DNA from: Candidatus Moraniibacteriota bacterium
Lineage (GTDB): Bacteria > Patescibacteriota > Minisyncoccia > Moranbacterales > UBA1568
DNA length: 64,000 nt
Assembly: GCA_037201605.1 (NCBI GenBank)
Contig: JBBCGM010000002.1
Span: 144,697 to 208,696 of the forward strand
Reading direction: 5' to 3'
Made by a program: the position numbers and the translations under genes. How positions within the stretch are numbered: the stretch's first letter is position 1; every line of letters begins with the position of its first letter. Shown piece after piece: positions 1-64,000 of this stretch. The notes beneath the pieces were generated by a model. That model did not search any database. It had not been told where the DNA came from and worked only from the letters and a program-made list of their open reading frames with translations.

Positions 1-1847
1 GTGCGCGACTTCCTCAACCTTTTCTTTATTCTCGGACTGCTCTTTGTGGCCTTTGCTACCATCTTCCAGATATCGAGCTACAGCCTGATGGGCACCAAGA
101 AGATTTTGATCAAAATCCTCATCGCGGCACTCCTCATCAATTTCAGCTTTCCCCTTGCCCGCATCATGATTGACGTGGCAAACGTCCCCCATGTATTTTT
201 TCGCTAACTCCCTCTTAGCCAATCCCAACGATTCCTCGAGCGTTTTCGAAACCGCTTTTGCCTCTGCCAGACTTAAGGACCCTGCTCATTGATACCAGTG
301 ACGTTACGAATAATGACATCAGCCGTCTTATCGCGGCCATTGTGTTTATGGCTATTTTTGCCGGAACGCTTCTGGTGCTGGCGCTCCAGTTCGTGATCCG
401 TCTCATCGCCCTCCTTATTTTGGTTATCCTCTCGCCTATAGGATTCGTTGGTGGTGCTGTGCCTGGAATGCAAAGCATAGCCAGTCAGTGGTGGAAGTAT
501 TTTATGAAGTATGCTTTTTTTGGTCCCGCAGCCATGTTCATGCTGGTGCTGTCCGCGCAGTTCTTCTACGCCATCGGCGGGAATAACGGCGGAACGTATC
601 AGAATTTTGTCCAATCGGCTGGGAGCAGTACGAGTCAGACCTGGACGGACATGGTGGCTTCCATGGCCATTTTTTCTATCCCGATTATCTTGCTTTGGTT
701 TACGATCGGCCTCGGGCAGAAAATGGCAGTCGTGAGCGCGGGAGCCGGTTTCGCTTCCGGGGCCTTCGTCCAGAAGAAATTGAAAGGACTGGGAGCAGGG
801 ACATTGAAAGGCATTGCCAGTCCCGTTACGACCCGTGCAAAGGGATTGGGCCAAGGCATCAAGGAAGGGGCGTACAAAGGGAAGCTCCTGGGTGTTGATT
901 ACGGAAGCAAGGGCATTGGCAAATTCTTAGCCGGAAAAACCTATAAGCAGGGAGGCGAGAATGCTGAGGCGAAATATCGCGGTTTTGCCCAAGGCCGCGG
1001 CGCTGGCGCGCAGACAGAATTGGAGAAATTGCACAATAAGCGTGTTACGGAAGAAGAAAAGAGCCTGGAAGAGCAGCGCACCAATCGTTCCACGCTTCTC
1101 CAAATGGCAAAAAATGATAATAAGAAGTACAAGAAAGAACAGGTGGAGGCTGCCGTTAACGTTCTTTCCAAGAAAGACGGCATCACCAATGAGGCTGAGA
1201 TGAACATCGCTCTGCAAGCTCTTGAGAGTGCAAATGGCAAGGGTTCACAGGCAACTCTTGATAAGAAACAAGCGATTATTAAAAAGGCAGGAGGAGAAAT
1301 TTATCAAAGTGCAGATGGTTTGGCTAATGCGGCTTCTATCCTTGGGGATGATGTAAAGAGCATTGGTGCCTTGGTAGATAAAGCGAATGACAAGGCGCTC
1401 GGAGGCCTTTCGGACGATAGTCAGCCGCGCGGCAAGCGTGCTGAAAACTACCGGAAGATCTTTACGATCACTGATAGTACAGGAAAGACGGTTAAAAGTG
1501 ACGCTCTTAAATCCAAGCTTGATACGAAACTCAAGAAAGAAGGAAAGATCAAAGTGCTTATTGATGCTGAGCTGGACGAACAGAATGCTCTCATCTCGAC
1601 CGGAATCGTATCCGAACCCGAACTCTATCGCGAACGTTTCCTCAAAATGTCTCCCAAGGATATTGCTAAGGCTGATGGTCTTAATGGCGATCTTTCAACT
1701 CCGATGAATCCTCACCTCAAAGACTTCATTAAGTCTCAGTTGGACACGGGATCCTGGACATTGAAAGATCAGCAGGATGCCTTTGCTGAGCTAAAAAGTG
1801 CGCAGAAAGAGGTATGGAGAAAAGAGGGCTTTCAGCCTGGGAAATAG
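1..1847 (+). CDS. Polytopic membrane protein, TrbL/VirB6-like candidate (5' partial; frame break ~207-258)
   Basis: ORFs 1..207 and 258..1847 both carry several hydrophobic helices (e.g. LIAAIVFMAIFAGTLLVLALQFVIRLIALLILVILSPIGF), followed by a long Lys/Ala/Gly-rich soluble tail. The gene lies upstream of the PrgI-like and VirB4-like genes. The family call rests on topology and context only. Confidence 0.4.
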
Positions 1848-1850
1848 TGT

Positions 1851-2900
1851 ATGACAGAACCAACCAAAATAAATGAGCGGCGCTTCTACCCTCTCTTGGC
1901 ATCAACCGCCGGGAGCGAGATTCCGCAAACGGAAAAAGAGGGTCGTGAAGTTTGGAATACATTCGACAAACTTCCGGAAGATAAAAGAAGAGTCCTCCTT
2001 TCCTCTCAGATCATTGAGAAGCTTTTTCAGGCCGAGAAAAATCTCAGGCTTTCTCCGGAAGATACGAACAAAGCTTCTCTATCGATCCGCAAGCTTTTCT
2101 TCGGCCAAATCCAGCCGCAAGACCTGCAAAGTCTTGTAGGGAATGAGATGAGTGAATACATCAAAAAAGAGATTCTAACCCTGAGTATTCCCCCAGAGCC
2201 TTTAGAAGAAGAGGCTGATGAACAGGAGAGTAAAGTTGAAGGAGCAGTAATCTCTCAGAGAGCAGTGCAGCAGGCAAAACTTCCACTTCTTGATGCGCTT
2301 GGCAAGTACCCAGCGCTTGGCAATCAACTGATTACTTCCGAACGCATCCGGGTGAAGTCCGAAAGCCAGCCCGTGCGGCCGTCTCTTTTTCACTGGCTCA
2401 AATACTACCGCGACGAGCTGGGTATCGGCTACCATGACAGCATCCAGCGCGGCCAGTTCCTGTATCGTTCCGAGAATGGCAAACGCCTGAGTCCTGAGGA
2501 GCGCGAACGAGTCAACTTGCTCCTTAAATCAGTCGAGGAACAATTCCCACTTCCCATTGATCTTGAGCGAAACGAGATTCGTTTCCCCGCGTTTGAGCAT
2601 GAGCGCGCACCGCAGCCTGTCAGTGAAATTACCAAACCTGCTCAATCCATGGAGGAGCGGTATGCTGCGAGACCCACTCCTGCTATTTCTTCTACGCCGC
2701 ACTTCTCATTTATGAAGGGGCCAAGTTTGGCGGCTCAACCGGAAAACGTGCCAGCTCCGGAACCGGTCCAGTCAAAAATCACCTGGAAGCCCCAGGAAAT
2801 CCTTCAGGCTCCTCCTATCGCTGACAAGATGACGGCAGCTTCTTGGACGGGGCTTTCGGAACGAGGCGGGTTTTTCAGTTATGCAGGAATCAGTACTTAA
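1851..2900 (+). CDS. Hypothetical protein (349 aa)
   Basis: Long uninterrupted ORF starting 4 nt after the preceding stop, co-oriented with the T4SS-like block. No motif recognised. Confidence 0.5.
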   Translation: MTEPTKINERRFYPLLASTAGSEIPQTEKEGREVWNTFDKLPEDKRRVLLSSQIIEKLFQAEKNLRLSPEDTNKASLSIRKLFFGQIQPQDLQSLVGNEMSEYIKKEILTLSIPPEPLEEEADEQESKVEGAVISQRAVQQAKLPLLDALGKYPALGNQLITSERIRVKSESQPVRPSLFHWLKYYRDELGIGYHDSIQRGQFLYRSENGKRLSPEERERVNLLLKSVEEQFPLPIDLERNEIRFPAFEHERAPQPVSEITKPAQSMEERYAARPTPAISSTPHFSFMKGPSLAAQPENVPAPEPVQSKITWKPQEILQAPPIADKMTAASWTGLSERGGFFSYAGIST

Positions 2901-3162
2901 TCCTCTCAACAAGCCTCCAGAAAAAGTTTCCCAGCCGGAAGAGATACCTGCTGAAAATCTGCGCTTTTCCTCTACTCAGGTGCTGCCGGCTGAGGAAGAG
3001 GCCAAAATCGCCGCCGCTCGCAAGCAAATTTCCCAGAATGCTATGCAGGGAGCAATTGCTGCGCCCGCAAGTACGCCAGAAGCCAGCCAACCGATCTCTG
3101 CTGACTCCGATGCAGGTCACAGCCCTTTCTACATCAGCCCGGCGACGCGCCGAAAGAACTAA
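2881..3162 (+). CDS. Hypothetical Pro/Ala/Glu-rich protein, or a frame-shifted continuation of 1851..2900
   Basis: 93-aa ORF overlapping the end of the previous ORF by 20 nt in another frame. Low-complexity sequence. Confidence 0.3.
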   Translation: MQESVLNPLNKPPEKVSQPEEIPAENLRFSSTQVLPAEEEAKIAAARKQISQNAMQGAIAAPASTPEASQPISADSDAGHSPFYISPATRRKN

Positions 3163-3171
3163 AAAATCGCT

Positions 3172-3583
3172 ATGATGTCTAGTGTTCCCCAATTTACGGA
3201 TGTCGAAGACAAGATCGCAGGCCCGCTTACCTGGAGGCAGATTCTCTGGATGATCGGTATGGGCGGTGTTCTTTTGGTACTCTACAATATTCTGAACAGT
3301 GCTGCTTTTTTTGTAGCGGCCATACCTGTTATCTTGGTGTTTTCTCTATTTGCTTTTTATCGTCCGAATGGCGTTTCGATGCTGACCTTTAGCTATTTTG
3401 CCATTTTTTATTTTTTTCCGTCCCAAGGTTTCCGTATGGGAACGTACGGCATCCAGGCCATCGAAACGTACTCTGTCTCAAGCGTCGGCCCCTTCCTCTC
3501 AGTCTGTGTCAGTTCCCGAACCGAAACGTCTGAGCCAGCAGCGCCTCAAAGAGTTGGCAAAAATGCTGGATGGAGGCGCTTAG
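3172..3583 (+). CDS. PrgI/VirB3-like small membrane protein (frame break in the T-run near 3410-3420)
   Basis: The N-terminus PQFTDVEDKIAGPLTWRQILWMIGMGGVLLVLY plus a second TM helix fits the PrgI-family pattern. The C-terminus continues in ORF 3398..3583 (FFRPKVSVWERT...). Confidence 0.55.
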
Positions 3584-3630
3584 CGCAAGTGTCTTCGAAC
3601 ATTGATTGATGTTAGAATAGCTAAGAAGCT

Positions 3631-4309
3631 ATGGAATTATTGAAACCGAAACAAAAAACGAGCGGCGCGAGTACCCAGGCGTATGTCCATGTCGAAGAAA
3701 TCCGTGAAGGCATCATCGTCCTGAAAAGCGGCGCGCTCCGGGCCATCCTCTTGGTTTCTTCGCTCAATTTCGATCTCAAGTCCAGTACCGAGCAGGATGC
3801 CATTATCGCTCAGTATCAGGCATTCTTGAATTCGCTTGATTTTCCGGTGCAGATCGTTGTGAGTTCGCGTCGCTTCGATGTAGCACCCTACCTTGAACAG
3901 CTTTCTGACAAGGAAAAAGAGCAGGGAAAACGAGCTGCTGCGCTTCCAAATCTCCGAATACCAGCACTTCATAAAGGCTCTTTCTGAAGCTTCTAACATC
4001 ATGTCGAAATTTTTCTACGTGGTAGTGCCTTTTTCTCCGTCTGAGGACCAAAAGAACGGCCTTCTCGGAACGCTCTCCGGCATATTCAGTCCCAAGGCGG
4101 TGAAAAGCGATGAGAACCTCTTCGAAAGCTATCGCGGCCAGCTTTTCCAGCGCCTCGATCAAGTCGCCGCCGCTCTTTCGAGCACCGGAGTGCAGGCGAC
4201 GAGACTGAATACTGAAGAGGTCATTGAACTGCTCTATGACAGTTACAATCCCTCCCTGTTTGCGGCCGATGACATAAAAGACGTAGACGATTTAGAACTC
4301 GCCTCATAA
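3631..4309 (+). CDS. Hypothetical protein immediately upstream of the VirB4-like ATPase (frame break ~3930)
   Basis: ORFs 3631..3987 and 3893..4309 join into one ~225-aa product. Co-oriented, ending 7 nt before the ATPase ORF. Confidence 0.45.
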
Positions 4310-4316
4310 TAAGCGC

Positions 4317-6194
4317 ATGGAACCAGGCATCATTCTCCAAGAGCCGGATCAGGTTGGGGCTCCCCAGGGGCCGACCCCTCCCAGCAAAAAGGGATTGTTT
4401 TCGCGTGTGCGCGTACCCTCTGTCGGTCCGAGCGAGGATCTCTATCAGAAAGGCCTCTCGACGGTCCGTGATCTGATTGCTCCGCCGGCTATCAAGGTCA
4501 TGCCGGGCAGTATGCGCATCGGGAGCGTCGTCGCACGCACCCTGTTCGTGGTTGCCTATCCGCGTTTCCTTTCAACGAGCTGGTTCTCGCCGATCGTCAA
4601 CATCGATTTTCCAATGGATATCTCCCTTTTTATCCATCCCGTGGATACGGCAGAAATTCTCAAAAACCTGCGCAAACAGAGTGCTCAGATCCAGTCGCAA
4701 ATAGGCCTTGAAGCGGAAGGCGGCAAGGTACGCAATCCGGTCCTTGAGACCGCACTTGAAGATGTTGAAGGCCTGCGCGATAGGCTGCAGCAGGGGACGG
4801 AACACTTCTTCCGTTTCGGACTCTATCTGACGCTCTATGGAGCCGATGACAAAGATCTGGACGACAAAACCAACCAGATCGAGGCAAATCTTGGAAGCCC
4901 AGCTGGTCTATACCAAGCCGGCTACCCTGCGCATGGACCAGGGCTTTATGGCGACGCGGCCGCTTGCAGAAGATACTTTGGACGTGGCCAACAATCTCAA
5001 TACCGAGCCGCTCGCTACCACTTTCCCCTTTGTTTCGTCTGACCTTTCTTCTAACCAGGGTATTCTCTACGGTATTAATCGCCATAATAACAGCCCTGAT
5101 TCTCTTCGATCGATTCCAGCTTGAGAACGCCAATATGGTGGTCTTTGCCAAGTCCGGTGCCGGAAAAAAGCTATACCGTGAAGCTCGAAGTGCTCCGCGC
5201 CATGATGTTCGGAGCAAGCGTCATCATCATCGATCCGGAAAACGAGTACAAGCACCTTTGTGAAGCGGTGGGCGGCAGCTTCTTGAAAATTTCTCTCAGT
5301 TCGGATGTGCACCTCAATCCGTTCGATCTGCCGACCCAGGTAGAGGATGAAGACACGGAGAGTATTTTCCGCAATACCATAGCCAATCTTGTCGGGCTTC
5401 TCCACCTGATGCTTGGCGATGTGACGCCTGAAGAAGACACGATACTCGACCGAGCCATTCATGAAACCTATGGCCTGCGCGATATCACCGCCCATTCCGA
5501 TTCCCACGCCCTCACTCCGGACATGTTTCCGACCATGTCCGATCTCTACCAAGTGCTCCAGAATATGGAGGGCGGCGAAGGTTTGGCGCTGCGCTTAGAG
5601 CGCTACACGGAAGGCATTTTCGGCGGGTTCCTCAATAAACACACGAATATCTCGACCGACAATCAGCTGGTCGTTTTCAACATTCGCGATTTGGAGGAAG
5701 AATTGCGGCCGATCGCCATGTACATCGTCCTCCAATACATGTGGAACGAGATGCGCAAGAACGTCAAAAAGCGCCTGGTGGTCGTAGATGAGGCCTGGGT
5801 CATGATGCAAAACGAAGACGCAGCCTCGTTCCTTTTCGGGATCGCCAAACGGGCCCGTAAATACTATACGGGGCTTACGACCATCACCCAAGACATCGGG
5901 GATTTTATGAACTCCCGTTACGGCAAGCCGATTATTACCAACTCGTCTCTGCAGCTTCTGCTCCGCCAGTCACCAGCTTCTATTGAAACCATAGCCGAAA
6001 CCTTTTATCTGACCGACAACGAGAAATTTCTCTTGCTTGAGAGTAACGTCGGAGAGGGTATTTTCTTCGCCGGTACCAAGCATGCCGCTATCAAAGTTAT
6101 TGCTTCTTACAGCGAGGATCAAATTATTACTTCCGACCCGCGCCAACTCGCAGAGATTGAAGACGCTAAGAGAGACTTTGATAGCCAACCGTAG
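4317..6194 (+). CDS. virB4: VirB4/TrbE-like type IV secretion ATPase (three frame breaks, ~4895, ~5095 and ~5165)
   Basis: Four overlapping ORF pieces (4317..5042, 4837..5124, 4964..5263, 5121..6194) read through as one protein. It has a Walker A (FAKSGAGKS), IIIDPENEY, a Walker-B-like LVVVDEAW, and TTITQDIGDF. Confidence 0.75.
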
Positions 6195-6196
6195 AT

Positions 6197-6637
6197 ATGG
6201 AAGCGACACCTCCCAAGATTAATATCGGACGCCAGAGCGCGCAGATCCAAGCAAGTCGCACCCGGATAGCGCTTCGTGAGCAGTCTTTGTCCGAAGAGGC
6301 AAAGTCAGTGCACTTTTTTGCCTATATGCCAGCTCTGCTTCTGGCTGTGTTCAAGGATATTCTAGATTTTACCGGGATAGGATCATTGCCTGCTATTGGA
6401 ACAGCTGTGACGATAGTCGTTTCCTTCTTTATCTATATGTGCCTCCATGCTTTTGCTCCTCATGCCGATAGCCATGCCGGCATGCGCCGCGGACTGATCA
6501 TGCTCTCCGGCGGAGGTATTGAGGCAATTTTCCTCGGCTTGAATTTTTTGCCTATTGAAACCCTGGCAGTGTTAGCGATTTATTTTTTGGACAAAAAGCC
6601 TTTCCAGAACATAGTGAATCGTCCTCTGAAAGTCTAG
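6197..6637 (+). CDS. Small integral membrane protein
   Basis: 146-aa ORF starting 3 nt after the virB4-like stop, with three or four hydrophobic helices. Confidence 0.5.
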   Translation: MEATPPKINIGRQSAQIQASRTRIALREQSLSEEAKSVHFFAYMPALLLAVFKDILDFTGIGSLPAIGTAVTIVVSFFIYMCLHAFAPHADSHAGMRRGLIMLSGGGIEAIFLGLNFLPIETLAVLAIYFLDKKPFQNIVNRPLKV

Positions 6638-6680
6638 AAACTCACGCTGCCTACCTTTTGTTTAGAATAGAGAAAGAACT

Positions 6681-7340
6681 ATGAGAGCATTTACCGCACA
6701 TCAAAAGCGATTTATCGGGACGAGCGCCCTCATCCTGCTTTCTCTCGCCTTTTTCGCGTTTTTCGAAGAATCAAGCGGCTTGGGAGCAGCTCTCCAAGGC
6801 AGCATTATCGGACTTGTCTTCTTCTTTGTATTACCGCTTGCCTACTGCCGCCTTGTATTGCGTGAGCCGCTTTCCCACCTCGGCTGGCAGAAAAGCGTCT
6901 ATAACTGGGCCCTTCCTTTCACCCTCCTTGTAACAGCCGCTTGGCTCGCTTTGGAATACCTACTCTCTCTTCGTTTTGGGCAGTTTTCCGAGATGTATTT
7001 TCTGCCGGTGCTGGTCGAACAGCATTTCCCCTGGTTCGTACTCTACGAAATCCTTATGGTGCCGCTCATCGTGGTTGTCTATGAAACCTTTTTTCGCGGC
7101 CTGATCCAAACCCTTTGGCTTTCTACTCTCGGATGGTACGCGGTCCTTGTCCAAGCGGGTCTCTTTTATGCCCTTTTCTTTGTGAGCACCAGTTTTACCT
7201 GGAATGCGCTCCCGCTGCTCCTTTTTGCTCCTGCCCGCCGGTATCATTGCGTACCGTACCCAATCCCTCTGGTTTTCCGTGCTCGCCTCATGGCTTTTTT
7301 TGCTGATAACCGATATCTTTATGCTAGCGGTTCGCTCCTA
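6681..7340 (+). CDS. CPBP-family (CAAX-type) intramembrane protease (frame break ~7230)
   Basis: Polytopic protein with VVVYETFFRGLIQ (an EExxxR-like motif). The corrected C-terminus AGIIAYRTQSLWFSVLA..LITDIFMLAVRS ends at the TAA at 7338-7340. Confidence 0.55.
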
Positions 7341-7351
7341 AATTTCCGATT

Positions 7352-10138
7352 ATGCGCCTTTTCTTGCAGAAAAAACACAAAAGAATCCTCTCCTTTTTTG
7401 CCATCCTCATTTTCTTTTTTTCCGGTGCGTTGCCTACCTTTGCGCTTTTTGGGGGCCTGAAAATCCCGACACCTTCCAACATCGCTTCTGACATCGAAAA
7501 GCGCTACCACATCGATCTGGAAAATATCCAGGATACAGGAGAGATTTTCAATGTGGCTCAAAACAAGCAGCCGGCGCCCCAGGTTTCGCTCTTCTTCAGT
7601 CCGAGCGACCCGCGGCCGGGCGAGAAAATCTCTGCTCAAGCCTTTCCTACCTATTTTATTACTACGCCTGAGAACCTTTACTATACCTGGTACCTGAAGC
7701 GCCAAGGGTGTGACCTGTCGAATAGCCCCTCATCTGCCAATCGTACGGCTTGCGACCGAAATGGAGACGGCCGGATCACCGTTGAAGATTGGAAAGTGGA
7801 AGCGATGCGTATCCTGGCGCAAAACGGCTATGATTCTACCGAGACAAATTATTCGGCTGCCGCGGATAGCGATGGCTACCGAGCTCCTTTTGGAGGCAAC
7901 AACCAAACGAATAACGCCCATTATTGCTATATAAACGATGCCCGTACCGGAGTCAATTACGAGATCGCCGATTCGGGGGAGATTTCTTTTTCTTGTCCGT
8001 CCGGTACCAGCCCGGTATGTATGATTCCCGACCAGGGTTTTGAGCCCTCCACTATTCCCGGGAACACGGCTGGCAACAGCGATGATGGAGAAACATTCAC
8101 TGTGAGCGATACCGGCGAGTGCGCGATCTCGGGGCTCCCGGCCTGCGGTTCGGATGGGAATCCGGTCTGTGGCGTAGGCACGCCGCGCTGTGTGGCTGAT
8201 CCTCAGAATGACGCGACGCTTTCTGCGGATCGGCGCTTACTTCCTGTAATGCTGCGCCTCGCAGTGAATCGGACCCGTATTGCCGCCACTTGTTTCCCAG
8301 TGCTCCTGGTACGACCACGGGCGACGGATCATTCGGCACGACCGAAGAGCGTTTCTGGGGGACCGACCCCAATGACGATGACACCGCAGACAACGGCAAT
8401 AAGGATGAGGCCAACGTGGCAGGTCTCGGACAATCGATTTTTACTTGGAATTACGATTCCGGTGATCAAGTCGGCGTCGCAGTCGAGGGAGCTTCCCTGA
8501 TTGCCACCAAGCACGAAGACAATTCCGTCATGATCATGTGGGCTTTCCCCAAGAATGATTGCCCTGTGGATGTAGCGGATTCCACTGGCTCCTACAGCCA
8601 GAAGATCAACGGCTATTCCGTGGAATTTGAAACGGCCAATATCGACCTCAATAAATGTATCGAACGCAACCTTGTCGATCCTACCCAGGGCGGCCAACCT
8701 ACCAATCTCCAGGTCCAAGTTTCGGCTACTCCCCAAGATCCGATTAATGACGAGAGTGGTGACAAAGGCGGTGACGTGGTGACGGCTTTGGCTTCTGTGA
8801 GCAATAGCCAACAGGATAGCTCTGGGACCACTTACGACTGGCAGGTAGATCTCAGCAACAATATCCAATTCAGTTCTGCTATCGGCCCGACAGCCGATGT
8901 GACTGAAGATCTGCGGACTTTGGGTCTTCTGGGTGCTACCGAAGGCAACATGCTCTCAAGCGTTCGGTCCAAGCTCGACATTCCGAGAACGGCAACGCTC
9001 GGCGGCCGCCCCCTTTCCAGCTATCTTCTGAGCGATGTCGGGTACTTGCGTTTCTCGGTACGCGTCACGGAGAATTTTTCTTCCAATGTTACCCGCAAGG
9101 GCAGGAGCGACGTGATCGTCAAATTTGTCTCAAGTGGCAAGAAGATTTCGGCCTACAAGGCGGAGCCGGTCCTTATTTCCGGAAAAATGCGCGTTGCCCC
9201 TGCCTGCCTCGCGTAATGTGATCTGCAACGATGACGTGCTCGACCGCAGCGTGTGCCGCGTCGTCCAGAATGAAGTTATCGGACTTCGTGTCGATCCCTC
9301 GGGACTGAGTAATTTCTCTTGGATGGTCAACGGAGTGCCGCTTTCCTGTACCCAGTCCGGTGTGTCGCCTGACTGCGTAGATGGGACTCAGAACGAGGTG
9401 ACCTTTTTACCAGTGACGGGAAATATAGGCGATACGTATACCGTGACGCTTATTGCAAGCGATGCTGAAAGCGGAAAGACCGTCACCTTGGCGCGCACCT
9501 TTAATGTCATTGAGCCCCAAGTTACCATTGTGTCGGCTGATGAGAATCTGGTATGGAGGCAACTCTTGGGCCAGTACCGTGATATCACGGGCCAGGCAAC
9601 CGACTGTCCAGATGGGCTCTGCAATGATTACAGCGAAGACATACTCGATACCTATGCCGGCGACGTGCCCGTGCTCAAAGCGAAGTTTATTCCGAGCTTC
9701 CTCGGAGCTTCCTCCGAGCGTGCCTGGAAGCTGGACGGACAAGAGATCGGCGAAGACCAGTCGCAACAGATTTCCTTTGCAGCCGACAAGCCGGCAGGCA
9801 GCGAGTACAATATCACTCTCTCGGCGAGCATAGCCCAGTCCGATGAGACGCGGCGTGCTTTGCTTGATACCTGGGGGGTTTCGCCGCTCAATTCTCCGGA
9901 AGTCAACTTTAGCGATAGTGCCCAGGTACAGCTCCTTGATCCCAATCTGGCTGCGGCGCCAAAAGGAATAATCCAACGCTCTTTTGCAGCAATCGCTTCT
10001 TACCTGCCGAGCTCCCTCCTCTTCTCGCTCCGCATCTTGCTTTCCGGAGCCCTCATTCTCTTTGCTGCAAGCTTTGTCATGGCAGCTGTTCCAGGCGAGC
10101 GTCTCGCCTCCCGTCCCGTGAAGGCCGAGGAAGAATAG
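7352..10138 (+). CDS. Large secreted, Cys-rich protein with a C-terminal membrane anchor (two frame breaks)
   Basis: ORFs 7352..8500, 8290..9216 and 9125..10138 overlap and read on from one another. It has an N-terminal signal/anchor (ILSFFAILIFFFSGALPTFA) and a C-terminal TM (LLFSLRILLSGALILFAASFVMAAV). Confidence 0.55.
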
Positions 10139-10154
10139 AAGGTAAACGAAAAGC

Positions 10155-10181
10155 AAAAAACCCGGATATCCCGGGTTTTTT
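10155..10181. terminator. Bidirectional rho-independent terminator
   Basis: AAAAAACCCGG-ATAT-CCGGGTTTTTT: a perfect hairpin flanked by an A-tract and a T-tract, between the convergent large-protein gene and tRNA-Leu. Confidence 0.8.
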
Positions 10182-10189
10182 ATATGGTG

Positions 10190-10273
10190 TGGGCAGGGAG
10201 GGACTCGAACCCTCAATTCACAAGGGAAACCAGTTCCTAAGACTGGCGCGTATACCAATTCCGCCACCTGCCC
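10190..10273 (-). tRNA. tRNA-Leu (anticodon TAG), class II with a long variable arm
   Basis: Manual cloverleaf: acceptor GGGCAGG/CCTGCCC, anticodon stem CCAGT/ACTGG with loop CTTAGGA, T-arm GAGGG-TTCGAGT-CCCTC. Confidence 0.85.
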
Positions 10274-10280
10274 GAAACAA

Positions 10281-10559
10281 CTAGACTATCTTTGCATGTT
10301 CTCCGAAAAAGGCAAGAAGCCTCTTCCCCTCTTCTTCGGTGGCGCCCCCCTCGTATTCGCCATGGTGGCGCGTCGTGTCTCCGTAGGTATGCTTCTTGTG
10401 ATCCAGATGGAGGCTTATGTGCAGAGCCATCTTTTCCATGCGCGTGTAGGCATGGAAGCGCGGATAGCCGCCACGCCCCAACTCTCGCACGAAGCTCATC
10501 TCGTTGTTTTCTTGGCGCTGAAAAAGCATACCCCGCCCGTCGCATGAGGGTAAGCGCAT
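10281..10559 (-). CDS. Hypothetical His-rich small protein
   Basis: 92-aa ORF filling the gap between two tRNA genes (…HISLHLDHKKHTYGDTTRHHGEYEGG…). No family recognised. Confidence 0.35.
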   Translation of the reverse strand: MRLPSCDGRGMLFQRQENNEMSFVRELGRGGYPRFHAYTRMEKMALHISLHLDHKKHTYGDTTRHHGEYEGGATEEEGKRLLAFFGEHAKIV

Positions 10560-10591
10560 TCTCAGTAATAGGATTGACGGTGATTTTCATG

Positions 10592-10661
10592 TCGGAGCGC
10601 CGGGATTGAACCCGGTCTACACCCACCCGAAGGGCGCGTACTACCGGTATACTACGCTCCG
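10592..10661 (-). tRNA. tRNA-Pro (anticodon CGG); T-loop is one nt short as assembled
   Basis: Acceptor CGGAGCG/CGCTCCG, D-arm GTAT/GTAC, anticodon stem CGCCC/GGGTG with loop TTCGGGT. The T-arm is CCGGG-TTCAAT-CCCGG, a 6-nt loop where 7 is canonical. Confidence 0.75.
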
Positions 10662-10671
10662 ATACTTCTCG

Positions 10672-12146
10672 CTACTCTACATAGTGCTTCTTCTTGATCG
10701 CTTTTTCTTGGGAAGTCTTCTCTTCTTCGATGGCCTGCTTGGCCAGGCGGCGCAGTTCTTCCGTATCGTGTGAAGCAAGCTCTCTCGCGCGGGCCAGAAG
10801 CGTCTCGCGCGTATTACGCTTTGGGTCCTCGATGACTTCCGCCAGAAGGATATCCAGCAGAGCACCGATCTTCGGGCCGGCTGGAATAGCGAGCGTCTCA
10901 ATGAGTCCGTACCTTTGAGAGCAAGCATCTTGGCCGAGAGCGGATCCTGGGACACTTTTTCGATCATGTATTCCAGGTGGCGCAATTTGTAGGGCTTGGC
11001 CTTGGGCACGCCGGAACCCAGGCGGTCTCCGATGCGCACGGCCATCAGATCATCCATGTTTTGGAGCCCTACCCGTTTGACGAGGCGGCGTACCGAGGCT
11101 TCCGTCACCTCGTCCACATTGTAGTAGAAGAGATGGTTGTCGACGAGCAGTGTCGCTTTCTCGACCACGGCGCGCGGGTAGCGCATGCGGGTGAGAATCA
11201 CGCGCGTCATACGGGCTCCTACATGGTCGTGATTGTAGAAGGTCGAGCGATAGCCCTCGCCGCGCTTGGTGCGGGGCTTGGCAACATCGTGAAGAAGGGC
11301 GGCCAGCCGCACGGAGAGCTTGCGGGATGGGCAGGTGGCCAAGGCGCGCACGTTGTGTTCCCAGACCGTGTAGATGTGGTGGAGGTTCTGGGTGACGCCG
11401 ATACCCTCGCGCAGCTCGGGGATGATAAATTGCAGGAGTCCGGCAGCTTCCAAGAGTTCAACGCCGTAGGCCGGCGAGTCCGAAAGAATAATTTTGGAGG
11501 AATTCGTCGCGGATGCGTTCCTGAGAAATAGCCTGCAAGCCGGCTGCCTCTTCTTTGAGCGCTACAAAAGTTGCATCCTCAATGCGCCAGTCTTGACGCG
11601 GCTCTTTCGCTTTCGGATCGCGCAGTTCGGCGGCAAAGCGCACCGCCCGCATGAGGCGGAGGGGCGTCCCTCCCGGAAGCGCGCATGGGGATCGCCAACG
11701 GTGCGGATCACTTTTTCCTTCAGATCCGTTTGGCCGGCGTACGGATCAATGAGGACAAAAGCCCCATCCCGCTTGCCGTAGGCTAGGGCATTGATCGTGA
11801 AGTCGCGCCGACTGAGATCCTCTTCAAGGGTCGTTACGAAATCCAACTGCTCCGGTCGGCGTTTGTCCGTATAGGCCGATTCGCGCCGGTAGGTCGTGAC
11901 TTCGATGATGTCGTGTTCAAAACGCTCTGGGGTAGTGGAGAGAAAACGAGGCACCTTGATGCCGACGGTACCGAAGGTGTTTTCGTACACGTGGTCGGGA
12001 AAAAGTTTCTGGACTTCTTCCGGACGAGCGTTGGTCGCCAAATCCCAGTCTTTGGGCGCGCGTCCCAGCACCAGATCGCGGACCGAGCCGCCGACAGCGA
12101 ACGCCTCGAAACCGGCCTCACCGAGAGCGGCCATAATGTCGGACAC
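10672..12146 (-). CDS. cca: CCA-adding enzyme / tRNA nucleotidyltransferase with HD domain (several frame breaks)
   Basis: N-terminus FAVGGSVRDLVLGRAPKDWDLATNARPEEV. The HD region (LLHDVAKP) lies in ORF 10677..11453. Pieces 11562..12146, 11458..11652 and 10677..11453 are collinear. Confidence 0.75.
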
Positions 12147-12192
12147 CGGTTGGGGAAGCGGGGTACTGCATACCGAAAGGGAGACGAAGAAT

Positions 12193-13983
12193 TTAGAGAG
12201 TGCGCTTTTTCTCCTCTTCTTTGTAGATGATGAGCGTGTCGCCGACCGCTATCTTGATCGAGCCTTCGAAGACCACGCCGCACTCATTGCCCTGACCGAC
12301 TTCATCGACGTTCTGTTTGTTCTGCTGCAGATTCGCCATGCGTCCATGGCCCAGGGACTCTCCATCGCGCATGACCTCGATCATCGAGCCGCGCAAGAGC
12401 TTGCCTTCGGAAACGCGGCCGCCGACAATCATGTCGCGCTTGCCGGTCTTGAAAATAGCGAGCACGGAAAGCTTGCCCGAATCGGTCCGCACGATTTCAG
12501 GCGGCAGGAGTGTTGCCAGTTTGTCTTTGATAGCCTCGACGAGTTTGTAGATGATGTCATAGCGTTCGATCGTAACGCCGCTGGTCTCAGCCAGCCTTTT
12601 TGCCACGGGAGTCGGATCGGTATTAAAGCCCACGATAAGCGCATGCGCGCTTGCGGCCAGGCGTACGTCGCTTTCCGTGATGCTGCCGACGCCGGAGCCG
12701 AGCATTTCCAATTCGATTTCGTCGGATTGCAGGGTGTTCAAAATCTGCTCGACGGCTTCCAGCGATCCTGGACATCGGCTTTGAGCAGGAGCGAGAGTTT
12801 TCGGTGTTCTATTTCTACCCCTTCCTCTTCCTGGGACTTGATTTTGGCGACGCTGGCACGCGGAGCGTCCTTGAGAAGCGCTTCGCGGGATTTGGTGCGG
12901 GCCAAACCTTTGTCGCTTACGACTTGGATGATGTCGTTTACTTGGGGAGCGGCGCTGAAGCCGTAGAGGGGTAGCTGGTACGGAGGGGCCGGCGCTTTCA
13001 ATGGAGCGTCCGGTGAAGTCTTCGATACGGCGGATGCGGCCGAAAGTGCCGCCGGCGACAACGTCTTGGCCGATCTTCAATTCGCCGGTCCGTACCAATG
13101 CCGTAGCGACCGGACCCTTCTGGGGGTCAAGGTGGCTTTCGAGCACGACAGCCAGTCCGTCGCGCTTGGCGTCGGCGCGGAAGTCTTCGACCTCGGCAAG
13201 GAGCAGAATGCTTTCCAGCAGAGTATCGATATTGATGTTATTTTTGGCGCTGATCTCGACAGCGATCGTGTCTCCGCCCCAGCCTTCGAACAGAATGCCG
13301 TTCTCAGCCAGTTCTTGTTTGACGCGCGGGGCATCAGCATCGGGTTTATCGATTTTGTTGATAGCCACAATGACCGGCAGGCGCCGCTCCTTGATGTAGG
13401 CGATCACTTCCTTGGTCTGCGGCCGGACGCCGTCGTCAGCGGCCACTACCAGGATAGCGATGTCGGCAATCGAGAGGCCGCGCTTGCGCATAGCGGCAAA
13501 CGCTTCGTGGCCCGGGGTATCGAGAAAGGTAATGGCTTTTTTGTGGCGCTTCACTTGGTAGGCGCTCAAATGCTGGGTGATGCCGCCGGCCTCGCCCAAG
13601 GCGACGCTCGCCTTGCGGATAGTATCGAGCAGAGTCGTTTTGCCGTGGTCGACATGTCCTAGGATGGTCACGATCGGTGCGCGCGGTGCCAGGTTCTTGC
13701 CCGAGTTCTTTTCCTCGGCCAGAATTTTGCTGAGGCTCTCAGGAGTCAGGCTGCCGCTCGCATCGCTCTCCTGAATTTCTTCGGCTTCGAATCCCAGATC
13801 GGTAGCGATCACGCTTGCAGTTTCAAAATCGATTTCCTCGTTAATCGTCGCGAGAATCCCGTTTTTCATGAGTTCCGTGATGAGTGCCGGTACCGGGACA
13901 GCCAAAAGCTCCGCCAGTTTTTTGACGGTGACGGATGCGGGCAGGGCAATCGGTTTGAGTTCGGGAGCGGTTTCTTCTGGCAT
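12193..13983 (-). CDS. infB: Translation initiation factor IF-2 (short N-terminus; two compensating frame breaks ~12770 and ~12990)
   Basis: G-domain motifs [17 protein letters not shown] and NKID. The stretch between the two breaks is nonsense in the called frame, but reads as IF-2 ([16 protein letters not shown]…) in ORF 12738..13061. Confidence 0.9.
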
Positions 13984-13988
13984 GATTT

Positions 13989-14541
13989 TTATACTTTGGC
14001 TTTAGGCTTGCCGTTTATGGCGTGGCTAATGGTTTCGCGTTCTTCGTCCGTAAAGGGGAAGCCATCCGGCTCACCTACGGTAACGGGTTTGGCGTAGACG
14101 CGGGTGCCTTCGCGGGTGTGGAGCGAGGGAAAACACCAGTCCCGAGTTCTTGCCGTCGAGGAGCGCAACAGAGAAGCTTTGGTTTCCGCCCACTTCCTTA
14201 AAGGGGTTGAAGCGCAGAACGCTCGTCTTGTGGACGCTTTTCAGTACCAGTTCGCGCAGCCGGTTGGAAATCTCGTAGAGTTCCTGGATTTCAGTATCAA
14301 GGGCCCGCGTTTCCTTGAGCTGCTCGGTCAGCACTTTTTCCAGGTCTTTGGCATCTTTGCCTGAGAAGAAGATAGCCAGTTTCTTCTGGGTGGCGCGCTG
14401 TTTGAGCCCCAGGATAATCAGGAAAATGAGGAGGAGAAGCTCCAAAATGAGCACGCCGGCCAGTATTCCATAGAAAAGAACCGGAGAAAGCGGTGGCAGA
14501 AAGGCGAGCATAAGGGGCAAATTCGCAGGTCTTATGCTCAC
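13989..14541 (-). CDS. DUF4446-like membrane-anchored protein (frame break ~14130)
   Basis: N-terminal TM, coiled-coil, then RFNPFKEVGGNQSFSVALLD. The corrected tail SLHTREGTRVYAKPV… ends at 13989. Confidence 0.5.
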
Positions 14542-14545
14542 CGTA

Positions 14546-14929
14546 TCACGATAAAAGCGTTTTGTAAAGCAAAAAAGGCATTTTCAGCCGCCTTTTCTCA
14601 TTTGGCGGAATTACGTAATTAATTACATAATTCGCTTGTTGGCGGGGATTTTTTCGAGATCCTCCGCGGTAAGGGACGCAGATAGGCAAAGCGAGGACCT
14701 TGTCGGTGACTTCTTCTAAGAAAACGCTCTGTTTGCGCACCCAGACATCATAATCCCCGTAGAGATGCTGATACACAACGACGTCTTCCAGCGTCGCTTC
14801 GTCTCGTCCCAGGCAGATCACCCGGAACTCCTCTCCCTTGTAATGGCGATAGATTCCCAGCTGCATACAGGCAGTATAGCGCATTTTGGCTTGCCGAGAG
14901 CGGCAAATTCGCGTATACAAAGAGGGCAA
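14546..14929 (-). CDS. DUF1653-like small protein (true start probably the MQLGIYRHYKG Met; the 3' part may be out of frame)
   Basis: GIYRHYKGEEFRVICLGRDEATLEDVVVYQHLYGDYDVWVRKQSVFLEEV matches the DUF1653 pattern as I remember it. Confidence 0.45.
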   Translation of the reverse strand: MPSLYTRICRSRQAKMRYTACMQLGIYRHYKGEEFRVICLGRDEATLEDVVVYQHLYGDYDVWVRKQSVFLEEVTDKVLALPICVPYRGGSRKNPRQQANYVINYVIPPNEKRRLKMPFLLYKTLLS

Positions 14930-14937
14930 TTAAGAAC

Positions 14938-15024
14938 GGAGAAGTGGCCGAGTGGTTGAAGGCACCGCTCTCGAAAAGCGGCATACCCGAAAGGGTATCG
15001 TGAGTTCGAATCTCACCTTCTCCG
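14938..15024 (+). tRNA. tRNA-Ser (anticodon CGA)
   Basis: Acceptor GGAGAAG/CTTCTCC, anticodon stem CCGCT/AGCGG with loop CTCGAAA, long variable arm, T-arm GTGAG-TTCGAAT-CTCAC. Confidence 0.9.
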
Positions 15025-15036
15025 CAGCAACAAAGT

Positions 15037-15065
15037 CCTAGTGCCCTTGCGGTACTAGGCTTTTT
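15037..15065 (+). terminator. Rho-independent terminator after tRNA-Ser
   Basis: Hairpin CCTAGT…ACTAGG followed by CTTTTT. Confidence 0.6.
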
Positions 15066-15104
15066 GAAGGCTAAAAAGGCTTTAGAATAGGCGTATTTTG
15101 ACTA

Positions 15105-15133
15105 TTGACTTTTATCCTTAAAAGGTGTATAAT
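15105..15133 (+). promoter_or_regulatory. Sigma70-type promoter for the DGR target gene
   Basis: TTGACT (15105-15110), a 17-nt spacer, then TATAAT (15128-15133). Confidence 0.65.
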
Positions 15134-15268
15134 AGACCGTTGAACATTAACAATTTCATCACCACAGCTTTTGGGATATCTGCCCTAAGGTAAGCCCAAA
15201 CGCTGTGGTGAAAACCAGAGTCCAGTTTCTCCGGGTGAGGGGATAATTCTAGTGGGCACAGAAGCCCA

Positions 15269-15871
15269 ATGGAGCACATCATGACCAATTTCGCATCAAA
15301 AGATCTGACTGCTGGTGAACTGAACGCTCTGGTCAAGAAGGCTGGTGGCGACGAGAAGGTTCGCAAGTACTTTCCGGTGAGCTCAAGATTCAGCTCCTGT
15401 CGACTACGGCCGAAGCGATCGTGGTTCCGGAATCTGTCGATCAGTTCCTGACCGTCGACCCCGGCCTCGCCTTTGCCGAACGCATCATGCGCGGCAACTA
15501 CGGCTGGCGCAACAGCGATCTCACCGAGAAGCGATTCCCGGTGACGGCCGAACAGGTCGGCGACTGGGAGTGGAAGCTCTTCCACTTCGATCGCGACATC
15601 TCTTCCGAAGAAGCCATCCGGCTGATGAAGGAAGACGGCTACGACGCGGGCCAGATCGGCCACATCCTCACCTTCGGGGAGAAATACCCCGAGGAACAGC
15701 GGAAGTTCCCGATCATCGGTCTCGGCTCGGTCGCCAAGGTCAGCCTGAACCGTGATGTCCCGGGACTGTGGCACGACCTATGGCAAGCGTAAGCTGGGCC
15801 TCAATTGGTTCGGCAGTGACTGGATTCGGTACTACCGTTTCCTCGGCGTTCGCCGGCGCTCGGTCGCTTGA
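15269..15871 (+). CDS. DGR variable (target) protein; the VR encodes its C-terminus (frame breaks ~15370 and at 15777-15778)
   Basis: Pieces 15269..15451 and 15421..15792 join, and the frame-2 tail GKRKLGLNWFGSDWIRYYRFLGVRRRSVA* ends at 15871. The TR reads through the same region in one frame. AAY codons in the TR map to the varied codons. Confidence 0.75.
15725..15854 (+). repeat. DGR variable repeat (VR)
   Basis: Aligns to 16205-16334. There are 11 substitutions, all opposite TR adenines (a>g x7, a>t x3, a>c x1), and none at the 98 non-A positions. There is one extra C at 15777-15778. The last 13 nt (CTCGGCGTTCGCC) are identical and G/C-rich (IMH-like). Confidence 0.9.
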
Positions 15872-15928
15872 GCCTCGGCTCTCTGGTCTTGGGTCCTCGA
15901 ACCCTTTGACCCTTCGGTTTGAATGTTA

Positions 15929-15963
15929 CCCCCTCTTGCAGCGCAGGAGGGGGGATTTTTTTT
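15929..15963 (+). terminator. Rho-independent terminator / GC hairpin downstream of the VR
   Basis: CCCCCTC-TTGCAGCGCAG-GAGGGGG followed by ATTTTTTTT. An extended -10 (TGcTATAAT, 15963-15971) follows immediately. Confidence 0.7.
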
Positions 15964-16204
15964 GCTATAATATACACATCAACAAAGCAGTCTTATGGCT
16001 ACGGCTTAAGACATGTTGGTCGCAAACAAACAGATCAGAATGACAGTGGTCACGATTGCTGTTAGCGTATCGTTTTGATTGTCTCCAAAAAAGACAGAGT
16101 TGGTATCTCTTTCTCACGACTTATGTCGTACAAGATATACAGGTAGGAGAGTGTTTTCTAGAAACTTCAAATACTAGTGCAATAGACGGGAAGAGATACA
16201 AGGT

Positions 16205-16334
16205 GCTCGGTCGCCAAGGTCAACCTGAACCGTAATGTCCCGGAACTGTGGAACGACAATGGCAAGCGTAAGCTGAACCTCAATTGGTTCGACAATGACT
16301 GGAATCGGAACTACCGTTTCCCTCGGCGTTCGCC
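16205..16334 (+). repeat. DGR template repeat (TR)
   Basis: The invariant partner of the VR, with 32 adenines of which 11 are substituted in the VR. It reads as …NLNRNVPELWNDNGKRKLNLNWFDNDWNRNYRF, rich in Asn AAY codons. Confidence 0.9.
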
Positions 16335-16338
16335 ACTC

Positions 16339-16738
16339 TCACTTTTCTCCTTTCTTAATGGAAGGAGTTTTTTGTATCTGTTGGCGTTTCCAGGCTCCGA
16401 GCATACGACCCACTTCTTCCAACGTATTGCTAATATGTGTGTACTTTTTTGTATCGAGAAATTTAGATTCCCAAGCCAGGAGTAAAAGAATTTAATAAGG
16501 TCTACTCGAGAGATTGCCCGATCAATGAGGATGATCTTTTCGGATTTCTGAGAGTAGCTTGCTAGAAAACTATATTCAATGGCATTGAGACAAGTGTCAT
16601 CAATCTTTTCCCTAGAGTATGACGAGCCTGTTTGCTAAAATGTGGAAGATAGCCCTGCCAAATACCGTAAACATCTTTCAACTTTAATACCACTGGTACT
16701 AAATTTGTTTGGGAAAACTGCGGGGGGGGGGTAGCCAT
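16339..16738 (-). CDS. avd: Avd-like accessory variability determinant (four-helix-bundle / 23S-rRNA-IVS protein family), two frame breaks
   Basis: Reconstructed sequence: MATPPPQFSQTNLVPVVLKLKDVYGIWQGYLPHFSKQARHTLGKR|IDDTCLNAIEYSFLASYSQKSEKIILIDRAISRVDLIK|LLLLAWESKFLDTKKYTHISNTLEEVGRMLGAWKRQQ…*. The HFxKxxRxTLGxR and LEEVGRMLGxW motifs are Avd-like. The stop codon is the complement of 16339-16341. Confidence 0.7.
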
Positions 16739-16744
16739 AAAGGA

Positions 16745-17759
16745 ATGAATCAAAGAAAAAATAAAAAATTTACGGATAGCTACAATAAAATCATATCCAT
16801 TGAAAATCTCCTCGATGCTTGGAAGAGTTTCAACGAGGCAAGAAAAGGAAGAAGGATGTCCAACTGTTTGAGTATGGTTTACTCGATAATCTCTTAAATC
16901 TTCAGAGGATTTAGAAAATAAAACCTATACGCACGGAGGATATAAAGCGTTCAAAGTAAATGACCCGAAGCCAAGAGATATTCATAAGGCCAGCGTGAAG
17001 GATAGGGTGCTCCATCACGCCCTTTATCAAGTTTTGGCACCTTTTTATTTTCCGCTCTTTATTTCAGATTCCTATTCTTGTCAAGATAAGAAGGGTACTC
17101 ATAAGGCTTTGAAAGGTTTCAAAAGTTGGAGATAGGGTTCAAAAAATCACACGAAACAGTGCTATGTTCTCAAATGTGATATCAAAAAGTTCTTTGCCAG
17201 TATTGACCAAGATATTCTTATAGAAATTCTAAAAGAGAGAATAGTAGATGAAGATGTTTTGTGGTTATTACAGAGAGTCATTGAGAGCTTTTACTCTACT
17301 AAAAAACGAAAGGGTTTGCCTTTGGGGAATCTCACTTCCCAACTTTTGGTAAATATTTATATGCACGAGTTTGACCAATATATGAAGCAAGAATTGAGAA
17401 TAAAGCACTATATCCGCTATGCAGACGATTTTGTTATTTTTGGAGAGAACGAAGAGTATCTAGTAAAGGTTCTACAGAACATCAAAGACTTTTTGAGGGA
17501 AAAATTACAGTTGGAACTCCACCCGTACAAAGTGTCTATTGAGACCTTGGCAAGCGGAGTAGATTTCTTAGGTTGGGTACACTTCTCAAGACATAGAGTT
17601 ATCAGAACTACCACTAAGAAAAGAATGGTACGGAACCTCAAGAGAAAGTTGGGAAGTGAAGGGTATGAAGCAACAAGAGAATCTTATTTGGGTATGTTAA
17701 GGCATGGGAATGCTTATGAGCTACAAGTGAAAATTGAGAAATTTAATTCAGAACACTGA
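16745..17759 (+). CDS. DGR-type reverse transcriptase (two frame breaks plus an in-frame TAG at 17133-17135)
   Basis: MNQRKNKKFTDSYNKIISIENLLDAWKSFNEARKG…, YKAFKVNDPKPRDIHKASVKDRVLHHALYQVL, CYVLKCDIKKFFASIDQDIL, GLPLGNLTSQLLVNIYMHEFD, IRYADDFVIF and GVDFLGW correspond to RT motifs 1-7, including the DGR-specific SQ signature. Confidence 0.85.
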
Positions 17760-17792
17760 GCCGAATCAGGTTAGAAATGGTTATAGGAGGGC

Positions 17793-17906
17793 GTAACTCT
17801 TATCACTTTTTAGCCTGCACGAGACACGTCGAACAGAGTCTTGAAAATGCGCCAACTTTCCTTAATTGTTTTGATCCCTGAAGGTTCTAAATTGAGCCGG
17901 TCTGCC
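17793..17906 (+). repeat. 114-nt repeat element, copy A
   Basis: GTAACTCTTATCACTTTTTAGCCTGCACGAGAC… aligns without gaps to 26997-27110. The core CACTTTTTAGCCTGCACGAGAC is identical, and the remainder has scattered substitutions. Confidence 0.8.
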
Positions 17907-18208
17907 ATTTAATAAAAACTTAGAAATAGGGTATAATAAAAAAGAATGATTCTTTCTATATCTTATTTTTTAAAATATAGAATTTTCATTTAAAAATACA
18001 AAAATACAAAAAACATAGAAAGAGTATAAAATCTTTTCGTGTAATCCTACCGTATTGAATTCTGCCTCTTCATAAAAATGAAAAGGCTATCGAACGGATT
18101 GAGAGGGAAAAGCGTTACCAGAACGGCTTATCCCAGAATATTTTTTTGTATATATTCTGGAGACATTTTTCTAATGTCGGCCAAATCAGTAGCACTTTCA
18201 TGCCCCTC

Positions 18209-21200
18209 ATGAACAAGTCTCTGCAAACTAATATCTCTTGGGAATAAGCGCATTTATATTTGTGATTTTTTTGGCGTATATACCCGCTTCAGTCCTTGCT
18301 ATTGTCTATGAGCCAGGAGAAACACTTGAGCCGGACTGTACTCCTACAGCTGATGAATGTACCGTCGCAACTTCTGCCGGTAGTATTTCTATAAATGGCG
18401 AATCTGCACAAGCCTTTACTTTTAGCGCCGGTACTACAGGTTTGGACTTTGCAATTGCTGTTTCGAGTGATGCATTGACTTTCAACTTGCCTACTGCTTC
18501 AAGTACCGCTCGCGGCCTTGTCTCGACTGGAACTCAGACATTTGCTGGCGACAAAACCTTCACCGGGTGCAACGACGCTAGCGGCTACCACAGTTTCTGC
18601 CCTTACTATTGGAAGTGATTCCATCGCTGAGTATGTCGCTGATACCGTTGGCCTTATGACTGCCGGTAATACTGAAAGTCTGGTCAGCGTCGTGTATAAC
18701 GATAGTGATAATAAGCTCACTTTCGTTGTGGACAATGACCTTGCTCATTATTCTAACGCTACCAGTGGCTTCATTACTCTGCTTCGCTTTCGGAAACCAT
18801 TACTGGACTTGATTACAACAATACGACTGGTACGTTTTCACTCGCAAGCGGTTATGTGCTTCCTACTACTGCTTCGATCACCGAATGGGATGCGGCAGCT
18901 GATCAGTCACATGTACCACTTACTCTTGGCACTGCAGTGGTCTTTCAATCAATGGTTCCCAGGGTGCTGTCTTTGGGTCTGGCAAGCGGGGGTGTTACGG
19001 GTGCGCTTTCTGGTACTGATTGGAGTACCTTTAACAATAAGGAAAACAGTTTGACTTTTACGGGTAACGGAATTTCAGCAGAAGCGGCGATACTATTACC
19101 GTCACGACATGCTCCGATGGAGAAGTGCTTAAATTTAGCGGCTCATCGTGGTCGTGTGCGGAGACGAAAATACGGACACTAATACGCTCTATGCGGCAGG
19201 GCGGGAATTTCTCTTGCGAGTGACACATTTTCATTCAGCCCGAGTAGCTTGTTGTCAGTCGGTGGAATATCTGGCAGTGATGAAATTATTGTATCGGACA
19301 GCGGTACCCCGAAGCGCATCACCTACGACAATTTGTTTGGGAATGTTCTTGGTTCTCTTAATTACCAAGGTACTTGGAATGCAAATACTGATACGCCTTC
19401 TTTGAGTGGAGCCTGTTCTTCGGGGAGTAAGGGGCATTATTATGTAGTGGAAGTGACAGGAAGCACTGATCTTGATGGTAATGACACATGGAACATCGGG
19501 GACTGGGCAGTCTGTAACGGTTCTGGATGGCAGCGCGTACAAACTGCAAGCGGCGTCTCAAGTGTCTTTGGTCGCGGAGGTGCGGTGACTGCACAAAGTG
19601 GTGACTACAGCGCTAATCTCATTACCAATGCGACCTCAGGATCAATATCTTCGGCGACCGTACAGGAGGCGATCAATGAACTTGATAGCGAAAATTGAGT
19701 GCAGCTCTTACAAGCGGAAGAATTCTTGTGGGTAATTCATCTAACATTGCGACGGCCGTTTCTCTTTCAGGGGATGCAGCTATCAGTAATACGGGCGTAC
19801 TCACGATTGCTGCCAATGCTATCACGACGGGCAAAATAAATGATCTTGCGGTTACAAATGGAAAGCTTGCGGGGGACGCGGTGAATTCAAGTAAAATAGC
19901 AGATGGCAGTATTGTGAATGCGGACGTGAATGCAAGTGCTGGCATCGCACTTTCAAAGCTTGCGGATGGTACAAATATTGTTACCTCATTGGGCACCCCT
20001 TCAGGATCAAACTCAAATGGTGGATCTATCTCATCAAATGTCCTTACGCTCTCTCTCGCAAATACAAGCAACTCGGGCCTTGTGTCACCGGGTACCAGAC
20101 GTTTGGTGGAGCAAAGACCTTTACGAATGCCATTGCTGCCCCCACTACTTCAAATACCATTAATGGTCTGATAATAAACTCTGGGGCTATGAGTGGAGCC
20201 ACAGGGCTCACTTCTTCTGGCACCATTACATTTTCAGATCTCCCAAACGGTTTGGTAAGTGCCTCTTCTGGAGTTCTGGTAGGTGGCGCAACTATCAATA
20301 ATTCAAATTGGTCTGGTACTGATTTAGCAGTAGCAAATGGTGGTACAGGAGTATCGACACTCACGACTAATGGAATCTTGTATGGCAACGGCTCATCGGC
20401 TTTGCAAGTAACGAGCGCGGGTACTTCTGGACAGTTACTGGTTGCAAACGTTTCAGGTATACCTACATTTGTCAGCGCAAGCGGTGATGCTACGCTTGGC
20501 AGTGATGGTACCTTTACCCTTACGAATAACGCGGTGACAAGTGATACGATCGAGAACGGGAGTATCACCTTTGCTGATTTGGCAAGCAACGATTGTAGTG
20601 AAAATCAAATTATGCAGTATAACGGTACAGCCTGGGTCTGTGCCGACATTCCAACAGGTACCGCTTCTGAGGCATGGTTAACAACTGATGGAGAGATACC
20701 CGATTCTATTGAAGATGACATTTATACCAATGGTAACGTAGGTATTGGTACTGATAATCCAGAATTCAAGCTCGAAATTGACAGTGGAGTAGAGGGTCTC
20801 AGCGGTGTTCGCATTACTCAGCTCAATAGCTTGAGTACAACTTCTGCGGGCGCACCGCTTGGCGTGGATGCTAGTGGAATGCTCGTTGTATTAAGTACGG
20901 AGACAACGCTAATGTTCCGTCGGTGGTCGTCTTGGATAACACTATAGGAAATTCTGCATCTGTCACCCAGGCCGGCCGCTATATTGTGCCGCCTGATAAT
21001 CTTAGTGGAGACGTTTGTCGGTCATGCGGATGAATATGCTGACTATGATGGAACCAGCTTTACATTTACCAGTCCCAATACGGGCGATAAGGCGTTAGTT
21101 ACTATTGGGAGTAATGCTGGGAATTTGTATACTTTTAGCGACGAAGGTTGGGGACGCTTACAGGGACAAGTGCCGGAAGCGATGAAACAAACTCGCAGCT

Positions 21201-22510
21201 TGAACTTTATCCGTACTGGTAGTACTCAGTCCGTTGCTGCGGATGGTACATATATATTTAATACTATTAGGCCTCAAAAATAATTCAGATATAACTCCTA
21301 ATTTATCGACAGGGGAAATAACTCTTCTGCCTGGCGTATATCGTGTATCATCACAATCAGTGGGTGCCAAAAGACTGTTCATTAATGGTGTAGAGGATGC
21401 TACTTCTGGTGCTGCAACCAACACTATGATGGAACATACTATCAAAGTCTATACCCCATCTATTCTCACCATGAGAGCTGTTTCTTCTGCGACGCTCGCT
21501 CTTCAGACGAATGCAGTGCAAAGTAATATGATAATCATGAAAGTTGACTCTACCACCGCTACACTGTCATCGCTCTCTAACGGTTACGCTACCAATGCGG
21601 TCGATGGCAAGACAACAAGTGTAACTTTCACAATGCCTGCTGCGGCAAATCATGATGGAAATCTTGTATTCTTACGGTAGTAACGGCTACAGGGGCGACC
21701 GTTTCAAATGTCAGTACGCCAGTCTTTAATTCTTCAACAGGAAAAGTGACCTTTACGGCAGATATCGCGATGGCAGACGACCCCAGTTTAAATGTTCCAG
21801 ATACAAAGTCGATTACCTATAACATTACCATCGGCGCTTACAGTGCCACAGCTTCTGGAACTGTTGTAACTGATTGCTATTGCCCGGAGCGCTCAGCACC
21901 AGCCAGTCGTCTTACGCTGCGGCAAACAGCGGAGACGTAGTAAGGATCACAGCCGCCGAATACGACAGTGTAGCCCAAATTATGGGTGCAGCCCGCTATG
22001 GAATTGAAGATGCAAAAATACCGCAAGTCGAGGCTGGCTCACCGTATGAGGCGGGAAACTTTGCGATGACTTTCTGCCAAATGTTGCGGGGATTACAAAG
22101 TTACCAGCAATAATTACGTTGTCGCTTTCAAATACTATGGTGGCACTATTCCAACAAACGCATCTCAGCCTGCTACGGGCGTGGAGCATATTTCACTTCT
22201 GGGCAGCCCGACTGCAACGACCACGACCACCGGTTTTAGTCCTATCGTCACAACGAATCAGGCCATTCCTACTGCAAATGTTATAAACTATTTCGTCATA
22301 AAAACACCGAGCACTGTACCAAGCAGTACTCAAAGCGTCCAATTGGCGCTTGAGGCAGGCTCCGTAAGGTATAGGGCGACTACTTTCACAGGCGGAAGTA
22401 CTGCTTACTACACGACACCGTCTTATCCAACTCCTCCGACATCAATAGGTACAACATGGAATGCAATTGCCTTCTATCAAGCAATTGGAACACCCACAAA
22501 GAATTGGTAA
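18209..22510 (+). CDS. Tail-fibre-like repeat protein locus (one giant gene or a few genes; at least 10 frame breaks)
   Basis: Eleven overlapping or abutting + ORFs run from 18238 to 22510. Recognisable motifs are a signal-like N-terminus, GLVSTGTQTFAGDKTFTG and GLVSPGTQTFGGAKTFT, ITTGKINDLAVTNGKLAGDAVNSSKIADGSIVNADV, YQGTWNANTDTPSLS…GDWAVCNGSGWQRV and GNVGIGTDNPEFKLEI. All are fibre-type motifs as I recall them. Confidence 0.5.
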
Positions 22511-22515
22511 TCAGT

Positions 22516-23168
22516 ATGGTATTCAAGAAACTGACAAAAAAAACAAAAGGTTACATAGTAATTCCCATACTTCTTATCGGTCTTGGATGCCTCTACTACT
22601 TTGTCTTGCGAACCCCTCAACAAAAAATGGGTGCTAATTATAAAGTCGATGCAAATACAGCAAGACAAGTAATCAGTGAATTGAAGACAATTTATCCGAG
22701 CGCAGACGATAATAAGCAAATTACAGTCACTTATATCGGTGATCCTACTAGCCTTGCATCTATCGAAGACCTCAAAAAAGCTCAACCAGGTGATTATCTT
22801 ATAAAATTTGACTATCGCAATCATGCTGTATTATGGCGGTCGACGACTGAAAAAATCATTACTATTATCGACACCAATCTGTTGTTAATCTCGTAGTATC
22901 TACTACCGTTAGTGATCAATTTGCTGCGAGAATAGCGAAACTAATTGAAGCTTCTTCGCCAGCTATCAGCGTTCAGGTGATGCGGATGCAGAGCAATACG
23001 CCGCATAATATAATTGTTGTCAACAACCCTCATTTTGAAGCGAGTGCCAATGCCCTTGTGAAAGATTTAGGCGGTGAGATCGGAGAGTTGCCGGAGGGAC
23101 AAAAAGCCGATCCCGAAGCCAGTTTGCAGATATTCTTAAACCAAGAATTTGCCTTGGAGGAGAGATAG
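22516..23168 (+). CDS. Membrane-anchored protein with a possible LytR_C-like C-terminus (frame break ~22896)
   Basis: MVFKKLTKKTKGYIVIPILLIGLGCLYYFVL is an N-terminal anchor. The tail …NIIVVNNPHFEASANALVKDLGGEIGELPEGQKADPEASLQIFLN lies in ORF 22977..23168. Confidence 0.35.
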
Positions 23169-23256
23169 TATCATTAATGATGAAATGAGAAAAAACCAAG
23201 CGATGGGATATAATAATCAGAGTGAGAGAAAGATGGAGAAAAAATAAATAAAAAGT

Positions 23257-24014
23257 ATGCCAAAATCTAATGTAGAGAAGAACGAAATTTCGGATACTGC
23301 AGAATCTGTATCCATGACCAAGGACGAAGTACCGACTCTGTCTTCCTTGAAAAAAAGAGAAAAGACAGTTTTGAGAAAGACCCCTCCAACTTCAAACAAA
23401 ACCAAGAGTACGGTTTGGACCATGCTTTTTGTTGGGGCATTACTGGTAATAGCTTTGGTAATCCATGAGATCCGCTTCGAATCATTCTTCTTCTCAAAAA
23501 TCCTGATAAAGAGCTTGCCAGGGCGCTTGCGGCGTAGAAGAGTATATGCTCTTGCCTCAAGGAGAGGAAGCGATCCTTGCCACTGTGAAGGATGCCAAAA
23601 CCCTGACAGCAGACCAACCCTTTTTACCGGAAGCATTGATGGCGATCAACTCTTAGTTTTTCCAGAGTCGCGCAAAGCAATTATTTGGAGTCCAACGCGT
23701 AAGATAATCGTGAATGCTGGTCCAATTCAGGATAATATGGCTGCAAATAATGCGAGTGGAGAATCATCAGTAAAGATCCTCAGAACCCTGTAGCTATGGA
23801 AGCTACTGCTTCGCAGAGAGAAACCGTATCGGTTGAGGTTCGGAACGGCACCAGTGAAAGTGGCTTGGCCTCTCGGATAGCGGATGATATTAAGGACCGC
23901 GAAGGTTTTGATGTAAGTACGGTCGGGGACGCGGCGAATCAAGAGTACGAGCAAACAGTCATTTTTGTCCTGACACAGAGTGAATCAGTACGTACTCGAG
24001 CCAAGAGCTCCTAG
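23257..24014 (+). CDS. Membrane-anchored LytR_C-domain-like protein (frame breaks)
   Basis: A TM helix (VWTMLFVGALLVIALVI), then VSVEVRNGTSESGLASRIADDIKDREGFDVSTVGDAANQEYEQTVIF in ORF 23796..24014. Confidence 0.4.
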
Positions 24015-24147
24015 AAGCATTCAAAGCCGAAAGGATTGAGACACTTCCATCTGGTGAAAAGACAACTGGAGGGGATATCTTAATGATACTAGGTGCAAAT
24101 TAAAAAGGAGAGTAGTAAGAGAAGAAATACAAACAAAAAAAGAGATC

Positions 24148-25403
24148 ATGACTGTGTATGCCCGTCCATGTTTATCACCAATACGATATATCCTTGTGAC
24201 AGGAACATTTTTAGGATGGTTTTTGTGGCTTTTTTTCTTAATGTTTCTTTCTTCCTGTGCTGGCTTCTGAAACTGAGGGTATCATCCTCACTGGCGGTAA
24301 CGAGGGACACGCCTGGAGCGATCAGGTGGGCTGGATCAACTTTGGGACTTTCAAACGGTGCCATTAGAATACTGATGCTGGCCTTACTGGTTTTGCCTGG
24401 AGCACGAATACCGGTTGGATAAATATGTCTCCAGCCAATGGAGGGGTAGCGGTCGCGGATAATGGATCGCTTTCCGGTAGTGCGTGGGGAGAGGGTCTTG
24501 GCTGGATTGATTTCTCTAATGTATCTATTGATGCAACTGGACTATTTGTTGGCACAGCAACAGGAGACCAGGTGGGTACTATCAATTTCAACTGCGCGAA
24601 TTGCTCTGTACGTACTGACTACCGAGCTGTTGATTTTCGTGACATTGAGGAAGAGGCTTCTGATGAATCTTCTGATAATGACGGAGACGGCTCGTCCGAC
24701 CGAGAAAGGGTTTCATCGACAGCTCTTGGCAACCCTATTTTTTCTGATACAGGAACACAGACAAATAATGAAGTATCTACTGGAGGGGACTGAAGAAGAA
24801 AATGGTAATCCATCTCAACTGTTTGATATTCGGCTTCTTATTAATCAGCCGATCGTTCCAAGTATTACGGATCTAGTTGCTCAGGTGACATTTGAGAGCT
24901 TCGGAAACGTGCCAACGCCGGTCGAGATGTATTTTATGATCCTCGATAGCTCTGGAAATGTTTCGTGGGAGGGTGTCGAAACTGTTACTGTGGAGACGAC
25001 TCTAGTATTTACTAAAAATTTCGGCGATCTCCACCAGCGTCCTGATGGAAATTACACGCTTCGTCTTCGAACACTTTATAATAATGGGGTCGAGGATACC
25101 TTTGAAGAGTCCTTTGAGATACGAACTGATAAAGGAAAGGCCTGGTGGATTCTCTGGGTAATTGGAGCGTTTCTTCTGATTTTATTTGTGCTATGGCTCC
25201 TTCTTTGGAAGCGTTGCGTATGTGATTGCAAAGAAGAAGATAAAGAATGTTTGGCCAACTGTGAGGAGAAGGTGTCAGTGGCGAAAAAGATATATTGCCA
25301 CAGGCATGTCATTTTCAGTCGGACTGCTGGGAGTAAGCCTCTACGCTATGCTTTTTGCAGTTATCTTCAAGGGTGGATGGCTCAATCTTTCTTTTCGGGA
25401 TGA
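24148..25403 (+). CDS. Secreted GW-repeat protein (GWINF / GWINM / GWIDF) with a beta-sandwich-like region and a C-terminal TM (frame breaks)
   Basis: Collinear pieces 24093..24422, 24425..24793 and 24462..25403. The motif W(S/G)…GWI(N/D)(F/M) recurs. The C-terminal anchor is AWWILWVIGAFLLILFVLWLLLW. Confidence 0.45.
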
Positions 25404-25671
25404 GTTTGGTAACATGCTGATCTTTGCGATATTTACAGCATTTGCCTGGATAGCTAAGTCATATATGTTGAAGGATAAGGCGCGTACGCTTGTGATCGTT
25501 GGCGCACTGATAATTATGACAAAGATTCTGGTAGAAATTATTCTGCGAGACTATGTAGTAAGCGTCCGGAAAGTGGTATCGAGTTCTACCTCTTTCTTTC
25601 AGGATCGCTACTTTCAGCGGAGTATTGTGCATATTGGCAGCAACTCACAGGCTCTCATCACAATTAAATAA
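25306..25671 (+). CDS. Small integral membrane protein
   Basis: MSFSVGLLGVSLYAMLFAVIF…, three hydrophobic helices. This is an internal Met of ORF 25186..25671. Confidence 0.4.
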   Translation: MSFSVGLLGVSLYAMLFAVIFKGGWLNLSFRDEFGNMLIFAIFTAFAWIAKSYMLKDKARTLVIVGALIIMTKILVEIILRDYVVSVRKVVSSSTSFFQDRYFQRSIVHIGSNSQALITIK

Positions 25672-25677
25672 AAAAGC

Positions 25678-25944
25678 ATGACTTCCATTCCAGTAAGCAC
25701 CATGTTGGCTGTAGGTTGCTCCACCATCATGTTTTGGGTAGTGAGTATGCTGATCATTAGTCATAAAAAGATTTGGGCGTTCTTTCCATTTTTTCTCTGG
25801 GCCGCTTTGTTTAATGTGTTTGGAGCATTGAGTTATTATAACCTCACTTCTCGCTCTATCGAGATATCTCTCAATCTAGCACTCTTCAGTTTTTATCTTC
25901 TTATGCTGATCGTCTTACTCCGTCTTATTCGTAAACAATTATGA
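25678..25944 (+). CDS. Small integral membrane protein (88 aa)
   Basis: Three predicted TM helices. It starts 7 nt after the previous stop. Confidence 0.45.
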   Translation: MTSIPVSTMLAVGCSTIMFWVVSMLIISHKKIWAFFPFFLWAALFNVFGALSYYNLTSRSIEISLNLALFSFYLLMLIVLLRLIRKQL

Positions 25945-26416
25945 TGAATATAGCTCCACTTATTCTTGCTAGCGAATTTCTTCAGCACGTTCTTGTTATT
26001 GTTCTTGTTGGTATTGTCTGCGTCGATGTTTTCGAGCATGGTCAGGTACTTCTCAAGAAAAAGGGGAGTCCTGTTTTCTCTTAGCTGCGATTTTATTAGC
26101 AGCCATTTCGTCCATATCAAGCTACTTTGTTGATTTGAACAGTGAAATGTACTGCATGTTCGTTCACGTCCCTATTGCGATTTTAGTACCGTTATTCATA
26201 TGGCGTGCCCTTCGACACACAAAGAATAGGCGAATAGTTAGTCTGTGGCTTGCTCTCGTCCTCGTGGAGCTTTCTTTCGATAAGTATTTGTGTCTTTCAC
26301 GTACATCTCGATATGTATGTTGATTGGATGGAACTCGCTCATGCAGTTATTGATACAGCAGAAATCATCCTCCTCTACTTTCTTGTTATTTGTCATTGCA
26401 TCATGGAACCAAAAAA

Positions 26417-27017
26417 ATGAGATTCATACTGCGCAACTCCACTCTTTTTTCTGTAACTGCTTTTATAGTAGGCGGCTTTTTTATTCCCCAATCAACCTCC
26501 GCATTAAGTATTGCAACATATATAAGTGATCAGTCATCAGAGGTACTGAGCGGCGATAGGCTATATTTTCAGGTCGAGGTTAAATATCCTGAAAACCAGG
26601 ACCGAATCGATTTACGTGTCGATATCAGATAGTCGAAAATGGAGAAGTAATAGCTCGCTCGCAGGTATTGGCGCGCGGTCGAAACACAAGCATCTTTTTC
26701 TTGATTATATCGTCGTACCGAAAAGTGCAGATGATGGTCTCCATGATTTACGTGTCGTGATTACCGATTATGACGGAGAATTAAATGAAGAGGTGATAAC
26801 TACGTTTACGGTACTCAAGGGAGCAAATCAAGTTACCACATACTTTTTCATCCTTCTTGGCACTATTTTAATTGGTAGGAGTGCTTGTAATGGTACAGAT
26901 AGTTTTTTTGAGTCGGCGAGGGGAAAATATTGCGTCCAGCATAATAATGTCTTGATATTAGTGACAGTAGAGTGTAATTTTATGATCCTTTCCTGTGTAA
27001 CTTTTGTCACTTTTTAG
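26417..27017 (+). CDS. Secreted protein with a C-terminal TM segment (frame break ~26630)
   Basis: Signal peptide MRFILRNSTLFSVTAFIVGGFFIPQSTSA. The organisation (beta-rich region, then the TM YFFILLGTILIG) parallels the C-terminal half of 24148..25403. Confidence 0.4.
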
Positions 27018-27110
27018 CCTGCACGAGACGCGTTGAAAGGAGACTTGAAAATATGCTAAAATCTCCTTAACTGGCTTGATTTCTTTTGGTTCTAACACGA
27101 GACGGCCCGC
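26997..27110 (+). repeat. 114-nt repeat element, copy B
   Basis: Direct-orientation partner of 17793-17906. It overlaps the last 7 codons of the preceding ORF, as copy A overlaps a short ORF remnant ending …ITF*. Confidence 0.8.
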
Positions 27111-27144
27111 ACTGAGTATTAGTATCGGATGACCCAGATACGCG

Positions 27145-27169
27145 AAACCGCCAAAGATGGCGGTTTTTT
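27145..27169 (+). terminator. Rho-independent terminator
   Basis: AAACCGCC-AAAGAT-GGCGGTTTTTT. Confidence 0.75.
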
Positions 27170-27212
27170 GGTGGTATCATAGAATCATTGAATTTTCCTT
27201 AGAAGCATAGCC

Positions 27213-28031
27213 ATGCTCAACTTTTTTTCATCAAAAAGAGAGAATGAGAAATTCGGTCTTCCGCATGCAGTGCTTAATCTTTCCAAAATCGGACTCCGCT
27301 ATTTTCGCATAGGCATAAATGCTTCCCTGGAATCTCAGGAAAAGCTGGTGGCCAAATTAGTGAACCATCCGAATGTCGGATGGATTTTTTTATGCCGAAG
27401 GATACTTTAATTTAGCCGTCGGCATTTGGGCAAAAGACAATGCGGAAATTAATGATGTGAGTCAGCAGGTACGGAATATCTTAAGCCCTGACGATGAAAT
27501 CATTTTCCAATCGGAACTTACGAGCCTGTACAGCTTTGGGAATCGGCCGGTATCAGGAAATGGAGAGCCTATGTGCATAGTCGATTCTACGCTCAGTCCC
27601 ATAAATCTTGCTCCCTTAGAGATTGATTATCTGAAACTCGTGGCTCTGGATAGCTCGCTCCAAAAGAAGAATTAGCGAAAGTTTTGAGCGTCGATGTCTC
27701 TCGTCTGAGGAACTAGAGAAGAATCTTATAAGTACAGGAGTGATTGTGGGACAGCAGGAACGGATAAATTACGGGGGCATATACCTCAAGGTATTCGTAG
27801 ATACGCTTAGTCGGAAAACAAAGGGAGCGGAAAGTGAAACTCGTAAAAAAACTTTGGAAAGATGAAGCTTGCATATATTTTGCTCGTGCCAACAGCAAGT
27901 ACGACTTGGAATTCGAGCTCATTCTGAATAACAAATCCCAGCAAAAAGAGTATCTGGAAAACTTTTCCGACTACAAAACGGCAGTTCTGACCAAGAATGT
28001 CTATACCAACCTCTATCCGGTAAATAGGTAG
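27213..28031 (+). CDS. Lrp/AsnC-like regulator with tandem RAM-like modules and an internal HTH (frame breaks)
   Basis: …LVAKLVNHPNVGWIF/YAEGYFNLAVGIWAKDNAEINDV… is RAM-like. LEIDYLKLVALDSSLQKKELAKVLSVDVSRL is wHTH-like. A second module follows: GIYLKVFVDT… /ACIYFARANSKYDLEFELIL. Confidence 0.35.
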
Positions 28032-28176
28032 CCAATCTAAAAGAGATCAAAGACACCCTCCTCAAGCAGGAAGGAAGCGAAATCAATCTCAAAAATTCCA
28101 AACTCTGGTATTTGAATTATGCTGGCGCCGAAGCCTATCTGAATATCTATTCTGGAACAAGCACTATTTCGAAACT

Positions 28177-28521
28177 ATGGAGAAAGGTGAACTCGATCTG
28201 TTCGATGAAATCGCAAAATATCTGAACCAACAGTACCCTGAGGAGCGATTCAGCCTAGTTGATATAGGTAGCGGAGATGGCCAGAAGGCAAGAGTATTTG
28301 CCGAAAAAGTAGGAGAAAAATTGATAAAAGCTTACTACCCTGTCGATATCCAGCCAATAGAATTAGCCGCTGCTTTGTATGCTCATTCTGAGGGAAAGTA
28401 CGCAAAACACCCGACACTGCTCGATTTCGCCAATCTTTCTTCGCGCTTTCCTCTCAAGATGCAGCCCAACGAAAAACAATTTTATGAGAAGTGGATTGGC
28501 ATCACCCTCCCAACGGATTGA
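28177..28521 (+). pseudogene. SAM-dependent methyltransferase fragment (EgtD / methyltransf_33-like), 3'-truncated
   Basis: FSLVDIGSGDGQKARVF is a motif I. Similarity ends near ~28485, where the sequence becomes the antisense of the hsdM remnant. Confidence 0.4.
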
Positions 28522-29450
28522 ATAAGGTGGATTGGAAACAATGGGCATCAAAGGGCTCGTCGTCCCAGTGTTTTGGATCAATGAGCGTGTCCCCATGCGC
28601 AATATTAAAGTGGTTATAGTTTATATCATGCAAAAACATGTTAATACGTGCGAGATTATAAGTCGTAAGATTAATTTCCCTGACCGAAGAATCCTATTTG
28701 TACGTTTTCCTTGCCAAGAACTTTGGGCGAACTTGAGAAGAAGAGAACCAGAGCCACAGGCTGGGTCGTATACCTTGTTTACTTCTTTTTTTCCAATCGT
28801 GGTAGATTTGTGCAAGAAGCTCACTTACTTCTTGCGGCGTGTAGAATTCGCCACCCCGATTTACCAGCACTGGAAGCATACATAGTCATGAGGAACTCGT
28901 ATGCATCACCGAAGGCATCTATGGTGTTGTCGGTATACGCACCAAGCTTGAGATCCCCGATAGCATCCAGGAGCTTGACTAGCCGTTCATTTCGCCGCTC
29001 CACAGTATTACCAAGCTTGTTGCTATTTACATCCAAATCGTCAAAGAGACCCTTGATATCGTTCTCGCTATCAGCACCTTTAGCAGAGTTTTCAATATTA
29101 CGGAACACTATGGCAAGGGTTTCATTAAGGTTCGTGTCGTTCTTTGCTTTCTTACGGACATTCACAAAAAAGTTCTGACGGAGGGATGTAGAAGCCCTTT
29201 TCTTTCACTGTGTCGACACGCCCGAATTCAGCCTCTCTTGTCGGAGAGAGCAGCATAGTCAAAATCCTTACGGCCAGCACGGCGCTCGTCTTCATTTATA
29301 TAGATAGTAAGATTCTCACTAATGAAACGATAAAAAAGCATGCCAAGAACATACTGTTTTGAAGTCCCAGCCATCCACACTTCCCCGTAAATCATTAGCA
29401 ATCTGCCAGATAGCACGATGCAATTCTGAACGCTCCTGTTCTTTTGTCAT
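28487..29450 (-). pseudogene. hsdM: Type I restriction-modification N6-adenine methylase HsdM, frame-shifted and 3'-truncated
   Basis: Collinear minus-strand pieces carry LHRAIWQIANDLRGSVDGWDFK, YVLGMLFYRFISENL, GEFYTPQEVSELLA, VYDPACGSGSLLL and [12 protein letters not shown]. The sequence stops being HsdM-like after …ANPLLI. No hsdS or hsdR lies nearby. Confidence 0.8.
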
Positions 29451-29899
29451 ATTTTTTAATCTGTACCCCCTTTTTATACATCGGAAAATACGGAAGTGCA
29501 TCCAGAGCAATATAATTAAACATCCAATAATTTGCTCTCCGAGCAGTTTCTGAGAGTTGATGTTTTTTGAGATGCTTTTTAGGAATAAAGGGGTAGAAGC
29601 GTATTTCTTGGTGCGTTCCCGTTTTATCTTCCCACTTGAAATTTGCAATGAGTGGCGGTACTGAAAATCCAGACTTTAAAACCTTATCAATAATCTCCCA
29701 GCCAGCTCCAAAAATAATGTTTTTTGGTTTGCAATTATTAGTCTTCACTTGAGCTCGGAAAGAGCATCCTGTGCATTGGACATTCATACAAAGGGTAATT
29801 CTTAGGTAGAAGCATGAGTTTTTTTGAGCAATTTGGGCAAGAAACTAACTCCACGACATCAAGTTCACCCTGGTCACCAGAGATATGATTTTTTGCCAT
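29395..29899 (-). CDS. DpnI-like (restriction-endonuclease-like) protein (frame break ~29790)
   Basis: MAKNHISGDQGELDVVELVSCPNCSKKLMLLPKNYPLY|VQCTGCSFRAQVKTNN…IIFGAGWEIIDKVL follows the CPNC…NxP…DxxCxxC…xxK…GAx pattern of the DpnI catalytic domain as I recall it. Confidence 0.45.
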
Positions 29900-29901
29900 A
29901 T

Positions 29902-30079
29902 CTATTTTTTCCAATCCTTAATTTGTACTCCCCCGCGAATACGCTTGATGACGACTTTCTGCTTTTCCTTCCAGCCGAGCTCACGCACGACACCAATAGG
30001 CAAAGTAAGACCCGATAGACTTCCCACCTACCTTGGTGAGTTTCCTGATATTTTCTTCTCCCCTCTTCTTGTCTGCCAT
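29902..30079 (-). CDS. AbrB/MazE/SpoVT-family DNA-binding protein (one frame break)
   Basis: MADKKRGEENIRKLTKVGGKS|SLTLPIGVVRELGWKEKQKVVIKRIRGGVQIKDWKK*. The stop is 2 nt before the DpnI-like start codon. Confidence 0.55.
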
Positions 30080-30097
30080 AGGTGAAATATGTACGGG

Positions 30098-30120
30098 ATT
30101 ACGTAATCTTTTACGTAATT
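30098..30120. promoter_or_regulatory. Two TTACGTAA palindromes upstream of the AbrB-like gene (candidate operator)
   Basis: ATTACGTAAT (30098-30107) and TTACGTAATT (30111-30120) lie 19-41 nt upstream of the minus-strand ATG at 30079. Confidence 0.45.
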
Positions 30121-30172
30121 CTATTCTACCACCAATCCCCCTTCCTTCTCCAGAAAAGGCTTTGTAGAGCCT

Positions 30173-30865
30173 CTACATCATAGCCTCAGCATCTTCAGAC
30201 TCGATCTGCTTGGCGATAGCAGCCGCTACTTCTTCGGCCGTGTCTACGACCGGAGCGGGCGCGCCTTCCGGAAGGACATATCTCGCGCCTCGGGAGTTCT
30301 GGCCGAATTCGGTAGCCGTCATCTTGGGATGGAAGACGCTCACGACGATCTTGTCGGGTGCGAGCTCGGCACGGGCGGTGAGCGAAATGGCGTTTAAGGC
30401 GTACTTGGTCGAAGCATAGGCGGCAAGCCCCGGATAGAGGTTCTTGGAGACCATGGAGCTAATGTTTACGATCATGCCTCCGCCCTGCTTGCGCATGAGA
30501 GGAATAACGGCTTGCATGGCGCGCACCACAGAGAAGACGTTTAAGTCCATGATGGACCGGTAGTCGTCGAGATTGATGGTCTCGACCGGCGCCGAGAGGC
30601 CCTGGCCGGCATTGTTGACCAGGATATCGACGCGCCCGAAATGCTCGACTGTTTTCGCCACGAGGTTCTCGATGTCTTCGGGTTTGTGCATATCGGTCGG
30701 GACCGAAAACGAGCCGGGAATCTCGTGCTCGAGCGCAGAGAGCTTGTCGGCGGAACGTGCGGCAAGTACCACTTTGGCACCCTGCAGAGCAAGCGTACGG
30801 GCCAGGGCCAGGCCGATACCCCCGGAAGCGCCGGTAATGATAATGACAGAATCTTTGATGTTCAT
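30173..30865 (-). CDS. Short-chain dehydrogenase/reductase (SDR) family oxidoreductase
   Basis: Intact 230-aa ORF with TGASGGIG, NNAG and the YxxxK region (YASTKYAL). Confidence 0.85.
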   Translation of the reverse strand: MNIKDSVIIITGASGGIGLALARTLALQGAKVVLAARSADKLSALEHEIPGSFSVPTDMHKPEDIENLVAKTVEHFGRVDILVNNAGQGLSAPVETINLDDYRSIMDLNVFSVVRAMQAVIPLMRKQGGGMIVNISSMVSKNLYPGLAAYASTKYALNAISLTARAELAPDKIVVSVFHPKMTATEFGQNSRGARYVLPEGAPAPVVDTAEEVAAAIAKQIESEDAEAMM

Positions 30866-30894
30866 AGAGCTAGTATTATGCTTATTTTTCTCTA

Positions 30895-31788
30895 TTATCG
30901 AGTACCCTCCGGAGTCCCGTAGCGGGTAAAGCCCATGTCGTCTAGAAGGATTTGCAAGTTTTCTTTGGCGGATTTGGAAACATCCTTAAGCGCCTTGCGA
31001 TGGGCTAAACGCTCTTCGGCTGCCTGGATAGAAGCTTTGAACTCGGTCATCTGGTCATAGACGAAATACGGGACGAGGTCGCGCTGCCAATAGGCCTTCT
31101 GCCCCTTGGCAAAATCTACCTGCATGGCACTCCAACCCAAGACTTCCGCATAGAGCTTCTCGGCCTGAGCGTCACTGAGAGTCTTGAGCGCCGGGAGCAT
31201 ATTATCTTCGCAGAATACCTGATCGCCATCGCGCAGGAACTTCTCCGTATCATAGCCCGCCGAACCGATGTCGGCCGCGGCGACCGCCCAAGCAATATCG
31301 GGCGAGTAGCGACCGAGGCGCGGCTGGATAATGGTTTTGAGATTTAAATCCCATTCGGGAATAGTGGCAAGCACCGCATCCTGGAACTTTTTCCTGCCGT
31401 TAGACTCCAGGTTGGCGCCCTCTTCTTCGAGCAGGTCGAGTCCGTGAACGGCGCTTTTTTCTTCAATAACTACGGTTTCCCGAATGCGTTTCCAGCCGAT
31501 GCCCCGAATATTGGGCTTCCATTTGAAATCCTGAAAGGCATCGTGTCCGAGGCCTGCGGTTTCCGCCAACAAGCGATCCTCATCCGTTGCGATTTGAGAC
31601 TTCTCTAAAAACCGGAGCGCCCACTCGGCTACCCCCTCGCTATGCTCGGGATTATGGTAATCCCAGTCTTCACCGTACTTTTCGTGGAGCTCGGCCCGCA
31701 AGCGGGCATTGACCCTCTGACAGGCAGATTCGAGAGTATTTTCGGGATTCTGGGGAGTCTCTTGCGGCGGCACTTCGAAATTCGGCAT
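30895..31788 (-). CDS. Hypothetical protein (possible HD-like metal-dependent hydrolase)
   Basis: Intact 297-aa ORF with HNPEHSEGVAEW and AGLGHDAFQD. The assignment is weak. Confidence 0.35.
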   Translation of the reverse strand: MPNFEVPPQETPQNPENTLESACQRVNARLRAELHEKYGEDWDYHNPEHSEGVAEWALRFLEKSQIATDEDRLLAETAGLGHDAFQDFKWKPNIRGIGWKRIRETVVIEEKSAVHGLDLLEEEGANLESNGRKKFQDAVLATIPEWDLNLKTIIQPRLGRYSPDIAWAVAAADIGSAGYDTEKFLRDGDQVFCEDNMLPALKTLSDAQAEKLYAEVLGWSAMQVDFAKGQKAYWQRDLVPYFVYDQMTEFKASIQAAEERLAHRKALKDVSKSAKENLQILLDDMGFTRYGTPEGTR

Positions 31789-31828
31789 AGGTCGGGAATT
31801 ACGGGTTTTTCGGAGAAACTAACGAGGC

Positions 31829-32446
31829 TTAGGCTTTGAGCGGACTTTCTTTCAGTATCTTGGCGTAGTGCATGAGGCCCTTGGCCGTGGCTTCGGCCAT
31901 ATGGGCAACAGCCGGATTCTTGAGGCGGCGTTCGCGATCGGTTGCCGGATCGAGGCCCACCTCCCCCTACCCAGTACGCGCAGCACTGCGGCGGGAGCGT
32001 GAAGTTCATAAAAGAAAGCGTTTCCATGATAGAAGCCATGACGGCCTGCGCCCCGTCTTCGCTTCCGGTAATGACGATGCCGGCTACCTTGTTGAGAAGC
32101 GCTGCGCGCCCCTCAGGCACCGTGCCCTCATCGAAAGCGTCCATGCGTTCGATGGCGCGCTGCATAAGGCTGGAACGTCCGCCCCCACCAGATAGGCGTG
32201 GCGAAGATAACGATGTCTGACGCGACCATTTTCTCCACCACCCTGAGGCCATTCGTCCGTCTCGCTCTCCTTATAGCCGAGGCCCACCGGAATATCCATG
32301 TCTGAGAGACGAAGCGTCTCGGCCTCAATTGCGCCGATGGCTTTCATCTTTTCCAGCACGAGATTCGTCACCTCTTCGGTATTAGAAAGATTGGGCCCGT
32401 GCTTGAGCGAAGCGTTTAAGACCAGGACTTTGAAAGGAGTACTCAT
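31829..32446 (-). CDS. Flavodoxin-like NAD(P)H-dependent FMN reductase (frame breaks)
   Basis: MSTPFKVLVLNASLKHGPNLSNTEEV…, DIVIFATPIWWGR…, AGIVITGSEDGAQ. The corrected tail ends at the TAA complement at 31829-31831. Confidence 0.6.
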
Positions 32447-32465
32447 AGGTAGGCGTTAGGCTTTA

Positions 32466-33353
32466 TTATCCCCCCTGGTAGGCAGCATTTAGAGTAGCCA
32501 GGTCGAACTTTTTCATGGCGAGAAACGCCTTGGGTGACGCGCTCGATCTGCTCGGGCGTGCCGTTTTGCCATCATGTCGTTCATGGCGCTCGGAGTGATC
32601 TGCCAGGAAAGGCCGAATTTGTCCTTCAGCCAGCCGCACTGCTCGGCTTCGGGTACAGCAGAGAGCTTTTCCCAGTAGTAGATCAATCTCCTCCTGGGTA
32701 TCGCAGGACACGATCAGGGAAACCGCTTCGTTAAAGATGAAATCATGCCGCTGTGCGCTATCCATCGCCACAAACTGCTGGCCGTTTAAGACGAACAGGG
32801 CGTGCGCGAGCGTGCCGTCTTTGTCCGGCGGCTGGTTCTCGTAACGGAAGAGGCTCTCGACTTTTGAATCCTTGAAAATCGAGATGTAGAAATTGATGGC
32901 TTCCTCCGCGTGTCCGGCCCCGTCACCGGTAAACATGAGGGATGGCGTAATGGATTGGCCCGGCACTCCCTCGGCGGAGACAATGACCTGCCAGGAAACG
33001 CCGTACTTGTCCTGGGACCCAGCCGTAATGCTCGCTGAAAGGGATACTTGTCGAGCGGCATGAGCGCTTTGCCGCCATCAATGAGTTTTTCCCACAATGC
33101 ATCGACTTCCTCTTTCGTGCTGCAGGAGACAGTAAAAGAGATGGACGGATTGATCTTGAAATAGGGGGCCGGCGCTTATGGCCATGAACGGATGGCCGAG
33201 AAGCTCGAACGAGACCATGTCGGCATCGCCCGAGGGCGTGTCGTGGAGGGTGGAGCTGTGCGTGATTTTGCCATCGCCGAAAGCCGCCACGTAAAAGTCG
33301 GCTGCTTCTTTGGCCTCCTTGTCGAACCAGAGATGGGGAATGATGGGATGCAT
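32466..33353 (-). CDS. Two-domain VOC-fold protein, PhnB / 3-demethylubiquinone-9 3-methyltransferase-domain type (frame breaks)
   Basis: [25 protein letters not shown]…, KYGVSWQV…, [26 protein letters not shown]…, DKFGLSWQI. The domain is duplicated. Confidence 0.6.
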
Positions 33354-33358
33354 AGGGA

Positions 33359-33810
33359 TTATTGGCTTACGAAATTCGGGTCGACTGGCTGACTGGGGTT
33401 CTCGGGGATTTGGGATGCATCGATATAGAAGGATTCCCAGATATGGCCGTCGACGTCTTGGAAAGCCCGGCTGTACATCCAGCCGTAGTCCTGCTTGGTA
33501 CGGTATTCGCTGCCGCCAAGCGAGATAACGTTGTCTATCATCTCATCCACCTCTGCCCGGCTGCCGACCGCAAGAGCGTTCAGCACTTCTGCCGTTGTGC
33601 TGGTGTCCGATGGCGCCTTGCCGGGAATGAAGGCTTGGAAGGATTTGGGCATGATGAGCATGGCAAAAATGTTCTCCCCCAGAACCAGACAGGCAGCCTT
33701 CTCGTCGGTAAACTGCTCATTGAAGGAGAAGCCTAAGCCCCGAAAGAAGGCCTCTGCTCCTCTCCAAGTCCCCTAACGCAGAGATTAACGAAGATTTGCG
33801 ATACGGGCAT
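33359..33810 (-). CDS. VOC (glyoxalase/bleomycin-resistance) family protein (frame break ~33740)
   Basis: [12 protein letters not shown]…[40 protein letters not shown]…DGHIWE. Confidence 0.55.
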
Positions 33811-33823
33811 AGAAAAAGATTAC

Positions 33824-34206
33824 TTATCCAATCCCCTCTTCCTGTTCGGCTTCTGCCTTGGTGTGATGGACCGTGCCGGGCGCGTGCTCGGCCGGAGCAT
33901 AGAGGGTGTAGAAACTTGAGCAACTCTTCGCCCGTGTTTATGACGTTGTGCTCGGTACCGGCGGGCACGATAGCCGCAAAGTCAGGCCCGAGCTCGCTTG
34001 CTTCGCCGTCCATGATGATCTTGGCCGTTCCCTGCTCGATACGGAAAAATTGATCGTGGGTATCATGCTTATTCAAGACCGACTTCTTCGCCGGGCTTGA
34101 GCGTCATGACGACGAGCTGGAGAATGCGGACCGGTAAAGAGTACTTCGCGAAAATCCTCGTTTGCGAGCGTTTGCTCTTCGATGTTGCCGACGTACCCTT
34201 TCATAT
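33824..34206 (-). CDS. Cupin-domain protein (multiple frame breaks)
   Basis: YVGNIEEQTLANEDFREVLFTG…QLVVMTLKPGEEVGLE…HDTHDQFFRIEQGTAKIIMDGE…VPAGTEHNVINTG. Confidence 0.5.
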
Positions 34207-34225
34207 GTGTAATGCGTTTACTGAT

Positions 34226-34667
34226 TTATTTCTTCTTGGCTGCTTTCTTGGAAGTTTTCTTGGCAGGCGCTTTTTTAGCAGCTTTCTTGGCAGGCTTTTT
34301 GGCTTTGGAGTAGTCGTACCAAACAGCTTCAATGTTGTTACCGTCGGTGTCGAGCACAAAAGCGGCATAGTAGCCCGGCCAGTAGTCCTTGCGATAACCC
34401 GGCTTGCCGTTGTCCTTGCCTCCTGACGCAATAGCGAGCTTGTAGAACTTCTGGACTGCTGCGCGGTCCTTGGCCACAAAGGCAATGTGGGACGGCACCA
34501 TTTTCTTTTCGCCTACGATCCAAAAGCTGGTCGCTCTGCCCTCCATGAAACCGGCTGCTTCGCCGAATTCCATTTCCAGGTGGGTAGCCGACGGAGGAGA
34601 GCACTTTCTGATAGAAATCCTTGGCTTTCTGGTAGTTTTTTACGAAGAGTCCCGTGTGCGCAATCAT
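34226..34667 (-). CDS. VOC-family protein with a Lys/Ala-rich basic C-terminal tail (frame break ~34575)
   Basis: MIAHTGLFVKNYQKAKDFYQKVL… /HIAFVAKDRAAVQKFY…DTDGNNIEAVWYD. The tail is KAKKPAKKAAKKAPAKKTSKKAAKKK. Confidence 0.55.
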
Positions 34668-34717
34668 ACGCGTTTCATTAAGAAGTATTAGCCTCTCCAG
34701 TATACTCCCTTTTCGGC

Positions 34718-35183
34718 TTTTAGAGAGAAAGCGGTTTGACCGGGCTGAGGATGGCTTTGGGGTCGGTTTTCCAGATATCGGAAACATCGGCATAAAGCTC
34801 GAGCTCGTTCCCATCCGGATCGAGGATATAGATGCTGTGGGGTGACGGGTATGGTCGCCCGTCCCGACGATGGTAACGCCCTTCTCGAGCAGTTCCCGAT
34901 AAGCGTCTTTGCCGCCTGGGGACCGTCGCCTATTTTGAAACCGATGTGGTAGAGGCGGGCCGGGCGCCGTGACGCGACTCGGGTGCGCCACCCGTCTCGA
35001 TCAGGAGAAGTTCGTGATGAGCGCGGCCGGAAGAAAAAAGCGCCGTGTGCGCATCGCGGCTGATTTCGGCATGTGCGCATCGCGGCTGATTTCGGCAAAA
35101 CCCAGAGTATCGCGGTAAAAATCCGCCATGACGGAGAGGTTGCTGACAAACAAAACAACGTGGCCGAGTTCTTGGATGCGCAT
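34718..35183 (-). CDS. VOC-family protein disrupted by a 26-bp tandem duplication
   Basis: MRIQELGHVVLFVSNLSVMADFYRDTLGFAEISRDAH…, HIGFKIGDG…, GDH…LDPDGNELELY. Confidence 0.5.
35047..35098. repeat. Perfect-core 26-bp tandem duplication inside the VOC gene
   Basis: GTGCGCATCGCGGCTGATTTCGGCAT (35047-35072) is followed by GTGCGCATCGCGGCTGATTTCGGCAA (35073-35098). Confidence 0.9.
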
Positions 35184-35192
35184 ACAAGAAAG

Positions 35193-35765
35193 TTACATGT
35201 TCATATTAGCATTCGATTGTGGGTGCTCGAAAGCGGTGAGCTTGCGGCGGCGCAGAGCGTAGTCGGGAAGCGCGCGTTCCACCAATTTCCAAAAACGGCG
35301 CGAATGGTCGAGAGCCTCGAGATGGCAGAGCTCGTGGACGATGACGTAGTCGGCAAGCGAGGGCGGCAGATCGATAAGCCGGTAGTTGAAAGAGAGATTG
35401 CCCGCAGGCGAGCAGCTCCCCCAAAGCGTTTTCTGGCACGGATAGTGACCCGGCCCCCAGCGAAAATTGTACAGGCGGTTAAAATACGCGAGACGCGTTT
35501 CGACCAGGACACGGGCCCGCTCTTTGGCTTCTTCGAGCGCTTTGCCGGAAAGAACGGGTTCGGATGCGGGTACACGCTTCATCTCCCTATAACAGCGCAC
35601 CAGCCAGGCATGACGTTCCGTGAGAAAGCGCTTGAGGCTCCGATCACTCGCGCTCCGCGGACCGGAAAGGGTGATGCGGCCCCCGGCCGAGACGGTCAGG
35701 CGCAAATGGCGCGACTGGCGGCTCCGGCGCACGCGCACGGTTACCGGACTCCCCTCAAGCATCAC
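35193..35765 (-). CDS. YgjP-like (DUF45 / M48-type) zinc metallopeptidase
   Basis: Intact 190-aa ORF with YVIVHELCHLEALDHSRRFW. Confidence 0.7.
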   Translation of the reverse strand: MMLEGSPVTVRVRRSRQSRHLRLTVSAGGRITLSGPRSASDRSLKRFLTERHAWLVRCYREMKRVPASEPVLSGKALEEAKERARVLVETRLAYFNRLYNFRWGPGHYPCQKTLWGSCSPAGNLSFNYRLIDLPPSLADYVIVHELCHLEALDHSRRFWKLVERALPDYALRRRKLTAFEHPQSNANMNM

Positions 35766-35893
35766 TTCGAAGGTTTTTGGGCGGGCGGGCTTGCGGGGAG
35801 AAGACTTGGAACGGGATAAAAAAGGAAAGCATACGAAGAAGAAAAGGAACCTTTATTGTACCAACGGGAGGGTTGTCTGTATACTGCAAGCAT

Positions 35894-36371
35894 ATGTCTC
35901 CCAAAAAGAAAGCCCCGCCTCTCCAAGAGCCTGTCCTGGAACGGGTTGGCCTTTGCCGCAACGCGCCAAGTGGGTTCGCTTTGGTCCATTGCGCTCCACA
36001 CCGTTTTTTTCGTGGGCATTTTCGCACTTTCTTTTGCCGGCTTTTCGCTCGACCAGATTCTTCTCATCCTAACGACCGCGGTCTCGCTGGAAGCCATTTA
36101 CCTGGCCATCTTCATCCAGATGAGCGTCAACCGCCAAGCCGTCCAGATTGCCGAAGTGAGCGAAGAGGTGGAAGAAATTTCGGAAGACGTGGAGGAAATT
36201 TCCAAAGACATCGATGAGATCCAAGAAGAGGTGGAAGACCTGGGCGAAGAGATCGAACGCGACGACCAAGAGGATGCCAAAGAGCATGCCGACAACGTAG
36301 AGCGCATCGCCAAAATCGAGGACATGCTGGGACAGCTCTTGGGCGAAGTCAAAAATCTGAAAGGTAAATAA
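35894..36371 (+). CDS. DUF1003-like membrane protein with an acidic coiled-coil tail (frame break ~35950)
   Basis: Two TM helices, SLEAIYLAIFIQMSVNRQ, then EVSEEVEEISEDVEEISKDIDEIQEEVEDL. Confidence 0.45.
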
Positions 36372-36393
36372 AAAGGACCCTTCCGAAGAAGGA

Positions 36394-36798
36394 TCATTTC
36401 GATTCAAACGCCGGACGAAGTTTCGCCTGGCGGTCTTTTTTTCTCGTGAGCGTGTATTCTTTGAGACGGCAGACATTGAACACTTTGGTCTCGATCGACA
36501 GGCCGTCCACATACTGCACCCGAAGAAAGTAATCGCAACCCCTTTTTTTCTTTTCCCTGTCTTTCGGCACCCAGAAGGGCCGTCCGGATTGACTTGGGAG
36601 AAAAAGTGAATAGCTCAAAACCGGCTTGTCACTACCGGCTGGCACTATCTCCACCAAAGAGACAACGGCAGGCGTGTCGTTGTAGAGGTAGAGGCTATGG
36701 GAAGCTCGTGGTAACGTCTCAGACTTCTCGGACTGCCCATGAGAGATGAGCGAGCCAAGGATGGAAAATGCAACGAGTTTCTGTTGAAGGCTATACAT
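36394..36798 (-). CDS. Small secreted hypothetical protein
   Basis: 134-aa ORF with a signal-like N-terminus (MYSLQQKLVAFSILGSLISHG). Confidence 0.4.
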   Translation of the reverse strand: MYSLQQKLVAFSILGSLISHGQSEKSETLPRASHSLYLYNDTPAVVSLVEIVPAGSDKPVLSYSLFLPSQSGRPFWVPKDREKKKRGCDYFLRVQYVDGLSIETKVFNVCRLKEYTLTRKKDRQAKLRPAFESK

Positions 36799-36856
36799 GA
36801 TACACCTCCGCTATGAGAACGAACTGTCTCAAAAGTAGTCCTCCATCCCGCAATTG

Positions 36857-37429
36857 TCAAAATGGCCTTGGGATGCGGAACTTGCGCAGCACGGCAGCGG
36901 CAAAAAGAGCGAACACGACGAGGGCCACTACGCCGAAGGCGGTGTATTCAAAGTAGCGATCAAGCTGCTGGTAGGTCTCGCCGAAATAGTAGCCCAGAAT
37001 AAGGAGAATGGTCGCAAGCGGCACTTGGGCCAGGGCGTTGTAGGCGAGGAAGCGCGGATACGGGTAGCGGGCGGCGCCTGCCGCCAGGAGCGCGACCGAG
37101 CCTACAGCATGCGAGATCTTGCCGATAACCAAAGACAATCCGGCATGGTCAAAAAAATGCTCTTCCAGACGGCGCAGGCGCTCTTCGGTCGCTCCGAGGC
37201 GACGGAAAAGCCAGGAATCGCTGAATTTGCGCCCCGAACGGCCCACGAGATAGAGAAAGGTGCTGCCGCAGATATCGGCGAGGATGACAGTGACCAGAGC
37301 AGCCCAGAAATGGAGCACTCCGAGCGAAACCAGGAAGCCTGCGATGATGGTCACCGTGGGCCCTTCGACTGCGGCCACCGGAAGCAAGATCAGGTAGCGA
37401 TAGTGTTGGAGCAGATCCACGAGGTCCAT
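36857..37429 (-). CDS. DedA-family membrane protein
   Basis: Intact 190-aa ORF with LLPVAAVEGPTVTIIAGFL and multiple TM helices. Confidence 0.65.
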   Translation of the reverse strand: MDLVDLLQHYRYLILLPVAAVEGPTVTIIAGFLVSLGVLHFWAALVTVILADICGSTFLYLVGRSGRKFSDSWLFRRLGATEERLRRLEEHFFDHAGLSLVIGKISHAVGSVALLAAGAARYPYPRFLAYNALAQVPLATILLILGYYFGETYQQLDRYFEYTAFGVVALVVFALFAAAVLRKFRIPRPF

Positions 37430-37438
37430 GGCGATGTT

Positions 37439-40038
37439 TTAGCGTTCGAGCACTTTTTTCAGATAGCGCGCGGTGTGAGAACCGGCTTTTTTCGAAACGG
37501 CTTCGGGCGTACCGACAGCTACCACCTTGCCGCCCGCCGTGCCCCCTTCGGGGCCGATATCGATAATATAATCCGCGCTCTTGATCAGGTCCATGTTGTG
37601 TTCGATGACGAGCACGGTATTGCCCTTCACGACCAGGCGTTCCAGAATTTCGATAAGCTTCTTGACGTCTTCGTAGTGCAAACCGATAGTCGGTTCGTCG
37701 AGGAGGTAGATGGTGCGCGCGACGTGCTGGCGGTAGAGCTCGGACGCAATCTTGACCCTCTGGGCTTCGCCGCCGGAAAGCGTGGTGGCGGATTGCCCCA
37801 GCTTCAGATAGCCCAAGCCCACTTCATTGAGTGTTTTGAGGCGATCGGCGACCGCGGGAATATCCGCAAAGAACGAAAAGCCTTCCTCGATAGTCATGTC
37901 GAGCACTTGGGCGATATTCTTGTGCTTGTAACGGACTTCGAGCGTCTCCTTGGCGAAGCGCTTGCCGTCGCACACGTCGCAGGGCACGTAGACGGTGGGA
38001 AGAAAGTGCATTTCAACGGCGATAAACCCGTTACCTTCGCAGGTTTCGCAGCGCCCGCCGGGACGGTTGAATGAGAAGCGGCCCGGCTTCCAGCCGCGCA
38101 CGCGGGCTTCTTCGGTCGAGGCAAAGAGATCGCGGACATGCGTCCAAGCGCCGGTGTAGGTAGCCGGATTGGATCGCGGCGTGCGGCCGATCGGACTCTG
38201 ATCGATCAGCACCACGCGCGAGAGGTATTCGGTGCCGGTAAAGGATTCGCAATTCACTACCTTGTTTGATTTGTAGCGGCGATCGAAACGGTTCTGGAGG
38301 TTCTTGTGGACGATTTCGTAAAGAAGGGTGGATTTGCCGCTGCCGGAGACGCCTGTGATCACGTTAAAGCGGCCGAGCGGAATCTCGACGTTGAGGTCTT
38401 TGATATTGAACAGACGCCCGCCCTTGATCTTGAGACTCCCCTTTTCCTTGGTGCGCCGCGTTTCGGGAACGGGAATTTTTTCCTCGCCGCGCAGGTAGGC
38501 AAGCGTGAGAGAATCGGACGGATTCTTGGGCGCGGTCAGGAGATCGTCAAGGTAGCCGGAAACGACTATTTCGCCGCCATGGACTCCTGCGCCCGGGCCG
38601 ATATCGACGATATAGTCGGAAGCGTAAATGGTGTCCTCATCGTGCTCGACAATGATAATCGTATTGCCGAGGTCGCGAAGGCTTCGAGCGTCTTGATGAG
38701 GCGGTCATTATCGCGCTGATGCAGACCGACCGTCGGTTCGTCCAAAACATAGAGCGCGCCGACGAGCTGGCTTCCCAGCTGGCTCGCAAGTCTAATGCGC
38801 TGGGCCTCGCCGCCCGAGAGCGTATTGGCCCTTCGGTCGAGCGACAGGTAGTTGAGGCCGACGTTGAGCAAAAACGAGAGGCGGGCTCCGATTTCGCGCA
38901 CCACGACCGCCGCGATCTGCTTCTCGCGAGCAGTCAGTTTCAGGCCGTCTATAAACTTCTGCGCGTCCTCGATGGTCAGAGCTGCGATCTGGACGATATT
39001 CTTACCGCCGATTTTGACATGGAGCGCTTCTTCGCGCAGGCGCGAACCCAAACAGACATCGCAGGGCTCGTCTCCGAAGAAGTGTTTGGTTCCCAGGCCG
39101 TTACAGGCCGGGCAGGCGCCGTAAGGCGAGTTGAAAGAGAAGAGACGAGGCTCGACTTCCGGATAGGAAAAACCGTCATACGGACAGGAGAACTTGGAAG
39201 AGAGCAGGAATGACTCCGCACCGATGAGGACCTTGACCAGTCCTTCGCTTTCTTCGAGGGCCCGTTCAACGGCTTCGCTCAGGCGCTCACGCGAGGTATC
39301 GGGAAACTTCTCGAATTCAACGAGTGGTACTTCGTCGACAATAAAGTCGATGTCGTGCTTTTTGTTCTTGGAAAGGATGACTTGCTGGCGCAGGCTCTTG
39401 CGCTCGCCGTCGAGAAAGATCTCGGCAAAGCCGCGCGTCAGAGCATTGTAGAGCATCTGGTAATACTCGCCTTTGCGGCCGCGCACCACCGGAGCAGTGA
39501 TAATAAGATGATCGTTCTTCTTGCGGTTCTTTAACCCTTCGGCGACCTTGGACGAGACGATCTGGAGCATTTCTTCGGGCGAGAGGCGTTCGATCTCGCG
39601 TCCGCAGATAAGGCAGTGCGGACGGCCCAGACGCGCAAAGAAAACACGCAGGTAATCATAGATCTCGGTTACGGTAGCCACCGTCGAGCGCGGGTTGCGG
39701 CTCGCCGATTTCTGGTCGATGGAAATGGCAGGCGACAGACCGCTGATCTCATCCACCTCCGGCTTCTGCATAGTATTGAGAAACTGGCGGGCGTAGGCGG
39801 AAAGCGATTCGACATAGCGGCGCTGGCCTTCGGCAAAAATGGTATCAAAAGCCAGGGAAGATTTGCCGCTCCCGGAAAGCCCCGTAAAGACCACCATCTT
39901 GTTGCGAGGCATCTCGACGGTGACGTTTTTGAGGTTATGGGTACGAGCGCCCTTCACCACAATCCATTCGGAGGGTGAAATACGGTCGTGCTTATTTTTA
40001 CGCGTCTTTTCTTTCACAGTGAAAAAGCTAACTGGCAA
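37439..40038 (-). CDS. uvrA: Excinuclease ABC subunit A (frame breaks between ~38360 and ~38670)
   Basis: GARTHNLKNV…FTGLSGSGKSSLAFDTIFAEGQRRYVESLSAYARQFL, LSGGEAQRIRLA, a second Walker A ITGVSGSGKSTL, and LSGGEAQRVKIA…LDEPTIGLH. Confidence 0.9.
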
Positions 40039-40105
40039 TTGTTCATTTTACCCTAAAACGCTCTCTTCTTCAGAGAGCCTGCTAACGTACCAAGGAAAGA
40101 CGGTT

Positions 40106-40402
40106 CTATTCATCGGAAGGGACACTCTCATCCTCCTCTTCTTCGGGCTGGGCGGTGGCGCCGTCCTGTGAAGCGCCCTGCTCAGAAGTGGAAAGATCAT
40201 CGATGTTGTCAGGTACCGGCTGAGGACTCTCGGCTTCCGGGCTCTTGAGACCGGTCTGCATGTCGGCTTCATGTTGGATAAGCGGCCGGCCGTGGTGATG
40301 GCCGGTAAGGGCTTGATAGAACATGAGGAGAACGGCAAAAGCCGTCAAGATACCGATGGTCCAGCGGAGCAGCCGTTCCCGTCCTTCATTTTGACTTGCC
40401 AT
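40106..40402 (-). CDS. Small membrane-anchored acidic protein
   Basis: 98-aa ORF with one TM (WTIGILTAFAVLLMFY) and an acidic tail. Confidence 0.35.
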   Translation of the reverse strand: MASQNEGRERLLRWTIGILTAFAVLLMFYQALTGHHHGRPLIQHEADMQTGLKSPEAESPQPVPDNIDDLSTSEQGASQDGATAQPEEEEDESVPSDE

Positions 40403-40443
40403 AGAAAGCCCGATAAAAGTTCGCCTTTAGTATAGCGGAAAAA

Positions 40444-42496
40444 CTACGAGGAACGCGAGCGACGACCCTTCCCCTTGCGGGTAGCGCCGTATTTGGATTC
40501 CAGCATCCTGATCTCGTCGCGCAGGATAGCGGCCGTTTCGAAATCCAGCACTTTGACCGCATCCTGCATCTCGGATTCTTTGAGCGCAATGAGCTTTTCA
40601 GGACTTTCGCGGAAGACTTGTTCATCCAAGAGCACATTGGCCTGGACGGCCTTGTCATGCTCGCTCTCGAGGCTTTCCGTAATATCGCGGATCTGCTTTT
40701 GCACGCTGGTCGGGGTAATGCCGTGCTTTTCGTTATGGGCCGTCTGGAGCGTACGCCTGCGGTTGGTCTCGCCTATCGAACGCTCGAGGGAATTGGTCAT
40801 ATGGTCGGCATAGAGCGTGACCCGGCCCGAGACATTGCGCGCGGCACGGCCGATGATCTGAATAAGAGAGGTTTCGGAGCGCAGGAAGCCCTCTTTGTCC
40901 GCATCGAGAATGCCGATAAAGGTGACTTCCGGCAGGTCGAGGCCTTCACGCAACAGGTTGACGCCCACCAGACAGTCGAATTCTCCTTTGCGGAAAGCGG
41001 TCAGGATCTTGATGCGATCAATCGTCTTCACGTCGCTGTGCAGATACTCGGCCTTGATCTGCTTATCGCGCAGGTACTGAGCCAAGTCTTCGGCCATTTT
41101 TTTGGTAAGCGTAGTAGCAATGACACGACCGCCCTTTTCTACCTCGCTTGCGGTCGTCTCGATAAAATCCTCGATCTGGCCGCCATAGCCATCACCGGGA
41201 ATAATGGGCTTGATCGTCACTTCCGGATCGATCAGTCCGGTGGGACGGATGACCTGTTCCACGATACTGGTACTCACTTCACGCTCATAATCGGAAGGCG
41301 TCGCCGAAGTAAAGATAACGCTCCCCACCCGCTCGAGAAATTCTTCGAACCGAAGCGGCCGGTTATCAAGGGCGCTCGGCAAACGAAAGCCGAATTCCAC
41401 GAGCGTCTTCTTGCGGGATTGATCGCCTGCATACATGCCCCCGCACCTGCGGCAGCGTCACATGGGACTCGTCGATAATCGTAAGAAAGTCGGGCCGGCC
41501 ATTCTTATCTTTGGGAAAATAAGAGAGGAGCGTTTCAGGCGGCTCGCCGGCGCGCTTGCCGGAGAGGTGGCGGGAGTAATTCTCGATACCGTTGCAGTAG
41601 CCGATCTCTTGGATCATCGCCAGGTCGTAATTGGTGCGGCGTTTGAGGCGCTCTACCTCGAGCAGCTTGCCTTCTGCCTCCAGCTCTTTGAGACGCTCAG
41701 CGAGTTCCAAACGGATATCGCTTATAGCCCTGTCCTGTTTTTCCTTGTCGGTAATAAAGTGCTTGGCGGGAAAAAGAAAGATGTCTTTGGGGGTCCCTAG
41801 CACTTTCTGGGAGACCGGATCGATTTTGGTAATGGCGCCGATTTTGCCTCCGATGATTTCGAAAATATAGGTAAACTTCTCCGAAATCGGCATGACTTCC
41901 ACGCGGTTGCCGAGACTGCGGAACTGACCGGGATTCAGATCGGCCGTCGTGCGGTCGAAGAAGATCCCGACCAGGCGGCGCATCAGTTCCAGGCGGCCCA
42001 TGGGGTCGCCTACCTGTAAACGCATATTTTCTTTTTCGTACTCCTCGGGACTGCCCAAACCGTAAATACAGGAAACCGAGGCCACGATAATGACGTCGCG
42101 GCGCGTCAGAAGCGACTGGGTCGAGGCATGCCGCAGGCGTTCGATCTCGGCGTTAATCTGGGCATCCTTTTCAATGTAGGTATCGGAAGCGGGCAGATAG
42201 GCCTCCGGCTGATAGTAATCGTAGTAAGAGACGAAATAATGCACCGCATTATCGGGAAAGAACTCCTGATATTCCTGGGCTAACTGGGCGGCCAGGGTTT
42301 TGTTATGGGCAATGACGAGCGTCGGTTTACCGATGTCTTGGATGACGTTTGCCATAGTAAACGTCTTACCGCTTCCCGTCACGCCCAAAAGCGTCTGGCG
42401 GGAGGCACCGGCTTTGTAGGCCTCAAGGAGTTCCTGGATAGCCTTGGGCTGATCGCCTGCCGGCTCGTATTTGGATTGGAGATGAAAGGGAGACAT
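40444..42496 (-). CDS. uvrB: Excinuclease ABC subunit B (one frame break at 41430-41440)
   Basis: [23 protein letters not shown]|[30 protein letters not shown], and a C-terminal UVR domain. The break is a G5 run where G4 restores the frame. Confidence 0.9.
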
Positions 42497-42538
42497 AGAC
42501 GTATTGTAGCAAAGAGATACGGAACAGTACTCTTCTCC

Positions 42539-43225
42539 TTACTGCGCGAAATGATGCTTCAGACGACGCCAGACTTTGCGTCCCGCACCGCGCCCGAAAT
42601 ACAGCAGCGCGAGAAAAACGACGACGGCCACCGCCGAAGCAATATCGGCATAGGGTTTGTAGTCCACGATCGTATGAGAGATCTGCGCCAGCGAGGCAAT
42701 GCCGGCGTAACCGAGCAATAGATAGCCGAAATCCTTGAAGAAGTTGCCGGCAAAAGAGGCGGAGAGATACACGCGCCAATCCAGCTTGATGATGCCGCAG
42801 GCAATCGAGGTAAGGGTGACCGGAAAGAACGGCGTCAAGCGCATGAGGAAAAGCAGACCGCCGTCGCGCAGATAGTTGCCGCTGAAGCGCTTGCCGATAC
42901 TTTCTACTTCCTTATGGCCGATGCCGAAAATGCGCGTCAGGCGCGGCAAGAGCACGTCTTCCAGCTTGTCTCCAAGCCAGTAGTAAAACCCCGTCCCGAG
43001 TAAGCGTCCGATATTTCCGAAAAATGCGAGGAAGGCAAGATACCCGAGCGTCCGCCCATCAATGAGGGCTGCCGAACCGGCGATGCCCATAACGAGCGAG
43101 GCAGGCAGAATACTGAAGAATTCTTCCAGCGCCGAACCGATAAAAACGAACCACTCAAGCGGCACGACGGAAAGAAAGAGACGGAAGAACGCCTCAGTAT
43201 GAATGAAGAATTCGTGAGAACTCAT
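42539..43225 (-). CDS. DedA / VTT-domain membrane protein
   Basis: Intact 228-aa polytopic ORF. Confidence 0.55.
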   Translation of the reverse strand: MSSHEFFIHTEAFFRLFLSVVPLEWFVFIGSALEEFFSILPASLVMGIAGSAALIDGRTLGYLAFLAFFGNIGRLLGTGFYYWLGDKLEDVLLPRLTRIFGIGHKEVESIGKRFSGNYLRDGGLLFLMRLTPFFPVTLTSIACGIIKLDWRVYLSASFAGNFFKDFGYLLLGYAGIASLAQISHTIVDYKPYADIASAVAVVVFLALLYFGRGAGRKVWRRLKHHFAQ

Positions 43226-43247
43226 GTGTATTTTTGGCGGTCCTTCC

Positions 43248-44540
43248 CTATTCTACTCCACCTTGCATCTTTTCATCCACGAAGGTCAGGGCTTTCCCCT
43301 TTTTAGCGCCCCGGCCGGTGCGGCCGATACGATGGACGTAATCGTCGTAGGTTTCGGGAACATCGTAGTTGATGACGTGCGTGACATCGGGAATGTCGAG
43401 GCCGCGAGCCGCTACATCCGTGGCCGTGAGAATAGAGATCTCATCGCGGCTGAAGCGTTTGATGGTACGGGAGCGGGCCGACTGCGTCTTGTCGCCATGA
43501 ATCGCCTCGGCTTTGAAACCGCGGGAGGCAAGCTCGCGGCCAAGTTTTTCAACGCCGCGCTTGGTACGCCCGAAGATAATCACTTTCTGGAAACCGGGAT
43601 CGAGCAGCAGGCTATGGAGTACCTCGAGCTTGGATTGTTTCTTGGTAACACGCACGACATCCTGCTCGATATTGAGCGAGGTGGCACGATGCTTGACCGT
43701 AAAGGTGAGCGGCTCGTGGAGGAATTGCGCGGCGAGCTCGGCAATCGTCTTTGGCATAGTAGCCGAGAAGAATAGGAGCTGGCGCGGCTTGCCTACCTGG
43801 AGCAGCATTTTTTTGACATCCTTCAGGAAGCCCATGTCGAGCATGCGATCCACTTCGTCCAACACGACCGCCTGGAAGCGGCGGATATCAAGCGCCTGGC
43901 GATCAATAAGGTCGAGCAAACGACCAGGGGTTCCGATAACGAACTCCGGCTGGCGTTTGAGATTGCGTACCTGATCCTGGATGGAAGTACCGCCGATACA
44001 GAGCGCCGAGCTCATACGGAAACCGCGGCCAAAGAGCTTGAGTTCGCGCTCGATCTGTTCGGCGAGTTCGCGCGTAGGGGCGATAATGAGCGAGCGGTGG
44101 CGCGGATTTTTGAGGGTCTGATGAAGGAGCGGGAGGAGAAAAGCAGCTGTTTTCCCCGTGCCAGTGTTGGCGATACCGATAACATCCCGGCCGCTAAGAA
44201 GAGCGGGGATGGTGAATCCCTGAATAGGCGTCGGATGAGTGAGATTGCGGTGTGCGAGATTCTCCTTGAGTCGGGAATCGAGGGCAAAGTCATTAAAATG
44301 GACTACTGGGCTCTCCTGAGGGGGCAGCGTCTCTTCTTCGACGATCGGGCGAGTGAGGCGCGCTAAATCAAAGGAAATCTTCCCCTGTTTCTTCTTGTGC
44401 TTGATTTCACCCTGGCGCTTTTTGAGCATGAATTTCTTCTTGCCGGGTGAGAGGCTGCGCTTGCGCTTGCCGCGGACAACTGGTTTGGACATAAGGGTCT
44501 TATACATAAAAACAGCCTTCCGGCTGCTCGGAGTTTTCAT
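43248..44540 (-). CDS. DEAD-box ATP-dependent RNA helicase
   Basis: Q-motif region FNDFALD…PTPIQ, ANTGTGKT, PTRELA, VLDEVD (DEAD-box position), SAT, and HRIGRTGR. Confidence 0.9.
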   Translation of the reverse strand: MKTPSSRKAVFMYKTLMSKPVVRGKRKRSLSPGKKKFMLKKRQGEIKHKKKQGKISFDLARLTRPIVEEETLPPQESPVVHFNDFALDSRLKENLAHRNLTHPTPIQGFTIPALLSGRDVIGIANTGTGKTAAFLLPLLHQTLKNPRHRSLIIAPTRELAEQIERELKLFGRGFRMSSALCIGGTSIQDQVRNLKRQPEFVIGTPGRLLDLIDRQALDIRRFQAVVLDEVDRMLDMGFLKDVKKMLLQVGKPRQLLFFSATMPKTIAELAAQFLHEPLTFTVKHRATSLNIEQDVVRVTKKQSKLEVLHSLLLDPGFQKVIIFGRTKRGVEKLGRELASRGFKAEAIHGDKTQSARSRTIKRFSRDEISILTATDVAARGLDIPDVTHVINYDVPETYDDYVHRIGRTGRGAKKGKALTFVDEKMQGGVE

Positions 44541-44555
44541 TAAATCAGAAAACCT

Positions 44556-44777
44556 TTACTTTGTCAAACCCGACCGCTTTACGTGCTTCATTTCAACGTA
44601 TTCGGTCATAAGCTGAGTGTGAGAGGCAGCTTCGGCCTGCAGCTGGGCCTGAGCCCCCTCCGATAACCGATAGGCAGCCCCGACCGTGAACCAGGCCAAG
44701 AGAATGGAGAGAAGCATGACAAAAATGAGCGAAAGGCTCGAGGAGATTTCTTGTTCAAAGGAAAAATGGATTGCCAT
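44556..44777 (-). CDS. Small membrane protein
   Basis: 73-aa ORF with one TM helix. Confidence 0.3.
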   Translation of the reverse strand: MAIHFSFEQEISSSLSLIFVMLLSILLAWFTVGAAYRLSEGAQAQLQAEAASHTQLMTEYVEMKHVKRSGLTK

Positions 44778-44780
44778 ATA

Positions 44781-45059
44781 TCAGACTTCGTTTTCAAAAG
44801 CTTTTTCGATGCGGTCTATATCCTTCTCAGTGAAGCCGTTCTGAAAACGGCGCTCGCGGAGCATATGGATGAGCTGCTCTTTTTCGCGCCGATCAATGCC
44901 GCGATGGCTGCCCTGCTCGTAGAGGGCCGCATTCGCCATGTCCGAGAACTGGTCAACCTTGCGACTCGAAAGGCCGGCGCTTGCCAAACGGCTACGAAAG
45001 CGGTTTTCGAATTCGCTCGGCATGAGCCGCTTGGAAGGAAAGAAGATGCCCATAGTCAC
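44781..45059 (-). CDS. Hypothetical small protein
   Basis: 92-aa ORF, tightly packed with its neighbours. Confidence 0.35.
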   Translation of the reverse strand: MTMGIFFPSKRLMPSEFENRFRSRLASAGLSSRKVDQFSDMANAALYEQGSHRGIDRREKEQLIHMLRERRFQNGFTEKDIDRIEKAFENEV

Positions 45060-45088
45060 TCTACGTAGTGTACCACGATTCCCTCTTG

Positions 45089-46060
45089 CTAAGTGGGAGC
45101 TTGGCCGAAAAATGCGGCACGGGAAGAATAGTAGCGGAAAAGTTCGCGCAGATTCTCGAAAGAAAAGAACTGGTCCGTTCCACAGAAAGCGGTAAGGGCA
45201 GCCTGGTCTTCGTTCGTCAGCCTGACGGGGTGCTGAGACTGGTCTTTCATGAGGTAGTACATGACCGAAGCCGGATTTTCGACATGATCAAGACCCAAAG
45301 CATGGCCGAATTCGTGAGCCAACACCAGTCCGAGCTCATCGGTGTTCCGAAACTCATAGATGTTAATGGCGTTCCCTACATATTCTCCCTGATCGAATTC
45401 CTCGCCGGCGCCATAACGATCCTGGTATGCACGGATATCATGATTGAGATCGGCTACTACCCTGCCCTCTTCCTTGGCCTTGGCGTTAATTCCATCGACC
45501 AGGACATTCAATTCTTTTTGCTCCGCATTGAGGCTTTTGGCCCGCGCTTGCAGCGTCTCGCGATCACGGGAAAGCTGCGCATACTCTTCCGAAGAAGCGC
45601 CGCCGCGATTATTAGCCGCCTGCACCGCTTTTTCATAGGCAGCCAGATCGGCCTCATAGGTGGCGGCCTTTTGTTCAAAAGCGACGCGCTTCGTCTCAAA
45701 GGACTGCTTGAGCGTGTCATACGCAGCGCCAATCGCCTCTTGTTTCTGGGCTGTTTGGGAATGCTTGGCTTCAAGCGCCGCATACTCCAGCGTTGCCTGT
45801 TGGCGCTCATCAAAGAGAAAATTGACCTTCAAAGGAGCCTCGGGACGAAAGCGGAACAATTCGCGCCCAGCGGCTTGCTCCCACGGCATTTCGGCATCCT
45901 GAACCACTCCTTTGAGCACGCCTTGAGCGATGCCGAAACGCGGATCGACATCCCCGAGCGCATATTCGATAACACGCTTACAGGGCACCTGAGAAGAAAG
46001 AAAAAAGACGGCGAAGCCGCCGGCGAGAAGAAGAATGCTGATTGGCACGAGAAAGCGCAT
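45089..46060 (-). CDS. Matrixin-family zinc metalloprotease, membrane-anchored
   Basis: Intact 323-aa ORF with an N-terminal TM, a coiled-coil, and LVLAHEFGHALGLDH. Confidence 0.75.
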   Translation of the reverse strand: MRFLVPISILLLAGGFAVFFLSSQVPCKRVIEYALGDVDPRFGIAQGVLKGVVQDAEMPWEQAAGRELFRFRPEAPLKVNFLFDERQQATLEYAALEAKHSQTAQKQEAIGAAYDTLKQSFETKRVAFEQKAATYEADLAAYEKAVQAANNRGGASSEEYAQLSRDRETLQARAKSLNAEQKELNVLVDGINAKAKEEGRVVADLNHDIRAYQDRYGAGEEFDQGEYVGNAINIYEFRNTDELGLVLAHEFGHALGLDHVENPASVMYYLMKDQSQHPVRLTNEDQAALTAFCGTDQFFSFENLRELFRYYSSRAAFFGQAPT

Positions 46061-46065
46061 AGCCT

Positions 46066-46524
46066 TCAGGCAGAAAGCGATGGCTGATCCTCCGAAACAA
46101 GAGCTGCTTCTTTGGCACGCCGCTCTTTGTTGGCTTCGCGTTTGAGGCGCCGCTGCTCAAGCGCTCCTTCGGCTCGTTCACGCAGGTGCGTGTATTCTTC
46201 CTGGAGCTGCATCAGGTCGCCGTCGGACTTGTCTTCGATATCCACCATGCTGTTGCGGGCATGCTTGTTGGAGCGGATGACCTCATCAAGCTTGAGATGG
46301 ATGGCTTTGGCATCCCGATTCTGGGTATTCTGAATAAGAAAGACCATGAGAAAGGTCAGAATGGTCGTACCCGTATTGATCACGAGCTGCCAACTGTCGG
46401 AATAGTCAAAAAGCGGGCCGACAATAGCCCAGCCTATGACCAAAATCAGGGCCAGAAAAAAAGCGAGTGGCCGGCCCACGAATTCAGAAGTTTTCTGAGC
46501 AAATTTTCGGAAAAAAGCGTTCAT
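46066..46524 (-). CDS. Low-affinity iron permease family-like membrane protein
   Basis: FVGRPLAFFLALILVIGWAIVGPLFDYSDSWQLVINTGTTILTFLMVFLIQNTQNRD. Confidence 0.55.
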   Translation of the reverse strand: MNAFFRKFAQKTSEFVGRPLAFFLALILVIGWAIVGPLFDYSDSWQLVINTGTTILTFLMVFLIQNTQNRDAKAIHLKLDEVIRSNKHARNSMVDIEDKSDGDLMQLQEEYTHLRERAEGALEQRRLKREANKERRAKEAALVSEDQPSLSA

Positions 46525-46554
46525 ACTGGTTTTTGCCAGTATACCACACGCTTT

Positions 46555-48018
46555 TTAAGCTGTAGGCACCGTTACCAGTTCGACTACTTCATCAATACGG
46601 ATCTGCGCGACGAATTCCGGCACGTGACTCACGAGAATAAGCGTTCCTTGATAACGATTAAGTGCTTCGGCAATAACCGGAAGGTGGCGGAAATTTATGT
46701 GATTGGTGGGTTCGTCCATAATAAGCAGATTGGGCCGCTCCAGGAAGAGACGAGCGAACATCAGCAGCCCCTTCTGGCCCTCGGAGAGGCTCACGACCGG
46801 ATTCTGCATCAAGCCGGAAGGCAAGAGAAAGCGCGCACTGGTCTTATATACCGTTTCCATATTCTTATCAGGACTGGCTTCCAAAAGCGTCTGCGCGACC
46901 GTTTTCTCAAAATCGAGCGTTGAAAAATCCTGACGGTAGTAACCGACATTTACACCAGGGGTGATAGCGGCCCGTTCCTGATCGCCGCGCGCCAAGGCTT
47001 CGAGGAAGGTGCTCTTGCCGGCGCCGTTAGGACCGGTAACGAGAAGATGGGTGTTGCGCTTCAAGACGAGATCGTCCAAGGATTGGATGACGGGACCTTT
47101 ATCGGTCATCAAAGAAACGGAGTGAAGGGTCACGACCGGTCCGGGTTCGGTATCGCACTCGATATCGAAGGTGGGCAGGGTTTTGTCTTCGCGGCGTACA
47201 TCCACTTTGTTCTCTTCGAGATCTTCGGCCAGATCGCGCATACGTTTGGCCACGCCGCGCAGCTTACCGCCCTTGTTGGCAAAAACATTGGCCTGATCGC
47301 GCTTTTCCTTGATGGTGCGTTCGAGGCGCACGTTCTCACGCTCCGCCTTTTCGACACGGCGTGTAATTTCTTCCACTACATCGTAGTAGTCGCCCGTATA
47401 CTGTTCGACAGAATGGGTGAAGCTGTCGAGATAGAGGACGCCCTCGGTGAACGCGTTTAAGAAGTTGGCATCGTGAGAGATGACAATCAGGGTCTTCTGG
47501 TACTGCATGAGAAATTCAGTGAGATGAGCGATACCCGTTTCATCCAGGTTGTTGGTCGGCTCGTCCAAAAGAAGAATATCTGGATTTTGGATAAGAGCGC
47601 CGGCAAGCAGCAGGCGCGCCTGTTGGCCGCCCGAGAAGGCACCGATTTTCTTTTCAAGCGGAGGAACGGGCAAATTGACTATTTCCAGCACATCCGCAAT
47701 GAGCTTCGGAAGATTCCATTGCTTTTCAGAGAAGAATTGCGAGAAGAATTGCTCGATAGTCCAATCCAGCTGAGCGCGGTCGAATACCTGTTTAGCAATA
47801 GCCACCGTTATTCCAGACTCCAGAGAGACGCGGCCTCCGCCCGGTTTGATTTCTCCTATGATAAGGCGAAACAGAGAGCTCTTCCCGGCGCCGTTTTGGC
47901 CCATAAGGGTAAGTTTCGCCCCGCGGCGCACCGAAAAACTCGCCTCCTCGAGAACAGGCTTGGCATGCAGGTACTCGAACGTGACACGATCGAAACGCAG
48001 GACGACTTGTTCAGCCAT
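46555..48018 (-). CDS. ABC-F family ATPase (tandem ABC domains, no TM domain)
   Basis: Intact 487 aa with GQNGAGKSS, LSGGQQARL…LLLDEPTNNLD, GPNGAGKST and LSEGQKG…LIMDEPTNH. Confidence 0.85.
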   Translation of the reverse strand: MAEQVVLRFDRVTFEYLHAKPVLEEASFSVRRGAKLTLMGQNGAGKSSLFRLIIGEIKPGGGRVSLESGITVAIAKQVFDRAQLDWTIEQFFSQFFSEKQWNLPKLIADVLEIVNLPVPPLEKKIGAFSGGQQARLLLAGALIQNPDILLLDEPTNNLDETGIAHLTEFLMQYQKTLIVISHDANFLNAFTEGVLYLDSFTHSVEQYTGDYYDVVEEITRRVEKAERENVRLERTIKEKRDQANVFANKGGKLRGVAKRMRDLAEDLEENKVDVRREDKTLPTFDIECDTEPGPVVTLHSVSLMTDKGPVIQSLDDLVLKRNTHLLVTGPNGAGKSTFLEALARGDQERAAITPGVNVGYYRQDFSTLDFEKTVAQTLLEASPDKNMETVYKTSARFLLPSGLMQNPVVSLSEGQKGLLMFARLFLERPNLLIMDEPTNHINFRHLPVIAEALNRYQGTLILVSHVPEFVAQIRIDEVVELVTVPTA

Positions 48019-48071
48019 AGAGTTATTGCCTCTTTACAATAAAGCCCGGTAAAACCGGGTTTCAGAAAATT

Positions 48072-48148
48072 TGGCGGGAGTGAAGGGGCTCGAACCCTCG
48101 ACCTTCTGCGTGACAGGCAGACGCTCTAACCAGCTGAGCTACACCCCC
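48072..48148 (-). tRNA. tRNA-Asp (GTC), CCA encoded
   Basis: Acceptor GGGGGTG/CACTCCC, anticodon stem TCTGC/GCAGA with loop CTGTCAC, 3' GCCA. Confidence 0.9.
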
Positions 48149-48160
48149 AGAATATTTTTG

Positions 48161-48234
48161 TAGCAGGGGTGAGATTCGAACTCACGACCTAAGGGTTATG
48201 ATTCCTTCGCTCTAACCAACTGAGCTACCCTGCC
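48161..48234 (-). tRNA. tRNA with CAT anticodon (elongator Met-like; Ile2 not excluded)
   Basis: Acceptor GGCAGGG/CCCTGCT, GTAGCTCAGTTGGTTAGAGC D-arm, loop ATCATAA, T-arm GTGAG-TTCGAAT-CTCAC. Confidence 0.8.
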
Positions 48235-48284
48235 CTGCATGCTCTTCAAAAAACAAAGTCCGGCTTTCCAGACTGTTTCCTTTG

Positions 48285-48356
48285 TTGCGGGGGGCGGATT
48301 CGAACCGCCGACCTTCTGGTTATGAGCCAGACGAGCTACCACTGCTCTACCCCGCT
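48285..48356 (-). tRNA. tRNA-Met (CAT), initiator-like
   Basis: AGCGGGGTAGAGCAGTGGTAGCTCGTCTGGCTCATAACCAGAAGGTCGGCGGTTCGAATCCGCCCCCCGCAA. It resembles bacterial tRNA-fMet and has an A1·A72 mismatch. Confidence 0.75.
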
Positions 48357-48371
48357 GTAATTTCCCGCCTG

Positions 48372-48445
48372 TGGGTGATCCAAGACTCGAACTTGGGACC
48401 TCAGCATTATCAGTGCTGCGCTCTAACCACCTGAGCTAATCACCC
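48372..48445 (-). tRNA. tRNA-Ile (GAT)
   Basis: Acceptor GGGTGAT/ATCACCC, anticodon stem CAGCA/TGCTG with loop CTGATAA. Confidence 0.9.
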
Positions 48446-48623
48446 GTTTTTGCACCATTTTTCCGGGCTGGCAGAGCGCGACAGCCTGGCGCTTTCTCTA
48501 TGAAGACAGAAATGATGATAACCTATTTGCCGGGAAAAATCAAGTCCTTCCTTTCTCTTTCGGTATACTCCCCTTCTTTTGTGTATGCAACTCCCACATA
48601 CTAAAGGATCACGCCGAGAATGC

Positions 48624-48651
48624 TTTACAAACCGGTCGAAAATGGTATACT
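48624..48651 (+). promoter_or_regulatory. Promoter for the tRNA-Ala pair
   Basis: TTTACA (48624-48629), a 16-nt spacer, then an extended -10 TGgTATACT (48643-48651). It lies ~15 nt upstream of the tRNA 5' end. Confidence 0.55.
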
Positions 48652-48666
48652 GCGAAACGTTCTCTT

Positions 48667-48739
48667 GGGCCCTTAGCTTAGTTGGTAGAGCGCCGCATTT
48701 GCAATGCGGAGGTCATCGGTTCGAATCCGATAGGGTCCA
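48667..48739 (+). tRNA. tRNA-Ala (TGC)
   Basis: G3:U70 pair, anticodon stem CCGCA/TGCGG with loop TTTGCAA. Confidence 0.9.
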
Positions 48740-48751
48740 CTTTTATTTTTC

Positions 48752-48825
48752 GGGCCTGTAGTTAAGTGGTACAACGCTGCATTCGCATTGCAGAGGCGCG
48801 AGTTCGATTCTCGCCAGGTCCACCA
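48752..48825 (+). tRNA. tRNA-Ala (CGC), CCA encoded
   Basis: G3:U70 pair, anticodon stem CTGCA/TGCAG with loop TTCGCAT, 3' ACCA. Confidence 0.9.
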
Positions 48826-48859
48826 CTATAAGCAAGTGCTGATCTCCCGGATCAGCCTC

Positions 48860-51800
48860 TTAGGTAGGCTCTGCTACCACCGCCATTTCATCGATCCTGA
48901 GATTCGCGGAAATATGACTCCCCTGAAAAAAGATAGTGTCCGAAAGGCCGCTTGTTGAAGGTATCCATACATACCCGACCGCCGTCGGCGTTTCTTCTCC
49001 ATTCAAGAATACGCTTATGGTAGCGACGTTCGGATTCCCTAAATCCTGGTGGGTGATGAGCATGCGCAACTCACTGTAAGCTCCGTCCATCGCCGGAAAA
49101 CTCCCGACGCCAACGCCTGCGCCGCCGGCAGTAGTCAGGAACATGCTTCCAGCCGTAGAAATACCCATGCCCGACAATCCAATAACGTGCGCTTTAATGA
49201 CGATGTGATCGGCTGGGCTCGTGATGTTATCGACAATCAGGCCCCGGAGGCGAATATCGACATAGTCCGGATCCATGGTGGCAATCGTCATGGTATCGCG
49301 AGTATCCACGTACGGAAGATCACTGCCGAATGTCAGCTTGCCATCGACGACCGGCGGAGGCGTAACCGGTCCCTCGGTATAGTTCGTAAAATTATGCGTA
49401 ATGCTCCCGACTGGCGTTGCGCCCAGCTCGCCATCTTCAAAGTCATCCCGCATCAGATAGACAAGGTCTTCTTCAGGTTCCTGGATCTCAATAGTGCGAG
49501 TGATATCGGTATACTGGCCGAAGCCTCCAAACAAACGAAGGGTAACATCGTGGAAATTGTTTGCAGGAGTTGCATCATCATATTCAGCATCTGCGTCTCC
49601 AACAAAACGCACCGTCCAGCCAGTTGCCTCAAACGGATCACTGACCTCGAATATGTCTCCGCCGGCAATGATTTCGAGGAGAACTGGCATGGCTTCTTCA
49701 TCGGGATCAAGCGCCGAAATCGGGAGGACCAGTTTGGTGCCGCCCTGAACAGTCGGATTGGCTGCTGCCACAGGGGTGATAGCGGGCGGAAGCGCTTCGT
49801 TCTGCATAATGGCAACTGCGTCGTCCATAAATTCACCCTTAGCCTTCTCATCGGCCAGGGTTGCAATGTGAAGCGCATCAGGCTGGGTACCGACGACAGA
49901 GGCCTTTAGGTGGACGTAGGCAATTTTGTCGTAATTATTCTCATGAGCCAAAATATGAAGAGCTCGATTAGCCTCCCAACCTTTTGGCCAAGCCGCATTA
50001 TGGCTCGGCACATTGCTTGGAAACAAAAATATTGAATCCTCGAGCGGCTGCTGACTGGAGATAGTCAATCCCCGCATAAGGGCGTAGTGATCGCGCATGG
50101 CATCAAGCATCAGCTCGCCAGCATTGGCCGAACCGCCTAGGAGGTTGGTGTCGTTCTCCAGCGCCTCGCAGTGCACTACTTCGACGCGACATTCTCCGTC
50201 GCGGGCAGTGACGGCCGGGATGGCGTCCGTGAGAGTCGCTATGACCCCCGCGATGCCCGTGTCATCCGTAGCTTGCCAGAGAGAAAAGCCGTCGTCATAG
50301 AAGTGCGACCCGCCCCAGGCCATAGGCAGCGCCACGACCTTGCGTCCGGTGCGAGCTACGAAGGACAAACATTCAGCCTCGACGCAGGAGTAGTAATCAG
50401 CGGCAGCCACGCTTCCGCCGAGCCAGCTAAGAGGCCTCGTATCGCTGTTGAGACCAGGAGGCATCGACCAGGGACTTTCCGTTGCATGAGTGCCGGCAAG
50501 AATATACTGCGTGAAATCAGGATCGGTTGCGTTGTATGCGGAATCGCCGTTTCGCTCTACTCTCCCCTCGGCCCGGCTATCGCCCACTATAAGGAATAAA
50601 GCTGTAGCCGAAGCATTCTCGACCGTGATGGTAAACGGCGTATCGCGAGGACTGTTAGAGGCATCTGCATGCGTCTCACGGACAGTAATGTCATGACTCG
50701 ACGCGGTCTCGTAATCAAGCGAACCATCGACGACGACGTTGAGCCCATCAAGAGCAAAGAGTCCCCCAGCACTGTCCTGCATGGAAAGCGTTGATCCGCT
50801 GCTCTTTCCGGAGAGCGCTCCGACCACCGTTCCCTCCGTCGCATCCTCAGAAACGGTGCTCGCAGAAAGGGTTAGCGCTGCAAGCGTCACTTCACTTACA
50901 TTCGTCACCGTCACCGTAATGGTCTGATTGGTAGCATTGCTTGCCGTATCGGTGGCCGTCACTTGTACGACGTAGGTGTTGTTGGTATCGGCATCGGAGG
51001 GAGCTTCGTAGTTGCGGGTGCCGTTACTCTGCCAGCGCAGTGTTGCCCCGCTCAGTTCAAAGAGGGCTTGATCCGCTCCTCCGGTAATGGTCCAGGTGAC
51101 GGTTTCGTTGGCAGTCAGGCTCTTGGAGAGCTGGGCATTCTCCGCGACGCTTACGGTGTTGGAAGAGGTGATGGAAGGAGCAGTGTCATCCACATCCCCG
51201 ACCGTCACCACAACCGTCTGTACCACCTCGTCATCCGTGTCTTCATCCGTTGCTGTCACTTGTACGACGTAGGTGTTGTTGGTATCGGCATCGGAGGGAG
51301 CTTCGTAGTTCTTGGCACTCATGGTGAGGAGGCCGGTACTGGTGTTTAGGGTAAAGAGGGCTTGATCTGCTCCTCCGGTCTTGGCAAAGGAGACGTTCTC
51401 TCGGTTAGTGGTGATGGTAAGCGAGAAGGAAGCGCCTTCTGAGACGCTTTGGGTAGCGCTTGAGGTGATGAGGAACTCTTCGGGGATTTCCAGGCTGCCT
51501 GAGGCCAGGTAGTCGGCTGAGGTGCCTCCACTGTTCCCTCTCACTCTGAGGGAGACTTCTGACCACTGCTTGAGAGTCTTGAGGGAAGCGTCTGCCTGTT
51601 CTAAGGTAGCGCCGGAGGCTGGAGCAAGGGTCACTTGGCCTGTGCCTGCCTGGGTTACGGCGCAGGAGAAGCCTGCAGGCAGGTTGTTGGGCAGAGTGAG
51701 GGTAGTGCCTGAGCTATTCGTGAATTCCAGGAAGAGGCCGTTGTCTGTTGAAAGGAGGGTGTAGGTGGTAGCACTGACTACCTTGGGGGTAGCCGGAAAG

Positions 51801-51898
51801 AGGTTGCGGCCATCTGCATCGTGGGCAACTGCGAGGTATTCATTCAAGATGGAGCCCCAGGCGCCGCCATCGGCGCCTGGGGTGGGAAGGCGGGGCAT
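48860..51898 (-). CDS. 1012-aa multidomain fibre/adhesin-like protein (MPRLPTPGADGGAWG N-domain, two cadherin-like repeats, an SGNH-like region, a lectin/LamG-like C-terminus)
   Basis: Intact ORF. Its N-terminal ~135 aa are roughly 70% identical by eye to ORF 60951..61367. The repeats carry …NYEAPSDADTNNTYVVQVTATD twice. FLIVGDSRAEG is SGNH-like. Confidence 0.7.
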   Translation of the reverse strand: MPRLPTPGADGGAWGSILNEYLAVAHDADGRNLFPATPKVVSATTYTLLSTDNGLFLEFTNSSGTTLTLPNNLPAGFSCAVTQAGTGQVTLAPASGATLEQADASLKTLKQWSEVSLRVRGNSGGTSADYLASGSLEIPEEFLITSSATQSVSEGASFSLTITTNRENVSFAKTGGADQALFTLNTSTGLLTMSAKNYEAPSDADTNNTYVVQVTATDEDTDDEVVQTVVVTVGDVDDTAPSITSSNTVSVAENAQLSKSLTANETVTWTITGGADQALFELSGATLRWQSNGTRNYEAPSDADTNNTYVVQVTATDTASNATNQTITVTVTNVSEVTLAALTLSASTVSEDATEGTVVGALSGKSSGSTLSMQDSAGGLFALDGLNVVVDGSLDYETASSHDITVRETHADASNSPRDTPFTITVENASATALFLIVGDSRAEGRVERNGDSAYNATDPDFTQYILAGTHATESPWSMPPGLNSDTRPLSWLGGSVAAADYYSCVEAECLSFVARTGRKVVALPMAWGGSHFYDDGFSLWQATDDTGIAGVIATLTDAIPAVTARDGECRVEVVHCEALENDTNLLGGSANAGELMLDAMRDHYALMRGLTISSQQPLEDSIFLFPSNVPSHNAAWPKGWEANRALHILAHENNYDKIAYVHLKASVVGTQPDALHIATLADEKAKGEFMDDAVAIMQNEALPPAITPVAAANPTVQGGTKLVLPISALDPDEEAMPVLLEIIAGGDIFEVSDPFEATGWTVRFVGDADAEYDDATPANNFHDVTLRLFGGFGQYTDITRTIEIQEPEEDLVYLMRDDFEDGELGATPVGSITHNFTNYTEGPVTPPPVVDGKLTFGSDLPYVDTRDTMTIATMDPDYVDIRLRGLIVDNITSPADHIVIKAHVIGLSGMGISTAGSMFLTTAGGAGVGVGSFPAMDGAYSELRMLITHQDLGNPNVATISVFLNGEETPTAVGYVWIPSTSGLSDTIFFQGSHISANLRIDEMAVVAEPT

Positions 51899-52007
51899 GA
51901 GGGGGAAGCTTTTTTCAGATTATAGCACGAAAATTTCCCTCCCTATGGAGAAGAATCCACTAACGAAGAAAAGAAATCTCTTACTATCCGGATACTTGCA
52001 GAGTCTC

Positions 52008-53606
52008 TCAGCCTCTGAAAATGCCGCTTATAAAAGTTTGGACTCGATGGAAGACGCCTGCGAAGAAGTTATCATTCTCTCCAAGCGCTATGTCGTCATC
52101 CGGCGCATGAAGTTCTACGGAATGCTCGTGCGTACCGTCATTCCCACCCGGAATGGTGAAGTAGCGATCGAAACCCGCGATCGCAAAACTCCAGTGGAAT
52201 AATTGGGTGCCGGCACCAAGAATACCGGTTCCTTTGGAACCATCGCCGTACTGGTTATCACCGCAACCCTGCAGCTGGCCTTCCGGCAAATTCGGATCAG
52301 TGTTTTTAACACCCGTACAGTTGGCCTGCCAAATACGCATCATCTCCTGATTCCACGCCCCGAACCAGTCGGTATGCATGGTTTCGCCGCCACAGTAGCG
52401 GTTTGAAATCTGAAGACACGGGGAGGTTGCTTCCGAGTTCATGGCGAGGCTAGACATGCGATCAGAAGTGAGATAAAGCTGACTAATTTGACCGCCAGGG
52501 ACTGGCGCGCCCCCACTTGGCCGCGCTTCTCCGGGACCGTAGTCAATAATCCAGTGAAAGGTGATACCGAGAGGCGGTATCCGATACCAGTGAGCTGGGC
52601 AGTGAGCTCTTCCATCACTGGCAGAAACAGGATACACAACGTGCTGGCGTCCGTTCGGCGACCAAGCATTCACCCCATCCCAGCACTCGGGTCCGACGAG
52701 TTCCGCGATCAATTCTTCGCCCTCTCGGACATCGAGCGTCGGATTCCCATTCTCGTCTACCAGGTAGGGCTGCTTCCCATTTGGATCAGTATTGGGCGAA
52801 TGTTCCGTCAGACAATCTGCGTTGGTGCGCGGTGCCGTAGGCAAACAATACCACCCAGTAAAGCCATTGTAGTTATTATTGACATACCCACTATTCGAGT
52901 TTTCCAGGCAAATTGGCGATGGCAATTTTGTCTCTGTACCATTCATTCTCAGGATCGTGCGGATTGAAACCGGCTACATACCGCAGGCCGAATGGGATAC
53001 GGCTCATTTTCTCCGTTTGGTCGATTGGGGTCTGGATCTGATAATAGAGGGTGATATAGAAGGGTTTGAGGCCCAGAGTCCTTGCCGTCTCCAAGGGCAT
53101 CCTGCTCGGCAAGCACCGGCGCCCAATAGGGCAGTGTTATTGATGAGGTTACCGCCACAGGAGCTGCCGGCGTTACTCTCACGCAGCTGCGCATAGGTAC
53201 TGTCCGGCTGAAGATCCGTATTACCGAAGAGCCAGTGCTTGTGTTCAAAGCCAGCCTCGTCGAACGAGAGGATCGGATCGAAGTCAAAGGCCTTGCCAAA
53301 GGCGCAGGTGGTGCGGAATTTATCCGAAGTATCAGTAATAGGCGGTCCGGTAAGCGACTCGAAATAGCCTCCGTCTATCAATTGCTGGCGGGTGAGGCCC
53401 GTGTCATTCGGTTCCGGGCCCTCGTTCTCAGCATAATACGGCGCGCTACTCGGATCATTGGCCGAACCAACACCGTACACATCAGAGCGATCATCAGTGA
53501 ATTCGATATCTTGCTGCACGAAGGGTGGAACATCTGTCGGCTTTTGGTTGGCCAGAGCTGCCGCCGGAATGAGCAAGAAAATAATAATGAGAAGAATCTT
53601 TTTCAT
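52008..53606 (-). CDS. Secreted DUF1996-like protein, paralog a (frame breaks)
   Basis: Signal peptide MKKILLIIIFLLIPAAALA. Motifs KFRTTCAFG, FEHKHWLFGN, HWYRIPP and CGGETMHTDWFGAWN. Pieces 53004..53606, 52949..53299, 52891..53112 and 52008..52946. Confidence 0.6.
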
Positions 53607-53609
53607 ATT

Positions 53610-54987
53610 TTAAGCGCCCGGAGGATTGGTTTTATACGGGTGGTCGCTCGGCAGTTCTGACTGGATACCCGCTTCGTGGGCAATGATACCTTCGATAATC
53701 TGGCGGTATTCATCGGTCATTACAGCATCAGTAAGCCACAGGAGTTTACTAATCGTTATCTGGGAAGTTTCTCCATAGGGAGCATAGCCACCGATGTTTC
53801 CATTGCCCGCACGGCCAACGCTCGGCGGATTATATCCCCAGCCTACTGCTTCAGCACCGTTAGTATAAAATTTTCCACCCGCCATCACAAGGAGATACGT
53901 TTGACCAGTCTGGAGAATGACCTGTGAACCTGAAGCTGCGTTGGTATAAGTACCCCCCAGCTCCCGCCGTTTAGAGCCGCAAACATAGTAACATTATGCG
54001 AAGAAGAGATACCTGGATAGCCAGTACACCCGCCGTGGTCGGCATTTGCTTTCAAAGAGCCACAATGGCATGCTGAGCAGTATAATCTTGTGCGAGAGCA
54101 AAGGTGCCGTCGGTAGAACCAGCGAGACCGAAAGTGATTCCAGGAATGCCCCCAGGCCCGGACGTTTGCTCCCCATAGAGGAGAGCCGTCGGCCGTCGCC
54201 ACATCGGCGCTTGCGGACTTATCGTTCCACACGGTGACATTATTGCTTCCATCCTTTGTAAGGGTCGCGGCATCTTCCGCATCCCACCAACGAATATAGT
54301 CACTCTGGAAATCATCAAGAGTATAGGGCTCTATCGCAGGAATGAGATCATCTACGATGTTTGACCACGGAGAGGAATTACCATCCGGATCCTTCTCGCG
54401 GATACGGTAGTAGTAATGCGTGCCGGCAAAGAGCGTTTCCAAAATCTCAAAGTCCGCCCCGGTCGCGTATTCTTCCTCCAGAGTAACCTCGTTTTCCTCT
54501 TCCGCTAGATCCTCGCTATCAAAGTGTTGACAGTATCGCGCTGTAACACCACCGACCATGCTATATCCGGAGTACCTCCTTCGAAGAAGGATCCCTCTCC
54601 GGTTTGCATAAGGAAAGTAGGCGGATTAGCACCCGTCTCAGAGGTAAGCGTCAAAACAGGCGCCACCATTTGTAGTGTCGTCTCAGTCGCGATATTCGAC
54701 CACTCAGTAAGCGGGTTATCCTCGATATCCATCGGCTGGATCTCGATATCGTATTCGGTCTCCGGTACGAAGCCATGGATCACGTTATCCCAGGGGAGAT
54801 TGCCTGCCGGCGCTCCCCCGTTGACGCGATAACGATAGTAAACCGTGTCGGGCCAGGGAGTGAACGTAAGAAGCATGCTCCGGTGCGAATTGGCAGTAGC
54901 TACCAGGTCACTGATAAAACCCTCCTCTTCTTCAACAGGCGGGAGAGAAGCAGTAATACCGCGAAGGGCTGGAAGATTGAGGACCAT
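53610..54987 (-). CDS. Leaderless cassette partner P1 (MVLNLPALRGI…; FN3-like, YYYR/WSN module, LamG-like C-terminus; frame breaks)
   Basis: Collinear pieces 54505..54987, 53885..54559 and 53610..53888. TLTKDGSNNVTVWNDKSASADVA is a typical LamG-jellyroll lead-in. Confidence 0.55.
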
Positions 54988-55014
54988 AGAAAGGAGAGGG
55001 TTCTGTTTTTGTAA

Positions 55015-56446
55015 CTATATCAGACTTCTTGTGCTTTTTGGACGAAGTTTATTCAGTCCCGTGGGTATGGAGATTGAAGGGCCGACTAGCGAATGAGGGA
55101 GTGGGAAAAAGCGATTGTAGCCTTTATGGATCCAGTCTTGTCCGAAATCAATTTGATGAAGACGGGAACCGTCAGGCGCGGGTCCCTGGACTATACCCTT
55201 CTTGCCATCACCATATTGAGTATCATCGCATTCATGCGGATCACCAATGAGAGAACCGATCGTAATGCCATTACACTTATTCATCCAGGTGAGCATGATG
55301 CCCGGATTCTCTTCAGTCCCGTAATCCCAAGCGCCGAGCCAATCGGTATGGCCACACTGACCGTTATGGAACTGGGTAAAATCAGGCATACGGTCACACG
55401 AGAAATACCACTCTTTGTAATCGTCAGGACCCCCGTGTTGAAACCAGATATTGAGCTGGAAACTGGGAACCTCATACCAGCCATCGGGACAGACCGACTG
55501 ACCACTGCCGATATTGCGAACCAGTGCCCGCATATGGCCGCGACCGCCAGGACTGGTAAGATTCACTCCGTCCCAACACGGCGGACCGTTAAACTCTGCG
55601 CCAATTAATTCATTCTCCGGACACACGAGCGTCGGGGTACCGTCGTCATTTCTTAAATAGGGTTGGTTAGCATTGCCCGGGCTGACCGGGTGCGCATCGG
55701 GATCGAGAGAACCGTTCGTCCCCTGGCACTTCCAGCCGTTAAAACCCTGGCCGCCATAGACATGGTCACCGGGTATCTCATCCTGGTGACGATCATCATC
55801 GGGATCAAAGGGGTCAAAACCGAATACATAACTGAGGCCGCGCGGGATGCGCGTCATTTTTGGAGATGCATCATGAGTACCGATATTATAATAAACAATC
55901 ATGTACTCCGGCTTCACGACGCCCGGCTTGTCCCCCAGAGCATTATCCTTGATGACTGCTGGAAACCAATAGGCGCTCCGGTTCAGGATCCCGCCGGCGC
56001 ACGTGCTGCCGCCGGTCGTACGCAGGGTTTGGTAGGTACTGTCCTTATTCGTTCCGGTATTTCCGAAAAACATGTGGAGGTGCATGAAATCCGGATTGCC
56101 AGGGGGCTGTAATCGGGTCTTCATAGGCCACATGAGAGAGATTGCAGTGCGTGCGGAACTTGGCTTCGGTGCCTTCGTGAGGAAAAGATTCGGTCGTTTC
56201 CAACCAATCCTCTAAATCATATTCGCCGAAGTCAGTCGGGATGTCCTCCGGCTCATAGGCGAAAGCTGCCGGGGTGCCTCCCTGCGTATTCGAACCATCC
56301 CCAATGATGCCCGTCACATACGTTACCGGTTGCTGCACAAAAGCAGGCGGATCTTCCTGTCCGGAAGCTGTAGGGATAGCCAGCCGATCATAGGCCGCGC
56401 CGCCTACTCCCAAAAGAATGAGAAGGAAGAAGAAAAGTTTTTTCAT
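55015..56446 (-). CDS. Secreted DUF1996-like protein, paralog b (one frame break ~56100)
   Basis: Signal peptide MKKLFFFLLILLGVGGAA. Motifs KFRTHCNLSH, FMHLHMFFGN, SAYWFPA, GWYEVPS and CGHTDWLGAWD. Confidence 0.65.
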
Positions 56447-56492
56447 AAATCTATTTTAGAACTCATAGGGAAAGATAACCAATGCTTATCCA

Positions 56493-57771
56493 TTAAAAGG
56501 GAGAAAAGCCTGCGGGCGGGGTATGGGCAAAGGCAGTAGCCCCGAAGTTAACCGTCAGGACATCATTTTTGTCAGCAGCAACATGGGGATAATACTTATC
56601 AAGAGGCACGCTGATCCCGCCTTGTCCGGTGGCTGGATTCTGGGTACCGGAGCCAGACCAAGTACCATTTACCCCAAACCAGACTTTGCTCAAGGTCGTA
56701 TCGAATGCCACCATCAGGGTAGAATCAGCTCCCCACCATTGGCTCCCATATTCAATAGGGAGTGAGCTGTTGTAATAATAGTAGAAGCCATCATAGGTGC
56801 TAATGCCATTCGTGCTGTTGTAACCTGGAAAATTAAATCCCGAAATGAAAACAACAGACTCATTACAAACGCCTGCATAGCGATTGTCAATAAGGCCAGC
56901 TGAATAGACTTCGAAATAAAACTTGCCACTACTTCGATACTGCGTAGAGCGTGAGCCAGCCCAAGAATTAAGAGTAGGATGGGCCCGTAAGCGTCATATT
57001 GCCGTTACTTAAACTCGCAAAAGAGCTTTTCTGATCCGGATCCAGTGTTGCCGTAAATTGAGCGATATCAGAGCCGGTCGTGTCAGAAATGATGTTGGAC
57101 CAGTCAGAATACACGGCATTGGGATCAGCTGCCTCTCCGCGCCTCCAGCGATCACGGTAGTAATAGGTGGTCTCGACCGCGAGCTGGTTCATGATGCCAA
57201 ACGCGAGGCTTGCGGTTACGTATTCTTCGTTATCCAGCTGATTCTCTTCCTCCAAAAGACCGGTGGTAAACGTAACGTCTTCGGCGATCTGACGAATGAG
57301 ATAATAGCCGACTTCCGCAGTGTTATCGGGCTGGGTAACATCAATGGTAGTCGGATTGGCTCCAGGATCGGAAGTGAAGGAGAGGACCGGTGGCGTAATG
57401 GGCGATTCATTGGCATCGGTCACCGTAACGATAATGATTTGATCACGGACCGCCAAAGACGCATTGGTGGCACGCACCACCACCTTGTAGGCATTGTTGT
57501 CATCCGCATCTGCGGGATTCTCATGATCACGCACTCCGTTGGATGTCCAGCGAAGCGTCGAGCCAGAAAGCTCGAACTGCGCCACATCCGGCCCCCCGTT
57601 GAGCGACCAGGTGACCGCCTCATTGGCCGTAAGCGTATGGGCAAGCGTCGTATTCTCCGCCAAGGTTACGGCATTCAGGGAGGTGATGATCGGCAAATCT
57701 TCTCCGCCTCCACCGCTCTGAATGGAGAGAGAGGCAGGGATACCTCGGAAGGCTGGAAGGTTAAGTACCAT
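56493..57771 (-). CDS. Leaderless cassette partner P2 (MVLNLPAFRGI…; cadherin-like, YYYR/WSN module, SPRY-like C-terminus; frame breaks)
   Basis: Pieces 56968..57771, 56714..56929 and 56493..56714. The C-terminus …KVWFGVNGTWSG…LTVNFGATAFAHTPPAGFSPF is SPRY-like. Confidence 0.55.
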
Positions 57772-57927
57772 ACGAACTAAGCATCAATTGAGCGGCCCCT
57801 CGGCATCGACAGCAAAAAAGTGAGGCCCAAGAAAGGAAGAGTTAAAGAGAAAAACTTATGAATTTACTTCATTTTAGCAGATAAAAGTCGTTTTGAATTT
57901 GGCAACGTCTCTTTAGTCTCAGAGAGT

Positions 57928-59457
57928 CTAGTGATTGTGAACACTGTCCGGGCCCGTGTGACCTCCAGGAATCGCGTAGTAATCCCCTAATTCATCGCCT
58001 CGGTACCAATGGTTTAGATCAACCTGTGGCGTACGGGTGCCGTCTGGAGCGTTCCCGCCCACCAGTCTCGAGGTGAGCGACATACTATTGCTGTTACAGC
58101 CAGTCCCATGCGGCACTTCACCGCTTTCCGGATCAGCCGTATTGGGAATGCCTAAACAGAAACGGAAGCCTTCCTTCAGGATATCGTCCTGCCACGCTCC
58201 GAACCAGTCAAAGTGAAAGCTGCAGCCGTTCTTGCAGACAAAGTCCTCATAGCCCGGTATCGCCCGCATCGTGTCTTGGAACATGTCATCGGAGGATAGT
58301 CGCCAGCTCTTGAAATCGTCGTCCGTAAGATGCCCGAACTGCGGCTTGAGCACAAGCACCGGGAATTTGAACCACCCTACCGGGCACACATCAGTTCTGT
58401 CGACATTCGTGGCGCTTACCCTAATTGCTGGAAGCACATGGCCGTACCCCCCGGGAGAACTGAGGTTCTTGCCGTCCCAGCACTCAGCGCCATGACCCTC
58501 CGCTATAATTCTGCTTGCCGCGGGACATTCCAAGTCCTCAAGATTGTCGGCAGGAGTGCCGCCTGAGCTACAGCCCCACTCGACAAAACCGTCCCCTAGA
58601 TACGTATAAGCTCCTGAGGGGCCGCCGGCATCAGCGTTCGCCGCATTGGAAGCGGCTATGGCGTCTTTGAGACGGGTCTTGAGCGGATCATCCATGTCCC
58701 GGCCGGAAACATAGTTGAGGCCGCGCGGAAGATCAATAAAAGTATTGGCGTGGTTAAGGTCCGGTATCTGATAGTAGAGCGGGATCGCATCAACCTTTTT
58801 GGCCCGGATAACCCCGTCTCCGAGAGCATCCGGAACCAGAATGGCAGGCATCCAGTAGGCGGTGCCGTTAAGAGGCCCTCCGGGAGCAGTTGAGGCTACT
58901 TCCATATCGTTTTGCGCCTGCACGGCCGAATTACGCAGCTGTTCAAAGGTGGAGCAGGCACCCGCGTGGACATTCCCGAAGAATATATGAAGGTGCGAAG
59001 CGCCCCGGTCGCAATGATTACGAATCGGATCATCAGCTAAGATGTGACTATCATTGAGGGTCAGACGAAATTTGAACTCGTCGTCTCCGGTGGTATCTCC
59101 CCCCTCCGGGCTTCCATGGGCTCCGCGCGTGATCCAGCCTGTCTCGTCGGCTGGAATGGGATCAGGCTGCAAAGCATAGGCTTCCGGTATGCCGCCTGCG
59201 GGCGTCGATTCATCTCCAAGTTGTTCGTAGAAATTACCGTCCGGCCCGATGAGCGGGTACACGATGGGCTGTTCGCCGGCATCCCATTGGCCGGGAGTAA
59301 GTGAATATGCCGGCTCGTCATCGAGATCCAATTGATCCAGATTTTCAAAACCCGAAGTGATCGCTTGGCCCTCCCTGTTCCATCGGTCCAGCGCAAAACC
59401 GGCGACACCGAGCCCTGCCAATAACGCTACAAAGAGAATAAAGAAACGATTCATCAT
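57928..59457 (-). CDS. Secreted DUF1996-like protein, paralog c (intact)
   Basis: The ORF track starts it at 59493. The likely start is MMNRFFILFVALLAGLGVAG at 59457, overlapping the upstream stop as ATGA. Motifs KFRLTLNDSH, ASHLHIFFGN, TAYWMPA, GWFKFPV and CSFHFDWFGAWQ. Confidence 0.7.
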   Translation of the reverse strand: MMNRFFILFVALLAGLGVAGFALDRWNREGQAITSGFENLDQLDLDDEPAYSLTPGQWDAGEQPIVYPLIGPDGNFYEQLGDESTPAGGIPEAYALQPDPIPADETGWITRGAHGSPEGGDTTGDDEFKFRLTLNDSHILADDPIRNHCDRGASHLHIFFGNVHAGACSTFEQLRNSAVQAQNDMEVASTAPGGPLNGTAYWMPAILVPDALGDGVIRAKKVDAIPLYYQIPDLNHANTFIDLPRGLNYVSGRDMDDPLKTRLKDAIAASNAANADAGGPSGAYTYLGDGFVEWGCSSGGTPADNLEDLECPAASRIIAEGHGAECWDGKNLSSPGGYGHVLPAIRVSATNVDRTDVCPVGWFKFPVLVLKPQFGHLTDDDFKSWRLSSDDMFQDTMRAIPGYEDFVCKNGCSFHFDWFGAWQDDILKEGFRFCLGIPNTADPESGEVPHGTGCNSNSMSLTSRLVGGNAPDGTRTPQVDLNHWYRGDELGDYYAIPGGHTGPDSVHNH

Positions 59458-60719
59458 ACGGCAGATCCTGCAGGAGTAAATCCATCGGGGCAATTTGCAG
59501 CTACATCATCAAGGGCTTTGATAGTCACCGAGAAAGTTTGTGCTCCGTACAAAAGCGGTCTAAATAGCATTTTGAAGGCGGTGTGCGGAAGGGTTTTATA
59601 GCCAGTGCCGAGCGCAGGATTGCCAATATCCCAGCTTCCGTTTCTCCAAACATAGAACTTCGTGTCAGAAACCCCGATATCGAATGCAAAGCCTATGCTA
59701 TCACCATTATCCATAACGGGCGATATAGAGTCATACACATTGGCAATGTATAAATTACCGTAAGCAGCGATACCTGATGTTTCTTCCACATGTCCATACG
59801 AGTCGAAAGGTCCACTGATATCCCCTTCGTTATTGCCGTAATCAAGCGTGGCGACACCGAGCATAGAGGGACCTCCTGTCGTTATCGTGAGGCGCTCGAT
59901 TAAGAACTCTGTATAGATTTTACCACTCGTAAAGAGAGCATTGCTGCGTACCGAGACCGGAACGTCCGTCTCTGAGCACGTCGCTTTCTCATGGTGACTC
60001 CCCGTAATACTCATATTAGAAGACCAGCTTGAATAATCCATATTATTCCAGGCATATGTGATCCCAGGCGCGGCAATGGTGACCGTGAGAGTGTTTGACC
60101 AAGACGAATAGTCATTGATGTCTCCATAAAAACGACGGATCCTGGAGCGAATGTAATAAGGTGTATCAGGAGTTAAACCATCGTTGATCTCCCAATCTAT
60201 CGGCATTGGGCCGTCTCCACCCCACACAAGCTGCTGCTCTTCCTCGCGCAAATCACCACTATCAAAGGTGTTGACGGTATCAATCTGTGTCTGAATATAG
60301 TCAGCTTCTAAAACCGTATCATCGAACTCCAGATCCCACTCAGGAGGATCATCAGTACCACTTGTAAGCGTGAGGACTAAAGCATGAAGAGGCGGAAGTC
60401 CCTGAACCGCAACGCTCTCCGCCTCCCCTGACCCCTCTGCATTGGTTGCTGTTACCACGCAGGAGATCATGGCGTTGAAGTCATCCTCTGTCAGTACATA
60501 GGTATTCTCTGTCTCTCCGTCGATGTCTTCTCCGTCACGCTTCCACTGGTAGGTGTAGCTGGTAGGCGTGTTGGTCCAGGTGCCATTGGAGACGGAGAGG
60601 GTTTCTCCGACCAGAGGGGTGCCGGTGATGAGGGGGAGAGCGGTGTTTACGGGGAGTTCTCCCGAGGTGCTCTGAGCAGAGACGATGATGCCTCGAAAGG
60701 CCGGGAGGTTGAAAACCAT
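59454..60719 (-). CDS. Leaderless cassette partner P3 (MVFNLPAFRGI…; Ig-like, YYIR/WSN module, SPRY-like C-terminus), intact 421 aa
   Basis: TGTPLVGETLSVSNGTWTNTPTSYTYQWKRDGEDIDGETENTYVLTEDD is an Ig-like repeat signature. DSIGFAFD…KFYVWRNGSW…PDGFTP is SPRY-like. Confidence 0.7.
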   Translation of the reverse strand: MVFNLPAFRGIIVSAQSTSGELPVNTALPLITGTPLVGETLSVSNGTWTNTPTSYTYQWKRDGEDIDGETENTYVLTEDDFNAMISCVVTATNAEGSGEAESVAVQGLPPLHALVLTLTSGTDDPPEWDLEFDDTVLEADYIQTQIDTVNTFDSGDLREEEQQLVWGGDGPMPIDWEINDGLTPDTPYYIRSRIRRFYGDINDYSSWSNTLTVTIAAPGITYAWNNMDYSSWSSNMSITGSHHEKATCSETDVPVSVRSNALFTSGKIYTEFLIERLTITTGGPSMLGVATLDYGNNEGDISGPFDSYGHVEETSGIAAYGNLYIANVYDSISPVMDNGDSIGFAFDIGVSDTKFYVWRNGSWDIGNPALGTGYKTLPHTAFKMLFRPLLYGAQTFSVTIKALDDVAANCPDGFTPAGSAV

Positions 60720-60950
60720 ATAAAATAAAAGACGGAAAATTTGTCTTTATAATACTATATCAGACTCTTCTCTCTTGCCAGAGCTTATCCGGATCAACGG
60801 GAGAGAAATTGATGAGTCCTGCTAGCAAATTATGAGGAAAATAAGAAAAATAAAAAGGGCCATTACTAGCCCTTTCTTCTTACTATCCCTACATCTGCTA
60901 CAGAGCACCGGCGCAGATCGCAAGATCGAAAATACGGTGAGCGTCTTTAT

Positions 60951-61367
60951 TTATGCACCCATGTAGCCTGAGGCTACGTACTCAGCGGAGGTACCGCCAC
61001 TGTTGGTGCGCACGCGCAGCGTGATCTCGGCCCACTGTTTGGCTGTTTTGGTATAGCTATCGGCCTGACGCAGCGTCGCACCGCTCGCGGCAGACAGGGT
61101 CACTTGGCCCGCAGCGCACTGAGCGATGGCGCAGTTAAAGCCAATAGAAAAGTTATTCGGTAAGGTTACCGTACATCCGGAAGCATTGGTGAATTCCAAT
61201 ACTAAACCGGTATCGGTAGTGAGAAGCGTGTAGGTAGTGGCACTCACGGTTTTGACTGTAGCCGGGAAAAGGTTAAGACCATCCGCGTCATGGGAAACGG
61301 AAAGATACTCGTTTAAGACGGTGCCCCAAGCACCTCCATCACCGCCAACTGTCGGAAGTCGTGCCAT
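60951..61367 (-). CDS. Stand-alone MARLPTVGGDGGAWG N-domain protein (138 aa)
   Basis: Intact ORF, paralogous to the first ~135 aa of 48860..51898. Confidence 0.7.
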   Translation of the reverse strand: MARLPTVGGDGGAWGTVLNEYLSVSHDADGLNLFPATVKTVSATTYTLLTTDTGLVLEFTNASGCTVTLPNNFSIGFNCAIAQCAAGQVTLSAASGATLRQADSYTKTAKQWAEITLRVRTNSGGTSAEYVASGYMGA

Positions 61368-61385
61368 ATACTCCTATAAAATCAG

Positions 61386-61598
61386 TTATGCACCGTACGC
61401 CCCACCCCCAAAGCTCTCCTCCGAGCGGGAGCTCGTGCGACGCGTTTTTGGCTGGACCGGATCCGGACTGGAAAGCGTTTTCAGAAGCGCCGGTATGCCA
61501 GAAAGCGCCAACAAAACCAGCCCCAAATGAAGGAGGAATTCCTTACGAGTAAGCGGCTTCACTAAAAGCTGGGCAAAGAGAGGTTTTTGACGTGACAT
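61386..61598 (-). CDS. Small protein with a Tat-signal-like N-terminus
   Basis: MSRQKPLFAQLLVKPLTRKEFLLHLGLVLLALSGIPA… has T-R-K-E-F-L followed by a hydrophobic h-region. It starts 15 nt after the tatC stop. Confidence 0.4.
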   Translation of the reverse strand: MSRQKPLFAQLLVKPLTRKEFLLHLGLVLLALSGIPALLKTLSSPDPVQPKTRRTSSRSEESFGGGAYGA

Positions 61599-61613
61599 AG
61601 TGATTTTGTTTCT

Positions 61614-62444
61614 TTATTTCGAAGATACCACAAAAGCTGGAGTCGTAAAAGCGCCATGTGAAAAACGGAGGGGCTGCAAGCGCTTTTTGCGATTGACCCG
61701 CCAGACCAGGAAAACCGATACTTCGTACAGAAGAATGAGCGGCACAGCCAGTCCCAGCATATTGAGCATGTCCGGCGTCGGCGTAATAACTGCCGCGGCT
61801 ATGGCAGCAATAAGGACGACCCATTTCTGCTGCCGGCGTAGAGATCCGGGGGCAAAGGCCTGGAAATGATTGAGGATGAGCAAAAAAAGCGGCATCTGGA
61901 ACGTTACTCCGAAACCAACGAAATAGGCCAACATGAAGGATATATACTCATTGGTCATGATAAGCGAGCGCACCTCTTCAGTGGCAAAGCCATTCAAAAA
62001 GCCAATGGCCATGGGCAAAGAGATGAAGTAAGCAAAGGAAACACCGAGTCCCATAAGAAGCACCGACGAAAGAAGTGACAAGACCAAAAACGAACGTGAA
62101 CGCTTCGGCACCAAGGGTTCCAAGAAACGGATACATTGATAGATAAGGACTGGCAAAGAAAAGAGAAAGCCGGCAAGTAAGCAGACCTTGATCAAGAAGT
62201 CGAAGCCGCCGCCGGGAGAAGAGTAGAAAAGGCTCTGATTGAGCGGGCGCGTTAACGCCGCAATAATGGGTTCATGAAAAGAGTAGGCAAGAACCGTTCC
62301 CACACCAAAACTCAGCACATACCAGCCAAAGCGGTTGCGCAACTCTAAAAGATGTGCCAGAAAAGGCCGTCGCTTTTCAAAGCGGGTCGTTGGATGACGC
62401 ATAACGGAATCCAACGAATACGCAGGGAAAATCATCATATTCAC
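61614..62444 (-). CDS. tatC: Twin-arginine translocase subunit TatC
   Basis: Intact 276 aa, six TM helices, with HLLELRNR… and …AAVITPTPDMLNM. Confidence 0.85.
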   Translation of the reverse strand: MNMMIFPAYSLDSVMRHPTTRFEKRRPFLAHLLELRNRFGWYVLSFGVGTVLAYSFHEPIIAALTRPLNQSLFYSSPGGGFDFLIKVCLLAGFLFSLPVLIYQCIRFLEPLVPKRSRSFLVLSLLSSVLLMGLGVSFAYFISLPMAIGFLNGFATEEVRSLIMTNEYISFMLAYFVGFGVTFQMPLFLLILNHFQAFAPGSLRRQQKWVVLIAAIAAAVITPTPDMLNMLGLAVPLILLYEVSVFLVWRVNRKKRLQPLRFSHGAFTTPAFVVSSK

Positions 62445-62509
62445 CGTACCGACTTTTTATTTTTGACCAAAAACAGGAAAATGCAACTTACACCTAAACA
62501 AACCCGGAC

Positions 62510-62695
62510 TTACATTTTCTGATCAGGAGCGGAAGAGCGGGAATCTTGCGGAGCATCATCGTTACCAAAGCCCTTCTTGATTTCACGCATGCCCTGTCCA
62601 ATGCTACGAGCCAGTTCGGGCAATTTTTTGCCGCCGAAGAGCAAGAGCACGATAACCAATATGAGTATAAGTTCCTGAACACCAAGACCAAACAT
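62510..62695 (-). CDS. tatA: Twin-arginine translocase subunit TatA/E
   Basis: MFGLGVQELILILVIVLLLFGGKKLPELARSIGQGMREIKKG. Confidence 0.85.
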   Translation of the reverse strand: MFGLGVQELILILVIVLLLFGGKKLPELARSIGQGMREIKKGFGNDDAPQDSRSSAPDQKM

Positions 62696-62724
62696 TGCTT
62701 TTAGGTAAAGGTTTACTCTATAAT
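62695..62724 (+). promoter_or_regulatory. Candidate promoter for the Ig-like repeat gene
   Basis: TTGCTT (62695-62700), an 18-nt spacer, then TATAAT (62719-62724). AAGGAG lies just before the ATG at 62757. Confidence 0.4.
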
Positions 62725-62756
62725 TATACCGTAATCACTTCTAGAAGACAAGGAGA

Positions 62757-64000
62757 ATGTCCAGACACAGCTTGTTGCGAGGAAAGATTTCCGTTTTGTT
62801 CTTTTCTGGGCTTTTCTCAATCGCCCTTTTGTCTTGTTGGCCCTCTTTGGCTTCGGCCAACTATGGAGACGGTAACTACGGCGCCGGTACCTATGGTGAT
62901 ATCACGCCGCCCACGCTCGCCGAAGTGACACCCGTTCCTACTCCTGCCACTGATACCACTCCGAACTATACTTTCAGCTCAAGCGAGATTGGCACGATTG
63001 CCTACGGTGGGTCCTGTTCCTCGGCAACTACCTCTGCCACGGCCGGCAACAATACCATTACCTTCAACACCCTGGCCCTCGGAACATACACCAACTGTAC
63101 GATCACCGTAACCGATGCATCGGACAACGAAAGCGATACCCTGACCGTCACGGCATTTACGATATCGGCAAGCGATACCACCGCTCCGACACTTGCCCAG
63201 GTGACGCCTGTATCCACGCCCACTACCGATACCACTCCGAACTACACCTTTAGCTCAAATGAGCCGGGTACTATCCAGTACGGTGGGTCCTGTTCCTCGG
63301 CAACTACCTCTGCCACGGCCGGCAACAATACCATTACCTTCAACACCCTGGCCCTCGGAACATACACCAACTGTACGATCCGGGTTACGGATAGCTCGTC
63401 GAACCAAAGCTCTCCGCTTTCCGTCTCTTCTTTTACGATTGTCGCCGCTGACACAACCGCTCCGACGCTCGGAGAGGTAACTCCGGTCACTACGCCCACT
63501 ACCGATACGACACCGAGTTATACGTTCAGCTCAAACGAAGCCGGTACTATCCAATACGGCGGATCGTGTTCTTCGGGGACCACGAGCGCCAGTATCGGTA
63601 ACAATACCGTCACTTTTAACGCCCTCTCCGCAGGAACATACACCAACTGTACGATCCGGGTTACGGATAGCTCGTCGAACCAAAGCTCTCCGCTTTCCGT
63701 TTCTTCTTTTACGATCGTTGACGACGGTATCGGAGACGGGGGAGATGAAGAGGAAGATGAGGAGGAGGAAGCCATCGATTTTAGCCGCCCCAAGCTTGCC
63801 TGGCTCGATAAAATCTTCAAGCTCTATCACAACGCTTTCCCGCGCCTCAACAGTGAAGAATTCACCATCAAGGGTACGGACGAAGACCTGGCCGGCGGAC
63901 GCATCAACTTCACCCTTGGCGGACGCAAAGTAGGCCATGCCGACATCGAAGACAACGGTGACTGGAAGAAAAAGATTCACTCAACCAAGAGCGGCGAGCT
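62757..64000 (+). CDS. Secreted protein with three tandem 92-aa Ig-like repeats (3' partial; absent from the supplied ORF track)
   Basis: My own translation is open from ATG 62757 to the window end. It starts with a signal peptide (MSRHSLLRGKISVLFFSGLFSIALLSCWPSLASA), then 3 x [DTTAPTL..VTPV.TP.TDTTP.YTFSS.E.GTI.YGGSCSS.TTSA..GNNT.TFN.L..GTYTNCTI.VTD…], then an acidic linker. Confidence 0.8.
   Translation, partial: MSRHSLLRGKISVLFFSGLFSIALLSCWPSLASANYGDGNYGAGTYGDITPPTLAEVTPVPTPATDTTPNYTFSSSEIGTIAYGGSCSSATTSATAGNNTITFNTLALGTYTNCTITVTDASDNESDTLTVTAFTISASDTTAPTLAQVTPVSTPTTDTTPNYTFSSNEPGTIQYGGSCSSATTSATAGNNTITFNTLALGTYTNCTIRVTDSSSNQSSPLSVSSFTIVAADTTAPTLGEVTPVTTPTTDTTPSYTFSSNEAGTIQYGGSCSSGTTSASIGNNTVTFNALSAGTYTNCTIRVTDSSSNQSSPLSVSSFTIVDDGIGDGGDEEEDEEEEAIDFSRPKLAWLDKIFKLYHNAFPRLNSEEFTIKGTDEDLAGGRINFTLGGRKVGHADIEDNGDWKKKIHSTKSGE
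62898..63725 (+). repeat. 3 x 276-bp in-frame tandem repeat array
   Basis: The period is exactly 276 bp (units start at 62898, 63174 and 63450). 63003-63104 and 63279-63380 are 102/102 identical. R2 and R3 share a near-perfect block starting at 63357 and 63633. Confidence 0.9.

What the first reader, a model, noticed from the sequence alone, without database searches (positions are those of the whole stretch)
17793..27110. Two direct copies of a 114-nt element bracket a 9.2-kb AT-rich segment starting right after the DGR RT
17793-17906 and 26997-27110 align without gaps. The 22-nt core CACTTTTTAGCCTGCACGAGAC is identical and substitutions are scattered elsewhere. Both copies begin inside the last codons of an ORF ending …(I/V)TF*. 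Copy A starts 34 nt after the RT stop. The interval holds the fibre-like locus and surface-protein genes. Candidate explanations are attL/attR-like scars of an integrated cassette, a 3' cis element or ncRNA shared by two transcription units, or a recombination substrate for cassette excision or exchange. I saw no clear compensatory base changes, so a structured RNA is not supported by eye.
Basis: seen in the sequence. Interest (0 to 1): 0.6.

Follow-up and report, generated by a model that had tools for sequence, protein, structure and literature searches.

The report
Conserved intergenic repeat beside a DGR
The two 114-nt copies are real and belong to a small, undescribed family of conserved non-coding repeats found just after gene ends next to diversity-generating retroelements in a few Patescibacteria; they are not the integration scars of a 9.2-kb element, and their function is still unknown.

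Summary
The repeat is real. Copy A is 17793-17910 and copy B is 26997-27112, both on the + strand. They are about 75-78% identical, share a 23-nt identical core, and need one 1-nt gap to align.

It is not unique to this genome. A profile of the element, here called T, finds it in two other Patescibacteria DGR loci. In L009-L012 it starts 33 nt after the RT stop, as copy A does. In L008 there are three direct copies, which bracket the DGR and a CYTH gene.

T is absent from seven other loci whose RTs are 65-80% identical, so it is not an obligatory DGR part.

T is non-coding. The 32-aa minus-strand ORF is broken in 4 of 6 copies. T shows no RNA structure or covariation and has no Rfam match.

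Copy B is closer to L009's copy (86-88%) than to copy A (75%). No recombinase is nearby, and the low-GC island (15.9-30.15 kb) extends beyond both copies. An attL/attR reading is therefore poorly supported.

All six copies sit within 0-33 nt of an upstream ORF's end, and synteny between genomes breaks at T's edges.

My best reading, which is inferred, is a portable module-boundary element that marks the 3' ends of gene blocks and supplies homology for swapping those blocks. It may also carry a promoter. Moderate interest.

The parts
17793..17910 (+). Element T, copy A (short form). It begins 33 nt after the RT stop.
   Evidence: nhmmer E=3e-29. It is positionally orthologous to L009 1641-1758. 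The window-L009 alignment runs unbroken from the TR through the RT and T and stops at 17928. It is 70% identical to L009's T and 75% to copy B. Its -10-like motif is degraded.
26950..27135 (+). Element T, copy B (long form). The 115-nt body is 26997-27112. A left extension of about 45 nt is shared with L008 copy 1.
   Evidence: nhmmer E=1e-33. The body is 86-88% identical to L009's T over exactly 26995-27109. The local alignment with L008 3816-3978 spans 26950-27111. A further AGTATCGGRWGAC match to about 27135 appears only in the MAFFT alignment.
17803..17825 (+). Identical 23-nt core TCACTTTTTAGCCTGCACGAGAC. The same core lies at 27007-27029 in copy B.
   Evidence: The 18-mer CTTTTTAGCCTGCACGAG is identical in 4 of 6 family members. 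L009 has 1 mismatch and L008 copy 3 has 4. The TAG inside the core ends upstream ORFs in copy B and in L008 copy 2.
17760..17792 (+). 33-nt spacer between the RT stop and copy A
   Evidence: About 70% identical to the same spacer in L009. This shows that copy A was inherited together with the RT.
16745..17759 (+). DGR reverse transcriptase gene, read in at least three frames (frameshifted)
   Evidence: sequence. The stitched protein gives hits with E down to 6e-178, all PF00078, many from Patescibacteria. Called fragment with RVT_1.
16342..16693 (-). avd (bAvd) accessory gene, frameshifted twice
   Evidence: tblastn of L009's Avd gives 91-94% identity in three frames. bAvd Pfam hit in relatives.
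16205..16334 (+). DGR template repeat (TR), followed by a hairpin and T-run at 16347-16367
15260..15870 (+). DGR target gene (GC-rich, frameshifted) with the variable repeat at 15725-15854
   Evidence: 11 of 11 substitutions are at TR adenines, plus two 1-nt indels. Homologous to the target gene in L013.
17911..26949 (+). The bracketed interval. It is a co-directional block of fragmented fibre-like, LytR_C and membrane or surface-protein ORFs, with a promoter-like site at 17909-17937 at its head.
   Evidence: No recombinase domain was found. There are no close homologues elsewhere.
27033..27062 (+). Promoter-like site inside copy B (TTGAAA-18-TG-n-TAAAAT)
   Evidence: The same architecture is in L009's copy (TCGAAA-18-TG-n-TAGAAT). 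It is degraded in copy A and in L008 copies 2 and 3.
27145..27169 (+). Intrinsic-terminator-like hairpin and T-run about 35 nt after copy B
   Evidence: coordinates.
14938..15025 (+). tRNA-Ser(CGA) at the left edge of the low-GC island (about 15.0/15.9-30.15 kb)
   Evidence: No repeat of the tRNA 3' end occurs at the right edge of the island.

Best explanation
Shown:
- The two copies are paralogous members of a small family of conserved, non-coding, essentially unstructured intergenic elements, here called T.
- The T body is about 115 nt; a long form is about 165 nt.
- T occurs in a few Patescibacteria lineages at the 3' ends of gene blocks in DGR-bearing islands. The window genome is a Candidatus Moraniibacteriota MAG.
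- In one DGR sub-lineage, T is the last part of the conserved DGR cassette and starts right after the RT stop. Copy A is that copy and has decayed.
- Copy B closes the next co-directional block, the 9.2-kb fibre and surface-protein genes. It is the better-preserved copy.

Inferred:
- T acts as a portable module-boundary element. Because it sits at the end of each block and has an invariant 18-23-nt core at its left edge, T-bearing DNA can be gained or lost next to the DGR by recombination between T copies. This would be Campbell-type insertion or deletion, either homologous or by an unidentified site-specific enzyme.
- That would explain arrays such as T-[DGR]-T-[CYTH]-T in L008 and [DGR]-T-[9.2 kb]-T here.
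- T may also work as a transcriptional boundary. A T-tract, a -35 and a TG-extended -10 promoter are intact in copy B and in L009.
- T is not needed for DGR mutagenesis itself.
For: 1. Family membership. nhmmer finds T only in the window (2 copies), L008 (3 copies: 3862-3979, 6313-6426, 7043-7151) and L009-L012 (L009 1641-1758), with E from 1e-27 to 1e-33. Two further copies appear as spurious ORFs, P0169 and P0170.
2. Position. The RT-adjacent copies lie 33 nt (window, L009) or 18 nt (L008) after the RT ORF. CYTH and ORF 26616-27017 both end at the TAG inside the core. The distance to the next gene varies from 14 to about 330 nt, and three of six copies are followed by a separate near-consensus promoter.
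3. Arrays of direct copies bracket discrete blocks: the L008 DGR (VR/TR at 4951/5480), the CYTH gene, and the window's 9.2-kb block.
4. Synteny breaks at T's edges. Window-L009 homology is 79.7% over 1732 nt and ends at 17928. Copy B-L009 homology is confined to 26995-27109. Copy B-L008_1 homology is confined to 26950-27111.
5. Copy B is 86-88% identical to L009's T but 75% to copy A. A four-point comparison groups B with L009. This fits import or retention rather than a recent in-place duplication.
6. Conservation is uneven. An 18-nt block, CCTT and GGTTCTA are invariant against a 54-69% background between lineages.
7. Not coding. The minus-strand ORF is intact only in copy A and, at its C-terminal end only, in L008_1.
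8. Not a structured RNA, and no Rfam match.
9. Promoter-like motifs occur in copy B and L009.
Against: - No recombination event has been observed. There are no reads, no empty site and no circular junction.
- No recombinase gene is near any T-bearing locus.
- The copies lack the inverted-repeat architecture typical of recombinase core sites.
- At 75% identity with a 23-nt identical stretch, homologous recombination between A and B would be inefficient.
- Homology confined to the element is expected of any repeated sequence, so that point is weak on its own.
- The grouping of B with L009 rests on about 105 sites and could be a long-branch effect of a decaying copy A.
- The sample is small: three organisms with DNA in hand.
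- Only 64 kb of the 346-kb replicon could be searched, so the true copy number is unknown.
- The promoter motifs are intact in only 2-3 of 6 copies, and copy B is followed by a terminator before the next gene.
Confidence: 0.4

Rival explanations
1. Purely cis-regulatory element. T is a promoter plus a short leader, or a 3'-UTR or termination signal, that has been copied to several intergenic sites. It plays no role in recombination.
For: - T-tracts, a -35 (TTGAAA/TCGAAA), an 18-nt spacer and a TG-extended -10 are present in copy B and L009.
- L008_1 has a TG-n-TAGAAA motif.
- In L009 the next gene starts 14 nt after T.
- All copies lie in intergenic positions between co-directional genes.
- The middle of T resembles the TR promoter region in L008.
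Against: - The motifs are degraded in copy A and in L008 copies 2 and 3.
- Independent near-consensus promoters follow T in three of six cases.
- Copy B is followed by a terminator before the next gene.
- T is absent upstream of homologues of the genes that follow copy B (L069, L070).
- The most conserved block lies upstream of the -35, not in the hexamers.
Confidence: 0.22
2. attL/attR of a 9.2-kb element integrated by a site-specific recombinase. The 23-nt identical core would be the crossover site.
For: - The copies are direct repeats with an identical 23-nt core.
- The interval is low-GC with phage-like fibre genes. There is a weak BppL_N hit.
- RTs of this clade also occur next to a terminase.
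Against: - Similarity extends about 90 nt on one side at only about 75% identity.
- Copy B is nearer to another organism's copy than to A.
- No integrase is present.
- Low GC continues on both sides of the interval.
- The same element forms a three-copy array around unrelated genes in L008.
- The genes to the right of copy B are equally low-GC.
Confidence: 0.07
3. Functionless relic. An old duplicated stretch of non-coding DNA is drifting, and its conserved blocks are chance or mutational cold spots.
For: - Copy A and the 33-nt spacer are about 70% identical to L009, below the cassette average of 79.7%.
- This suggests little constraint on copy A.
- No structure and no coding capacity were found.
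Against: - An 18-nt block and GGTTCTA are invariant across lineages that are otherwise 54-69% identical.
- The family is retained in at least 5 lineages and in multiple copies per locus.
- Copy B and L009 are 86-88% identical, above the cassette average.
Confidence: 0.15
4. Small RNA gene. A transcript of about 100 nt would start near 27069 and end at the 27145-27169 terminator.
For: Copy B has a promoter-like site inside it and a terminator after it.
Against: - No terminator follows copies A, L009, L008_1 or L008_2.
- Fold z-scores are 0.2 to 1.1 and there is no covariation.
- There is no Rfam match.
Confidence: 0.08
5. Small protein gene on the minus strand (MADRLNLEPSGIKTIKESWRIFKTLFDVSRAG, 17811-17909).
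For: - The 32-codon ORF with an ATG is intact in copy A.
- The N-terminal MA(D/G)xLxLEP and the C-terminal SRAG* recur in translations of other copies.
Against: - The frame is broken by indels or stops in copy B, L009, L008_2 and L008_3.
- Conserved nucleotide blocks keep register across frame changes.
- The RAG* codons show no synonymous variation.
- The right extension shared by copy B and L008_1 is conserved in different frames.
Confidence: 0.03

Closest known systems
Integron attC sites and cassette arrays
   Same: One element sits at the 3' end of each gene block. It often overlaps the stop codon and forms direct arrays (T-[DGR]-T-[CYTH]-T). The body is variable and there is a short invariant core at one edge.
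   Different: - T has no imperfect palindrome and no folded single strand (z about 0).
- It has no GTTRRRY / RYYYAAC cores.
- No IntI-type integrase and no attI-Pc platform were found.
- The blocks include a whole multi-gene DGR and a 9-kb operon.
Conserved boundary or linker sequences at module junctions of mosaic phage genomes (from my own knowledge of the phage-mosaicism literature)
   Same: These are short conserved intergenic sequences at gene-block boundaries where homology between otherwise unrelated neighbours begins and ends. They were proposed as substrates for homologous exchange of modules.
   Different: They have not been shown for Patescibacteria or for DGR loci. T is longer, has a strictly invariant core, and is repeated within a single locus.
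attL/attR of integrative elements (e.g. islands at tRNA genes)
   Same: Direct repeats with an identical core flank a low-GC block, and a tRNA-Ser gene is nearby.
   Different: - The repeats are only 75% identical over about 115 nt.
- There is no integrase.
- The repeats do not coincide with the island's edges.
- The tRNA 3' end is not repeated.
DGR cis elements (TR/VR, IMH, the hairpin after VR, the spacer RNA after TR)
   Same: T lies inside a conserved DGR cassette block, directly after the RT, in three lineages.
   Different: - T has no similarity to TR or VR and no adenine-specific mismatches.
- It is absent from seven loci with RTs 65-80% identical.
- It is present at sites with no RT next to them.
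Dispersed intergenic repeats (REP/BIME, MITEs)
   Same: Short, non-coding, multi-copy and intergenic.
   Different: No terminal inverted repeats, no palindromic hairpin and no target-site duplication. Only two copies occur in 64 kb.

Membership tests
attL/attR of an integrated element | Near-identical direct repeats at the two ends that share the crossover core | tested here: inconclusive
   There is a 23-nt identical core, but overall identity is about 75% with an indel. Copy B is closer to L009's copy (86-88%) than to copy A.
attL/attR of an integrated element | An integrase or recombinase encoded in or beside the element | tested here: not met
   No recombinase Pfam family appears among the called genes for window 2193-40865. 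None appears in 20 ORFs of 18.2-29.8 kb scanned against Pfam. Caveat: many genes are frameshifted.
attL/attR of an integrated element | The repeats coincide with the boundaries of the foreign DNA, and relatives have an empty site | tested here: not met
   Low GC runs from 15.9 to 30.15 kb, beyond both copies. An empty site could not be tested because no relative of the interval was found.
Integron attC | Imperfect palindrome that folds as a single strand, with RYYYAAC...GTTRRRY cores | tested here: not met
   Fold z-scores are 0.17, 0.40, 1.11 and -0.23. Consensus energy is about -3 kcal/mol. The core motifs are absent on inspection.
Integron attC | An integron integrase with attI next to the array | tested here: not met
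   No Phage_integrase hit in the gene tables. None of the ORF translations listed for L008 looked like an integrase, by inspection only.
Structured non-coding RNA (any Rfam family) | Match to a covariance model at or above its gathering score | tested here: not met
   Only tRNAs pass gathering. The best E-value over the copies is 0.56-1, far below gathering. Nothing in L008 or L009.
Structured non-coding RNA (novel) | Conserved helices supported by compensatory changes | tested here: not met
   0 compensatory pairs on the + strand and 1 on the - strand. The covariation score equals the shuffled value. Only 6 sequences were available.
DGR cis element (TR/VR/IMH) | Similarity to the TR, with mismatches confined to adenines | tested here: not met
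   TR/VR are at 16205-16334 and 15725-15854 with 11 of 11 adenine substitutions. T shares no repeat with them. A-versus-B differences are of all types.
DGR cis element (obligatory cassette part) | Present in related DGR cassettes | tested here: not met
   Present in 3 lineages. Absent in L013-L016, L017, L018, L019, L066 and L067/68, whose RTs are 65-80% identical.
Small protein gene | Open reading frame conserved among copies | tested here: not met
   Intact with an ATG only in copy A. Frameshifts or stops occur in copy B, L009, L008_2 and L008_3.
MITE / IS-derived repeat | Terminal inverted repeats and a target-site duplication | tested here: not met
   No inverted repeat involves the copies. 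The flanks differ at each copy.
Sigma-70-type promoter | -35 and -10 hexamers at 16-18 nt spacing, conserved among copies | tested here: inconclusive
   Present with a TG extension in copy B (27033-27062) and in L009 (1677-1706). Degraded in copy A and in L008 copies 2 and 3. No transcript data.

The most novel reading that the evidence does not exclude
T is the recombination site of an undescribed cassette-capture system in Patescibacteria. Like an integron, it would have one site at the 3' end of each cassette and a crossover at the invariant CTTTTTAG|CC core. Unlike an integron, it would use an unstructured site and an unknown enzyme. The system would load gene blocks (fibre or surface-protein operons, CYTH, even the DGR itself) next to a DGR.
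Probability: 0.1. Interest if true: 0.75.

Novelty: new member of a known kind. Interest (0 to 1): 0.38.

Why it matters
DGR loci in Patescibacteria (CPR) are abundant, but their surroundings are almost uncharacterised. This conserved non-coding element closes the DGR cassette in one sub-lineage. It recurs at the ends of neighbouring gene blocks.

If it mediates block exchange, it could help explain how CPR DGR islands pick up surface or fibre genes. If it is only a transcriptional boundary or a decaying duplicate, the finding is ordinary.

Either way, the element gives a searchable marker: an 18-nt core plus a profile. That marker makes the question testable on existing metagenomes and long reads.

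Tried and rejected
- **Exact 19-mer scans of public collections.** The GTDB genome scan gave three hits with no flank similarity, which is the number expected by chance. The IMG/VR scan gave none. The JGI metagenome scan gave one chance hit (L007) and one real locus (L008).
- **Gapped and degenerate patterns in IMG/VR.** One found nothing and the other gave one chance hit. Forty-five viral RT loci carry no T.
- **BLAST against phage and plasmid collections.** No match.
- **Rfam with relaxed thresholds.** Only noise.
- **RNA-RNA pairing of T with the TR region** (the idea of a trans-acting spacer analogue). z = -0.6 and +1.9, so rejected (one search timed out).
- **Small minus-strand peptide.** Attractive at first, because the N- and C-terminal motifs recur. 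Rejected once six copies showed broken frames.
- **T as the regulatory region of the Lrp-like and methyltransferase genes that follow copy B.** Homologues in L069 and L070 lack T.
- **A relative of the 9.2-kb interval, to find an empty site or a T-flanked copy elsewhere.** Only the genome's own protein and short motif matches came back.
- **Repeat of the tRNA-Ser 3' end at the island's right edge.** None.
- **By-eye resemblance to dif/Xer sites, hix sites, an RP4-type nic site and a retroviral-type primer-binding site.** I noted these and dropped them because they are not conserved among copies. This was inspection only, not a formal test.


Full report
**1. The observation**

The window holds two direct copies of an element of about 115 nt, at 17793-17910 and 26997-27112.
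- The 22-mer CACTTTTTAGCCTGCACGAGAC occurs exactly twice, and shuffles give zero expected matches even with three mismatches.
- The copies are about 75-78% identical and need one 1-nt gap, so 'align without gaps' is not quite right.
- Copy A begins 33 nt after the stop of a DGR reverse transcriptase.
- Copy B overlaps the end of ORF 26616-27017 (...VTF*). At copy A the corresponding frame is open for only eight codons.

**2. Context**

*The source record.*
- The window comes from NCBI contig JBBCBH010011046.1 (346,371 bp, assembly GCA_037975565.1). A protein from it is labelled Candidatus Moraniibacteriota.
- The window wraps the contig ends at 28479|28480. Both copies lie in the contiguous part.
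- Many genes are frameshifted. The RT is in at least three frames, avd is in three frames, and UvrA is split. This is typical of unpolished long reads, or of decay.

*The DGR.* It is real and has the architecture target, then TR, then avd on the minus strand, then RT.
- VR is at 15725-15854 and TR at 16205-16334. All 11 substitutions are at TR adenines.
- avd is at 16342-16693 on the minus strand, and the RT is at 16745-17759.

*The island.*
- A low-GC island (about 0.43 against 0.53-0.54) runs from about 15.9 to 30.15 kb, next to tRNA-Ser (14938-15025). It extends beyond both copies.
- The interval between the copies is a co-directional block of fragmented fibre-like, LytR_C and membrane or surface-protein ORFs. 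It has no recombinase domain.
- None of the called genes for window 2193-40865 carries a recombinase Pfam family.

**3. The element elsewhere**

An exact 19-mer scan gave only chance hits in GTDB genomes and none in IMG/VR. In JGI metagenomes it recovered L008, a 13.6-kb low-GC contig that also carries a DGR (VR 4951-5081, TR 5480-5610).

A profile built from the copies finds three direct copies in L008:
- 3862-3979, upstream of the DGR target gene;
- 6313-6426, 18 nt after a truncated RT;
- 7043-7151, overlapping the stop codon of a CYTH gene.

The L008 array is therefore T-[target, TR, avd, RT']-T-[CYTH]-T.

I then looked at the closest RT homologues.
- The 78%-identical RT of L009-L012 is followed by T at the same place as copy A, 33 nt after the stop.
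- T is absent from:
  - L013-L016, where the RT is 80% identical and an HTH gene follows it;
  - L017;
  - L018 and L019, where the cassette sits between rplO and secY;
  - L066, where the RT is next to a terminase;
  - L067/68;
  - 45 viral RT loci.
- A search of 1.84 billion representative proteins, using a translation of copy B as the query, found two more copies called as spurious ORFs, P0169 and P0170.

T is a real but rare family. It is linked to one DGR sub-lineage but is not obligatory for DGRs.

**4. What T is not**

*Not coding.* The minus-strand ORF MADRLNLEPSGIKTIKESWRIFKTLFDVSRAG is intact only in copy A. Copy B, L009, L008_2 and L008_3 have frameshifts or stops. The conserved nucleotide blocks keep their register across frame changes.

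*Not a recognisable structured RNA.*
- Single-sequence fold z-scores range from -0.2 to 1.1.
- Consensus folds are about -3 kcal/mol, with 0-1 compensatory pairs.
- The covariation score equals the shuffled value.
- Rfam gives nothing.

*Not other known kinds.*
- It is unrelated to TR/VR.
- It shows no significant pairing with the TR region.
- It has no terminal inverted repeats.
- It is not found in the phage or plasmid collections.

**5. What T looks like**

*Conservation is uneven.*
- CTTTTTAGCCTGCACGAG (18 nt) is identical in four of six copies. L009 has one mismatch and L008_3 has four.
- CCTT and GGTTCTA are invariant.
- The rest is 54-69% identical between lineages.

*Left and right contexts.*
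- The left edge of universal homology is at this core.
- To the left of the core there are at least two kinds of context. One is the RT 3' end plus a 33-nt spacer (copy A, L009). The other is a 45-nt extension shared by copy B and L008_1.
- All six copies start 0-33 nt from the end of an upstream co-directional ORF.
- The distance to the next gene varies from 14 to about 330 nt. Three copies are followed by an independent near-consensus promoter. Copy B is followed by a terminator, and L008_3 by a terminator-like hairpin.
- Copy B and L009 carry a T-tract, a -35 (TTGAAA or TCGAAA), an 18-nt spacer and a TG-extended -10. This is degraded in copy A and in L008 copies 2 and 3.

**6. Relationships among the copies**

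- Window-L009 homology is 79.7% over 1732 nt. It runs from the TR through the RT and copy A and ends at 17928.
- Copy A is only 70% identical to L009's T, whereas copy B is 86-88% identical to it, over exactly the 115-nt body.
- A four-point comparison with the L008 copies groups B with L009. This rests on about 105 sites, and copy A has a long branch.
- So A and B are not a fresh in-place duplication. Either B was imported or retained under constraint, or A has decayed quickly.
- The genes to the right of copy B are an Lrp-like regulator and a Methyltransf_33 protein. Their homologues in other CPR genomes have no T upstream.

**7. Interpretation**

*What is shown.* T is a conserved, non-coding, unstructured element. 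It sits at the 3' ends of gene blocks in DGR islands of a few Patescibacteria. Copy A is the cassette-terminal copy, and copy B closes the next block.

*What I infer (confidence about 0.4).* T acts as a module-boundary element whose shared sequence lets gene blocks be inserted or lost beside the DGR by recombination between copies. It possibly also serves as a transcriptional boundary.

*Against this.* No event has been observed, there is no recombinase, the site has no recombinase-like architecture, the sample is small, and only 64 of 346 kb was searched.

*Rivals and my weights.*

| Rival | Weight |
|---|---|
| Purely regulatory element | 0.22 |
| Functionless relic | 0.15 |
| Small RNA | 0.08 |
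| attL/attR of a 9.2-kb element | 0.07 |
| Small peptide | 0.03 |

**8. Comparison with known systems**

- The arrangement works most like integron cassette arrays, with one site at each cassette's 3' end, or like the conserved boundary sequences of mosaic phage genomes.
- T fails the defining tests for attC: no palindrome or fold, no core motifs, no IntI.
- It also fails or is inconclusive on the tests for att scars: low identity, no integrase, and edges that do not match the island.
- I found no description of such an element in DGR surveys. Wu et al. 2018 (PMC5758913) says nothing about non-coding, mobile or direct-repeat elements or about the region downstream of the RT. It does note that its B3 architecture, a variant in avd/TR order and orientation, accounts for 90% of its CPR set.

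**9. Verdict**

- The att-scar reading is unlikely.
- The '3' element shared by two units' reading is right about position but not about RNA structure.
- The 'recombination substrate' reading remains open.

This is a new member of the broad class of conserved intergenic repeats, of moderate interest. There is about a 10% chance that it marks a new cassette-capture system.

Noticed in passing
window 28479|28480: The window joins the end (record position 346371) and the start (position 1) of the same contig. ORF 28177-28521 reads across the joint, and homologues align up to 28485. The record is therefore probably a circular 346-kb replicon, which would be very small for a Patescibacteria genome.
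   Followed up: partly
window 15260-17759 and elsewhere (e.g. UvrA at about 37.4-40.0 kb): Frameshifted genes occur throughout. The RT is in at least three frames, avd is in three, the target gene is split, and UvrA is split into 483-aa and 272-aa pieces. Several indels lie in homopolymer runs. This suggests uncorrected long-read errors rather than, or as well as, real decay.
   Followed up: partly
window 15725-15854 vs 16205-16334: The DGR looks recently active. All 11 TR-to-VR substitutions are at TR adenines (7 A>G, 3 A>T, 1 A>C). However, the VR also carries two 1-nt indels relative to the TR that break the target reading frame.
   Followed up: yes
L018 4366-6330; L019 about 400-3085: DGR cassettes with RTs 65-72% identical are inserted in the ribosomal-protein operon directly upstream of secY. 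In L018 the cassette lies between rplO (L15) and secY; L019 shows only the secY side. In L018 no target gene lies between L15 and avd.
   Followed up: no
L066 34-2525: An RT 80% identical to the window's lies tail-to-tail with a terminase large-subunit-like gene (faint GpA_ATPase hit) and a weak HTH_Tnp_1_2 gene. This DGR clade may therefore also occur on phages.
   Followed up: no
window 14938-30150: A low-GC island (0.43 against 0.53-0.54) starts next to tRNA-Ser(CGA) and ends sharply at the 3' end of an SDR gene at about 30.15 kb. The tRNA 3' end is not repeated at the far edge, and no integrase is present. The DGR target gene inside the island is GC-rich (0.6), as it is in the low-GC contig L008.
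   Followed up: partly
window 28824-29648 (-) and 28177-28521 (+): There is a truncated HsdM: the N-terminal domain and only the first 25 positions of N6_Mtase. There is also a short Methyltransf_33-like ORF. These look like gene remnants at the right end of the island.
   Followed up: partly
protein P0169 (84 aa, Logan contigs up to 15 kb); P0170 (50 aa, NCBI contig 4.2 kb): Two further copies of T exist as spurious ORF calls. The N-terminus of P0169 (MAEREGF...) looks like the antisense translation of a tRNA gene. T may therefore lie about 60 nt upstream of a tRNA there. The contigs could not be fetched.
   Followed up: no
L008 5188-5220: A 33-nt stretch at the promoter in front of the TR resembles the middle of T (67-73% identical to the three copies). 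This may be chance in AT-rich DNA, or a shared promoter-like core.
   Followed up: no
window 62898-63725; 50948-51400 and 57463-57621: There are three tandem 276-nt repeats (66-77% identical). Repeated 48-66-nt segments also lie inside the large minus-strand gene (1012 aa) and in a second gene. These are probably repeat domains of surface proteins.
   Followed up: no
window about 2900-6200: Type IV secretion or conjugation-like genes (PrgI, TraC-like, AAA_10/TraG P-loop) lie about 10 kb upstream of the DGR.
   Followed up: no

What the first reader, a model, noticed from the sequence alone, without database searches (positions are those of the whole stretch)
59454..60719. Conserved N-terminal motif MV(L/F)NLPA(L/F)RGI on three otherwise divergent proteins with no signal peptide
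P1 starts MVLNLPALRGITASLP, P2 starts MVLNLPAFRGIPASLS and P3 starts MVFNLPAFRGIIVSAQS. Downstream domains (Ig-like, cadherin-like, FN3-like, SPRY/LamG) are typical of extracellular proteins, yet no Sec or Tat signal is present. Such a short, invariant extreme N-terminus suggests one of three roles: a non-classical export or sorting tag, a docking peptide for attachment to a common base structure (as on phage fibres), or a processing site.
Basis: seen in the sequence. Interest (0 to 1): 0.65.

Follow-up and report, generated by a model that had tools for sequence, protein, structure and literature searches.

The report
Shared N-terminal tag on phage-like fibres
Three neighbouring genes in a tiny (CPR) bacterium encode phage-tail-fibre-like proteins that all begin with the same 11 amino acids; this is most likely a plug that attaches different fibres to one common partner, as in some phages, and not a secretion signal.

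Summary
Three minus-strand ORFs start MV[LF]NLPA[LF]RGI, at window positions 54987, 57771 and 60719. In-frame stops lie 4-9 codons upstream with no alternative start, so these are true N-termini. Most motif codons differ synonymously between copies while the peptide stays fixed, so selection acts on the peptide.

The proteins are mosaic phage-type fibres: motif, short linker, Ig/cadherin/FN3 modules, then a beta-rich head. Their closest relatives sit in phage structural modules. Those relatives carry other short, family-specific N-terminal peptides at the same position. The second N-terminal class in the cluster (MARLPT...) is found on phage tailspike and minor tail proteins.

Each motif gene is followed by a DUF1996 gene with a signal peptide. 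The same two-gene module occurs in viral contigs.

The motif was found nowhere else: IMG/VR, GTDB species representatives, JGI metagenomes and INPHARED were all negative. It has no Sec or Tat features.

Best reading, inferred and not shown: a lineage-private docking peptide, like the 7-29-residue "conserved peptides" that attach secondary receptor-binding proteins in K1-5/SP6/KP32-type phages. No partner was identified and the locus has no virion genes. An export tag or a processing site remain less likely rivals.

Verdict: a new member of a known kind, of moderate interest.

The parts
60687..60719 (-). P3 motif codons 1-11 (MVFNLPAFRGI)
57739..57771 (-). P2 motif codons 1-11 (MVLNLPAFRGI)
54955..54987 (-). 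P1 motif codons 1-11 (MVLNLPALRGI)
59454..60719 (-). P3, 421 aa. Layout: motif plus linker (residues 1-20), Ig-like domain (23-110), FN3-like middle domain (~112-215), beta-rich head (~220-421) shared with phage fibres P0052 and P0024.
   Evidence: Nucleotides 60-307 are 100% identical to the MPRLPT fibres on another contig.
56493..57771 (-). P2, about 415 aa after correcting one frameshift near 56985. Layout: motif, linker with GGGG, cadherin-like domain, FN3-like domain, SPRY-like head.
53610..54987 (-). P1, about 460 aa spread over at least 3 reading frames. Layout: motif, acidic linker, FN3-like domain, second FN3-like domain, C-terminal beta-rich domain.
57928..59457 (-). DUF1996 protein D3. 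It has an N-terminal hydrophobic signal or anchor, and its start overlaps the end of P3.
55015..56446 (-). DUF1996 protein D2 (frameshift-split), with a Sec-type signal. It lies downstream of P2.
52008..53606 (-). DUF1996 protein D1 (split), with a Sec-type signal. It lies downstream of P1.
60951..61367 (-). MARLPT138: a stand-alone copy of the second N-terminal module (phage minor-tail-protein-like). It is the last gene of the tat operon and a candidate adapter.
   Evidence: The AF2 model was too poor to test the fold.
48860..51898 (-). MPRLPT1012: an anchor-type fibre with the MPRLPT N-domain, cadherin repeats and further C-terminal sequence with no family match.
60754..60781 (-). Promoter-like site (CTGGCA-16-TATAGT, preceded by TG) upstream of P3. 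The TGATATAGT element recurs upstream of P1 (55001-55026).
60852..60877 (-). Terminator-like hairpin (11-bp stem plus T run) between MARLPT138 and P3. It separates the tat operon from the fibre genes.
61386..62695 (-). tatA (62510-62695), tatC (61614-62444) and a 70-aa Tat-associated protein (61386-61598, contains TRKEFL), all directly upstream on the same strand.

Best explanation
MV[LF]NLPA[LF]RGI is the exposed, unstructured extreme N-terminus of three paralogous phage-type fibre proteins (receptor-binding-protein-like). A linker of about 10 residues follows, then interchangeable Ig, cadherin and FN3 stalk modules, then a beta-rich distal head.

It most likely acts as a docking (attachment) peptide. 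Each fibre would insert the same 11 residues into one binding site on a common partner. That partner could be an adapter, an anchor-type fibre or another particle or surface component. Fibres with different distal specificities could then be mounted on the same base.

This is how the 7-, 11- and 29-residue N-terminal 'conserved peptides' of secondary receptor-binding proteins are described in K1-5/K1E/SP6 and KP32/KP34-type phages. There they dock to the T4gp10-like branching domain of an adapter or primary RBP.

The MARLPT-type proteins at both ends of the cluster are the obvious candidates for the partner. MARLPT138 is a stand-alone copy of that N-domain, encoded immediately upstream.

Shown: true N-terminal position, purifying selection on the peptide, a phage-fibre-like modular architecture, absence of Sec and Tat features, and a module boundary right after the motif plus linker.

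Inferred: the docking function and the identity of the partner.
For: 1. N-terminal position and peptide-level selection.

2. In the AF2 model, residues 1-22 have no secondary structure and pLDDT of about 52. They precede a confident Ig domain. This fits a linear motif that becomes ordered only on binding.

3. The closest full-architecture homologues are phage proteins.
- P0052 and P0024 directly follow an SU10-type adaptor gene in contigs with SU10-type portal and capsid genes. In SU10 itself the fibre encoded after the adaptor binds it through its N-termini (PMC9509320).
- P0008 lies a few genes downstream of a portal-like gene (faint SU10_portal hit).
- P0105 lies in a siphophage head-to-tail module.
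- The P3 Ig domain matches PDB phage tail proteins.

4. Homologues of P1, P2 and P3 carry other short N-terminal peptides at the same place, before the linker and first domain. Examples are MxxGLGLxL, MIAGIVASQ, VNKNVLTFLRRR..., MAEYEDGIFSNLPQRRG... and MALPVWP.... Each peptide occurs on proteins with different downstream domains. Cellular actinobacterial relatives instead have genuine signal peptides.

5. P3 nucleotides 60-307 are 100% identical to the MPRLPT fibres on another contig of the same MAG. The motif and linker upstream are not shared. This is module swapping with the junction right after the tag, as in phage RBPs.

6. The other N-terminal class of the cluster is demonstrably phage-borne.
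- The first 30 residues of MARLPT138 are 87% identical to the N-terminus of a 538-aa protein in a siphophage-like viral contig. I read that protein as a beta-helix tailspike from its sequence only; no domain search was run on it.
- A related N-terminus sits on a protein that follows a 946-aa ORF and a 260-aa ORF. I read these two, from size and position only, as tape measure and distal tail protein.
- The MARLPT domain hits Gordonia phage minor tail proteins (PHROGs).

7. The [fibre -> signal-peptide DUF1996] gene pair is shared with viral contigs, including all the closest DUF1996 relatives.

8. Short N-terminal docking peptides are an established mechanism. Deleting the 29-aa peptide of KP32 RBP2 abolishes its incorporation. 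Hepta- and undecapeptides are described in K1E/K1-5/SP6. The peptide differs between phage groups (PMC13352976; PMC6872550).
Against: - No binding partner was identified. MARLPT138 could not be modelled (pLDDT 41), and complex prediction was not possible.
- The 64-kb window has no capsid, portal, terminase or baseplate genes. Its context is chromosomal: IF-2, UvrABC, tRNAs and tatAC.
- The motif is absent from 2.9 million viral contigs even with relaxed patterns, and from INPHARED. No phage is known to use it.
- The genes alternate with secreted DUF1996 proteins and lie next to a tat operon. This would also suit a cell-surface role.
- Similarity to the SU10-type fibre N-terminus (F-x-NLPxxR[GK]) is weak and post hoc. 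SU10 gp12 itself does not share it.
Confidence: 0.5

Rival explanations
1. Non-classical export or sorting tag. The 11-mer would target signal-less adhesin-like proteins to the cell surface of the CPR bacterium. One route would be hitch-hiking with, or recognition by, the adjacent Tat machinery or another transporter. Domesticated phage fibres would then serve as episymbiont adhesins.
For: - tatA, tatC and a Tat-associated small protein lie directly upstream on the same strand. MARLPT138 appears to be co-transcribed with them.
- The paired DUF1996 proteins are secreted, which suggests an extracellular function for the module.
- The locus is chromosomal and has no virion genes.
Against: - There is no twin-arginine motif, no hydrophobic core and no lipobox.
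- A strong terminator-like hairpin and a separate promoter-like site separate the tat operon from P3.
- Homologues with equivalent short N-terminal peptides are phage virion proteins, which are not exported.
- I know of no precedent for an 11-residue hydrophilic/amphipathic N-terminal export signal of this type (own knowledge).
- The tag sits on only three proteins in the 64-kb window and was absent from the two 22-kb stretches of another contig that I could read. The rest of the MAG was not scanned.
Confidence: 0.15
2. Partner- or assembly-specific tag. The peptide would bind a dedicated assembly factor or the cognate DUF1996 protein. Examples would be holding the fibre until it is released, or coupling fibre and enzyme, with no attachment to a structural base.
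For: - Each motif gene is immediately followed by a DUF1996 gene, and P3 overlaps D3.
- The same pairing and overlap occur in phage contig L013.
Against: - The DUF1996 paralogues are only 27-36% identical while the motif is invariant.
- They carry Sec-type signals, so they leave the cytoplasm unfolded.
- MPRLPT-type fibres lack the motif yet are also paired with DUF1996.
- Viral fibre-DUF1996 pairs lack the motif.
Confidence: 0.1
3. Processing site or propeptide. The conserved residues would be the recognition site of a protease that trims the N-terminus, in the way Prp removes the N-terminal LNLQFF|A extension of L27 and of phage 80alpha capsid proteins in Firmicutes. That comparison is from my own knowledge and was not checked here.
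For: - The motif is short, invariant and N-terminal.
- It bears a faint resemblance (LNLxxF) to the Prp site. This is from memory only.
Against: - No protease gene lies in the cluster.
- The resemblance is 4 residues.
- Nothing in the homologues suggests N-terminal maturation.
- This was not testable with the tools.
Confidence: 0.07
4. Artefact. Either the start codons are mis-called, or the motif is residual identity from a recent duplication or gene conversion with no function of its own.
For: - The genes form a tandem array.
- The assembly contains indel errors.
Against: - In-frame stops lie 4-9 codons upstream with no alternative start.
- Synonymous sites inside the motif are nearly saturated while the amino acids are fixed.
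- The flanking paralogous genes are only 27-36% identical.
Confidence: 0.02

Closest known systems
N-terminal 'conserved peptide' of secondary receptor-binding proteins in branched phage RBP systems: K1E/K1-5/SP6 hepta- and undecapeptides binding adapter gp37; KP32gp38, KP34, Menlow and PhiK64-1 groups (PMC6872550; PMC13352976)
   Same: - A very short (7-29 aa) conserved extreme N-terminus on several RBPs that are otherwise unrelated in their distal parts.
- The peptide is specific to one phage group.
- The RBP genes are clustered, together with an 'anchor'-type RBP carrying a larger N-terminal domain (here the MARLPT/MPRLPT proteins).
- Modules are swapped with junctions just after the N-terminal module.
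   Different: - There is no sequence similarity to any described peptide.
- No T4gp10-like branching domain or adapter could be recognised.
- The locus is in a CPR bacterial chromosome with no virion genes within 64 kb.
- The distal parts are Ig/cadherin/FN3 plus a lectin-like head, not depolymerase beta-helices.
- Each gene is paired with a secreted DUF1996 protein.
- Binding is not demonstrated.
Long tail fibre gp12 of Kuravirus SU10 and the metagenomic SU10-like fibres P0052 and P0024
   Same: - P0052 and P0024 share the Ig-Ig-head architecture of P3 (31% identity over 89% of P3).
- They occupy the gp12 position directly after the adaptor gene.
- SU10 gp12 attaches through its N-termini to the adaptor.
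- Their N-terminus contains F-x-NLPxxR[GK], reminiscent of FNLPAFRG.
   Different: - The N-terminal module of P0052 and P0024 is about 45 aa and is otherwise unrelated.
- SU10 gp12 starts MIVYNNQAPD..., with no similarity.
- No SU10-type adaptor, portal or capsid gene is present in the window.
Actinobacteriophage-type minor tail proteins with the M(A/P)RLPT...WG..LNEYL N-terminus and the associated ~100-aa domain
   Same: - They occur in the same cluster and share stalk and head modules with P1-P3.
- They are likewise signal-less.
- They have a possible common core M-x-x-x-L-P-[AT] (MTARLPTV in L098, MATRLPAT in P0033, MVLNLPAL in P1).
   Different: - The MARLPT module is 30-135 aa, is widespread in phages, and has its own fold.
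- The P motif is 11 aa and private to this genome.
- The shared LP[AT] core is only three fixed residues and may be chance.
Sec, Tat and lipoprotein signal peptides
   Same: N-terminal location on proteins built of 'extracellular-type' domains.
   Different: - There is no positively charged n-region followed by a hydrophobic h-region.
- There is no RR motif, no lipobox and no AxA cleavage site.
- The neighbouring DUF1996 proteins show what a real signal looks like in this genome.

Membership tests
Phage RBP N-terminal conserved docking peptide (anchor-branch RBP systems) | The same short peptide at the extreme N-terminus of two or more RBPs whose remaining sequence diverges | tested here: met
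   Three proteins share 9 of 11 invariant residues plus 2 L/F positions, and are unalignable from residue 12.
Phage RBP N-terminal conserved docking peptide (anchor-branch RBP systems) | The carriers are tail fibre or tailspike (virion appendage) proteins | tested here: inconclusive
   Homology to proteins in phage structural modules and to PDB phage tail proteins is clear. It is not known whether P1-P3 themselves are part of a particle.
Phage RBP N-terminal conserved docking peptide (anchor-branch RBP systems) | A partner with a T4gp10-like branching domain or adapter protein encoded with the RBPs | tested here: inconclusive
   The candidates are MARLPT138 and MPRLPT1012. MARLPT138 gave no PDB sequence match. 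The AF2 model has pLDDT 41, so no fold comparison was possible.
Phage RBP N-terminal conserved docking peptide (anchor-branch RBP systems) | Location in the structural gene module of a phage or prophage genome | tested here: not met
   No capsid, portal, terminase or baseplate genes occur in the 64-kb window, and the flanks are housekeeping genes. A prophage-like region exists elsewhere in the MAG, next to an MPRLPT fibre-DUF1996 pair.
Phage RBP N-terminal conserved docking peptide (anchor-branch RBP systems) | Physical binding of the peptide to the partner, and loss of incorporation when the peptide is deleted | not testable with these tools
Sec-type signal peptide | Basic n-region, hydrophobic h-region of 7-15 residues, c-region with a cleavage site | tested here: not met
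   The longest hydrophobic run is 3-4 residues and the maximum KD score is 1.1-1.6. The adjacent DUF1996 proteins have runs of 10-19 and KD 2.9-3.4.
Tat signal peptide | S/T-R-R-x-F-L-K motif followed by an h-region | tested here: not met
   P1-P3 and the MARLPT proteins have no RR or RK motif. Only the 70-aa Tat-associated protein has TRKEFL.
Prp-type N-terminal propeptide (L27 / phage 80alpha) | LNLQ[FH]F|A consensus plus a Prp cysteine protease in the genome | not tested
   The only resemblance is LNL..F, recalled from memory. The rest of the MAG could not be searched for Prp.

The most novel reading that the evidence does not exclude
The cluster is a set of domesticated phage fibres used by the CPR cell itself. 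The 11-mer, and perhaps the MARLPT N-terminus, would be a new kind of signal-peptide-independent tag. It would either export these proteins (possibly through the adjacent Tat-associated genes) or dock them non-covalently onto a cell-surface structure. The result would be an exchangeable panel of adhesins, each paired with its own secreted DUF1996 enzyme, for attachment to and attack on host cells.
Probability: 0.12. Interest if true: 0.8.

Novelty: new member of a known kind. Interest (0 to 1): 0.4.

Why it matters
If the docking reading is right, this locus is a compact example of "plug-and-play" receptor-binding proteins in, or acquired by, a Candidate Phyla Radiation bacterium, a group whose phages and surface biology are almost unknown. 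The 11-mer would be a handle for finding the base structure by pull-down or AF-Multimer, and for engineering fibre exchange.

The wider pattern may be more useful than this one motif. Across environmental phage fibre and decoration proteins, many different very short N-terminal peptides precede the same Ig/cadherin/FN3 modules. This suggests that short N-terminal docking peptides are a general design principle, well beyond the Klebsiella and coliphage systems in which they were described.

The conserved pairing of fibre genes with secreted DUF1996 proteins also gives a first genomic context for a large family of unknown function.

Tried and rejected
1. Exact back-translated motif scans gave no true instance.
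- IMG/VR: 0 hits.
- GTDB species representatives: 2 hits, both chance. One is internal to a spurious antisense ORF; the other reads ...ALSG in non-coding-like sequence.
- JGI metagenomes: 1 hit, internal to an AraC-type regulator.
- Two relaxed patterns in IMG/VR: 0 hits.
- tblastn of the first 32 residues against INPHARED: nothing.

2. Profile search of the 5.8-billion protein set with the aligned N-termini.
- The 44-aa alignment returned "no candidate" and did not even recover the query's own protein. I treat this as a tool limitation, not as negative evidence.

3. Full-length searches with P3, P2 and P1 found only module homologues. No other protein had the motif.

MARLPT138 alone modelled too poorly for a fold search.

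5. My guess that the C-terminus of the 872-aa fibre of prophage L011 is homologous to the MARLPT domain was not supported by BLASTP.

6. Extending the P0052-type N-terminus in IMG/VR found nothing. SU10 gp12 does not share it.

7. A search for att-like repeats linking the tRNA cluster to the far end of the fibre cluster found none.

8. A special translation-initiation explanation was rejected. Most genes here lack a Shine-Dalgarno sequence, so its absence upstream of P1-P3 is not distinctive.

9. A conserved RNA or DNA element inside the motif was rejected, because third codon positions vary freely.
Full report
**What is there**

The window comes from a Candidatus Moraniibacteriota (CPR) metagenome-assembled genome, GCA_037975565.1, contig JBBCBH010011046.1, 346 kb.

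A six-frame search finds NLPA[LF]RG exactly three times, each at the start of a minus-strand ORF:
- P1, 54505..54987: MVLNLPALRGI...
- P2, 56968..57771: MVLNLPAFRGI...
- P3, 59454..60719: MVFNLPAFRGI...

In-frame stop codons lie 9, 4 and 9 codons upstream, with no ATG, GTG or TTG in between. These are the real N-termini.

Within codons 2-11, every pair of genes differs synonymously at 5-7 codons. Only 1-2 codons differ by replacement, always L/F. From codon 12 onward the proteins cannot be aligned. The paralogous DUF1996 genes that accompany each copy are only 27-36% identical. The duplications are therefore old, and the 11 residues have been held constant by selection on the peptide. An RNA or DNA element, or residual identity from recent duplication, is ruled out.

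**Architecture**

P1 and P2 are interrupted by frameshifts. uvrB is also split into two ORFs. The P2 shift sits at a GGGCCC run. Long-read indel errors are therefore the likeliest cause. Reading through the shifts gives these layouts:
- P2 (~415 aa): motif, linker ending in GGGG, cadherin-like domain, FN3-like domain, SPRY-like head. The SPRY call is sub-threshold (Pfam E 0.014 over the whole model).
- P1 (~460 aa): motif, acidic linker, two FN3-like domains, beta-rich C-terminus.
- P3 (421 aa): motif and linker (1-20), Ig-like domain (23-110), FN3-like domain (~112-215), and a head shared with phage proteins.

The evidence for P3:
- The Ig-like domain has AF2 pLDDT >90 and matches PDB phage tail proteins 9c2d/9c3a at E 1.4e-5.
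- Foldseek gives tandem FN3/Ig matches.
- Residues 1-22 are modelled without secondary structure, at pLDDT about 52.

None of the three has a hydrophobic core, a twin-arginine motif or a lipobox. The adjacent DUF1996 proteins have textbook signals.

**Locus**

The gene order on the minus strand is:
1. tatA
2. tatC
3. a 70-aa Tat-associated protein (NF038009-like)
4. MARLPT138
5. a terminator-like hairpin at 60852-60877 and a promoter-like site with a TG-extended -10 at 60754-60781
6. P3, then DUF1996
7. P2, then DUF1996
8. P1, then DUF1996
9. MPRLPT1012
10. a tRNA cluster

The flanks are housekeeping genes: IF-2, UvrA/B, a DEAD-box helicase, ABC-F, and TopA, DprA and RelA beyond the window. 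GC content matches the core genome. There are no capsid, portal, terminase or baseplate genes in the window.

**Relatives**

Searches with P3, P2 and P1 retrieve only module homologues, and none carries the motif. The relatives are nevertheless informative.

The proteins that share most of the P3 architecture are phage proteins.
- P0052 and P0024 have 31% identity over 89% of P3. They sit directly after an SU10-type adaptor gene, in contigs with SU10-type portal and capsid genes. In SU10 the fibre encoded after the adaptor (gp12) is attached through its N-termini (PMC9509320; gene order).
- P0008 lies a few genes downstream of a portal-like gene (faint SU10_portal hit).
- P0105 lies in the interval from head morphogenesis genes to the tail terminator of a siphophage-like contig.

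Homologues that begin with the same first domain as P1, P2 or P3 carry, in exactly the place of the motif, other short peptides. Each recurs on proteins with different downstream domains:
- MxxGLGLxL (P0002, P0008, P0021, P0105, P0106, P0138, P0139 and others)
- MIAGIVASQ (P0092-95, P0104)
- VNKNVLTFLRRRVHPPRGGGG (P0086-88, P0096)
- MAEYEDGIFSNLPQRRGRAG (P0052, P0028, P0024)
- MALPVWPSTVPHV (P0010, P0013, P0032)

Cellular actinobacterial proteins with the same Ig domain have ordinary signal peptides instead (P0034-47). In this superfamily, "no signal peptide plus a short conserved N-terminus" is therefore the phage-appendage pattern.

**Module boundaries**

P3 nucleotides 60-307 (residues 21-102, the Ig domain) are 100% identical in DNA to the MPRLPT-type fibres on another contig of the same MAG. 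The preceding 59 nucleotides are not shared. Recombination has therefore exchanged the stalk module, with the junction immediately after motif plus linker. This is the behaviour expected of an N-terminal attachment module on a mosaic receptor-binding protein.

**The second N-terminal class**

MARLPT138, MPRLPT1012 and two further proteins of the MAG (P0018, P0029) share an N-terminal module.
- Its first 30 residues are 87% identical to the N-terminus of a 538-aa protein in an IMG/VR siphophage-like contig (L097, 8001-9617). I read that protein as a beta-helix tailspike from its sequence only; no domain search was run on it.
- A related N-terminus heads a protein in L098 that follows a 946-aa ORF and a 260-aa ORF. 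I read these two, from size and position only, as tape measure and distal tail protein.
- The ~100-aa domain that follows matches minor tail proteins of 79 Gordonia phage records and several PHROG tail families.

One of the two N-terminal classes in the cluster is therefore demonstrably a phage tail-protein N-terminus.

One MPRLPT fibre-DUF1996 pair lies next to a prophage-like region in the same MAG, with a tail protein, an M23 peptidase, a DNA polymerase exonuclease and an integrase.

**The DUF1996 partner**

Relatives of the DUF1996 genes occur in at least 113 IMG/VR stretches, usually with a signal or lipoprotein signal. In all the closest ones the upstream gene is a homologue of the fibre set (9 of 55 distinct neighbours overall).
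- In L013 the fibre has the same middle and head domains as P0018, and its end overlaps the DUF1996 start, as P3 and D3 do here.
- In L093 a beta-helix protein precedes DUF1996.

The repeated unit of the window is thus a phage-type two-gene module. The literature I could search has nothing on DUF1996 in phages.

**Distribution of the motif**

All scans for the motif elsewhere were negative:
- Exact back-translated scans found no true instance in IMG/VR, in 185,579 GTDB species representatives, or in JGI metagenome contigs. The three hits were chance.
- Two relaxed patterns gave nothing in IMG/VR.
- INPHARED gave nothing.
- The two other stretches of the same MAG that I could read have no further copy.

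The alignment-based search of the large protein set failed technically and is not counted. Within what could be searched, the motif is private to this locus.

**Interpretation**

The best-supported mechanism is a docking peptide. An exposed 11-residue N-terminal tag would attach fibres with different distal domains to one site on a common partner.

This mechanism is established for phage receptor-binding proteins.
- Secondary RBPs of K1E/K1-5/SP6 carry conserved hepta- or undecapeptides that bind the adapter gp37.
- KP34-type phages use MALxxLV.
- Deleting the 29-residue peptide of KP32 gp38 abolishes its incorporation into virions.
- The peptide differs between phage groups (PMC6872550; PMC13352976).

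The cluster even mirrors the "anchor plus conserved-peptide RBPs" layout. MARLPT-type proteins with a larger N-terminal domain flank three peptide-type proteins. MARLPT138, a stand-alone N-domain encoded just upstream of P3, is the obvious candidate adapter.

Several points are not shown:
- any interaction
- the identity of the partner
- whether the base is a virion, a phage-derived particle or a cell-surface structure

The absence of virion genes in the window, and of the motif from all viral collections, counts against a simple "prophage tail fibre" reading. I put the docking explanation at about 0.5.

**Rivals**

- Export or sorting tag (0.15). This is suggested only by the neighbouring tat genes and the secreted partners. 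It is contradicted by the lack of any signal features, by the terminator and promoter between the tat operon and P3, and by the phage homologues.
- A tag for DUF1996 or for an assembly factor (0.10). This is weakened because DUF1996 paralogues diverge while the motif does not, and because motif-less fibres are paired with DUF1996 too.
- Processing site (0.07). Untestable here.
- Artefact (0.02). Refuted by the stop codons and the codon analysis.

**Verdict**

The feature is a new, apparently lineage-private member of a known kind of element, sitting in an unusual host and genomic context. The mechanism is inferred by analogy, not shown.

Noticed in passing
window 52008-59493; loci L013 (3969-7245), L093 (11910-14472), L011 (10001-13416): A gene for a signal-peptide-bearing DUF1996 protein lies immediately downstream of, and often overlaps, a fibre or spike gene. 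This holds in the CPR genome and in viral contigs. At least 113 IMG/VR stretches encode DUF1996 relatives, and all the closest ones have a fibre-set homologue upstream. No paper in the searchable library links DUF1996 to phages. A secreted enzyme or receptor-modifying partner of the fibre is one idea, untested.
   Followed up: partly
window 15737-15868 (VR), 16216-16345 (TR), 17259-17759 (RT fragment): Probable diversity-generating retroelement. Two ~130-nt repeats differ by about eleven substitutions, each at a position where the second copy has an adenine, plus one single-base indel. A reverse-transcriptase fragment (phrog_1423, E 1e-47) lies downstream. Tail-fibre-like ORFs lie at 19249-20171.
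   Followed up: partly
window 16000-30000; repeats 17793-17855 and 26997-27059: A low-GC island (0.38-0.46, against about 0.55 in the flanks) of short ORFs. Two 63-nt direct repeats (84% identical) lie 9.2 kb apart, the first right after the RT ORF. This may be a mobile element or duplicated retroelement ends.
   Followed up: no
window 59454-60719 nt 60-307 of P3; L011 10708-10955; L012 11005-11185: The Ig-domain module of P3 is 100% identical in DNA to two MPRLPT-type fibres on another contig. The first 654-995 nt of MPRLPT1012 are also 99.5-100% identical to those fibres. This indicates very recent module exchange between fibre genes, or assembly cross-talk.
   Followed up: partly
L097 8001-9617; L098 7995-8963; window 60951-61367 and 48860-51898: The N-terminus MARLPTVGGD.G.WGTVLNEYL is 87% identical between the CPR protein and a 538-aa protein in a siphophage-like viral contig; I read that protein as a beta-helix tailspike from its sequence only. 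A related N-terminus sits on a protein after a 946-aa and a 260-aa ORF, which look like tape measure and distal tail protein. This is a second, widespread portable N-terminal module. A possible shared core M-x-x-x-L-P-[AT] with the MVLNLPA motif is speculative.
   Followed up: partly
proteins P0002, P0008, P0021, P0086-88, P0092-96, P0104-106, P0138, P0139; L048 4325-5692: Several other families of very short N-terminal peptides directly precede Ig, cadherin or FN3 modules in environmental phage proteins: MxxGLGLxL, MIAGIVASQ and VNKNVLTFLRRRVHPPRGGGG. Their partners are unknown. One (P0105) is encoded between head genes and the tail terminator, which suggests a capsid or neck decoration.
   Followed up: partly
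window 40444-42496, 38566-40038, 52008-56446: Housekeeping genes are fragmented: uvrB is in two ORFs and uvrA is truncated. Two of the three DUF1996 genes, and P1 and P2, are fragmented too. The assembly probably carries homopolymer indel errors, so pseudogene calls here are unsafe.
   Followed up: partly
window 61386-61598 (-): A 70-aa protein after tatC matches the NCBIfam 'Tat system-associated protein' NF038009 over its full length but below the cut-off (E 9e-10). It has a TRKEFL motif and a hydrophobic segment. MARLPT138 starts 19 nt after its stop, so a phage-minor-tail-like gene appears to be part of the tat operon.
   Followed up: no
window 62757-63998 (+), runs off the window end: A 625-aa protein (per the NCBI gene call) with a signal peptide and near-identical ~100-aa tandem repeats (Big/TcfC/SpaA-like hits). 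It is transcribed divergently from tatA.
   Followed up: no
L011 1-9470 (contig JBBCBH010010996.1 of the same MAG): A prophage-like region with a tail protein, a DNA polymerase exonuclease, an M23 peptidase (endolysin-like) and an integrase. It is immediately followed by an MPRLPT fibre-DUF1996 pair. Its upstream part, which might hold capsid or adaptor genes, could not be fetched.
   Followed up: partly
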